Source: Cycas panzhihuaensis
Lineage: Eukaryota; Plantae; Cycadophyta
DNA: 64,000 nucleotides
Direction: 5' to 3'
Assembly: GCA_023213395.1 (NCBI GenBank)
Contig: CM041465.1
Coordinates: forward strand, 171,933,741-171,997,740
Shown: positions 1 through 64,000 of the stretch, piece by piece
Position numbering within the stretch: position 1 is the stretch's first letter
Layout: each line of letters opens with the position of its first letter
Translations under genes and position numbers: made by a program
The notes under the pieces: model-generated
Database searches by the model: none
What the model saw: only the letters and a program-made list of their open reading frames with translations
What the model was told of the DNA's origin: nothing

Positions 1-2559
1 TGGACCCTTTGAGACTAATAAAGACATGTCATGCTTTACTTTGGTGTTTACTTACCTATAGTAACCAATAATCCTATTGAATATACTGCTATTATTAAGG
101 CTTTGACTGATGCATTATGGGTTCATTATGGCCCTATTTTATTGGTTTTTAATTCTCAACTAGTTGCCTACTAGCTTACTTAAGTTTAATAAGTCCATTA
201 TCCTCAACTATGCATTCTTGCTAACTAAGCTAGGTTGCTTTTATCACAATTCTCTTTAGATTTAATTCAATACATCCCATAGAGGCATAACATTGAGACT
301 TATTAACTTGTTTCTTTTATCCTTAAGCATCACCTACCATAGGTAAGAGATTATTTTCATGGATATCAATCCCACCAATAAAGTTAGGCCAATATGCTAG
401 CTTTATCTTTGATCCCTAATAGGTCTCTAAAATGAGGGTAAAGTATCAGATGCCTCTAAAAGAGTTTAAATCGAGCCTTTTCTCTGAAACAAGGGTAAAC
501 TACTTTATGCTCTAACATGAGCCTAAACTATTTTATAAATTTGTAAATATTCAATCCAACTATGGCTTTTAAATGGGGCAGCTCCCCTATTTATCCCCAG
601 TTTGGTTATTTATTTCTATCATTTATGTTTTAATTATTTTCTTAGTTTATTTACTTCACTCTCTTTTTTCCTAGTATATCATTCTATTAAAACAATAAAA
701 AACATAAAAAAATTATAAAATAAAAGGCCCCAAAAAGTATACTCCATTAAGAGTCTAAACTAAAGTTAGTTTATAAATATCATTTCTACTAAGGTTGTTC
801 AAAGGGGATAATCCCCAATGTTCTCCTCCATATGAACTTTCTCTTAATGCTTTTGTTTTAAATCTTTTTCTCCCCAACTAGTCATTTCATTAAAATAATA
901 AAAATTTTAAAAATATTATCAAATAATAAAAGATTAAAAAAATAATTAAACTAAAACATTATGAACATAGCTATAAGATGATCCCAAACAACTCCACCTA
1001 TGAAACACAATCACTAACAAGGCTAAACTATATCAATATTTTTAGACTTTTGAGTTTAAATACTTCAAGCATTCAAGGAACCCTTCTCTTCTTCCCTAGA
1101 TCTTTAGCTTTTGAACCTAAATCATTGGCTATCAAGCCCAACCTTTTTTGGTTATTGAGGTAACCCCTTAGGCACCTAAGATTGCTAAAAAAAATAATCA
1201 CTAAAGATGATAAACTATGGTGACCCAATTATGTTTTTCTAGGTTCCATTATAGCCATTAGCTCATCTTAGTTATGTTAGGTCATCGACCCACCCTCCTC
1301 CCTTTAACATAGCTTCGAAGTCCTTGTTAATGAGGCTAAAAGAAGGGTAACATTCTTTAAATACCTACTAAGGAAGGTAAACTATGACATACTTATTTTC
1401 CCTTTCATTTTTATAAGAATATGCACAATCAAATTAGGGCATTATTGATAATATTTACTATCTTATAACCATCATCTAAACGTTTTTATTGCCAAGACAG
1501 TAAGTGTTTCTCATAACCTAGGAACTTCACATTCAACGCACCAATAGATAAGTGAAGGTATATGATTTTTACTTTCTAGTTTAGCTTAGATTAGCTTAAA
1601 TATCATTATTTAACATGAATATAGTATTATTTACCTATTGGTTTATTGGATGAATGTGTCTATACTTAGTTGATAATGATTTTGACCATGGTTAATGGCT
1701 TTATGGATAATCCTCTATCTACTCAAGTTTTATTACTAAGTAAGAAGGATTATCTTATGTATTTAGGCATTGAGTCTCTAATCTATATTCTTAATAGACT
1801 ATTAAGGGCTATCTATTTGTATAACATGCTCACATATAAGGTGTTAATAGTCAAGTGATCTTCATTCATCTTATTAAGTGTAGTTACCTCTTTTATTTCA
1901 TCCTCTATGAGCTTAAGATTTATTAGAATTAAATGTGAGCACTATCAGACTATCTCACACTTATGTGAGTGCCATTATTAGACCTCTCACTTTGGATAGT
2001 TATTTCCTTAGTTCTTTTAGATTGATTCCATTGAGTTATATTCATTTTTGAGTTAGGATTAAGACAAGATAGTCTACTTAGATAGGTATAGTTGCATAGT
2101 ATATACACATAGTTATATATGACTTTTTCTTAGTACTCATGCTCGATTGATGCTCTTACAATGTGAAGGTTGTTGGTATTCCATTTAACCCTTCTTAGAG
2201 CATTAGCTATCTTGTTTGGTTGATATTATCTTAAGATATGTAGTTGATTTTTAATTTGCCTTCTTGTTTGATACACAAATTACCTCATCTACTTACTTGA
2301 ATCATATATTTTAGTTGTTAGTTAGTTTTTCTAATCATTTTGGTCTTTCTTTATTTTCTTCCCTTTTTAACATATAGCATACACTTGTATATTACCCTTA
2401 GGTTAGTCTAGTAAGTGTATTAAATATCATCCTTACCCTTATATAAAAGAGACATATGCATGTTGAATGGGAGATATATATTCATGTCCTTCCCTATATG
2501 GATCCCTATTCACCCTTTGAGTCCATTTTAGGGTTGTGTTTATATGTCCTCTCCTCCCA
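1..2559 (-). mobile_element. Probable 5' part (LTR ~1976-2559, PBS, decayed gag region) of a non-chromovirus gypsy inserted in the host RT; runs off the left edge
   Basis: Host RT homology stops abruptly at ...CTCCTCCCA 2559 (TG start on - strand). The - strand reads ...GAGAGGTCTAATA a TGGCACTCAC at 1965-1988, a deaminated TGGCGCCCAC-type (tRNA-Lys-like) PBS. No second LTR or TSD is in the window and protein similarity is weak. Confidence 0.4.
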
Positions 2560-2708
2560 TTTGCCTACATTCAGAATATAAGGAAGACAAGATTCTACAT
2601 GCATTAAGGGTTGTTTGAGTTCAATATTAAGTTATCTAGACTTCTTAATATAAGAACAACATTTAAATTGACCATGAACTAGGTATTTATATCATTCTTG
2701 AGACTATT
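2560..2708 (+). pseudogene. Host chromovirus pol segment 1 (RT)
   Basis: Translates RKTRFYMH*GLFEFNIKLSRLLN..TTFKLTMN*VF (cf. KTAFRTHxGLFEFxVMPFGLTNAPATFQ). It joins in frame across TSD CTATT to 31392. Confidence 0.8.
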
Positions 2709-3102
2709 TAGAGCATAACTTTCTTGAGTATTCCTTACATAATAACAATTTAGTATATCAAATGGCACAACATAATGATTTAGAACATTTGATTTTAGTA
2801 TAAAAGAGTAAATAAAATACAAAAGTAAATAAAAATTTGAATACCAAATAGACACTAAAATGTATAACAATATAATCTCTTGATATTATTTTAATATAAT
2901 AAGCTATACACATTTCTTGGGCCTTAAATAGATAATGATAGTTGCTTTACATAGAATCTCATTAAAGGGAGAAGTAACTTGCTATGTTATTTGGTGGCTA
3001 AATAAACTACATATAAGAGTTAATGGCTAGTACTAACTATTAGATTATTTGTTCACATATGCTTGTGGTTACTCTCCTTAGTTAGTAAGTAGTTATGTAA
3101 CA
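2709..3102 (-). repeat. 3' LTR of - strand chromovirus
   Basis: Aligns along its length with 22507-22635 plus 31123-31386. Starts TGTTACATAAC on the - strand, next to the PPT. Confidence 0.92.
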
Positions 3103-3149
3103 AGTCCTCTTCTTTGACATGTCGAGTCCATAAAGTGACAGAGATGTAG

Positions 3150-5307
3150 ATACTAATTAAAACACTTTACTAATTCCTACGTTAACTCTTACGAATCATA
3201 ACTAACCCATTGCATAAAATACTTAGAGATGGTCTAGTTATATAGATAACATTGCCGTATAACTAAGATATGATCTAGAGGGATCTTGATGACCTATTCT
3301 TCATCCAAAATAGGTATGGTAGTTTGGGGAATAACATTTTTTCCAAGATACTTTTTTAAATATGAGACATAAATATTATGTATTTTGATATTAGGTAGGA
3401 GCTCAAGGGCATAGGCAACTTGACCAATCCTTTGAAGGACTTTATAAGGGCCATAGTAGTAGGGGCTAATCTTATGATTTCCATTTTTATAAAGAGATTA
3501 TTATTTGAATAGTTAAAGTCAAATGAACCCATGTCACCTATTATAAACTCTCAATCAAAATGGTAGCATTCATCCAGCTATTTCATATAATTTTAGGTTG
3601 AAGCTAGGTTCTTCTTAAGGGCATATAAGATTTGATCTACATCTTTTAATTTTTATTGGATAGTGGATGTTTAGAGGTTAGTTGATAGGGCATGATAAGA
3701 AGGTAGGGGGGTAGAGTGGTAGGAGGAGTTATACTAATAATCAATAGGTGCAAGCCAAGATGACCATTTTCTCTTATATTTTGAGGTAAAGTAATAAAGG
3801 TATACTTCTAAAGTTTTACTGAGAACCTTGGATTTCCCATCAATTTGAGGATGATGTGCCAAGCTTATATTGAATGAGGTGCCTGAGGCATAAAAAAGTT
3901 CTTACCAAAATGAGTTGATGAATTTAAGGTCTCAGTCATATATAATTATTGAAGGGAATCCATTGAGGTAAAAAATAAATTAAATGTATATGTCAATAAG
4001 GCAAACAACCTTATAGAATGTGTGTATTAGTAAAAAATAAGTGTACTTTATTAGCCTATCTATGCTAACCCAAATGGAGTTGAACCCAATGGATAATAAA
4101 AGGCCCATGATAAAGTCCATTATGATGTCCTACCATTTGCCATGAGATATATGTAAGGGTTGGAATATCCCTAATTAAGCCTTTGTATCAATTATTTTTA
4201 TTGGAATATAAGACATTCTATTATAAACATAAGGATTATTGACTTCATATATAGTTAGTAAAAATAAGAGTAGATACATCAATATGTTTTATAAAAAACT
4301 GAGTAGTTGCTAAGAGGGGAGAAGTGGCATTCAAATAGGATTTAGGAAATAAAAAAGGAAGCTAGGTGAATAAAAATATAATTTTTATACATTAGGAGGT
4401 CATTGTAAAGAGATCAATCCTTTTAGGTGAGGGGCTTCTCCAACTAATAGGCATAATCTAATTGGGACTAGTTGGTAGTTGCCAAGTCCACAAGCTGTGT
4501 GGGTTAGATTGAGAGATTACCTAAATCATAGGCTTAGGGGATAAATATGAGAGGGTATAAATAGTAATATTATCTTTCCTCTTTTTATATATTATAATAA
4601 AGTCAAACATTGATACGTAATTGAGCTACTTAGCTTGTTCCTTAGGTAGGATTGGTTAATCAAGGAGGGTCTAAAGCATAGGATGATCTGTAAGAATGGT
4701 GAATGTTGACCTAAGAAGATATTATTATTACTTATTAGCTATGTGTAGGATGGCCTTCATCTCCTTTGTTAAATGGATAAATTATATTCATGGTCCTTAA
4801 TCCTATAAATTTTTAATACAATTAGATGGATGTTTTATATAAGTATGGATTCTAATCTAAATCTTGAGGTATCACATTCTAATTAGAATGATTAAGAAAA
4901 TTTGGAGTGGAAAGAACTAGAGTTGAAGTCATAAGAGCTTTAAGTTAGTTGAATGCATCCTCAATAGTTGGGAAACATTGGAAAGAATCCTTATAGAGTA
5001 AATTAGTTAGTAGGCCAAGAGTAGAAGTATAATTACAAATAAACCATTTGTAAAATCTCATAAGACTAAGGAAGGCATGAGGTACATTAAGTTTTGGGTG
5101 TAGGCCATGCCATGATGGTGGAGGTTTTATCTAGGTTAACTGAAATACTTTCTATTGAGATGATATATCTTAGGTATTATAATATTATCTTACCAAATTT
5201 ATACTTTGATAACTTAGCATAGAGTTTTCATTAATTAAGGATTTAAATAACTTTTTCCAAATTTTTAAGATGGAGGGGCATGCCAAAGTTGTAGATAAGT
5301 GTATTAT
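3150..5307 (-). pseudogene. Chromovirus pol: RT C-terminus, RNase H, integrase, chromodomain-like tail (many stops)
   Basis: - strand translation includes KISPYYYGPYKVLQRIGQVAYALEL (GPY/F motif, ~3400-3470) and FDNTLIY (decayed FDDILIY) at the 5303 junction. Confidence 0.88.
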
Positions 5308-6046
5308 TATTTAAAAAATAATATGCTTATGAATATCAAAGATGAAATGTTGTGAGTAAATGATAAAACAATAAAGTATAAGAGAGATTAAGAATGTATA
5401 AGTTAATATAAAGAAATGGAAGAATGGATAAACCTCAAATTAGAAAGAAGGAATGATGTATACACTTATAATACAACTTACTACTTATAAGAGAACCCTA
5501 ATTGGTCAATGTTGTAGGTTGGCATACATCTTTATATGGCATATAACTTAAGAAGACCTCAAATATAAAATACAAATAAATCTAGAGAGTGTGTGAATAG
5601 GAATAATTATGTAATTTGGTATTACACCCAATATTTCTCCCCTATAATAGATAATTACATAAAGTGAAATATCACATCAAAGATATAAAACTGAGTCTTC
5701 AAATGAATGTTAGAACATAAGTTACTATAAGGATATAATTTTCCATTGATGTCCATATAAAGAGAACTGCATCCATTGAACCATATGGGTAACCAGTCGC
5801 TGCAACTAATGGTTAGCTAGGATGTTCCTTTGTGTACATGTTACAGTTAATGTTAAGTCAATTTCACCCTAGGAACACACCATCCTACATAGCTAAATAA
5901 GTAAGTTGATGAAGAAATATACAAGAATAATTGAAAAGAGGTCCCATCTCTTGCCTATATGGGATAATATAAGCAGCTTCTTTGGCTTTAATAACTAAAA
6001 AACAAATGGCTCTAAGGCCTTAAAAATATAATACAGCCTCAACTTA

Positions 6047-6185
6047 CCTTTATGGGATAAAAGCATACCTTTATAAGCTACATCATACCACTATTAGCTT
6101 ACAATATGCCTCTATGGGCTTTAACATACCACTATGGGCTTACAATATCCTCTATGGGTTGAAATATCCAGCAATAGATGTTAAT
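6047..6185. repeat. Degenerate ~20-bp tandem array (consensus ~CCWCTATGGGCTTACAATAT), about 7 units
   Basis: Direct reading: cctctatgggctttaacata / ccactatgggcttacaatat / cctctatgggttgaaatat. Confidence 0.75.
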
Positions 6186-7428
6186 ACATAACTAAAAAAT
6201 AGGCGTGACTCAAATAGAATATAAACAACTCTCTTAAATAACAAATTTTAATGTGAAATAAGGTTCTCTAGAGCCTAAAATAAGCCTATATGATAAATTA
6301 TATATGTTACCCCCTTATTTGGGGTACATTATATTAATAAAATATACAACAAATGATATGGAACCTTGAAAATTACATATATGTGCCTAGAAATGCTAAA
6401 AAATGAAGAAAATTAAAGTTAAAAAATACTTTAAACTTTGAACTAAAATATCTGCATTAAATCAACTCCAAATATTATCAATTAACTTGCTAAATCAAAG
6501 ATCTCTCAATTACAAATCTAACATAATTGATGGGACTAAAAATAGAGCCCCTATGCTTAAGTTATATGTAAAATAATGATAAAGACTCCATAGAAAATGA
6601 AAATTAGAGGCTTAGCCCCTTTCACCAATAAATAAGTGATCATATGATAGCTTCATATGACTAAGGGCTAATACTTAAGGGGCTCGATAGATTTCAAATA
6701 TTATATAATCTAATTAAATATATTTTTAACTTTGTAAAAAAAATTATATAAATTAGATACAAGAAAATATAAGAAAAATAAAAAAATTTGATTAAATATT
6801 AATTTATCAAATAAAAATTAACCCATTAGGGTTTTATGATTTTGATTCTTTACCATATCATTATAATCTATGTAGGTACAATGACTATATGGTAAGTAGA
6901 TCATGGGAGTGAAAATGTAATGAAAAGATCTCAACTTGTTTATGGACAACCCATAGATGTGATTATACTCATGGGTTATTTCCTCCCTAGATTTCTTCGT
7001 TGTCATATAGAGACTAGTCAACTGATCTATTCTATCTACCTCCACAATTAAGACTTTCCCATTTAGACTATAAACAAAGCTAGAAGATACCTAAACTATG
7101 GATGACTATAGATTAGCAACTTTGCAAGCTTCAAGCAAATTAACTAATTATGCAATATTACTATGAATATATGATAACAGATTTTCCATCGCATATCTAA
7201 CCTTGGCTTGTACTATCAGGTGCATCATATGGATAAACAAAATGATGGCAGAGGTAGAGGTAGAAGAGTTATTTGATCATCCATTGCCTACTATAGTTGG
7301 GACATTGGTTCCCATAGTAGTTTCTATAATATATGTGTCGTTTGGATCTCCTTTAATGCTAATAATAGTACTATATTCTTCAAGCTTTTCATCATAACCT
7401 TCAAACCTTTGATTTATTTATTTTTTTT

Positions 7429-7430
<2 letters not shown>

Positions 7431-7494
<64 letters not shown>
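7431..7494. repeat. (TA)n microsatellite
   Basis: Uninterrupted TA run of 64 bp. Confidence 0.98.
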
Positions 7495-7498
<4 letters not shown>

Positions 7499-7885
7499 AT
7501 AGTAGGTTACATATTTAAATAGTAATAATATATCTTCTTTAATACACTTTATGTTAAGCAACCCTAGTTCTAAATAATAAAAACCAACCACTAAGATCTA
7601 TCTATTTTACAGCAAGAACAAGGATTCAAAATTGTAATACATATAAATACATAAACTAGAGATCATTCAACATACATACTAAAGTATACATATTACTAAG
7701 TACAATAGATATAACATGGTAGAACCTTAATAAAGTGCTAAGGAAACATCCATAAAGGAAAGGAATTGATCTTTATTAATCAAGAATGAAGATCTGTGCA
7801 TCAGTTGCCACAGAGTTCATAGCAATAATAACTAATAGCCACCCACGATATAATATAATTTGATACAACAACTCAAAAAGCTAAT

Positions 7886-10800
7886 TGTTAGAATAACCCC
7901 CAATGTGCACATGGAGTTATACACCTAGGGCCCCTCAAAGCCACCTTCAAGGGTCCCTATGGCACCTAGAGTTGCATATTAGCACCTAGAGCCACTAAAA
8001 GTTGACACATCATCCTTAAGGTATGTGCTTCATTATTTAATTATATTTTTAATATTAATTTGAATTATTTTGATTAACATGTAGGTTAGGTTGAGGCACT
8101 TGTCACCTCCCTAAATTTCTATAAATCAGGTGGAAATACATCCCTGGTGTTTTTTTTAACACTGCCATTGATTCAAAGATTGATATTAAATCAAGATGCA
8201 CTCGTCATTGAAGTCCTATTATGTACCTATGTAACCCTTCATTTGGTATCAGAGTGATAAGTTAGCATGCAATCATTTGATTTCTAAAAAGCTTATGTGA
8301 TTTACGACTCATCCTCTATGTAATTTAGTATGTGAATAATATTATATTTTATTAAAGTTTAACTTTATAAAATCATCATTTATATTATTTTAATTTTTTG
8401 TTTATATATTCATACGTTTATACATGCGCCATTCAATCAATTTCATTTGGTTCTAATTTCTCAACCCTTAATTGAAACCACCTCATATGATTACTTGTTA
8501 TGATCAAAATTGAATCCTCTAGCCAGTGGTGAAAGTAATTCATGATTTTATCGCTTATATTGAGAGAAATCTCTCTCTGAGTATTAGTTCCCCATTTGGA
8601 ATTTGATTCACTCCATGGCTTCATTCTCATCCTACAAGTCTTTATTTGACAGAAAATTTTCCTAGTGCCTAGTTATCCTTGATACTTAGCCTCTCCTAAC
8701 ATTTGGTGTTAATCCATCTCTTTTATAGTGAGATTGAACCACCTGAGTTACCTCGGCTCCATTTTTTAAGGTTTTCATCGTTTTTCTTTGATTTATACAA
8801 ATATTTTTGGAATTTTTTCTAAAATTAGGTCTACCTTACTCGGGTGCCCCGAGTGTAGCCACTCTAGCATAATCCTATGATCAAAAAGAGCATTTCATCT
8901 CTATTTATCCTCCTTTATTCACCATGTCCTCTCTATGCCCATTGTTCTCCACTTTTTTTCACATAATAATATATACATTTTAATCGTGTCTTTTAATCAT
9001 TGTGGATCACTTAGTGTGGATGATCAAATTGCCTCCCTTTTATGACTATAGATCGATCATTTTGATTGATCTTTTGGCCTCATTTTACCCTCTAGAGTCT
9101 CTATGTAGGTCATTGTTTGCCATTCAATGTTATTCAATTTTTAATCATTATAATATGTCGATTATTATTATTATAAAGGTGATTAAAAATTTATACATTT
9201 TTTATAAACTTTAAAACCCTTTATTTAGGTCTAGCCCCCTAATGGCTTTAGCCCCCAGCCCCATGACCTCCATGTGACCTGAAGTATTTAGAAAAGAGGG
9301 CCAATCAATGCTATAACAATTTTTCTTTTATATTTTTTTATTTATTTTGTTCTAAAGAGGTAACTGGTGTATTTTTATTTCTAACTTCTCACTAGAGTAC
9401 CAACTTTTGATGAAATTAGTCCCGTTGTGACCATAATTTTATAAGTTCAACCGTAGACTAGTCATTTTCTAATTTTGGATCTGATTTGATATGTTTTTAA
9501 TGATTTAAAGTCACCTCATTTTTTAGCTTCTAGTTTATTAAACATAAAGAGGCCACTTTACTATTTTTACTATATCTTTCTTGTTTGGAATCTATTTTCT
9601 AATTCATCAGCTTTATTGGAAAGCTGACTCATCTCTCTTTGTATTGATATAATCTTTTAAGCGATTTGAAGTCTTTTTGCAGATATTATAACCTATTGAA
9701 ATTAAGATATTGTATCAAGCCTAACTGCTTACTAATCAATATTTTTTTAAGTTTTCTCTTTAAATTTTTTTTAAATAAATCAAATTTAAAGGTCTTCTAT
9801 CTGTAAGTGATCCCTATTTATATTTTTTATAAGGTTATATTCTATTTTTATAACATTTTAGTCTTATAGCACTAATTTAAGCCCAAAAAGGGGTCTTTGC
9901 ACTTATTGATTAAAATCTTGAGCTATAGAAGTCACTTTTCCAAATGATTAAATCCATTGGAAAGAAAATTTAATATTTTTCAATTTAAGATAGATTTCAC
10001 TTAATTCTGAGTTTATTTAGTAAATATTTGAAGCAAGTTATTTTCAGCTCCTTATTCAGTCCTTATCCATATCATTCTATAACTTTTTATATATTATACA
10101 ATCTCAAAAGGTTACAACTAATTTATTAATTACTAACAACTCATTCTTGAAGCTTTTATTATCTCTTGTTTATATTTTCAAGTTCTTTTTTGTAACAAGA
10201 AACTAGTTCTTTAATACTTCAAACTAAGAGGAGTTATTTAATTAAATAAGTATTTTTTTTGCATTTTAGTTGTTTATTTTCTATAAAAACATACCTTTCT
10301 TTCAAGCATTTTTATTATCAAAAGTAAAAGTTACATTTCAATTTCTTATTTTTTTACTATTTTTCAAACGAATTGCTACTCATTTCTTGCATCAATAAAG
10401 GTCACTCCTGTTTGTCTAAGCTACTCTTTATTTTTGAAAATTCAAGCTTAGTTAAAGAATATTATTGATCTTATATATTCTTTCATCATTAAGGGCATTT
10501 TTTATTTCAAATTTTTATGGTTAAAGGCCTTATTTGATTTCTAAGAAAGGTTATACCTAGTTTGCTTATAAACTTACAAAGGAGCTTCTTGTTATTTGTT
10601 CATCTTATTACAAAGCATATTTGCAATAATCTTCATACATCTTAAAGTTCATTGGTTCATTAGTCAAAGAAGCTTTCTTAGTCATATTCTTTTAAGCTTG
10701 AGAAGTGCATAGCAAAGGCATAGTTACAAGTCTTTTCTTGTTGATTTTATGTATCAAAGGTTCACTAAATATTCTTGATTTAAGAGCATTCAAATATTGA

Positions 10801-13800
10801 AAACTTCATTGATTCATTGCTTCACTTCTAGAAGGTGCATATAGTTGCTTGTGTACTTTATTTTCAAAAGAGTATTTCAATTTGAAAGACATTAGCTTGT
10901 ATATTGGCATTCTTTTTGGTTTAGTAAGAAAAGTTATTACTTGCATAGTTTTTTTGAAAAATTTATTATATCATTTGTTTATTCTTGCTTAGTGAATATT
11001 ATCCTTCATTTCAAGTTTTTTTTTTTTTTTGTATAAAAGGAACCTTTCAAAACCCTAAGCAAGACCATAATCATTGATTAATTTATTCTCACATTAAAAA
11101 TATAAATCCTAAATTGAACCACCTTTATTTTCTAGCCTTATAAGGGGAATAGTTATGACCCCTAAAGTTACCACCTCACACATGCTAATTGGCCTACTCA
11201 TATTAGATGAGGATAGCCATTAGCTATCAGGTGTATTTAGTGGTAGGCTAAGATACATAACCTTTTCCTTATTTGGTGTTTGGAGACTAAGGCTAGACTT
11301 AGAGAGGGTGAGTGCCTTAGTTCGAGCAACCTTCACTACTAGATCTATCGCTAAGTATAAGTCTAACATAAGTGGGTCCACAATTCAGGGGGGTGTAAAA
11401 GCCTTCTTAGCAGCTTGTGTATTAAGGTATATAGATCCTTGAGCTCATGTACTAGTATATGAGGTCATTGTTTTGCAATGTGTGGATATGCACCACTAGA
11501 CAAGATAGCAATTAAAGGTTTCCCCAGGAGAACCCTAAATTTAGAGCCTACTAACCTTATTAGGTACTAGTTTATTTTTTAAACTTTGGGTAAAACTTGG
11601 GTTATTTAAACTTAATTCAAATTTCAAATTCAAAACCTTTTCAAACTTTAAATTCAAATCTTTTTTGAAATTCAAATTCAAAACTTTTATAAATTTCATC
11701 CTTATTTATCACCTTTACTCAACAAAAACCTTAGTCCAACATGGTCTCAAGTTTCAGTAACATGATCATTCTAAAGTTTGATAGGAATAACTTCTTAAAT
11801 TGGAGTAGAAGGATGAGACCCATCCTCATAGCTAATAAAATATGGGAAACTATGAAGACAGGATATAATGAATTAGGTCAAAATCCAATTAATGTAGAGA
11901 AAGCCACTTATAATGAAAATGTTAAGAAGGATAATGATGCCTCAATACTTAACTTTTATGCACTTGAAGATTATGTATTCCCTTGTGTTATTGAGTTTAT
12001 CAAATCAAAGGAAGCTTGGGATACACTATAATTAATATATGAAGGAGCAGCCTCTTCTAAACTTTAGAATCTTAGAAGCAAGTTTGAAAACTTGCACATG
12101 TTACCCACCGAATCTATCACATAATTCATGACCAAAGTATAAGACATAGTGAATCAAATGAGGTCTCTTAGAAATACCCTAATAGAACAAATGGTAGTTG
12201 AACAGATCCTTATATGTGTTAGTGCAGTTAAATGCTTTGAAATGGTTTCCATAAGTATAAGTATCTTAAAAGATCTAAGTACATTAAAAGTGGAACATCT
12301 TAGTGCTATGTTTATGTCCATAGAGGAATAACAAAATGCCAATGAGTCCCTTAAGCATGCCATTACCACAAAGGCTCATATTCAATCCAACTCTCAAGTA
12401 GAAACCTCAAGGTCAAAAGAATCACCTTCAAGAAGAAGGATTGGGAACCCTAAGAGAGAAGCTAGGTAAGATCCTCCAAAATATCAAGCCCCTCATCAAA
12501 GGAGACAAGGAGGACACTAACAAAATGAGAACCTCTAAGACCTACAAACCAAAGGATACTGTTTGAGGGTCATACTTATTGTCCTAATTGTCAAGAAAAC
12601 CCTCAATCTTTAAGGTCCAATCAAGAATACTATGATAATAGACCAAGAGACAACCCTCCTTAACAATATGAAGAAAGGGGGAGATCCTCCAATATTGATT
12701 GATCTCATCCAAGAAGTAGGAGCTTAAGATATGGTAAGGGAGATCCCCTATATTATACATATTTCCATAAAAGTAGCCACAATGAGGATAAATATTTTTT
12801 AAAAAATAGACCACCTACTAGAGGACATGCCTACAATACATCTGAGTCAAAGGATAATAACATCTTGTTTCTATCTAGTTTTACTGTTAAGGAGGAAGAA
12901 GATGATAGTTGGTATATCAATTCCTAATGTTCAACTTATATGACATATAAAGAATACTTGTTTTGTACTTTGGACAAAAACAGAAAAGGATCCATTATGT
13001 TTAGAGATAATACCTCCTATGAATCAATTGGGAGAGGTAATATAGCCTTGATGATGAATATAGCAGAATATAGGCATCTGAATGATATCTTATATATTCC
13101 AACTCTATGGAAAAACTTACTATTAGTAGGGCAGATGATGGGACACGGCTACAAAGTCATTTTTGATAATGGTGAGTGTGATATAAAAGACAAAAAGAGA
13201 AATAAAGTTATTGTTGCTAAAGGGAAAATGACCAAGGATCACTTATTCAAATTTATACTTACTCATTCAGATACATATGCCCTAAGAACTTTATCTAACT
13301 TGGATAGCGACTTGTGGCATAGAAGGTTTGGCCATCTCAACTACAATAGTTTGGCCTTTATGAAATGAATAGACATGGTCAATGGTTTACCACATATTGA
13401 TGTAAATAAAAACTTATATGAAGGGTGTCTTCTTGGCAAACACCATAGAGAAAGCTTTCCGAATTATAGTCATCAAGCATCAGATTCTATCCAATTGGTA
13501 TACACAGATATTTATAGGCCTACGAACACTCCATCACTAGAAGATGTAAAATACTTTATTACTTTCATCAATGACTTCACAAGAAAAACATAGGTGTTCT
13601 TCCTCATGTATAAATCAGATGCCTTTTAATACTTTGTTGACTTCAAAACCTTTATGAAGTGACAAAGTGGATACAAACTTCTATTCCTAAGATCAGATAA
13701 TGGAGGAGAGTTTACCTCTAATACATTCAAAGATTATTATGTATACCATGGAATTAGAAGATAGCTCACTAATCCCTACATCCCACAACAAAATAGTGTA

Positions 13801-16291
13801 GCATAGAGGAAAAATTGCACTATCATCAAAATGGCTAGGTGTATGCTTAAGGACAAGAATTTAGGCCATGAGTTTTGGGTTGAAGAAATTCACATAGCTA
13901 TTTATTTACTCAATAGGTTCTCCACCAATGCCCTTAGGTGGAAAACTCTAGAAGAAGCTTGGACTAGTTATTCATATTCCTAATCAACAAAGATCAAATT
14001 GGATGATCATAGCGTCAATTGTATTTTTCTTGGCTATAGTAAAACTTCTAAGTCATATAAGCTATATAATCCCAAATCAAGAAAAGCCATGTTAAGCAGG
14101 GATGTTAAGTTCCAAGAAGATACCTACTATCAAGATAATCAAGAAAAGAAAAGGGAGGTTGTAATAAAGTTCAATATATTTTCCAAAACCAAATATATAC
14201 CTCATATGTTTGATTCTAAGAGAAGCATCAATGAACCTAGTGGGGAGGGAACTTCATCTCAACCTCCATCACAAAACCTACCAAAATGGGTTCATCAAAA
14301 TCATAACTTAGACAATATCTTGGATAATAATCAAAGATTGATGTGCTCACATAGGATTAACTTTGCTATAATGAGTAAGGTCTTAGAGACTCATGAGCCT
14401 CAAACCTTTACTGAGGCCAATCAATATGAATATTAGAAAAAATCTATAGAAGATGAATATAACTCCATTATTAAGAATGACACATGGAAGCTAGTTGATT
14501 TACCCCTAAAGAAAAAGGCTATTAATACAAAATGGGTCTATAAGATCAAGTTTTGCTCAAATGGATTCATTGCCAAGTATAAGGCTATATTGGTTGCAAG
14601 GGGATATGCTCAAAAAGAAGGCATAGACTATACTAAAACTTTTTCCCTTATTGCTTGGATGAAATCTATCAAAATGATGATAAGCCTAATAGCCCAAATG
14701 GGTTAGAATGTTTACCAAATAGATGTCAAAAATGCCTTCCTTAATGGCTACATCAAAGAAGATATCTATGTCACTCAACCCTTTAGTTTTAAAATTAGGA
14801 GGAAAGAGAACAAAGTATATAAACTAAGAAAGACACTCTATGGTCTAAAACAAGAACCTGGGGCTTGGTATTCCCGCATAGATAAGTATTTTAGAGATTA
14901 AGGGTTTGAAAAATCTCTATCAAATCCTAACTTATATATCCAAATCAAAGGAAGTTCAATCTTAATTGTAGGTCTTTATGTGAATGACCTTGTATATACT
15001 GGAAATGACTTCCATCTCTTGCATCAATTTAAAGATGCTATGTATAAAGAATTTAAGATGATAGATTTAGGCCTTATGTATTACTTCCTAGGATTGGAAG
15101 TTTGGCAAGATAAGAAGAAAATTTTTATCTCCCAACATAAATATATATTGGACCTACTACAAAATTTCAAAATGACAGGTTATAAACCATTGGCAATCCC
15201 AATGGAAAAAGGAATCAAACTCTCCAAGATAGATGATTCTACTTCAGTTAATCCAACACTCTATAAATAACTTATTGGTAGTTTGATATATTTGACATCT
15301 ACCTGACCAGATATAACACACTCGGTTAGTGTTATATCTAGGTTCATGTAAGATCCAAAGACCTCTCACTAGCAAGTAGCTAAGAGAATCCTTAGATACC
15401 TCAAAGGAACTCTAAATTATGGGCTATACTACAAAGCTTCCCCAAAATTTTAGTTGATTAGCTATACAGATTTAGACTAGGTAAGAGATATTAATGACAG
15501 GAAATCTATAATAGGCTATATATTTAGTATGGGATCAATAACAATAGCATGGAGCACAAATAAGCATAACAAAGTTTCTTTATCCATAGCCAAGGCAGAA
15601 TATAAAGTAGCAGTAGTAGATGTATATGAGTCAGTTTGGTTGAGAAGACTATTACAGGATTTCCAACTTAAACAGTAAGGTCCCACTAGAATTTGGTATA
15701 ATAATCAGAGTACCATCCAAATGGAAAATAATCTAGTCTTCCATGGTAGAATAAAATATATCAAGACTCAACACAATTTTATTCATGAACTAATATAAAT
15801 AGAAGAAATCAAGTTAGCTTATTATAACACTAAAGACAAGACAACAGACATATTTACAAAGGCTTTGGGAAAAGTTAAATTCTAGAAATTTAGAGAAAGT
15901 TTAAGAGTCATTCACATTGGGGATTATAGAGGAGAATGTTGGGATAACCCTTAATGTACACATGGAGTTGTGTAATTAGAACCCCTCAAAGCCACCTTTG
16001 AGGCTCCCTAGGATACCTAGAGCTGTATATTAGCACCTAGAGCCACTAAAAGCTAACGTATCATCCTTAAAGTATGTACTTTATTATTTAATTATATTTT
16101 TAATATTAATTTGAATTATTTTGATTAACATTTAAGTTAGGTTGAGGCACTTACTACCTCCCCAAATTTCTATAAATAGGGTGAGAATACCTCCTTGGTA
16201 TTTTTTTAACACCACAATTGATTTAGAGATTAATGTTAACTCAAGATACACTCACCATTGTAGTCTCACTCTACACCTCTATAACCCTTCA
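7886..16291 (+). mobile_element. Full-length decayed Ty1/copia element, copy 1
   Basis: TSD CTAAT (7881-7885, 16292-16296). LTRs 7886-8241 and 15937-16291, both TG..CA. PBS TGGTATCAGAG at 8244, PPT AGAGGAGAA before 15937. Confidence 0.96.
11741..15930 (+). pseudogene. Copia gag-pol (gag, PR, GAG-pre-integrase, INT, RT, RNase H), interrupted by stops
   Basis: ORF-track fragments FDRNNFLNWSRRM, LWHRRFGHLNY, CIFLGYS, DLGLMYYFLGLEV. Also RSDNGGEF (~13690) and YVND (decayed YVDD, ~14977). INT precedes RT. Confidence 0.95.
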
Positions 16292-17868
16292 CTAATTACC
16301 TAATATAGGTTACATATAAGAAGGTACATCAATCATAACCATAAGGTCTAGAGCCTTTTTTATGAATGGACTTGATTCTCTTTATAATTTAGTAAGTTTT
16401 AAACCCTAGTATCATTGGCCCCCCAAACCCCCCGATGACACTAGTGGGGGGCTAACCCTCCCACAAACCCCCTCCCCCCCTCCAACCCCCCTTCTGCCCA
16501 CCCCACCACCACCCTAACACCCCCCTCCCACGAGGAAAGTTGGTGGAGAAAACCACACTTAAAAAGTTTTAAAATTTTAGCCTCCTTATACATTATTGTC
16601 ATATATCCAACACTTTAATCTTTATTCCTTAAATATATATATTTCTAAATATGGAGTTATTTTTAACCTCTGGATAGTAATAAAAGACTCTCTCAATTGT
16701 TGTTAACAACTCCATTGCAATTTAGCCACTAGCATGTAAGAAGATTACTACACACTAACTACATATGTATATTTTATGACAAAACAAAAAAATGAACTCC
16801 TCCTTGTTGAGAGTAGATATGCTATTTATGTAAGGCGAACAAGCTTGTATGGGCAACTGATCTACTCAGTTTTTCTCTATGAATAGTAGCTTTAAAAGGG
16901 TCTTCAACATGGCATATTTTTACCTCTAAAAATTTATCATTTTTGTCTTTCTTCACATCTTCAAATAACTTCAAAAATACTTTAAAATATGCTTTAAAAA
17001 TAACCTTAAATAACAACTCTAAAATAGCCTTCTAATAGCTTCAAAAATAGATTCTACAATAGCTTCAAAATCTCTAAAATAGACTTTAAATAGCCTTTAA
17101 ATAACTTCATAAAATCGCCCCTTAAAATTACTGAAAATAGTGATAAAACAAGTCTAAATGATAACAAAAAAAACCCCAAAATGTGTATAAAATGCAATAG
17201 AAACTAGCTTTAAAATTTTTTTAAAAATTCCTTCAAATGGGTAAAGAACAAGTTACGAGTTAGGCACAAAACAAGTTCCTTAAATAGCTTGACAAAGCTC
17301 TAAAAAATCTTTAAAAATAGGCTCTAAAATATTACCCTCAAGGATTCAAACATTGGGTTATGATACCATGTTGGAAAAATAACATACTTATGAATATAAA
17401 AGATGAAATGTGATGAGTAAATAATAAAATAATAAAGTATAAAAGAGAGTAAGCATGTACAAGTTAATACAAAGAAATGGAAAAATAGTCAAACCTCAAA
17501 TCAGAAAGAAGAATGATATATATACTTATAGTAAAACTCACCACTTATAATAGAATCCTCATTGGTCAATATTATGGGCTAGCACATATTTTAATGTGGA
17601 ATACAACTTAAGAAGACCTCAAATATAAAATATAAATAAATCTAGAGAGTGTGAATGGGGATAATTATATAATTAGAGATTACACCTAATAATTATCAAA
17701 AAGGATAATGACAAATTTATATATGTATAGCAAAAATATCCTATTTATAAGGGATTAAAAAGTGGTAAGGGTATTATAAAGACCAAAAAGTATGACTTAG
17801 AATTCAAAGTGGCCATGATGTATATAAAATATAGATTTACAATAATTTTTTTGGGTAATAAGTATTTG

Positions 17869-18249
17869 TATTAGGTATCTAACCCCTAACTTACCTTCTC
17901 TTATATTCTCTTATATCTTGTACTTCTTCTCTCTCTTATATCTTCTAATTTTTTTACTTCTTTCCTTTTCTTAATATCCTACATGCATAAGTAGAAGGTT
18001 GTGTAGTGGTCATTGAGCACTATATATATTCATGTAATATCCCACATGCATAAGGAGGAGGTTGTGAGGTGAGCATAGAGCTATATATATATTTATATAA
18101 TCTTTAGAGTAGGGTATCTCAAATATTATTGTTATTACATGTAATTGGGAGGTTACTCCCTTGAAGGATATTGTAATACAAGTGCTCTTTTGGAGTTATT
18201 TGCATGTTATATTGGTGTGCAATTGTTATTAAGGAGTGGTATCCTATCA
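17869..18249. mobile_element. Solo LTR (381 bp) inserted in chromovirus RT
   Basis: TSD ATTTG (17864-17868, 18250-18254). Terminal inverted repeat TATTAGG...CCTATCA. The RT frame rejoins across it. Confidence 0.85.
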
Positions 18250-19216
18250 ATTTGTTAATAATTTAATTAAAGGTCAAGTTTTAAAAATATGGTTACCCCA
18301 TGGATTTCATAAAGCGTATCAACAATCCTAGGTATTAAAAATTTATTTTTAATTGCAGTCTTGTTAAGTTACCTATAGTCCATACATAAGTATAATAGAC
18401 CATCATTTTTTTGTACTAAGATAATTGGAGCTACATAAGGACTCTTTCTAAGATGTTTAGCTCCCATGTCCATAATTTTAGTGGTTATCCTTTCAATCTC
18501 ATTCTTTTAAAAATAGAAGTTTTGATATGGACCTAGGCTAATTAGATTGTGAGGGTGTTTGAGCTTGATTAAATAATAGAATCCATGATTCAAGAAAGTG
18601 GTGATAGAAATAAGTGCAAAAATAAATTAGTATTTTGTGATTAAATTTTAGATATCAGGGTTAGCTCTGACATGTGCTTCAATATTATTGATATAAATTA
18701 TGTATCATACATTGTTATTTAAGTGTTGATGCATTCTACTAGGAGAAATAAGCTTATTAGGGGAAGTCTATATCTTATAGAGTTTATAGTTTTTCCCATG
18801 ATTATCTTTAAATAGTATGAATGGGTTATTTATAGAATGATTTATGTTATATGTACCTGGTGTTTAGAGCTACTAGACCCTAAGGATGGCATCAAACCCA
18901 CCCATAGATATGACATAAAATTCTAAGGTCAGTGTGTATGGGCTTATTTGAATTTATATATTCTTTATTGTACCTACATAATGGAGGGTGAAATGACCAA
19001 GTAGAGAATGAGTAAATCCAACTTTGGGTATAATGTATAGGTTGAGTTGTCAAGCTAAGGATATATCAACAAAGTTTAGTATTGTATCACTATTGATTAT
19101 AAGAGTGATAGGTGCTTGTCTAAGTATTCCTTTAACTTAAAGAAGTTCTAGGCATGATATGAAAGAGATAGATAATAATGATACCTCAAGTTCTTATGGT
19201 AGGAAGGGATCTTAGG

Positions 19217-19840
19217 TATTAGATAATGTGACAATAATATTTTGGAGGCAAAATTTTTTATTAGTTTACAGTGTAATTTTTCCTCTAAACTTCCACAGGG
19301 AGATCCAAAGGGAGTAGGAGCCCCCCTTGGCTGGGGTTTGCGAGGGGAGTCCCCTTACCCCAACCAAAAAAACTAGCACTATAAAACATACTAACTTATA
19401 AAGAGAATCAGGGTCGTTTATTTAAAATACCCTAGATTATATGGTTAAGATTTATGCCTTGTATAACTCTCTCATATAGCCTGATTTAGGGCGTTTTCTT
19501 ATTATGTTGATGGTATTTGATGTATTGTATATATTGTGGTAGCAATGTGGCCAGTTGTTGTTGTTGTGAGCATTCTACTACAGATTATGTATATTTCTCC
19601 ATTTCTGGATAATAAAGATCAATATATTTCCTATGTAGATGTTTTCCTAGCATACTACTAAGGTTTTACCACATTATATCTAGTGTATATGTAATGATTT
19701 AGCTTTCTAATTTATTTATTGTATTACCTCTGGTTTAAGAACTTGCATACTAAATTATAGTTTGAAGTTTTGTAACTAGTTGTAAAATAATTTAGATCTC
19801 GGTGGTAGTTTCTAGTTATTAGGACCTAGTTTTCTCAACA
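19217..19840 (+). mobile_element. Solo LTR (family B, 624 bp)
   Basis: Ends TATTAGA...CTCAACA, TSD TTAGG/TTGGG (one transition). Homologous to the 7552-16612 solo LTR. Confidence 0.82.
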
Positions 19841-21267
19841 TTGGGGTGGTATCTCATCAACATCTTGTTCATGCCCATTGAGGTTGGCATCATAGTCATC
19901 TTCTAAATCAACATTTATAGTGTAAATTATCTTTTTTACTTTATATACTTTATAATGATCAAGGGTCTATTTCTCTAAAAATTTTATACATAAGCTATCT
20001 TTCATCTTTCTATTTACTTTATTTAGAGGAATATGGACTAGATTTAAAGAAGATATAGTTCTGGATAGTTATTTTTGGTCAAACTCTTATGGTTGTGCCC
20101 ATTATTTTATAAACTATGGGTATCAATACTAATCAAAATCCCATTAAAAGTTGGGTTGACATTCTACTGTAAACTCTACCTCTATTACCTTAACTATGGT
20201 TATGGCATCTCTTAGAGTTAGAATGGTAAGTGTCTTCAGGAATATTTAAATACACTCCTTTGGTCTTGATGTGTATACTTCAATGAGTGTTAGGTAGTCA
20301 AGATATTGGGAAACTTTGTTAAGGAATGCTCAAAACTCTTTTGTGTATGTCCTTTACCATCATAGTTTGATTTAGCTGAGTGAGTTGGTTAAAGAAGGAT
20401 TGATTCTAGGTGTCTTCATATAATTCAAAGAAATTCTTATTAAAGAGAACCCATGTTTAAACCGGGTTTTTTTTATGAGATCAATGGAATTAATAGTGAG
20501 TCTTACTTTCTAACTGGATGGAAACAAAGGTTATTTACTTCTTAAGGCCATAGGGTTAAGAGTGATATATGACTCAAGTTTACTGAACTAACTTCTAACT
20601 AAATCCATATTAAGATTAAGATTAAATGTGGGTATATTGATCTTGTGGTACCATGTATTTTGCCTTATATCAATAATATAGGTACTGGTGGAGGTGATCT
20701 ACTTGTTGAGTTCTAGGGAAAAGGTGTATTAGCCATGGCTACTAAAATTGTGATGACCTTTGTAGTGATATATACCAACTATGCTATGAAATTATTGGCG
20801 ATGGATATGAGGTTATTATTGCCATTAGCAATATCTTTACATAAGTCATCTCTTATTTAGATCATATTAATCTTTATGTTGGTGACTTATACTTCAAGTG
20901 CTTGGATCATTTTAGCTTATGTGGGGATTATTATACTTGTATATACTACTATTGTGAATTGTTATGAAGAAGAAAGGAATATAACGAAGAGGGGATAAGG
21001 GGAGAATAATCAGTTAATAGGAAAGGGGATGGGAAAGGAAGAATAAGATCCAAAAGATGGGACTAATGTAGAAGGGTGGGAGGTGAAGGTGGTTATAGCA
21101 TGTTAACCTCCTAGGTACAAATATACATAAGGTAAAAGTTAGATAATAATCCTACTTAATTTGTCTTATTAGAATGACATACATAAGATTATATATGATT
21201 TTTTGTTAAAAAATGGGGTTGATATTGACCTAGCCCAAAATGATCAATGTAATGTGCTGATTAAAAT

Positions 21268-21271
<4 letters not shown>

Positions 21272-21308
<37 letters not shown>

Positions 21309-21338
21309 GTGTGTGTATGTGTGTGTGTGTGAGTGTGT
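21272..21338. repeat. (GT)n microsatellite in chromovirus 5' UTR
   Basis: Imperfect GT run. Confidence 0.95.
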
Positions 21339-22635
21339 ATAGCTAAGTAAAATTTTGGCTTAATACTCTTTCTTTTTTAATTTGGAGTCTACCAGTGCAA
21401 GTTTTTTTAGAATCAAATAAGTATTTCTTGAAGTAGCCTTACAAACCAAGTGTTATTCTTTTCTTTATTTTTTATTCTTTTGGAGGGAAAAATTTAGACT
21501 AAGAGACTAAGTGTGTGGATCAAAAATTGAGTTAAAGGTGTAGACAAGAAGACTTTAGATGTTCTATTATTATTTTTATAATACAAGTCAAGAGTTATCA
21601 TATTATTATATCTATAACATAGGTTGGTGTTATCATTTTGTTGATGTTGCAAGGTCAATGTTCTTTTGTAATTCAAAGGTAAGTTATAACTTCAATTCTT
21701 GTTATATGTTCAGTGGTCCTAATAGATCATGTTTTCTTACAAAAATATAACAGTTTCAAATTATTTTGCAAAAGTATAATAACCTTAATGGATTTGAAAG
21801 TGTAATGATAGTATTTCATATAAAGGGTAATTTACCAAATATGATAGAGATTACTTGATTTTGTAGGCCTTTTAATAAATTTCTCTACCTTTTAATAAAC
21901 TTCTCTATCATTACTTACACTTATACTAATATCTCAAGGTATTGACTATAGAGGATGTTTATACACCTAGCCACAAGAGTCATACAAAGGTGTTTATAGA
22001 GGGTAGCTTTTTGGTGCTAGTTACGATCTAATGTACTATGGAAGATAGGCAATCAATAAATTTTCTACAACTAGGTAAGGCAAGGGGACCTAAAGGGTCC
22101 TTAAATATACCTCAAGGTATGTGGAGGCTTAATTTTATAACTAGGTTCTGTCTAAGGCTTGTGTAAGCAGTGTTATCTACTCCACTTCATGCATGGGTGT
22201 ATACCCATGTGCACTTGGTCCAAAATGATAGATCCATATGATTTTTAAAGAACTTTATTATATGGTCTCTACCTAACAATTAAGGGAAGGGGAGAGAAGA
22301 CTTTTTACCCACTTGTAACTTGTTATAGAAATTTAGAAATAGAAGATAAAAGTAGAACTAGAAAATAAAAATTAATATGAGGGATAGGGTATGCAGAGTT
22401 TCACTATGATAAATAAATAAATAAATCCCCCTTTCCATTATTCTCGCTCCCTCTTCATACTTCATTTACTTCCATAGATGATCTACAACTAAGATTTAAT
22501 ACCACTTAGAGCATAACTTCCTAAGTATCCCTAGCATAATAATATTTGACTACATTAAAGGGTAGAAGATAATGATCTAGAATATTTAATTTTAACACAA
22601 AAGAATAAATAAAATACAGAAATAAACATAAATTC

Positions 22636-25600
22636 TGCTGGGATAACACCCAATGTACATTTATAGATGTACACCTAGGGCCCCTCAAAGCCAACTTTGG
22701 GGCCCCCTCGGGCACCTTGAGCCGCAAATCAGTTACCAGTAGCCACCATATGCCGCCACAATTCTATTAAGGTACACGCTCTTTATTAATTTTATTTTAT
22801 TTTTAATATTAACTTGAAATCATGTGCAAGTCAAGTTGAGGGACTTGTCGTCTCCCTAAATTTATCTATAAAAGGGATGGGAATACCTCCTTAGTGTTTT
22901 TTAAGACTACTCACTATTCATGTGGAAATCTTTAATCAAAAGAGCAAGAATGCACTCACCATTATGAAGTCTCACTCTATACCTCATCCTTCACTTGGTA
23001 TCAGAGTGCTCAATTTTATCAATGGTAATTCTATATTGTATTTTTATTTATTATTCTCTTTTATATTAAAGTTTATACTAAGGTTATTATTTGAATATTT
23101 AATATATTAACATGAGTGACCTCCATTTGATGCATATGTGCTCTATTGGAACATTTAACTCCCATTTTTGTACAACAAAGTTAGTTGTATATAGGATATT
23201 AAAATTTTAGAAAGAAAAAGACTATTTTTTTAAAGTTTTTTCATCACTTTTTAAAAGTTCTCAACTTAGTTTCTAAGATAAATGGGTAACTTAAACTTCA
23301 GAGAAGTCCAGCTCCCACACTAGTGATCGGAACCCTATTAAGCGACTACTCATTTTAATTGTAGTTAAGTTATCTTCATAACAAAAGAATTGGTTCATTA
23401 TTTCATGCACCAAAAGTGGAGATATCCTCCTTAGACTGCCAAGTACTCTCTCTAGTCTCTAAAACCCCACAGTCTCTTTTACTTTTTTTCTCTTTTGGCT
23501 TAATATTTATCATTTTTTTTTTTTTTTCTTGGGAATCTTAGGTGCCCAGACCCTACACCTAGTTTTAGATATCATTAAGCACAATATTATGCTCTTAGTG
23601 TTTGTTTCGTGTCTTGGTTGTCCTCCATTCATATGCCATTTGTGCTTTGATTTTTCATTGTTTTAGTTTATTCTTTCCATAGAACTCTCTATCTACTCTC
23701 TGTGGAGCTACCCTATGAGTAACTATAGATTGTATCTACTCTCTGCATTTACCGTATGACCTTCATTCTCTCTCAGTAACCATGCACTTTTGTCAACATA
23801 TTGCTTGATGATTTATATATATAAATTAAATTTTTTGAAGTATTTCCTCTCCAAATCTCCTTACAGATCGTTGGCACACCTCTATAAACCATTCTCAATT
23901 GATCTTTACTTTATTTTGATCATAGTATTAAATCTAATTCACCTCAGTAGTCCTCTAATGATGTGCAACTTGAGTTTGCTATTTTTCTTTTTTTTTATAT
24001 TAAAAATTATTTTTTAATCTCTTTTTTCTTAATAATTGGATTGTTAGATCTGTTGTAGTCATTTTCTGATCATTCTTTATTAGACTACGATCCATTTTAG
24101 TCATTTTTTTGATCGATCATCGTATCTATTTGTTGAAATTTTACGATGGCATGTTCTATTGTTAAATTTTTTTATTTTTCTAAAGTTTGTAAAAATTAAG
24201 TTATATTGAATAGTATTTTGAAATCTAGGCAAGTTATTTTTTACTTTAGACCCTTTCCTCCATTGACCCTGATCTCATTTGAACTCCATGTAACCATTAG
24301 CCTATATATTAGAGGGGCTAAATCACTTTTTAATATAAAGTTTTATTTATATTTTCTTCAAAAGGGTCACTATCACTTTTTCCACTATATTTTCTCTTTG
24401 GTTTATCTATTTTTAGCAAAATTAGGTCCATTGTGTTCATCTTTTAGAGAGCTTTAGTGTGGACTACTTATTTATCAAATTTGAAACTGTTTTGATTGAG
24501 ATTTAATCACTTGAAGTGACATCTTCATTCAACCTTTATTTTGTTAACTATAAAGAGGTCCTTTCACCTTTTCTACAATAACTCTTGCATGCGAGCTCTA
24601 TTTTCTGAACCGTTAGTTTTGTTGGAAAGCTAATTCATTCCTCTATATGTTGATATAAATTTTTATCTAATTTGAATCCATTTTGTAGGTTTTCAAAGTA
24701 GATGAATTTAAGGTAACTCATTTGACTTAGTTCTTTACTTTTCTACAATATTAAAGAAATTTTTCTAAGTTTCTTTGGCTTAAGATATATTAAATAATCT
24801 CTAATCTATATGTGACATTTTTCACATCATTCTACAAAGATTTAGTCTAAAATTTGTAGCATCTAAGCTCTGTGGCTCTAGTTTAAGCCCTTAAAAGGGT
24901 CCTCTCACTCATTCATTAATATCTTAAGCTCTAGGAGCCTAGTTTTCAAATAGTCAAATTTGTCAAAAAGATTTTTTAATATTCTTCAAATTAGAATAGG
25001 TTTTACTAAAATCTAACATTATTTTATAGGTATTTAAAGTTAGTAATCTTGAGCTTCTTATTTAGCCTTGATAGGCCTAATCTTCTAACTCTTTAAGTAG
25101 TTCATTATTTCAAAAAGGATTATACTTACATTATTGATCATTACTAATCTATTCTTGAAGCTATTATTGACTCTTCCTTGTATTTTTCAAGGTATTTTAT
25201 AGCAAGAAGTTAGTTCTTCAGCACTTAAAGTTATCAACAAACTAAATGGTACTACTTCAACAAATGGGTATAACCTGTGCTACATTTGTTTACTTTCTAC
25301 ATTAGCCATTAAATACTCATTACGTTTTGATATTTTTATCATCTTAAGCAAAGTTTATACTTTAGAATTTTAGGTTTTATATACATCTACTTTATTTTTC
25401 AAAAGGATAATTAGTCATCTCCATTATCTTACATACATTGAGAAAGAAGTTATTTTATTCTATATTAATATAGAAGTCATTTTCCATTTTGCTTTAGCTT
25501 CTTATTACATTTGAAAGTTTCAAGATTAGTTGAAAAAATTCCATTTCTTATCTATCTATTTATCATTAAAAGCAACTAAAGTTTGGTCTTACATTGTTAA

Positions 25601-28600
25601 AAGCATTAAAGAAGCATATAGATCCTTGTTCTTTCTACATCATATCAAGCTAAAAAACTAGGTTGCATATCATCTAGTATTCTTTTACTTCTTTAGAAAG
25701 GAAAAGGTTCATTAGCCCATTTACTTGATTTAATAAGATTTAAAGGAAAGGTTATTGCATATATACTTTTGAAAGTTTGAAAGATATCTTTATTTCATAT
25801 AAGTTTATCTCTATTATTTATTCTTTATTGTTCTTTTGCTTAGTGAATTTATTTTCCTTTTAGTTACTTTATTTATAGTATAAAAGGAACCTTTTTCAAA
25901 CCCTAAGTAAGACCATAAGTTTTAATTAATATATCATCATATTAAAAAGATAACTCCTGAATTAATCACTCTTATTTCTAACCTTACAAAGGAACTGGTT
26001 AGGACCCCTAAAATTACCACTACGCACACACTAATTGGTCTACTCGTATTGGATGAGAAAAGCCATTAGATTTAAGGTGTATTAGGTGGCAGGCTAAGGT
26101 GTAAAACCTATTCTTATTTAGTGTTTAGAGACCAAGGCTAGACCTAGAGAAGGTGAGTTCCTTGGTTCGAGTAATCTTCACCACTAGATCTATCGATAGG
26201 TATAAGTCTAGTGTAGGTGGTTCCATAATTTAGGGGAGTGTAAAAACCTCCGTAGTAGCCTGCATACTAAGGTGTATCAAGCCTTAAGCTTATGTACTAG
26301 TATATTGGGTCCTTGTTTTACCACTTGTAGTTAGGCACCACTAGATAGAATAACAACTAAAGGTTTCCCTTAGAGACCCCTAAATTTAGACCCTAAAAAC
26401 CTTATTAAGGACTAGTTCACCTTTGAAACTTTAGCTAAATTTTGGGATATTGACACTTGGTTTAAATTTAGAATTCAAACACTTATAAACCTTATTTATA
26501 AAAAACTTTAGCAAAAATAACCTCAAGCTTTAGTAATATAATTATTCTTAAATTCGATGGAAACAACTTCTTGAATTAGAGTGGGAGGATGAGACCCATT
26601 CTCATAGCTAATAAAATATGAGAGATTGTGAAATCAAGGTGCAATGAGTTAGGCCTAAATATAATTGATGCAAAAAAAATTACTTAAAAAAGAAAAAGTC
26701 AAGAAGGGCAACGATGCTCTTGCACTTATATTTGTGCACTAGAAGACTATGTTTTCCCTTGGGTTAGTGAATCCACTAAATTAAAAGAAGCATGGGATAC
26801 ATTTCAGTTGATCTATGAAGGAGTTGCATCCTCCAAGCTCCAAAATCTTAGAAGCAAGTTTGAGAACTTGTGTATGATACCCATAGAATTGGTAATAGAA
26901 TTTATGACCAAAGTTCAGGATATAGTCAACCAGATGAGGTCTCTTAAGGATACTTTAATAGAACAAAGGGTGGTTGAATGAATCTTATGATGTGTTGGTG
27001 CCGTTAGAAGATTTGAGATGGTTACCACAAGTATAGGTATGTTAAAGGACTTAAGTGCATTAAAGGTTGAACAACTAAGTGTTATGCTTATGTCAGTAGA
27101 AGAATAATAGAATGCCAATGAATTGCTTAAGCATGCCTTTCCCATTAAGGCTCAAATTTAATCAAATTCTCAAGAAGGAACTTCAAAATCTAGGGAATCA
27201 CCTCCTAAGAGAAGGGATAGGAACCCTAGAAGGGATGTTAGATAAGACCCTCCCAAGTATCAAGCCCCACTTCAAAGGAGACATGGAGGACATCAACAAA
27301 ATAAGAACCCTCCTAGGTACCCAAACTAAAGGAAATAATTTGAAGGACATATATGTTATCTAAATTATCAATGCAATGCTTAATCATCAAGGTCCAATAA
27401 GGATTATTATGATAATAGACCAAGAGAAAATCCTCCTCCACATCATGAGGAAAAGGGGAGACCTTCCAATGTTAATAGACCTCATCCATAAAGCAGAAGT
27501 TTAAGCTATAGAAGGAGAGATCCTTTATATTATTCCTATTTCCATAGAAGTGGTCATTCATAAGATAAGTGTTTTTCAAAACATAGACCACCCACCAAAG
27601 GAAGTGCCCATAACACAACAGAATTAGAGGACAATAATAGATTATTCTTATCGAGCTTCAATGCCAAGGAAGAAGAGGACGATAATTGATATATTTACTT
27701 AGGTTGTTCAACCTATATGACCCATAAGGAATACCTATTTTGAATATTGGATAAAAGCAAGAAGGGATCCATAATATTTAAAGATGATACCTCCCACGAA
27801 TCAATTGGTAGAGGTAATATATCCTTAATGATAGATATAAGAGAGTATAGATATCTTGATGATGTCTTATATATCCTAACTTTAAAGAAAAATTTATTAT
27901 CTATAGGGTAGATGATGAGACAAGACTACAAAGTTATCTTTGATAATGGTGAGTGTGTAATCAAAGATAAAAAGAGAAACAAAGTTATAGTTGAAAAAGG
28001 GAAGATGACCAAGGATCAATTATTCAAACTCATTCTTACTCTTTTAGGTACCTATGCCCTAAGAACTTCAATTAAATTGGATAACAAATAGTGGCATAGA
28101 AGATTTGGCCATCTTAATTATAATAATTTAGCCCTTATAAAGTGGATGGATATGGTAAATAGATTACCACATATTGAAGTAAACAAAAACCTATGTGAAT
28201 GATGTCTTCTTGGTAAACACCATGGGGAAAGTTTTCTATACTTTAGTCATCTAGCATTAGGTCCATTTCAATTGGTATATATAGATATTTGTAGACTAAT
28301 GAATATTCCCTGACTAGTAAGTGCTTGATACTTTATCACATTCATAGATGATTTCATAAGGAAGACATGGGTATTCTTCCTCAAATATAAATCAGATGCC
28401 TTTCAACACTTTGTTGACTTCAAAACCTTTATGGAGTGACAAAGTGGATATAGATTACTATCCCTAAGATTAAATAATAGGGGAGAATTTATCTCTAATG
28501 CATTTAAGAATTATTGTATACACCATGGTATTAGAAGATAGTTCACTAATCCATATACCCCACAATAAAACATTGTAGTAGAGAACAAAAATTGCACAAT

Positions 28601-31117
28601 AGTCGAAATGGCTAGGTATATGTTAAAGGATAAGAATTTGGGACATGCATTTTTGGATAAAGTAATACATACAGGTATATATTTACTCAACAGGTGCTCC
28701 ACTAAAGCCCTTAGATGGAAAACCCTTTAAGAAGCTTGGACTAGTTATAAACCAAGTATGCATTATCTTAGTCTTTGGATGCCTAGCCTATGCTCATATT
28801 CCTAATCAATGAAGATTCAAGTTATATGATCATAGGATTAAATGTATGTTCCTTGGTTATAGTAAAACATCTAAGTCATACAAAATTTATGACCCCAAAT
28901 TAAAAAGTGTCATGTTAAGCAGAGATGTTAAATTCTAAGAGGATGCTTATTATCAAGACATTTAAGAAAAGAATAAGGAAGTTACAATTAAGTTTGATAC
29001 ATCATCCAAACCTAAATATGTGGCTCCTATGTTTGACTCTAGAAGAGTCATCAATAAACCTAGTGGGGAGGGAACCCCCTCTCAACCTCCACCAAAAAAT
29101 CTACCAAAATGGATTCATCGGAATCATGACTTAAGTAACATATTGGACAATAATCATAGATCCACACGCTCACATAGGGTTAATTTTGCCCTCATGAGCA
29201 AAGTATTGGAGACTTATGAGCCTCAAACTTTTGATGAGGTTAATCAACATGCATGTTGGTGAAGAGTAATAGAAGATGAATACAACTCCATTGTTAAAAA
29301 TAACACTTGGAAGCTAGTTAATTTACCTTCAAAGAAAAAGGCTATTCATACCAAATGGATCTATAAAACCAAGTTTCTTTCAGATGACACTATTGACAAA
29401 TATAAGGCTAGATTGGTTACTAAGGGTTATTCCCAAAAAGAGGGCATTGACTATATTAAATCTTTTACCCTTGTAGCTTAGATGGAAATGGTTAAAATGA
29501 TAATGATCTTAACAGCCCGAATGGGTTGGAAAGTTTACTAAATGGATGTTAAAAGTGTCTTCCTCAATGACTATATTAAAGAAGATATTTATGTCACTTA
29601 ACCCCTTAGTTTTGAAGTCAGGGGGGCAGAAAACAAAGTGTATAAACTAAAAAAGACACTTTATAGATTAAAACAAGCACCCAGGGCTTGGTATTCTTGC
29701 ATATAGAAATACTTCAGAGATTAAGGATTTAAAATACCTCAAGTAGATCCTAATTTGTATATTCAAATCAAGGGAGATTCAATCTTAATAGTAGGAATTT
29801 ATGTGGATGACCTTGTATATACTGGAAATGACTCTCATTTATTGCAACAATTCAAAGATGTTATATATAAAAAATTTAAAATAACAGGTTTGGGGCTAAT
29901 GCATTACTTCTTAGGTTTGGAATTATGGTAAGACAAGAAGGGCATTTTCATTTACTAATGAAAATATACTTTAGATTTATTACAAAAGTTTAGGATGACT
30001 GATTATAAACCATTAGCAACTCTAGCAGAAATTAGAATTGAGGGTTCTAAGTCAAATCATTCTACATTAGTCGATCCTATGCTTTATAAACAACTTATTA
30101 GCAACTTGATATATTTGACATCTACTTGACCAAATATAACACACTCAGTTAGTATTATGTCTAGATTTATACAAGATCCAAAGACCACCCATTGGCAAGT
30201 AGTTAAGAGAATTCTCTCATATCTCAAAGGAACTCTAAAATAGGAGTTATACTATAAAGCTTCTCTAAAATTTTAGTTAACTGGCTATATAGAATTAGAT
30301 TAGGCAAGAGACATTGATGACAAGAAATCAATAATAGGTTATATATTTAGTATGGGATCGGTAGCCATAGTATGGAGTACAAAGAAATAAAACACATTTT
30401 TCTTATCTATGGCTCAGGTAGAGTACAAAGCAAGAGTTATAGATGCATGTAAATTAGTTTGGTTGAGAAGACTACTACAAGATTTTTAGCTAAAATAAAA
30501 AGGTCCTACCAAAATTTAGTGTGATAATCAGAGCACTATTCAAATGGAAAAGAATCTAATTTTTCATGGCAAAATAAAACATATTGAGACTCAACATCAC
30601 TTTCTTCAAGAACTAATATAAGTTGAAGAAATTGAATTGGCCTATTGTATCACTGAATACCAAACAATAAATATATTTACAAAGGCATTAGGTAAAGTTA
30701 AATTCTAAAAGTTTAGAGACAACTTGGGAGTTATTCACATTAGGTATTATGGGAGAAAATATTGGGATAACACCCAATGTGTATTTGTAGATATGTACTT
30801 AGGGCCCCTCAAAGCCACCTTTAAGGATCCTTAAGGTATCTTGAGCTGTAAATCAGCTGCAAGTAGCCACCATATACTGACACAATTCTATTAAGGTATA
30901 TACTCTTTATTAATTTTATTATTTTTTTAATATTAACTTGAAATCATATGTAAGTTGAGTTGAGATACTTACCACCTCCCCAAATTTATCTATAAAAAGG
31001 GAGGGAATACCTCCCTGGTGTTTTTTAACACTACCCACTATTCATTTAGAAATCTTTAATCAAAAGAAAAAGAATGCACTTGCCATTGTGAAGTCCCACT
31101 TAGCATCTCATCCTTCA
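22636..31117 (+). mobile_element. Full-length decayed Ty1/copia element, copy 2 (same family as copy 1), inserted in the chromovirus 5' LTR
   Basis: TSD AATTC (22631-22635, 31118-31122). LTRs 22636-22993 and 30760-31117. PBS TGGTATCAGAG at 22996, PPT GGGAGAAAA 30751-30759. Confidence 0.96.
26517..30750 (+). pseudogene. Copia gag-pol, copy 2 (start codon decayed to ATA, many stops)
   Basis: Colinear with 11741-15930. YVDD intact at ~29799-29810; shares NFALMSKVLETYEPQTF. Confidence 0.94.
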
Positions 31118-31391
31118 AATTCAAATAATAAATATACATCAAAATGTATAATAATATGATCTCTTGATAATATTTCAATATAATAAACCATATGCATTTC
31201 CTGGACCTTAGATAGATAATGATGGCCACCTTATATAGAATCTCATTGAAAGGAGAATTGACTTACAATCCTATTAGTGGGCTAAACAACCTATATTTAA
31301 AAGTTAATGGCCCCTACTAATCAGTAGGTTACTTGTTCACATGTATCAATAGTCACTCTCCACAGTTAACAAGCAGTTATATAACACTATT

Positions 31392-32473
31392 TATTAGTAC
31401 TTTCTTCTATAATATTTTGGTTTATAGTAGAACATGGTAAGATAACCTTAAATAATTAGATATAACCTTGTAAACATTGAGGGATAATAGATTCTACACA
31501 AAAATGTCTAAATAAAGCTTTAGTTGACAATCGCTACATTATTTAAGACACATAATATTATCAGAGGATGAATGCCTAATTGACCTGACTAAGGTTTTAA
31601 CCATTATTGATTAATTAAAACTAAAAAATATAGGGACTTTTAGGCCTTACTAGCTACTATAAGAAAGTTATGAAGAAATATATAATTATAATAAGCCCAC
31701 TCACATATTTATATAAGAACAATGACTTATATTAAGGCAATATGACATATAAAAGTTTTAATTATCTTAAGATTTCCTATATATGTCCTTGTCATGCTAG
31801 ATTTTTCTTAACCCTTTACTATTAAATGTGGCACATCTTAGGACTTGGATTGGTATAACACTCCTTTAAAATGATAGGCTGTTATATTTAAGATTTGAAA
31901 GTTGAACCTTAGGAAATAAGATAGGAGAACTTATGATAAAGAGATGGTTATAATTTTGAACACCTTATAAAAATGGTAATAGTGCTTACTTGTAAGTAAA
32001 TTTATAATAAAGGATCATTATAACTTGCAATAATTTCTATCATAGTTGAACCTCTTTAGAGAATAATATAAGTGGATAAGTAAGATTCAATATTATGATT
32101 TCAAAATCACATATAAAAGGGTTAGTGACAATGTTATAACAAGTGCCTTTTAAGGAAACATAAAGAAAGAAATTGTGTAACTATATTAATTACTCAATCT
32201 TCATGGCTAGATAAACCTTGACATGAATATGCCACTAGTTAAGAGATTGACATACTCATCTAGAAATATAATGTCATAGTACCATGACCTAGTTAGACCA
32301 TAAGGGTAGGACTCTATTATATAAAAGTATAATATACCTTTTGAGTAGTTCAAGCCTTAAGGATAAAGTACTTCAAGAACACCATTAATCCTCTTCAATT
32401 AGCCATGTGGGATTCATAGAGAGTTACAAAAAAGTTAAGAGATCATTTTACTAGAAGAAAATAAAAGGCAATG
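31392..32473 (+). pseudogene. Host chromovirus pol segment 2 (RT core, RNase H, start of INT zinc finger)
   Basis: FFYNILVYSRTW (decayed FFDDILVYS), LGLTSYYKK, TYDKEM, HVGFIESYKKVKRSFY. Confidence 0.85.
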
Positions 32474-33729
32474 TATTGCCCCATAAAGGTATAATAGTTT
32501 AAATTTTTTACTATATTTTAAGGAAAGGACCTAGAATAGGGCTATGCTTTTTTATTTTCATTATGTAATAAAAGATCATATCAGCATTAAGGCTACTTTG
32601 ACATAATGGAAAAATTAATCCCAAGTGTTTGTAGTCATGTTTTGCTTCAGTGGGACATCAACCTTATGACATATTTAAAATATAGAAAAACCATAAAAAA
32701 AAGACAAACTTTGATGAGAAGATATAAGGCGAAGGGTTTTAAGGAATGTTTCCTAGAAAACATTCTCTAATAAAAAGATATTAAAATGCTTCATGATCGA
32801 AGAAAAGGCATACCAAGTAGGAAGTCCCAAAGTGGGGAGCTTCCAATAAAGAAAAGGATGAATGAGAGAAAGTAGAAAATAATTTATCTTCCTATTATTT
32901 CTAGTCTTGCAGGCTTAGTTTTCATATATAACCTATTTTTGTTCTAAATATACTTTTTGAGTTACTAAGTAGGAAGGTGTCAGATAGAAAAATAACTTGC
33001 AGGAAGACCCAACTAAAGAGATTAAACAATGGGTCTTACTTTTCTTACCAATTTATGCTTCTTCTAATGATTGTCCTATTAGACAAACATAAAGTAAGAA
33101 GGGGATATAAAGAAAAGAGTACCAAGTGAGAGTTACCAAAGTAAGAAATCACCAAGTAGGAAGCCACAAGGTGAGATAAAGAATAGCAAGTAACAAGCCC
33201 ACAGAATGTTTTCCCAAAAGTTACTTCAATTCAAAGATACCATTTAGAAAAACATAATCATCAAGTGGGAGGAAATAAGGTGGGGAAAACCATTAAATGA
33301 TAAAGATTATTCCTACTAGTGACTTCCTTGTGAGGAGACCTCTCCATTGAGTTTTGTTCCCCAAATAAAAATTATCATGTAGGAAAGAGGTCTATGGGAG
33401 AAGAAAGTTTCATATGCCACTAAAATTTAATAGACATTCTTGAATTATACATAGGTATTAATGATTGTACATATGAGGATTAATGTCAAGCATGCATAAA
33501 GGATACTTATACCCTATTAACCTTTTTTCCTTCTTATTTGACATACAACATATAGAGTTTAGAAGGAATTTACTACAAAGCATTTATAGAATTTTATTAA
33601 CATTTCTAGAGAAGATTTCAAGTTGGTAACTCATTTTCCTCATCTTCGTTTACATATAGGAAGGTAGTCAAAATCTCAAGTGCATGCAATTTTCTTTTCC
33701 TTTACATTTTAGTAAATAAAGGAGGTAAG

Positions 33730-36700
33730 ATGTTGACCGTTAAAGATATAAAGTTAACACTTCAATAATCAAATTCTCAACTATGCCTAGACTACAAAAA
33801 TAATGAGGATGCTATGCAGTGCTATGGTCTAGCTAAGATCCCCCTAATCCTCAAGATGTTCCTATGCCCTAAGTTAATAAGGCAATTGTTGTTATGTGTG
33901 GACTAAGAAGCAAGAGTAATCTTGGGACCTAATAATCAAATCATTGCATCTCTTGTCACCAAACACTTTTGAGAAATACTCAAACTCACAAAGCCAAAAT
34001 AGCTTATGATGTAATAAATCTACAAAAAATGGTAGGAAATGATAAAGAAATTGCCAAGGAAATGGGAGATTAGTACATGGAGAAACTTTAAAAAGACATG
34101 AAGAAAAAAACCGCAAAGATGGAGTTATTCAAGGATCATATAAGTCTATGGAATTTTCTCTTATTATGGGATTTTAGTTTAAGTGATGATACCAAAATGC
34201 ACCTAACAAAAGCCTTTATTACATTCAAATTTTTAAAGGAAGATTTTTTGCTAAACTGGGTAGAGATTTTTAGCTAGACTATCTTGGAGTAACTCTGTGG
34301 CTTAAATCAAGCTACCTAATTTTATATGACTTCTTATTTGATTTATGCCATATTAGGAACTATGGGATTCCCTACTTTCTTACTCAAGACTAAGATAAAT
34401 AATGCCCCAATCTAGTTATGGTATGTAAAGGCTTGAGAAAATAAAATTCCTTCTCATCCTTACTCTAGGGTTAAGAATTTTTAGATAGAGATTATTATCA
34501 ATCTACAACCCTAAGTTAGAAAAGATGAATATGTAAAACTTTGGTTGTGAGGGTAGGATGGTATATTACAATCTAGTTAAGAATTATATTACAATCTAGT
34601 TATATTTTTTTAAGGGATCAACCTTATATTTACCATTATACTCTCCGTCCCCTTACTTATTTTACATAGAGGTATGCATACAATTATCACATATTAGAGA
34701 AGTATTATATCCTGTTACTAGAAAAACTCCTTTGTAATCCAAAGATTTATCTATTAGATATTGGGGCACTAGTGTTTAGTCTAAAATTGACTTAGAGGGG
34801 AAATAATTTAAAGTTAATAATTTAAAGAAGGTACCCCCAAGATATTATGATCCTGATGGAATTATAGAAAATTATATAAAAATAATTAAGATAATACTTA
34901 AAGTGCATCAACTCAATGGTCTTGAAGTTTTCTAAAATCAAGATAATAAGGGAAAGGGATGTTTGAATCATCTTGTGTTTTATTAAGACACATAGTCAAC
35001 TACCCAAGCATTTACAAATTCCTAACAAGGAAGAAAAAACTATAGAAGTAACAAAGAAGCAAGTATAAGAGCATAGAAAAGGAAGGTATATGAGGAGTCA
35101 TGAGATAAAGAGAAGAAGAAAAACAAAAATTCTTACTACCATATTTTATATCACCTTTGCCCATTACTATAGAGTCAACATTATAAAGTCTTGTAATGAT
35201 AAAGAAAAAGGCCACAATAGTCATTACGATGAAGGATACTTAAGTAGCTATCACACCTACCATAAAACCCAAGGGGAAACTACCTAAGACACTACTTTAT
35301 TTGGTCTTTGATACATCTACAACCATACCTACACCATAGGGATTAGACATGAAAATAATATAGGAAGGCATGAAAGAGGGATACCATTGTATACAAGTAT
35401 ATGATACTGATAATGCTCTAGTTGACCCTATTAAGGAAGGAATAACATCATAGACTAAAATTCAACTCATTGGTAAGGAAATAATATAGGCTCCAGATAT
35501 AGCCTTACGTCCTTAATAATAGCTCCGTGTGGAAACAACTATTGAAAAAATAGTAGAAGTTATAAGCTTAGAGGGAGGACAAGATATTATTAAGATACAA
35601 TAAATACTAAAGGAAGTAGAACATTCCTTAAAATATATAGAAATATCTATCATGGATTAGGTAGGAATCCATGATGATCATATCAAATAGCTAACAATCC
35701 ATGACCTACATTTTGAATGCCTTCTACAATCCCTAAAGTCTACTATGAAAGAAATCGGTCTTAAGCTTAAGACAAGTCAAGGGGATGATAAAATACTTTC
35801 AGTCAACTAAGAGAGAGAAAGAGAAATAAATCCCTACATGATATAATAGATTAAGAATAGAATATTTTTTTTCACTCCTAACTCATCCATAATTTTTTAT
35901 GAATATGTTAAGGAAAGGTTTTATTATTGGGATAGAAAGGAGAGAATCATTAAGAAGATAATTATATAGAGAGAAAAGGTTATTGAATCTTCTACTTAGT
36001 CTACTTATAATGTTATACTTAAATTTGTAGATCTATGCATGACCATTAGGTAAGTGGTGAAAGATAAAGTAATAGGACTTTAGATTCAATTACAATTGGT
36101 GATGGAGGAAAATACTCTAATTTGAGAAGACAACTCAGTACTAAATCAACAATAAAACTAAATGAAAAACACTTGGTAGGACACTGTAAAGGATATGACC
36201 TTGGATCAAATAGATCTTAGGATTGATGAGTGGGTAACTAGAATCAAAATGGCCAAAAAATCATTAAGATTAAATATAATATATATAAGAAATGTTTTTA
36301 GAAGGGAAGACCTTTTAAGACCCTATTTCTAGAACTTCTTTTAAAGAATTGTTCACTTGCATAATAGAATTCAAAGTCTAAGGAATACAGTAATTAAATT
36401 TTAGAATTATTGTGTCATGGAGTTATAGCCTAAAGGTGGTTTCACTAAATTTCAAAAGGAAGTAACCTTGAGAACAACCCAGAATAAACAAAATCATACT
36501 AATCTTATTCTATAGTGGCATCATGTGCTAGAGTCAGGAACAGACAATTATAAGAAAATCACTCTCATGCTGGATGATCTTGAAAGGATTTTAAATAATA
36601 TTTTAATAAATATTTTTTCTTCAATTTATTTTATTAATATATCTATATTAAACCAAGGATTCATAGTGTATAATCATGAGTTTAACAAATTGGTAGCTTG

Positions 36701-37009
36701 GTAGTTGGAGAAATAGATAGAAGAAGGTAGTATATGGACTTAATAACGATAAAGGAAGCTAAACAATGGACTACACTAATATGGGACTAGAGTAAATACT
36801 AGATTTCACTCAAGAATTTAATAGACTCCTAAGAGCATAAATTAAACAAAATTAGAGAAAAGATATATAAAGAAGAGGGATATTTAGAACTCATCAAGCC
36901 TTATATTCTATAAGCCATGAACTTCCAAATCAAAGCTGACACTACTAAAACCTCTTCAACCATCAAACAACAAAATTAAACACCATCATTAAAAGATACT
37001 AATGACTAA
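33730..37009 (+). pseudogene. LTR-embedded extra ORF (~1090 codons) of unknown function, 5' LTR copy
   Basis: Starts MLTVKDIKLTL and includes FLCPKLI and FYMTSYLIYAI. Several of its stops are sense codons in the other LTR copy and vice versa. The 3' end is approximate. Confidence 0.75.
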
Positions 37010-37014
37010 CTATT

Positions 37015-40000
37015 TAATGGGTGTAATACCCAATTACATATTAGCCTTATGTAATATCTCTCTCTATTTATTTATATTTTTATATTAGAGGTTATTGGCC
37101 ACATAGAGATATATACCACCTCTAAGTTGACTAATGGGGTTCTCTCACTAATGGTAAGTATGTATTATAAGTATGTACTTTTTCATTCTCTATAATTTAA
37201 ATTTTAGCCAATTCTCCACATATGGTATTTATTTATATACATGCTTCATCTTACTTATACTTTATTACTTTATCTTTAACTCACCATTAGATGTTGTGTA
37301 TATTTCATTTTTAATTCTTAACACAGTATCAAAGCCCAAGGTTTAATCTTTAGAGATATCATTATAAACCCTACTACATGTTATCCTTATTTTAATTTTT
37401 TAAGTCTTGTTAATTTTTTTATGTGCCTATTCTATGACCTATTCCCTTGAAGGATCATTTCAATTTATTTGAATCCATCTTATGCATATTTTATTACAGG
37501 ACTATTACCAACTTTTGAGGAGTTATTTTAAGGATTTCTTTTGTAGCTAATTTGAAGCCTATTTAGGTTACTCAAATGGATATTTTATGTGCATGTGGCA
37601 CCATAATAATATTGCATACAGGATCTTCATGGTGAAAGTCCATAGAAAATTCCTTGTATAGATTCCAATTACTATATGACCATCCCCTTTGCATGTCAGT
37701 GGACAAGAATATAATAGGATCGTTGACAGTAGTTGATAGAGCCCTTCTTAGCTAGGAGTAACTCTATTTCAAAAGGATATGAAGATTTACAGGTGAATAA
37801 AGGTCATTCATGTGTGTGTGTGTGTGTGTGTGTGTACTCTATTTATGGCTTATTGTATTGAAAAATCAAAATATTATATTTATGGCCTTTAATATTTAAT
37901 CTATGTTTTATGTATCTTTTATAAAAAAAAGAGGAAAGATTATTAAGTTTTCTTATTGATTTTATTTTTTAGAGAAATGAACTTGTACTAATTCATAACA
38001 AGCCTTTGAAGCACTTGAACATCCAAGTATGCCACATCTATGAAGGGGTCAACCAAAATATTATGGTCATGTTTTAAACAAGGTATGTTTTTTGATATAC
38101 TGGAATTCTTAGGAGTTATCTTATAATTAGTTACCCTCTATTATTGTGAGTTCCCCAAAGAAGAGAATTTTGGAAGATAGTAGCTATAAGCATCAATTTC
38201 CATGTGAATTTCCATACGACTGGGTTCCTCTACCCTTCAATTAGATTTGTCTTTATGCTCACCAGACTTGTTGATAGTTGGGTTGAGCAAAATTGATGAA
38301 GATGATGATTACATGGTAAGGTTAGTTGAGTGAGTCACTTATTCCATGGTAGATGGTGATGATATCTCTACTAATAATGAAATATGATATAGAATAAGAA
38401 TGAGATAAGATCGGAATAAGGAAATTATAGCTAATTGAACTCAACTTTCCATTTCGTGCATATTTAAACTATTCTAAAGCTTTTCATTAACTTTAATAAC
38501 ATTAAGTTAAGGTTAAGGGTATTCTATCCTATGAATGACAAGATCATGCAGATTGAACTACACCCTAAAGTAAATCTTCCATTAGACCTTCCATAGTTAC
38601 CTTGAGACACTTTCCCTATACAAGTTTAGTATTGAGGGAAGTGACTATAATGGCTCCTAAGTTCACTATATTGAAGCTCCTAAGTGACTAAGTGCTTATT
38701 AAGATCAAGAGAATCAAAGAGAAGACTCAAGGGATTATATTTCTACTTATCATAGCCCAGAAAAAACCCCAAGGAGATGAGGTCATAACTATTAGTGAGG
38801 TTGTGGTTATTGGTGGTTGTAAGACTGTTAGTAAATTTTGCCTCACTATATCTCCATTCATGGCCACCACCTCGCCATCATCAACATGTAAACCTACAAT
38901 CTCAAAGGTGACTGCTTAAGCAAATATTGAAGGTGGAAGAAAATTAATGTCATCGCAAACCTATGCAGAGGAACAATGGCCACTTGTAAACTTACAATAA
39001 AAATCAATGGCAGCTAGAGGAGTGTCCCCTTACCCTATCACTAGTGGCTACTTATAAGTTGCAGAGATGAAGATAGCAAAACCCTACTAATATTAAGATT
39101 AATCTTTTTTCAATAATTTTTGCTTTGGCATATGATATTTTTAGGAAGGCATATGTAAATCTCTATTCAAAGGGCTTAATTATTTTTTGCATTTATAAAT
39201 TTAAATTTAATCAGATTGGATACTTTCTTTGGGTCTATCTAGCCCCCCTTATGCCTTAGCCCCTTAGTCAATTACAACAATCATATGACCTCCAACTCCT
39301 AGTGAAAGGGGCTTAACCCCTAATTTACATACTTTATAGAGTACTCATCACAGTTTTGATGATATCTTGAGCTAGGGGGATCCTTTTTCAGTCCTATCTA
39401 TTATGATGGACTCATAACAGAGAGATCTTTCTACTGATAGTTCATTTGACACTATTTGGAGTTGTTTCCATGAAAAAATTTTAGTTCAAAGTCATAAGTT
39501 TATTTTTTCCAACTTCTTCAGGCACATATTATATTTTTAAGCCTCCATGATGTGATGTACTCTAAATGGAGGGGATAACATGTGCTAAGGTCTAATTTTT
39601 TACTCTAGAGAACCTATTAAGTTTTATTTTGTACTTCATTATATGAGAGAGAGCCATTAATGTAATAATTTAAGTCATATATATCCTTTTAAGTCATTTA
39701 TTAACTTTTATTATTAGTTTTTTAGCCCATTGAGGTAAATTTGAGGGCATAGAGACTATTGTATTTTCAACCATTAGATGCTAAAGAAGTAATAGTCTTA
39801 TTTAGCAAGAGGTAGGATACACTTTTATTAGCAAGAGGTAGGATACACTTTTTCAGTTACATACTTTTCACTTAAAGACTACTTACACTCTTATATAAGC
39901 AATGGGCGGGACCATTTTATAGCTACTATTACCAACTCTAATTGATCCACGTATATAAATAGAGTTCCTACTCACCTAACAGTTACAACAACTAGCAACC

Positions 40001-40456
40001 CATATATTCTAGTAGATGGACTTTACTTCATATGGATATTGGTATCTCTTTATTCATGTGTAGCAGTATTTAATACAACATACTTTTAAAGACTTGAGCT
40101 TTATTTGATGTGACAATCTTTTATATAATTGACTATAATAAAGGGGAATGTTGAGTGTAATATCCAAATACATATTACCCTATGTAATCTCTCTCTCTAT
40201 TTATTTGTATTTTTATATTAGAGATTTTAGGCTACATAAAGATGTATGCTACCTCTAAGTTAACCAATGAGGTTCTCTCACTAATGATGAGTATGTACTA
40301 TAAGTATGTATTTTTTTGTTTTCTCTAATTTAAGTTTTGGCCAATCCTCCACATATGGTATTTATTTGTATATATGTTTCATCTTACTTGTACTTTATTG
40401 CTTTATCTTTAACTCACCATTAGATGTTGTGTATATTTTATTTTCAATTCTTAACA
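37015..40456 (+). mobile_element. Non-autonomous LTR element, family C copy 1 (3.4 kb)
   Basis: LTRs 37015-37323 and 40149-40456. Decayed PBS CAGTATCAAAGCC, PPT AAAGGGGAA, TSD CTATT/ATATT. Absent from the 3' Tat LTR. Confidence 0.9.
37811..37835. repeat. (TG)n microsatellite
   Basis: TG run inside family C copy 1. Confidence 0.95.
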
Positions 40457-40616
40457 ATATTCATTCTACCATTCTAATTAATTTTGTATAATAACTTTAT
40501 AAAACTTAAGGATCCTAGTAATTACTACACTTCTTACACAAGTAGTAAGATTGTATTTTATATAATAGTGTTATAGACATATACCACTAATAGAAGTCAA
40601 TCATAATTATAGCTAA

Positions 40617-43600
40617 TGTTGGGTGTAATACCTAATTACATACATTAACCCTGTGTAAACTCTTTCTATTCTTTGTATTTTTATATTACAGGTTATGGGA
40701 CACCTAGAGATGTGTGCCACTTCTAAGTTAACTAATAAGGTTTTCTCACTAGTGATGAGCATGTATTATAAGTCTGTACTCTTCATTCTCCCTAATTGAG
40801 TTTTGGCCAATTCTCCATATAAGGTGTTCATGTTATACATACTTCATTTCTCTTGTACTTTATTATTTATCATTCACTGGCCATTAGATGTTTGTTGTAT
40901 AGTTTGTATTTCTAATTCGAACATGTTATCAGAGCTTAAGGTCCAATCCTTGAGGATACCATTATAAACCCTAGTACATATTATCCTTGTTTTGATCCTT
41001 TAAGCCTTATAAATTTTTTGATGTGCCTGCTTTATGACTTAGTCAATTAAAGGATCATTTCAGGTTATCTGAATCCATCTTATACATATTTTGTTATGGG
41101 ACTATTATCAAATTTTGAGGGGCTATTTTATATTAATATGACGCTACATTCAAGCCCATTTTAAAGTTTTGTAGATGTTTGAAGCCTGCTAAAGATGCTT
41201 AAGTGGACATATTCTATGCATGTGGCACCATAATAACATTACATGCAGGTGAAAGTCCACAACAATTTCTTATGTAGATTTCAATTACTAAATGACCATT
41301 TCCTTTACATATCAGTGGATAAGAATGCAATAGGAATCATTGACAGTAGTTGAGTGAGTCCTTCTTATTATCTAGAAGCTAGGAGTGACTCTATTTTGAA
41401 AGAGTTTACAAATTTACAAGTGAACAAGGTCATATATTTTTCTATTACTGATATGTACTCTCCTTATGTTCAAAAATTCTGTATTTAAGGCCTTTAAAAT
41501 CTAGCCTATATTCTTATGTATTTTTAAAAAAGAAAAATAGCCAAAGTTATCTATTTAGAGGGTGATAATCATGTCGATATTGTATTGTGATAATCATGTC
41601 AATATTCATTTTCCATATAAACCCAAGTACCTTACTAAGTCTTACCCAGAAATTAAAAGATATAAGTGTAGAGCCTAAACTCAGTGGTAATATCTTGAGA
41701 GTTTATTTAATTGCAAGGATAGTTATCATAAGTGCTATATTTTAGAGTATGCATTACTCTTTACAGAGGACTAAGCTAGGGAGTAGGTGCAAGTAATGTA
41801 TACAAGTTGAACCTATAAGGAATAAGCATGATATTGATCCTCATAATGATTTATCAACATTACAGTATTAAATCCTATAATATCATCTCTCTAAAGGGGA
41901 CCTACCCATGATGCCTTTCGTAGGAGGTATCCCATTAAATATCACTCTAGAGTTTGTCAGAGATCTTCCTAATGATTATGCCTAGCAACACGAAGATCCC
42001 TTAGTTCTGCAAATAAGGTAAAGCTGAAGAATTAGCACCTACAGTCTTACTGCACTCTTGCTACTCAACCTGAGTCTAACTCTGGTGATGATGAGGGTGC
42101 TAGATATGGCATATAACCTAAGAGCAAGAACTTCAATAAACCTTTGGCCTCTAAGCAAAGGTAGTGACCCTGCACAATAATGATGATGTAGATATGGCCA
42201 CTTAAATAAACAAATTAGATGAAACCCTAATTAACATTTAGTATTAACATATTTTGTGTTTGGTCGATTATTTTTTATAATTTATTTTTTTAATTGTGAT
42301 CAAATACTAATTTTTATTTAAAGTGGTTTATATTTTTCCATTTGGAACATTATATTAAATAATAGTTTTGGGTCCACTCAGCCCCTAAACGCTAAGTTCT
42401 AGGTCATATCAAACTTCCATATGACCTCTATCTAGTAGTAAAAATGGCTTAATACCTATTTTTAATTTTTTATAGAGTTCTCCTAATAGTTTTGATGATA
42501 TCTTGAGCTATAAGCATCTATTTTTAGTCTTATTTATTGCATTGGGGTTTATAATAGAGAGACCTTTCATTTGACAGGTCATTTGACATATTTTAGAGTT
42601 ATTTCTATAGAGAATTTTTAATTCAAAGTTATATGCCTATATTTTTTTTCATTTTTTCTTAACTTCTTTAGGCACATATTATATTTTCAAGGCTCTATGA
42701 TGTGGTTTATCCTAAATAAGAGGGATAACATATATCATGGTCTTATTTTTTAGCTCTTAAAAAACCCATTGAGTTCATTTTATACTTTGTTATATGAGAG
42801 AGAGTCATGTATGCTTTACTCAAGTTACATTTATCATTTTTAAGTTATGTAAAAATATATATTGTTGATTATTTTACCTATGGTGGCAAGTTGTATAGCC
42901 TAAAGAGATATATTTTAGCACATATAGCAAATTTAAGGCCATAGTACCCATTGTATTGCTAGCCATTAGATGCTGAAGAAGTGATAGTCCTATTTAGTAA
43001 TAGGCAGGATATACTTTTAAAGCTACTCTTGTCCACCATATAGCATAATCCATATGTCATTTATGTATATTTTTCTACTTACACTTCTATATAAGGAAGG
43101 GGTAAGACCTTTTTTCAGTTACTCTTGCTAGTTATAGATTGGTCCACATATACAAAGGAAGTTCCTACCCAACTAGTAGTTGCAGCAACTAAGGACCTAT
43201 GTATTCTAGTAGATAGACTTTGCTTCATATAGACATTGACAATTTTTTATTCATGTGCAACAACATTTATGATCTAGCATACTTTTGAAGACTTGAGCTT
43301 ATCATTTGATATAACAATATTTTATGTAATTGACTATTATAAGGGGGAATGTTGGGCTAATTATATACATTGACCCTATATAAACTCTCTCTATTCTTTG
43401 TACTTTATATTAGAGGTTGTGGGCCACCTAGAGATGTGTGCCACCTCTAAGTCGACTAATGGGGTTCTCTCACTAATGGTAAGTATGTATTATAAGTATA
43501 TACTCTTTATTCTTTGTAATTGAGTTTTGGCCAATTCTCCACATAAGGTGTTCATGTTATACATGGTTTATTTCTCTTGTACTTTATTATTTATCATTCA

Positions 43601-43647
43601 CTCACCATTAAATATTTGTTGTATAGTTTGTATTTCTAATTATAATA
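40617..43647 (+). mobile_element. Non-autonomous LTR element, family C copy 2 (3.0 kb), inside the 5' LTR of element D
   Basis: TSD GCTAA (40612-40616, 43648-43652). LTRs 40617-40923 and 43350-43647. PBS TGTTATCAGAGC 40924, PPT AAGGGGGAA. Confidence 0.93.
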
Positions 43648-44609
43648 GCTAAATCATGGATTAATAAAAGTTAGCTTCAATTATAATTATTAGAAATTAT
43701 TTTTATTATTATTAGAGACTAGATTTATTATTACTATTATTATTATTATTATTATTATTAGAAGTTGGTTTTATTATTATTAAGAAGTTAGGTTTTGAAA
43801 AGGTGATCAATTTTAACACCTATAAAAAAAGAATTATCATTCATTTGTAAATCATCCTTGGGGAGTTAATTCATTTAAGGACTTTTAACCAATTAGGTCT
43901 TAGGAGATTCTATTTAGCTTTAATTTTAGTTTTCTTTTATATTTATAGAAGCAAATCTAATTTAGTATCATTTCAAGTGGTATCAGAGCTTTATTTTTAG
44001 CATATCAAGGATTTATATTTTTAGGAGTATAAATGAAAGAATTAAAAAAAACATAGTTATCAATTTGAGTCAACCAAGCCTATTTTATAAATTTTGAGTG
44101 ATTATACCATAGGTTTTGAAGTAAAATTATAAAAATTATAAGGAATTTAGTTTTGACCTATTACATATCACTACCTTTAGGACCTAAAATCTACAAATGT
44201 AACTTTAGAGAACCATGAATTTAGCTATAGGTATCTGAATAAGCTCATTTTTTAAAAATCTATATTTCTTGACATCTACTTTCCATTAGAAGTGGTTTAA
44301 AATCAACTGGATATTATACTAGAAATTTATATGGATTTTAGTAAAAGATACTATTATAGTCTCCAAAATTCCTAATTGTGACCCATATTAAAAGGGCCAT
44401 AACTTCTTCTATAGGTATCAGAATTTAATTTTGTCTAAAGCATTAGAATATTTATTTGGAGGACTTCATTTTGAGGTATAAATTTAATATGCTTAGAAAT
44501 AATTTTATATGGTAAACATTAAGAGATACTCAAGTAGTCATTAGGAAGGTTGTAAAAATTAGAGCTTTGTTTGAGATTTAAAAAACTAGAGATAACCAAA
44601 TATAAGAGA

Positions 44610-46000
44610 AGAATGGATTAAGTTTTTTAGGACCTCTAAAATCTCAGGGAAAAAAATTAAAGAGCAAAAAGAAGAGATATATAAGCTATCTACTAAAGTA
44701 AATAACATAACAAAAATATTAACAACAAAGGATTTTGAAAAAAAAGAGAGCACCAATGATGGTAATGATAAGGACGAAGATAAAAAAGAATATAAAAGAT
44801 ATGAAGAAGAGGATTAGAAGGAATAAAAGAAATATGAGGACCACCAATAGCTAGTGTTTTTCCATAATCTAAAGATACTAGTCTATGCCTAAGATGGTAA
44901 TATTAAAGCAAATAAATTGTTAGTAAAACTAGAAAATACTATTGATGAACTCAATATTAGTAACATATATTAACAAATCAACTTTACCATAGACCATCTA
45001 ATGGTATCTATGTATCATTGGGTAATACTCTAGAAAAAGAAAGGAAAAACTCATAATTTAAAATATTTTATAGAAGCCTTTTAGAAAGAAATAGAAGAAT
45101 CCAAGAGGGATAACACCTCCTTCACTAAGGGTCCTCTACTATATATCAGTAATCCATAACTCATAATACAAATAGAGGTTCTCTACTCTAGAATAAATAT
45201 GTCACATAAAGTAAATATCATGATACAATAAGAGAAGGCTAAATATCAAATCATTTAAAGAGGATTTAATATCATGACATTACCCAAAATCCTAATCTCG
45301 AGATCTAAGAAATTTAAGCCTAGTAAGTAATAAACCTTGAGCTATTAATATAATAATTCTAACACAAGTAAATCCCTAAGCATTATACAAAGGGAGTAAG
45401 AAGGCAACAAGGCTAATGAAAATACACTCAATATTTACTACACATGTGAAAACCATTAGAGAAAAAGGAACTAGTATATGAAGACTAATGAGATCGATAT
45501 TGAAGATGATGATTGAAAAGAATGTAAAGAAGACTTAAAGGAGGGATAATCTTGTGATAAAGAATCAACCTATATGGAAGAAGAAAAAGCAAAGGATAGT
45601 CAATGTAAATCTCTCTTACCAACCATGTTAAATGTACCATAAGCTAATACCATCAAGCTCTTTGGTTACCTCAAAAAGGAAAAAGTTGTGATTCCCATCA
45701 ATCTAGGCAGTGCCCATGACTTAAGAAATACTTAGATAAACAAGAAATTAGGATTAACTATGAAGAGAGAGAAGTCCTATACCTCACATTTAGGAGGATT
45801 GAGCTTAGGCAGAATTAGGTACCAATGACTTTATATAGGTAATTACAAGTTTTTGATCAATTATTATCCCACTTGTATAGATGTATTTGATGTAATCTTA
45901 GGCATCAAATAATTACAAATACTTGGGGCTTATTCCTTGAATCACAATAGGAAATTCATCAAGTTTAGAATTAATGGGTAGAAATACTAACTAATAAGAA
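44610..46000 (+). pseudogene. Decayed gag-protease of element D
   Basis: YYTCENH*RK (zinc-knuckle-like, ~45436), TIKLFGYLKKEKVVIPINLGSAH (protease, ~45648-45717), FDVILGIK*LQILG (~45887). Boundaries are approximate. Confidence 0.7.
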
Positions 46001-49000
46001 GCCACACCCCAGTACTAAAAGTTTAAACTATAAGAGATAACATGAGGAATAATTGGGTTATTAGGGTAAAATATCAACCTACTAAGATTTGCACCTTAGG
46101 ATCAAAGGATATATTTGTAGAAAGTAACACAAAGAATAACTCATTAAGACTAAGTTAGCTTCTTTACTATAATATTCTTCCAAACCAACGAACTAGACAA
46201 GGAACATTTTGTAGAATAAGGGATGATCACCCAACTTAATGAGCTACCTCAAGAGAGTAACATATGTCATTATTAATGATTCATGGAAAAACATGTTTTA
46301 AAGGAGCAATAATTATTATGGACCTATACCACTAATGGAAGTTGGCCATATCTATAGCTATATCATAAATTAATAGAAGTTAGCTTCAATTATATTTATT
46401 AGAAGTTGATTTTATTATTATTAGGTACTAGGTATATTATTTTTTTTAATTAGAAGTTGGCTTTATGATTATTAGGAAGTCAATTTTTCAAAAGATGATC
46501 AATTTTAACACCTATAAATAGAGGATTAGTATTCATTTGTAAATGATGTTTGGTGAGTTAATTCATTTGGGGTCTTTAACCATTTGGTTCTTAGGAGCTT
46601 ATATTTAGATTTCATTTTAGTTTTCTTTTATATATATAGAAGTAGATCAAATTTATGATCATTTCAAATAGTTAGAGGAATACTGCTAATCAAGGTTTTA
46701 TAAAATGTCATCAATCAATATATGAAGGCATCATGAATATTGGAGAGATAAAAAAGAGTAGGGATTCCTTTCATTGACTTTTTTTTTTTTTTCCCCTCAA
46801 ATTATAAAGACTTTAAGATACAAGTCAATTTTTTTTATAAAATCTCTTGTATTGTAAAAGGAGAATTGCTAGAGAAAGAGGCAAACTTTTGAGAAGGGTT
46901 CATTTAATAAGTAAGGATTAAGGATTGTAGACTAGTTTTCTTTAAAGGCTAAACCATTTTGGTAAGAATATTGCTACAAAAGTATTTTCATCTAGATTAT
47001 AAAATTATATGCTTAATACTAAAGAAAATATATTTTGAAGTAATTATAGCACTTGATGTATGCTTTTCTTATACCCCTTTTTATTAAATTAGAATATAAA
47101 TTTCATATAATTAGATTATTATTCTTATATAAGGAGTTTTCTTAAGAAAATAACTTTTACTATAATGGCATGACATGGATGTTACATATATCCTTGGATT
47201 TTAACAACTCTTATGCTTTTAAGAGATTAGCCTTCCTTTATTATTCAGAATAATTTTCATTACTAGTGAGTATAAAGTGCACACTTAGATTTTTTGGATT
47301 ATATTATCCTTACCATGGTTGTTATATCATTTCAAAGATAAGTGGGTTCATATTAGTCTTCTACTTTTTCCCTATTGATAGTTTTGGGAATATTATTGAA
47401 AAGGATTGACTAATAGTGGTGTATTTCTTTAATACCCAAACTCTACTAAGAGATTTATGCCTAAGAGTCCTTAGCCTAAGTAGAGCTAGACATAAATCTT
47501 GGGAAATGATCTTTATAAATCTCCTTTAAGCTTAGTATCGCCATCTCAGAATTCTCAAGAGCATTCATAAAGTCTAATAGAGCATTCATAAAGTCTAATA
47601 GTGGGTTTCATCTATTTGAGTGTTCTTATAAGTGTCGTTGTATTGTGCCCTCCTCAAATATTTTGAATATTAAAGTATTACTAGTATGCATACCATACTA
47701 TCATAAGAAACACTTCTAATAAGTAATACCCTAAAAGTGGTGACTATAGTAGGGAAGGAAAAATAATCCATCTAACCTGATATCACTCTTTCAATAAATG
47801 AGATTATGCCAAACCATCACTTATAAACAACATTTTATATAAACCCATTCCATTTTTGTCTCATATCTTTTATATTTCATTTCACTCTATCTTGTTAACA
47901 TGGTATAAAGGCTAGAGTAGCATCTTAGGATGGCTTCCATGTGATCCTAAATGAGAAAGAATTTTAATAATACTTCGTTATCATTATCATTTCTAAAGGA
48001 AGGCATTATGGACCTTGAGAAGTTAGCTAAAAGTATTCAAGATAATATTATTTTAAATTATCAAGAAATTCATAGCACAAACATTATAGTTATGGCATAA
48101 AACTATGGTAATCATGAAAAAAAATTCAAAGGAGAAATCAACAATAAAGAAGAGGAGAAAATTAAAAAGAGGTGTTGATGTGGATGACCTATGACCCCTA
48201 TACCTATAGTGTAATCTCTATGATGTACCTAATAAAGCCTAAGATATCATCCCTAAGTTTTATGGAGATAACACAGTAAATGGGGAAAGATACCTTGAGA
48301 TGTTTTCCCTTGTGGGTAAAAAGTTTAACATTACTTATCTTGATGTCACAATAAGGTTGTTATTATATTCATTAAAGGGAAGAGCCTCTGATTAGTGTCA
48401 AATATTACAATGTGACTTTATTACTAGTCAAGCCATATTGATAGCCATTTTTGTGCTCAAGTACTTTAGCTTAAAATTTAATACTACCCTAGTTAGGGAT
48501 TTGTCTACTATAAGGAGAGGGTCTAAAGAGACACTCTCAATTTTCATAAAAGGATTTTAAAAGATGGTCAGATCAATTTCAAATACTAAAAGACATTCAA
48601 AGTACTCTCAACTTGAATGGTTTCTAAAAGGTCTTAATTATGAAATACATATGGTCATGAAGGGAAGATTTCCAAATAGTTTTAATCAAGCCTGAGATAT
48701 GACCTTGGAATTTGAAAAGATGATAAACAAATTTGGAAGGATAAATCTAATGACTAATGTAATACAACTAAGGAAAGAAAGGATCATAACATAGATCCCC
48801 ATTCTTAGGCTCTTTTTATAAGAATGAACAATGACTTACAACTCTTTAAAAGAAAAATTAATGAGAAAAAATCTCAAACACTAGTTATTATGGGGCATAA
48901 TATAAGAAATAGTTATTATGAGGAAGTAACCATAACTACATATGAAGATGTGTGGGAAAAGTCTCTCACAAAAGAACTACGCATTCATTTTAAAGATTTA

Positions 49001-49210
49001 ACATTAGGAGCTTATCGAGAGGAATCTTTATCTTCTTACTTAAATGATATGGTCATGACATCCTTTAGAGATCTTGAATAAAAATAAATAGAAGACTTGA
49101 ACATGTTTATTCTTACTAGGGTGAAAAATATTTGATAAGGAGGCCCTTATAAAAATTCAAATCAAAGAAATAATTATTCTAGGGAAGTCACCTAGGACAA
49201 TAGACCAAAT

Positions 49211-49747
49211 TATTAGAATATGCTATTTAATCATATATCTAATATTTATTGTTAATGACACAGATACATATATAATATCACTAATTAGATACATTATGAT
49301 ATGTAATAGGCATAGTTATTCATGTTAACATCCTATTAGATGATATAATTATTCTAGAGTAATTATAAGCTACTAATGAGGTGAATATTGTTATAAATAT
49401 ATGCACACATCACTTGAAAACTTGAGAAAAGAGATGTACTTAATCTAATCATAAGAGGAGCTCTAAAATCTATCTTCTCTTATGGTTTTTCCTACACTGA
49501 GTTTTCTATATATAAATTCTATTGTCTCTCTTGTGGTGAATTCTCATGATGCTTATTAATGTATGCTTTTATTTCACTACTTTATGATTCATGTTTATTC
49601 CATTATATGTGTACATTCCTTATAATATAATTTAGTTATTACATATGTATGTAATATTCTATTATATAAATACTCTAAATTCTAATTCGATATCAAAGTA
49701 TTTATATTTTCAACATGGTATTACAACTATAATTATAAATTCTATCA
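49211..49747 (+). mobile_element. Truncated LTR element (one LTR 49211-49715, PBS remnant, short tail) between Tat gag and PR
   Basis: TATTAGAATATG...TTCAACA followed by TGGTATTAC. Candidate TSD CAAAT (49206-49210, 49748-49752). Resembles the reverse complement of 60055-60560. Confidence 0.6.
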
Positions 49748-52700
49748 CAAATAAAGTCTAGAGAAATGATTAATAAAATGAATGTAGTGCCTAAGACTCG
49801 AGAAGCCCCAATTAAGTAAATGTCTAAAGAATATAACATAGTAAAAATTTTATAAAACTACTATATTAATATGAGTTTATATCAAGCATTAAAAATCTGA
49901 TAACAAAGGAGGAAGGTTTTGAAAATTTTTAAGCTAAGGAATAATAATGGCAATACAGTAAATATTATAGATGGAAAAAAATTGCAAATAACATATTCAC
50001 TTGCTAAACAAATAACCCTCCATTCGATATGTCCATATACATTTACGATCAACATATACTTTATAACTACAAAGTGGACATTGGTTCATCTTATAATGTA
50101 ATTCCCTATGCAATCATGAAGGAACTAAGATTAGAATATACTAGGATAGACCATTTAGTGAAAGCTTTTAATAATAGAGGATCTTTTACTTTGGGGTAAA
50201 TAAAAGACTTAGTATTGACTTTAACTTCTAATACAAGGGTTGTAGTCTTAAGAACTATTATGGTGATAGATATACCACTTATTTGTAGAATGTTACTTGG
50301 CCAAGACTAGGTGGTAAACACCAATGCAATACCAAATGTGAGGATGAAAACCCTTTTCTTTCCTTTGGGAAAAGATCCTATGATATTTCATAAGAAAGAT
50401 AGACCCCTTATGCATGTCCAAAGTAGGGAAGATAATATGTTGGTATGTTTGTATGGAGATAATGGTCTAAAAATTTATTCTATTTTTTCTAATAATAGGC
50501 CCTTACCAACTAGGGAGGAAGAGGAATATCTTTTATTTAGAAGAGTAAACATGTCCATTTAGACATCATATGTTGATGGAACCAAATAAAAATTTGGAGT
50601 AGGTGTTAGTGTAATACTCATATCCCCTCTAGGATTTTACTAACTTGGCCTTTAATTGTACTAATAACATAACCAAGTTTAAAGCCCTTATACTAGGTTT
50701 ATAAAAGGCCATATATTTGAAAATAAAAGAGTTAAATGTTATGGGAAATTTTGAACTCATTATCATATTGATAAGAGGGGTATATGCCACCATCTCTAAT
50801 AGATTGAAATTATATAAGACTAGGGTATTGTAGTTAATGGATCATTTTAATGCTTTCAATATTTAATATATTCCCAAAACAGAGAATCAAGTAGCAGACT
50901 CTTTAGAATTAGTGGCTTCACTTATATATGGGACAACCATTATCAATGTTAAGAAAGGATTATTAGAGGTTATCTCAAGATCTACTATACTGGACAACCT
51001 AAAACACTAACAAGCTTCTAAAGATGATGAATAGTTAAGGAGGTTCATAAATAGTAAAGAAGAATTTGTAGGATCATGTATTTATGAATTAAAACTTATA
51101 TCTATAAATACTTAAATTATATTTGATGAAAATATTTATTTTAAAATCATATGCAGACGCACTAAAAAGCTTCATAGAGGTTTAATCACCTTTGTAGATA
51201 CTTATAATCTTGATGATTTAGTGAGAGAAGAGAATCCAATTAGGCTTGAACCAGTAAAGAGGAACTTGGAAAAAGCGGTATCTTATAATATTAATTCTTT
51301 AAAAAATCCTAAGAATATATTATTAAAGGAAACTTATACTTAAGATGAAGTCAATGATATTCTCTTATTATATAAAGAATTCCAAGATGTATTTGCTTGG
51401 ACCTATGATGATCTAAAGGGATTTGACCCCCAAGTTATACAATATAAGATTCCTTTGAAAGATGGGATAAAACCTTTTAAGTAGAAGTAAATATAACTTA
51501 ATCCAAAATTAAGACAACTTATATGGAAAAAAATCCAAAAGTTAAAGGATGCAGATATCATCTACCCTATTAGATGTTTTGAATGGGTGGTTAACTTAGT
51601 ACCTATTAGAAAAAAGAATGGTGAGACAAGGCTTTATGTCAATTTTTAAAATTTATATAGAATCTAATTATGGGATAATTATCCCTTATCTAGAATGGAG
51701 TAGCTACTATAAATAGTCATAAGCTCAGGGTTGATATCCCTATTATATGAGTTTTCTAGCTATAATCATATTTTTTGTGATAAGAATGACCAATATAAGA
51801 TAATTTTCACTACACTTTGGATGACCTTTATCTATAAGAAAATGCCATTTGGTCTAGCAAATATTAGAGCCAATTTTTAGAGGGCTATAAACCAAGCATT
51901 TAAGGGGTTAGAATTTCTCATCATAGTGATCTACCTAGATGATATTATATTTCTTTTAACAGATAGAATAGATCACGTGAATCATTTAAGATAGGTTTTT
52001 AAAGGATATTAAAAGTTTAACATCTCTTTAAACCCAAAGAAGACTATTTTTAGGGTCACTAAAGGTAAATTAATGGGATATATGGTCATACTAGAAGGTA
52101 CTTTTATCAACTTAGATAGAGTAAAAGATATTCAAAAGTTGCCTTTACCTTCCCATAAGAAAGCTTTATAATATTTCTTTAACAAAATAATTTTTTTAAG
52201 GAGATTTATCTCATATTTCACTAGGATAACTCTCCCTCTCATCAAATTATTGAAAAAGGATATATTATTCAAATGGGATTCAACCATTAAAACTACTTTT
52301 AATAAAATCAAATAAGCCATAATATAAGACCTAATGTTAGTTTCATCGAATTTTAACAAAGCTTTTGCCATTTACTCCTATGCATCTAAAGGGTCTCATG
52401 TGGGCATCCTACTCTAAAAGAATGATCAAAATGAGGATCAACTTATAACTTTCCTTAGTAAAATCCTGAAGGCATATCAATCAAAATATACTCCTTTAGA
52501 AAAGCAAACATACATACTAGTTGAAGTTATAAAAGATTTTAGATATTATATATCGCATAATCACACCATATCCTATGTCTCCATGTCTTTTATAAAAAGC
52601 TTATTAATGGATTAAAATCCTCATGGGACATGGGAAAAATGGTTATCTAAGATTCAAGAGTTTAATTTGGAAATTAAACCCATATAGTCTATTAAAGGGC

Positions 52701-53447
52701 AAGGGCCATGTCAACTGATAACTAAGTTAGGACGACCAAATCTATTAGAATTAGAGTAAAAGTAGAATTTAGGTGATGAAATATAGTGAGTGCTATAGGA
52801 GAAAAGTATGAAGGTTTTTCTCCCTTGTTACAAGATATCAAATTTTACCTATAAAATTGTGAATTCCCTTCTTATTTAGATAGGAGAAGGTGCAAAACGC
52901 TAAGAATAAAAGCAAACCTATACATGTTAATCTAAGGGGATTTGTAGTAAAGAAATTTTAATGGTATGTTAGTTGCTTGATAGTAGCAAAAACACAAGAT
53001 ACCATTGAAAATTCCATGTTATGATGTACAGAGGGCATTTTCTTATTAATGCTACTACTCATTAGATTCTAAGGGCCAGTTTCTATTGGCCTACTATATT
53101 TTGTAATGCTTATTTGAAGGTTAGGAATTAAAAAACATGTCAAAAGTTTATAGGTAAGTAAAAGTTAAGTGCCATGCCTTTGAAGATAACATGCATAGAT
53201 CAACTTTTTAAAATATAGGGATTAAACTTTATAGGTCCAATAATTTTGATGTCTAAAAAGGGGCATATATTTATTCTTATTGCCATTAATTATTTTATAA
53301 GGTAGGTCAAATTAGTGACTGCTAAAAGGGCCACTACCAAGGTATTTATAGACTTCCTACAAGAAGTTATCATACCTAGATTTGGTGTCCCATCCTTTTT
53401 GGTTTATGATAATGCTATAATATTTACATCAAATAAAAAGAACAAAT

Positions 53448-55050
53448 TATCAAAAAATGGGTTCCAAAGATTACCTTTGAAATCATAATGTAGATATAAA
53501 TATAAAGTATGTTACAAGTATGAAGCATTAATGATAAAATAATAAATGAATATATGAAAGATAATGTATGGATAATACAAAATACAATAAAGATGTAGGA
53601 AAATGATCACCTTCCAATTATTGCATCAAGTATGAATACATACTTATAGTACATATGACCTCATGCTTGACCAATTGGATGAAATCACCCTTATATCCAC
53701 CAATAGGACATTTACATGAATACATGTATACTTCATGCACACATCTTAATAACTCAATATAAAATACATATTAGAGAGTTAATAAAAAGAGACACTAAAC
53801 TTTAACTCACATTAAATATTATGTTTTAATACTCTCCCATAATGTTTAATGCCATATATATATATAATGTAGAAATCTACTAGAACAAATAAAGATTAAC
53901 TCCATATTGTACTAGTTATATTTGTAAACTATTAACTAAATTTGTTGAAGTTTGTATAAAGAAAGGTCCATCTACTAAAATGCATAAGTAACCAACCATT
54001 ACAACATCTAGTTAAATAAGAACCTCCTTTAGATATATTTTTTAATCAACATCAATCAACTTCATTTTGGGACCAAGTCTGTTAAGCAAATAAGTTGAGA
54101 ACCAAAGCAGCTTCATTCTTATTTGATGCAACTAATTTATGGTTTCTTCAAAGATAAGAGTAAGATACGCTTTAAATCCTATCTAGTTCTTCAAGGATAC
54201 AAGTGAATATCACTTGGAGTTTCAACTTTACAAGCTTACTAATAACCAAATATGCTTTTATAAAGTATCTTTTACTAACAAACAATAATATAGCTACTAA
54301 CAAAAAAATACTAGATGTGATTTATAAGTAAGAATGCTTATAAGTAAAATGGGGGTTTTTAAGAGCCTTCAAGCTATTATAAATAAGAAATTTTTGATTA
54401 AATTTAAACCAAATATGTCTTTTCTTTAACCATATTATAAAAATAATATTTGTATTAAAAATTATGACTCTTTTAAGGAGGGTTTACCCTAGGCTTTTCG
54501 GATTTAAAAAGTACCCTCTAATAAAATGTTCATCAGTTTTTAAAATGTTCAATAGAAACCTAGCTCAAATCTTGATTGACAGGATCTTCTCCTTACCATA
54601 GCAACTTGGATTTAACCCTACCCTGATACTATATGACAATATATACCATAATTGCTCTAATACTATGTCAAAAAATAAGATCCAAAGATTACCTTTAAAA
54701 TCATAATGTAAATATGAATATAAAGTATGTTACAAATATGAGGCATTAATGATAAGATAATAAATGAATATATGAAAGATGAAGTATGTATGATACAAAA
54801 TACAATAAAGATATAAGAAAACAATCACCTTCTAATTATTGCATTACACATGAACACATGCTTTATAGTATGTATGACTTCATACTTGACTAATTAGATA
54901 AAAGAACCCTTATGTCTACCAATAGGATATTTATATAAATAGGTGTGCACCTTATGCATATGTCTTAATAACTTAATATAAAATACCTATGAGAGTGTTA
55001 ATTAAAAGGGGACACTAAACCTTAACCATATTAAACATTATATTTTAACA
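53448..55050 (-). mobile_element. TRIM-like non-autonomous element (1.6 kb) in Tat integrase
   Basis: TSD CAAAT (53443-53447, 55051-55055). LTRs 53448-53831 and 54666-55050. PBS TAGTATTAGAGC 54654-54665, PPT ATGGGAGAG. The INT frame rejoins (FTSNKKNKFCQAYG). Confidence 0.92.
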
Positions 55051-57021
55051 CAAATTTTGTCAAGCTTATGGAATATGTTTAAATACCTCTTCAAACTATT
55101 ATCCCCAAGGGAATAATCTTACAGAGTCTACAAATAAGAATCTTATTAGAATTTTAAAGAGAATGATTAATCAAAGCTAGAAATATTAGCATTCTAAGTT
55201 GCAACTAGATCTATAGACTAATTGAACTACTATAAAGAAAACTTTGGGTTACCCACCTTTCCTTTTAGTTTGTGGGAAGGAGGCCATAATTCTTTCTCAT
55301 CTTCTATTTAATATATTAGTTTTAATATGGTAAAAAAAATCTTTAATAGTAAACATGCATGGAATAAGATCTTTAATGATGGTGATTAAGTACTAATATG
55401 AGACAAAGCTAAGGAAAGGCTTGGCACTCATAAGAAGTTTGACTCAATATGGTCTAGACCATTTGTTATAATGAGAGTATTTTGGAATAATATATACAAA
55501 GTAAAGGATTCTCAAGGGCAGGAAATACCTATTCTAGTTAATAAAAGATACCTAAAGTTTTACTATCATGGAATCTAGGACCCAAAGATATTACTAAATT
55601 TTATACATAATGTATATGTTGTATTTATTTCCATTGGGTTTAAGTTTAGTTTATTTTTATACCCTTTTCTTTAAGTAAGAGCCACTGAAATGAGGATCTA
55701 GTTTTGATCTATCATAGGGATTTCTCAAAAGTGATGAGGCCTATGTTACCCTCTGATGTTGTAATAGTTATTTTTTTTTTTTATATTTTTAGGAAAGGAC
55801 CCAGAAGAAAGCTATGCATTTTTATTTTTACTATACAATAGAAAATCATGTCAATGCTAAAGATGCTCTTATGCAATGGAGAAATTATTCCCAAGTGTTT
55901 GTGGTCATATTTTGCCTTAGTGGGATATCAACCTATTAAAATATTTCAAATATAGAAAAACCCATGAAGAAATGAGCACTTTGATGAGAAGCCATAATGT
56001 GAAGGATTCTAAGGAATGTTTCCTATAGAGTGTTCTCCTATAAGAGGAGATTAAAATATTTCATAATTAGAAAAACTATATACTAAGCAGGAAGACTTGA
56101 AGCTAGAAGTCCTAAAGTAAGGAGCTTTCAAGTAAGAAAGAGATAAGCAAGAGAGAAAGGAAGAAATAATTTATCTTCTTATTATTTCTATTCTTATAGT
56201 TTTAGTCCCCACATATAACCCATTTTTATTCCAAAGATGATTTTTGAATTATCATATAAGAAGGTGTCAGGAAAGAAAATAACTTGCAAGAAGACCCAAC
56301 TGAAATGATTAAATGGTGGGTCCCACTTTTCTTACCAACTTTTGTTCCCATAATGACTTTCCTATGAGATAAATCTTAAAATAAGAATGAGATATAAAGA
56401 AAAGAGTATCAAGTGAGAAGTCCTAAAGTGAGAAATCACCAAGTGGGAACCCTTAAGATGGGAAAGAGAATAGAAAGTAACAAGCCCATAGAATGATTTC
56501 CCACAAAGTTGCTTAGATTTAAAGATACCATTAAAATAAAAAATGTCATCAAGTAGGAGGAAATGACATGGGGAAAACCATTGAATGGCAAAGACCATTC
56601 CCACAACTGACTTCTCTATAAGGAGACCTCTCCATTGAGCTCTGTTCCCCAAATAAAAAATGATCATCAAGTAGGAAAGAGGTTCATGGGAGAAGAAAGC
56701 TTTATATGTTGCTAAAATTTAATGGGCATTCTTGGATTATACATAGTTATTAATTATTACACATGTTGGGATTAATGTTGAGTATGAATAAGATATACTT
56801 ATGCCCTAATAATATTTTTTCCTTCTCATTTAACATACAATAAACAAAGTTCATCAAGAATTTACTACAAAGTAGAGGTAGAGTCTTATTGATATTTTAG
56901 GAGTAAATTTTAGGTTGGTGACTCATCTTCCTCATTCTTCCTTTGTACACAAAAAATTAGTCAAATTCCCAAGTGCATATAGTTTTCTTTCCTTTATATT
57001 TCAATAAATAAAGGAGGTAAG

Positions 57022-60000
57022 ATGATGACCATTAAGGATATAAAGGTAACACTTCTATGATTAAATTCTCAACTATGCCTAGACTACAAAAATAAAGAGG
57101 ATACTATGTGGTGCTATGGTTTATTAAAGATCACCCTAATCCTTAAGATATTCCCATGCCCAAAATTAATAGGGAAATTATTATTATGTGCAGACTAGGA
57201 AGCAAGAGTAATATTAAGAGTTGATAATCAAATAATCACATCTTTGCCTACTAAACACTTTAGTGAAATCTTTAAACTCCCCAAGCCAAATGTAGCTTAT
57301 GATATAATAAAGCTATAGAAAATATTAACAAATAATAAATAAATCACCAAGGAAATAGGAGATTGGCAAATGGATAAGCCTAAAAAGGTAATGAATAGGG
57401 GAACCTAAAAGGCAAATTTATTCAAAGAACATATAAAATTATAGAATTTACTTTTGTTAGGAGCTTTAAATTTTAGCAATGATATATAAATGCACCTAAC
57501 ACAAGCCTTCATTATCTCCAAATGTTTGAAGGAAGATTTTTAACTAGACTAGGTAGATATTTTGAGCTAAACCATCTTGGAACAACTCTATGGCTTATAC
57601 TAAGGTACCAAATTCTACATGGCTTCTTATTTGATTTGCACCATATTAGGAACTATGGATTTTCTAACTTTCTTACCCAAGCCCAAGATGAACAACACCC
57701 CAATCTAGTTCTAGTATGCAAAGGCTTAGGAACCTAAAATGCCTTTTCATCCTTACTCTTAGGTCAAGAATTATTATGTAGAGGTTATTATCAACCTATG
57801 ATCCCTCATCAAAATAGATGAAGACATAAAACTTTGGTTGTAAGGGTAGCATGGAATTGCATATGGCGACTTCTACCTTTCTAAGAATTACACTATAATC
57901 TAGTTATATGGATTTATGGGATAAACCTTTTATGTACTATTATACTCTCTCCCCTCTCCCCTCCTCCCCCTCTTCACTTATTTCACTTTTGTATCTTGTT
58001 ACCAAAAAAACCCATTTATAGTCTAAAGATTTAACTATTGGATATTGGATTATTAGTATTTAATCCAAAATTAACCTAGAGGGGAAATAATTAGAAGTTA
58101 GCAATTTAAAGAAAATACCCCTGAGATATTATGACCTTACTGGACCTATGATAAATTATATAAAAATAATCAAGATGACACTTAGAGTGTATAAACCTAA
58201 TGATTTTGAGGTTTTTTGAAAGTAAGGTGACAAGGGTAAGGGGTGTTTAAATCATCCTATGTTTTATCAAAACATAGAGTCAACCACCCAAGAAGTAGGT
58301 AAAAGAGTTAAAAAAAAAAAAGGTTCTTGAGGAGTTAAGAGATAAAGAGAAGAAGAAGAAAAAAAAAAAAATCTTACTACCATCATCGGTGTCACCTTTG
58401 CCCATCACTACATAGTCAACTTTACAAAATCCTACAATGAAGAAGATAAAAACCATAATAGCCATTATGATGAAGGAGACTTAAGTAATCATTATTCATA
58501 CTACAAAACCCAATGGGATACATCCTAAGACACTACTTTATTTTATCTTTAATATACCTATAACTACACCTATACCATATGGACTAGACTTTATAGTAGT
58601 ATAAGGAGGTATGAAAGAGGTAGAAATCACAAAAGTAGATATGGGATAAATATTCAAAATACAAGTATAAGATATTGATAAAGCTCCAATTTTAGTTGAT
58701 CTTATTGAGGAGGGAGTGACGACATAGACTAAAATTCAACTCACTAACAAGGAGATAATACAGGCCCTAGAGATGGCCTTACTCCCCCAATGATAGCTCC
58801 ATATGGAAATAACTATTGAAAATATAGTAAAAGATATAAGCCTAGAAGGAGGAGAAGCTACTAGTAAGTTATGATAAATACTAAAAGAGATAGAATATTC
58901 CATAAAAGATATAGATATACTTGTCATGGATGAGGTAGGAATCCATGATAATCATATCAAAGGGCTAATAACCTAAGATCTATATTTTAAATACCTACCA
59001 TAATCCCTAAAGTTTGTTATGCAAGAAATTAATCCTTAGCTCAAGATAGGTTAGAGGGTATGATAAAACACTTTCAATAAACTAAGAAAGAGAGAAATAA
59101 AAATAAATCCCTAAATAATAAAATAAATTAAGAACAGAAGATAAGATTTCATTCCTAAGTCATCCATAACTTTTAACAAAGAGGCTAAGGTTCTATCACT
59201 ATGATAAAAAAGAGAGAAGCATGAAAATGATAGTGGTGAAAAGAAAAAAAGATGACTAAATCCTCTATTTGGTCTACTTATAGTGATACCACACTTGTAT
59301 ATATGGATCTACACATGGCCATTGGGTAAGTGATGAAAGATAAAGTGTTGAGATTTCAAATTTATAAGAATTTTGAATATCACTCTTATACCATATTAGA
59401 ATGTACTCACAATATAATGGAAGTATATCAATGAAGTATAATAAATTATTCATATCATGAGAATTATTTACACAATTAATATAATATAAAATAAATATAT
59501 AAAGTAATATCATGAACATAAAGAAATAAAGAGAACTAAGCATCACCGCAAGAAATAATAGATTTATATATGGAAAACCCAATATAGGAAAAACCATGGG
59601 GAAAGGTTAGGGTTAAAAGCTCCTCTTATATATTCTAGCACCCCACCCCCCCCCCCTACATGTTTAATGTCTTTAAATCTTTAATCTTTAAGTCTTCAAC
59701 CTTGCCCTTTACTTTTTTTGTATTTAGATGATACACATACATGTTTCATGAATATGTACATAACATGATTAAATAAATGTCCATATTAAGTAGTAAATAA
59801 CATACCTATTAATTTATAACTTTTAATATTTATATATGGCTATATGTCATCTTCTTCATGCCCTAAAATCTTGGTCACAAATCACTGGCATACTTAACTT
59901 TTAGCTTATCAAAACGCTCCTTAAATTGGTTTCTATATTAGTTTATATTGACTCTATACTGGCTTCTAAACTAACTCATATAGGTTTTAATCTACTTTAT

Positions 60001-61456
60001 AAAATATTTCATAACATAGCTAACAACTAAGCTGTCATCATTTTTCTAATACCATGTAAGAATTTAGAATTTCACTTTGAGACCTTATTAGACTATACTT
60101 AAAATATAATAAAAGTATATCAATGAAATATAATAAATTAATTATACTATAAGGATTATGTACATAATTCATGTAATATAAAGTAAACATATAAAGTAAT
60201 ATCTTGAACATAAAGTAATAAGAATCACCATAAGAGACAACAAATTTATATGTAGAAAACCTAGTGTAGCAAAAACCATAAGAAAAGGTTAAAGTTAGGA
60301 TCTCTTATTTATGATATCAAATGAATTATGTCTCTAAGTTAATCTTTCTTTCTCAAGTTCTCAAGTGTTAGGTATATATATTTATAGATATATCATCTCA
60401 TTAATAACCTATAATATTTCTTAAACCTTTCCATCATCTAATAAGATGTGTATATGAATATATGTACACATCACACTTATTAATGCTTTTATTGAGTGAA
60501 ATTTTATGTGGATCTATAACCTTACGTTAAACATTAGATATGTGAAAGTATCACATATTCCAACTATAATAAGTGATGAAGGAAAATGCCCTAATTTAAG
60601 AAGAGAATTCGACACTAAATTAAAGATTAGACCAAATGAAAAATACCTAACAAAATATTATGAAGGATATAACTTAAGATCAAATAGACCTTAAGACTAA
60701 TGATTGGGTCAATAGAATAAAAACAACCTAAAAATCATTTAGATTAAATACAATATATATAGAAATAATTTTTAGAGAGGTTCATAGAACTTCTTCTAGA
60801 GAGTTATATACTTGCATAATAAAATTCAAAGTCTAAATACTATAGTAGTTAAACTTTAGAATACCTATGCTATGGAGTTACAATCTAAAGATATATTCAT
60901 TAAATTTCAAAAGGAAGTAACCTCAAGAACAACCTAGAATAAATAAAAGCATACCAATTTTACTCTAAACTAGTAACATATGCTAGAGTTGGGAATAGAT
61001 AATTATAAGAAAATCACTCTCATACTAGAGGGTCTTGAAAGGATTTTAAATGATATTTGAACAAAATTCTTTTCTTTAATTTATTTTATTAACATCTCTA
61101 CATTAAACCAGGGATTCACAATGGAGAATCATGAGTTTGACAAGTTGGAAGCTAAAGAAATAGATAGAAGAAGATAATAGTTGGATCCAATAATGATAAA
61201 GGAAGACTAATAATGGAATATGGTATTATAATACTAGAGTAAACATCAGATTTCACTTAAGAATCTAATAGATTTTCAAGATTATAAATTAGAAGAAAGT
61301 AGAGAAAAGATGTGTAGAGAAGAGGGACATCTAAATCTTACAAAGCCTCAAATTCTACAAGCCATGCACTCCCAGATCAAAACTAATACTTATTAAACCT
61401 CTTCAATTGCCAAAAAAAAAAATTAAACACCATCATTATAAGATGTTGGTGGCTAG
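57022..61456 (+). pseudogene. LTR-embedded extra ORF, 3' LTR copy (interrupted at 59363-~60555)
   Basis: One frame for ~300 codons: MMTIKDIKVTL..FPCPKLI..FSEIFKLPKP..D*VDILS*TILEQL..FYMASYLI..GDFYLSKNYTII*LYGF. Confidence 0.78.
59363..60555 (-). mobile_element. TRIM-like element with two diverged LTR-like halves (~59363-59848, 60055-~60555)
   Basis: Absent from the 5' Tat LTR. Internal direct repeat, PBS remnant TGGTATTAGA at 60045-60054. The TSD is not clean. Confidence 0.6.
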
Positions 61457-62596
61457 TTGTTACTTCTATTATCCTAGCTAATTTTGTGTAACAATTTCTC
61501 CAAAGTTAAGGATCCTAATAATTACTACACTTCCTACATAAGGGATAAAATTATCTCCTATATACTAAGTGAAGGAATACCAACACTCGGGGATTTATAA
61601 AAAGACACTAATCAACAAATGAAGGCATCATGATCTTAGGAGAGAGAAAAAAGAGAAGGAATTCCTTTCATTATCTTTTTTTCTTTAATAAGGACTTTTC
61701 AATACAAGCCTATTTTCTTTAATAAATCTCTTGTATTCTAAAAGCAAAATTGTTAGAGAAAGAGGTAAGATTTTAAGAAGGGTTCATTGAATATGCAAGG
61801 ATTAAAGATTGTAGACCATTTTTCTTTTGAAGGCCAAAACACTTTGGTAATCATATTACTATAAAAGTGTTTGGTTCTATATTATAAGATTATAAATTTA
61901 ATACTAAATAAAATACATTTTAGAGAACTTATAACACTTGACGTGTTCTTTTCTTATACCCCTTTCTATTTAATTAGCATACGAATTTCATGTAGTTAAA
62001 TTGTTATTCTTTTGTGTAGAGTTTTCCTGAGGAAATCAATTTTACAATGAAGGAATGAGATGGATGTCCCTTATATCCTTAGATTTTAATAGCTTCTGCA
62101 CTTTCAAGTGATTACTCTTTTTTTATTATTTGGAATAATTTTCATTAGGTGAGTATAAAGTGCATATTAAGGCTTTCTGGATATACATTATCCTTGCCAT
62201 GGATGTTATATCATTTCAAAGATAAGTGGGTTTATATTAGTCTTATACTTTTTCCTTATTGATGGTTTTGGGAACATTATTGAAAAGTATTAATTGATAG
62301 TGGTGTATTTCTTTAATACCCAAACTTTGTCGATAGATCTATGCCTTAGAGTCTTTAGCCCAAGTAGAGCTAGATGCAGATCTTGGGAAAAGAACTTTAT
62401 AAACCACCTTTAAAGTTTAATATCTCCACCTAATAATTCTTAAAAGGATTCATAAAATCTAATAGTGGGTTCAATCTATCTGCATTTTCTTGTAAGCGTC
62501 GTTGTGTTGTATCCCCTCAAATGCTTTAGATATTGAAGTATTACTAATAGGGATACCAAACCATCATAGTAAGCACTTCAAATAGGTAATACAATG

Positions 62597-63700
62597 TAAG
62601 GGTGTTCATGCCAAAATGTAATATCTATTAAACACATACATTGTAGAGCATATAAATCCTATGGCTCCTATAACTATTGCCTTTCCCATAATAAAAGAGG
62701 GAGTAAATCCTACTATATTTTGTGATAGGCTTACTTAACTCTAAGGGAGAGAATACCATATTCATTATAGTTAATTACCTTTTTTAGTACATTTACTTTA
62801 TCCTATTGTAATCAAATTATAATACCCCTCAAGTGGATGAACTCTTCATGAAGAATATCCATAAATTACATAGCTTCCCTAAGAAGATTATCTCTAATAG
62901 GTATCTAAAGTTTACTAGCAACTTCCAAGAGGAGATTTTCACATTTGTATGAACTAGTGTTGCTATAAGTATAGCCTACCATCCCCAAATATATGGCCAA
63001 ATCACAATAATTAATAAATGCTTAGAGATATACCAATGATGTTGCATGGGAGATAATTAGCTTAAATGGGTAAAACACATCCATCTTGCCAAGTATTGGT
63101 ATAATATGAGTTATCATTTAATAATCAAAATGGCCCCTTTTGTAACTTCATATAAATATCAACTATTAGAGGCAATCAACTATATGTAGGTATTTTAATG
63201 AGTACTAATAATATAGGAGTTAATCTAATAAATATATCAAATACTTAGAGAGCTAATGAATATTCTTAATATCACAAGAAATTAGCTAATCTAAGAGAGG
63301 ATTTGATGTGGGTAATTAGGTACATGTGCATTTATAATCATATAAGTAAGTATCGTAAGACAACAAGGAAAGTTAAAGCTCATGCTACATTTTTATTATC
63401 CATTCCAAATAAAGAGAAGAGTAGGCAAGCTAGTATATATACTAGACTTTTCTCCCTATAATTGAATCAATGATGTCTTCCATGTCTTAAGTGTCAAAAA
63501 GAAGGTGACTCCAATATTAGTCCTCTAAAAGATTTTCTTATCATTAATAATAAGAGGAAGTTCACTTATGAACCACAAGGGATATTAGAAACATGATAGA
63601 AGGAGTTATAGTCTTATTTAATAACTGAGTATTTAATTAGATGGAAGGGCTTACTGTTAGAAGATGTGATATAGGAGCATCAAACATTCATCACCTCCAT
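62597..63700 (+). pseudogene. Host chromovirus pol segment 3: integrase core and chromodomain
   Basis: IAYHPQIYGQ (~62970) and YEPQGIL..EYLIRWKGLLLEDVI*E (chromodomain, ~63568-63680). Confidence 0.88.
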
Positions 63701-63755
63701 ATTGAGTTTTGTGGGTAAAGATCTTCTTTTAATGGGGATGGAAATAAGGAGGGCA

Positions 63756-64000
63756 TGCTATAGACCTACAATATTATAACTACCTACATGCAAAAAATAG
63801 GATTAAATTTAATATTTATAAGGTCTTTGACAAAACAATGGTCCTTAGTTTATATATTATTAGCATTCAGATAACTCTACATCCTTATTATGGTAGTTAG
63901 GATTCTATGTGTTTTGACTATTTTTTTTATTAAATTGTTTATTTTACATCTAATATGTATGTAGCCTACCATAACAAACTACTTAACACTTAGAAATAGA
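63756..64000 (+). repeat. Probable start of host chromovirus 3' LTR
   Basis: TGCTATAGACC directly after the purine tract GGAAATAAGGAGGG. No partner LTR is in the window. Confidence 0.6.

Follow-up and report, generated by a model that had tools for sequence, protein, structure and literature searches.

In the reviews of plant LTR retrotransposons, so far as the parts cited here extend, extra open reading frames (ORFs) are put in the internal region and the LTRs are viewed as regulatory, and the part of Vicient and Casacuberta 2020 used here likewise describes extra ORFs as internal. REXdb holds 27 TatII elements of 8.3-18.1 kb, in which sense extra ORFs are recorded at the 5′ position in 23% and at the 3′ position in 26%, and Neumann 2019, in the sections cited, scores extra ORFs solely as up- or downstream of the polyprotein (PMC6317226). 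Ustyantsev 2015, again by a part of the paper, gives extra ORFs as absent in lineage II. The 3′ extra ORFs of Athila and SIRE and the PMD and coiled-coil ORFs of Ogre/TatIII are likewise placed downstream of pol in the same sense in the parts cited of PMC4408406 and PMC7264820, and the second of these also reports that gene23 of maize Grande has its own promoter. Ogre combines LTRs of 1.9-6.5 kb with internal extra ORFs (PMC6431247, in part), and Retrosat2 combines LTRs of more than 3.2 kb with ORF0 upstream of gag-pol (PMC3485330, in part); the cited parts of these two papers and of PMC5408684 and PMC11963269 place no gene in an LTR. MMTV has a protein gene, sag/naf, in U3 and thereby duplicated in both LTRs, with a separate promoter in U3 for the expression of sag (PMC9412291, in part). 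In our literature search, which was mostly confined to papers outside subscription, no case of a plant ORF inside an LTR was found, and the exact-phrase match was MMTV. HIV nef also overlaps U3.

The window analysed here is a stretch of 64,000 nucleotides from the Cycas panzhihuaensis contig CM041465.1. It has 30% GC, is heavily decayed and holds just one stop-to-stop frame of at least 150 codons. One decayed Ty3/gypsy element, TatII-type by its domain order, occupies 32474-62591 within the integrase gene of a second retrotransposon, and it is the only such element visible whole. It is flanked by an identical 5-bp target-site duplication (TSD) at 32469-32473 on the left and 62592-62596 on the right, a match expected by chance at about 1% (within 10 positions). 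A first placement of the borders at 32490 and 55760 was dropped when the TSD was located 16 nt farther outward. All other features given below are on the + strand. The left host flank (32371-32473) is the left half of an integrase zinc finger of a chromovirus-like gypsy element (Integrase_H2C2, E 0.0026, short of the curated cut-off), and the right host flank (62592-63200) resumes where the left half ends. The right flank has no Pfam match and was recognised by alignment to the integrase of L004, one of six metagenome loci described below (tblastn, E 2e-10 at 62695-62970), and the alignment showed that the two host flanks abut at a single position within the zinc finger of that integrase. The repeats at both ends of the element are the true LTRs of a single insertion.

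The long direct repeat was recovered in pieces by self-BLAST. The 5′ LTR (32474-47736) is about 5.7 kb long and lies in three pieces (32474-37015, 40462-40569 and 46675-47736), which are separated by later nested LTR insertions at 37016-46674 (37016-40456 and 40570-46670, the latter enclosing 40618-43641; junctions placed by eye). The 3′ LTR (55744-62591) is about 5.6 kb long minus an insertion of 1.2 kb at about 59347-60560. Its start is TG, while the first bases of the 5′ LTR are TA, which we interpret as a decayed TG; the 3′ LTR ends about 8 terminal bases short of the 5′ LTR end and without a clean CA. Alignment of the two LTRs gave 78.6% identity over 5,545 columns (K2P 0.26), with 797 transitions and 392 transversions. 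By position, a decayed PBS-like site that starts with TGG lies 1 nt past the 5′ LTR (47738-47755), and it may resemble the Arg type. In TatII elements the PBS is mostly that of tRNA-Asp or tRNA-Asn (REXdb, cited part of PMC6317226). A purine tract (55727-55739, 11 of 13 purines), the putative polypurine tract, lies 4 nt ahead of the 3′ LTR; 1.2% of the 13-mers in the window are equally purine- and G-rich, and the same border layout of purine run, four bases and TG is repeated in the metagenome locus L006. Among the matches listed, contigs from sequencing runs with 80-95% identity spanned 30 of 30 bins in all four runs, so other copies of the element exist.

The internal region (47950-55580) contains decayed gag, protease, aRH, RT-RH and integrase. 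The gag and protease were recognised by eye and have no Pfam match, while aRH (50660-50905; RVT_3, E 7e-10), RT-RH (51341-52760; RVT_1, 5e-10; RT_RNaseH_2, 4e-15) and the insertion-split integrase (about 52900-55580; rve, 0.044, a weak match) were found by Pfam. The aRH lies between protease and RT (RVT_3 precedes RVT_1), in keeping with the preliminary description of the window, which had named a Tat retrotransposon, and because aRH is ahead of RT we assign the element by domain order to the TatII type, although TatI has the identical order. This order marks TatI and TatII, and TatII is known from gymnosperms (Neumann 2019, cited part of PMC6317226). The 5-bp TSD compares with 5/4 bp for TatII in REXdb.

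The preliminary description had also claimed that both LTRs carry the same long sense reading frame with stops, and that 33730-37009 and 57022-61456 are those LTRs. The frame was confirmed and lies inside both LTRs of one insertion, but the two intervals are the borders of the frame and not of the LTRs. Composition and relatives identify 33730-37009 as the remnant of an extra ORF of about 1,090 codons in the 5′ LTR, and 57022-61456 as its copy in the 3′ LTR, which is interrupted by the 1.2-kb insertion. In each LTR the gene lies wholly between the LTR termini and begins 1.25 kb into the LTR. The gene takes up 3.3 of the 5.7 kb of the LTR and so accounts for its length. In-frame stops numbered 57 in 1,019 codons in one copy and 69 in 993 in the other, compared with 203/2,026 and 199/1,974 (about 10%) in shifted frames; for these counts seven single-frame stretches per copy were used, with frames picked by eye and with a signal-free stretch (59089-59346) included. 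Each gene copy has several frameshifts. The four codon pairs in which a stop of one copy had been said to be complemented by the other are all in frame (57313/34020, 57439/34146, 57547/34254 and 57361/34068), and the 3′ copy does keep a single frame for 300 codons, as had been stated, but with 19 stops within it.

We also used a frame-free test, in which the best of three frames was taken in 300-nt windows and scored for codon-position composition trained on RT-RH. The two gene copies had coding composition at z 5.8 and 7.2, values that none of 300 shuffles reached, while in the same test 14 non-ORF LTR windows gave z -0.7 and three gag/aRH/INT windows gave z 3.0. The frame is thus supported as a genuine gene remnant. 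The LTR stretch that precedes the gene (32474-33729, 1.25 kb) has non-coding composition and is a candidate promoter of the gene. A TATA-like box, TATAAAA, lies behind the gene at 46699-46705 with a counterpart at 61596 in the 3′ LTR, where it may act in the LTR promoter. From boxes in these places the preliminary description had concluded that the gene is in U3; the boxes are there, and U3 is the parsimonious location of the gene.

Relatives of the gene were found at low identity (14-31% overall). A HMMER search of 1.84 billion representatives gave three related proteins (E 3e-5 to 2e-4), all unnamed singletons, and in a metagenome scan 297 candidate stretches yielded six confirmed related loci (L001-L006). 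L002 carries an open frame of 758 aa, and the first 190 residues align with it nearly gap-free at 14-23% identity. The match to the relatives is partly circular because the search profile and motif derive from the window, but a profile built from the locus proteins alone matched only the two LTR copies (iE 2e-4 and 3e-4), and L001 matched copy 1 also beyond the search motif (iE 6e-4). The C-terminal pieces of the relatives gave no match to the window at iE <0.05 (0 of 6), P0005 matched 34669-35004 at E 0.086 only, and word-index homologue searches gave no match, which is weak evidence. The common layout of the relatives is a conserved N-terminal domain, an acidic low-complexity linker and a helical tail, in about 900-1,000 codons. 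Judged by these sequence comparisons, the gene belongs to an unnamed extra-ORF protein family.

The loci also indicated where the gene lies in its relatives. In L006 a purine run comes directly after the stop and is followed by a 1,028-bp TG...CA unit with a TATA box, and L005 has a similar end by eye, of 1.3 kb, followed by foreign protease sequence. The gene is therefore internal, in 3′ position ahead of a purine tract and a 1.0-1.3 kb LTR-like end, in two of the six loci; it was found in a duplicated LTR in none of the six, none of which is long enough for two LTRs. L001 opens with a tail resembling the integrase of the window element (iE 0.003); the gene match follows about 3 kb further on, and this tail is the only trace of pol of the same element among the loci, as L002-L006 showed none. 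L002 has a tandem array upstream of the ORF.

Searches with the protein itself gave little. Pfam gave nothing over the curated cut-off for the gene (11 window pieces) or its relatives, and this included the profiles of Transposase_32 (PF20167) and ATHILA ORF-1 (PF03078). The preliminary description had proposed a check for PMD or Transposase_28 affinity, and the profiles PF10536 and PF04195 found no match in the window pieces or the relatives, although homology could be remote. Feature neighbours of P0004 in the ESM Atlas were clusters of PF20167 (0.88) and PF03078 (0.86), both below 0.9, and P0005 had no usable match there; we regard a connection to PF20167 and the Athila ORFs as a lead only. 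The PDB sequence search gave no match at E 1 and Rfam gave none. AlphaFold2 models were poor (mean pLDDT 41 and 46), and a Foldseek search with the second model returned nothing at E <=0.001, a result that is meaningless because the model confidence is so low.

None of 21 pieces reached a Kyte-Doolittle value of 1.9 over 19 residues, so by the transmembrane criterion the predicted protein is not Env-like. Basic runs of at least 4 residues occur in three of the four loci scanned. A K/E/L/I-rich, coiled-coil-like C-terminal half had been proposed as well. The K/E/L/I share of 0.44 is no different from that of one shifted frame (0.43), and the heptad score in six C-terminal stretches was reached by 1 to 9 of 40 shuffles, which lends the coiled coil weak support. 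The protein is likely a soluble nuclear accessory factor that starts with a helical domain of about 450 aa, continues with an acidic linker in which basic residues cluster, and finishes in a helical tail. As its role we tentatively favour the binding of chromatin or nucleic acid; the earlier idea of an anti-silencing or chromatin factor found no domain match in the gene. Host PMD proteins are reported to act in silencing.

Compared with the described systems, the window gene shares with MMTV sag/naf the duplication of a protein gene in both LTRs, apparently in U3, and is about three times as long as sag. However, a sequence relation to MMTV was neither found nor expected, and the window element is plant-hosted and has no envelope gene. 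Like the ORFs of Athila, SIRE and Ogre, the window gene has a globular N-terminal domain and a helical tail, but those ORFs are described as internal while the window gene is in both LTRs and has no Pfam match. Ogre and Retrosat2 also combine multi-kilobase LTRs with an extra ORF of unassigned function, whereas the length of the window LTR stems from the gene inside it. The element resembles TatII in the position of aRH, in its 5-bp TSD and in a size close to the upper limit of 8.3-18.1 kb, and about a quarter of TatII elements have sense extra ORFs at the 5′ and 3′ positions. The described TatII extra ORFs, however, flank the polyprotein and are never placed in the LTR in the part cited (PMC6317226). 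The paired REXdb counts are what LTR-borne genes would give, and the layout may possibly have been recorded already.

In reverse transcription, U3 of both LTRs is formed from the part of the RNA 3′ end that runs from the polypurine tract to R. Since everything between the polypurine tract and R enters both LTRs, an upstream shift of the primer would duplicate a gene that lies there. We consider it reasonably probable that the layout arose by such a U3 capture at the family level, in which plus-strand priming shifted from behind the gene to behind the integrase. Ancestrally, the gene would have been a usual 3′ extra ORF of the internal region, followed closely by a purine tract and a short LTR. 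Priming would then have taken place about 165 nt past the integrase rather than directly behind the extra ORF, and the ORF together with its 1.25-kb upstream region would be copied into both LTRs at each replication cycle. Inheritance through the RNA would involve the 3′ copy alone, from which the 5′ copy would be regenerated. Each LTR would form a full unit with upstream promoter, gene and LTR poly(A) signal, as in MMTV sag. The internal 3′ gene of the relatives makes the layout seem derived through LTR expansion; the distance from the integrase stop to the LTR start is only about 165 nt, and that from the gene stop to the end of the 3′ LTR is 1,135 nt. In length and in the position of its TATA box, the last 1.1 kb of the LTR corresponds to the complete LTR-like unit seen in L005 and L006. 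Behind the gene stop we found no equally good purine tract with TG that is conserved in both copies; the best candidate there, at 61567, is not followed by TG, although decay could mask an older one.

The same observations bear on other ways in which the gene could have come to lie in the LTRs. If the family normally had a 1.1-kb LTR and an internal 3′ ORF, the window element could be a single-locus accident of aberrant upstream priming or a tandem dimer whose first LTR-gag-pol was deleted, and the internal layout in L005 and L006, the single element in view and the stops common to both copies would fit this. A deletion that trimmed a tandem has no place to have occurred, given the exact TSD, the TG with which the left junction starts and the uninterrupted host integrase. 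The new border is marked by a purine tract, behind the gene none conserved in both copies came to light, and the paired counts of REXdb agree with a layout that recurs. We therefore regard such an accident as improbable, and consider a trait carried by a TatII sub-lineage more likely than a unique event. A gene in the LTR could also lie downstream of the transcription start, in R/U5, and be read from the 5′ leader of the genomic RNA in the manner of Ogre ORF1 or Retrosat2 ORF0. The 1.25 kb of LTR ahead of the ATG, in which further TATA-like words occur, and the TATA box about 750 nt ahead of the ORF in L002 speak for this position, but the last 1.1 kb of the LTR matches the entire LTR-like unit of the relatives in length and TATA position, and by the mechanism of reverse transcription a formerly 3′-internal gene can enter the LTR through U3 only; we hold the R/U5 position to be very unlikely.

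Whether the captured gene was alive is a separate matter, as an expansion of U3 that took in a decaying, unselected gene would be compatible with the layout of the U3 capture, and was scored independently. The stop rate of the gene (5.6-6.9%) is above that of gag-pol (2.6-3.8%), and 27 of 963 aligned codon pairs have stops common to both copies, so the element may have inserted with a gene that was already dead. The pN/pS between the LTRs was no lower in the gene than in non-coding blocks, where values <1 also occur, but this comparison is uninformative on selection because the copies were identical at insertion and diverged afterwards. On the other hand, the coding composition equals that of gag/aRH/INT over nearly the full length, the relatives have genes of matching length (900-1,000 codons) and layout, and C-to-T decay, in LTRs with about twice as many transitions as transversions, can create shared stops in parallel, and for these reasons a dead passenger seems to us somewhat doubtful. 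The chance that there is no gene at all, only low-stop frames of AT-rich repeat DNA, we consider negligible. The 11 pieces without Pfam match would agree with it, as would the stretch 59089-59346, where the coding signal is absent in every frame, and a shuffle test of shared stops that did not separate the ORF (29/1,000) from the non-ORF LTR scored alike as control (36/1,000), but the frame-free composition test contradicts it, and so do the homologues with their 758-aa open frame and nearly gap-free alignment over about 190 residues.

LTR-LTR recombination normally strips all coding capacity from an element, and it is predicted to spare a gene borne in the LTR. It is conceivable, though in our view unlikely, that every LTR of the family carries a conserved 1,090-aa gene and that solo LTRs are self-sufficient cassettes of promoter, gene and terminator, which would go on supplying a nuclear anti-silencing or chromatin factor in trans once gag-pol has gone. 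The gene also represents an unnamed family of about 1,000-aa proteins without Pfam or PDB match, for which L002 gives an open natural frame. Existing data could show whether, in TatII elements scored with extra ORFs at both the 5′ and the 3′ position, these are a single gene present in each LTR. A gene in U3 would be a simple cause for some multi-kilobase LTRs, and solo-LTR cassettes, if true, would be the plant equivalent of MMTV sag and one source of giant LTRs.

The host gypsy element, the chromovirus-like retrotransposon whose integrase gene received the Tat element, was split into two halves (31118-32473 and 62592-63700). Reading by eye showed remnants of its RT/RH and integrase, together with a tail resembling a chromodomain. 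A second gypsy integrase was located on the minus strand at about 3280-5230, and two related copia-like elements (7886-16291 and 22639-31117), with LTRs of 355 bp, shared 76% identity across 5.3 kb.

The 5' LTR of the Tat element itself carried nested insertions. Two LTR elements of 3 kb (37016-40456 and 40618-43641) were related to each other and had LTRs of 300 bp each; no obvious coding frame was found in either, and they are probably non-autonomous. Further pieces related to this pair were present at about 5300-6750 and 17340-17700. The same LTR also contained a gypsy-like element (40570-46670) with a 5-bp TSD, which was in turn broken by an insertion and had gag and protease remnants, recognized by eye, at about 44700-46200.

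Elsewhere in the Tat element, the integrase was split by a 1.6-kb insertion (53450-55051) with 385-bp direct repeats of 84% identity. Two small, mutually related insertions lay in opposite orientations at 49213-49726 and 59365-60563, and contig depth over the latter was far above its surroundings in all four sequencing runs. The stretch ahead of the purine tract (55670-55743) was covered by many diverged contigs, one deep contig linked 55569 to 55703, and this stretch may be a conserved pre-PPT motif.

Among the metagenome loci with relatives of the extra ORF, L002 had a tandem array (408-1943, unit about 184 bp) and a TATA box (2061) upstream of the gene, as in the internal 3' regions of Tat elements. 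At L006, a G-rich word (5798-5820) directly past the end of the LTR-like unit could be a PBS, and if it is one, the unit would not be simply a 3' LTR but either a 5' LTR or a shared one. In supplement 3 of PMC6317226, the row for Tekay likewise records extra ORFs at the 5' end as well as the 3' end (33% 5'F and 18% 3'F), and LTR-borne ORFs could be hidden among them.
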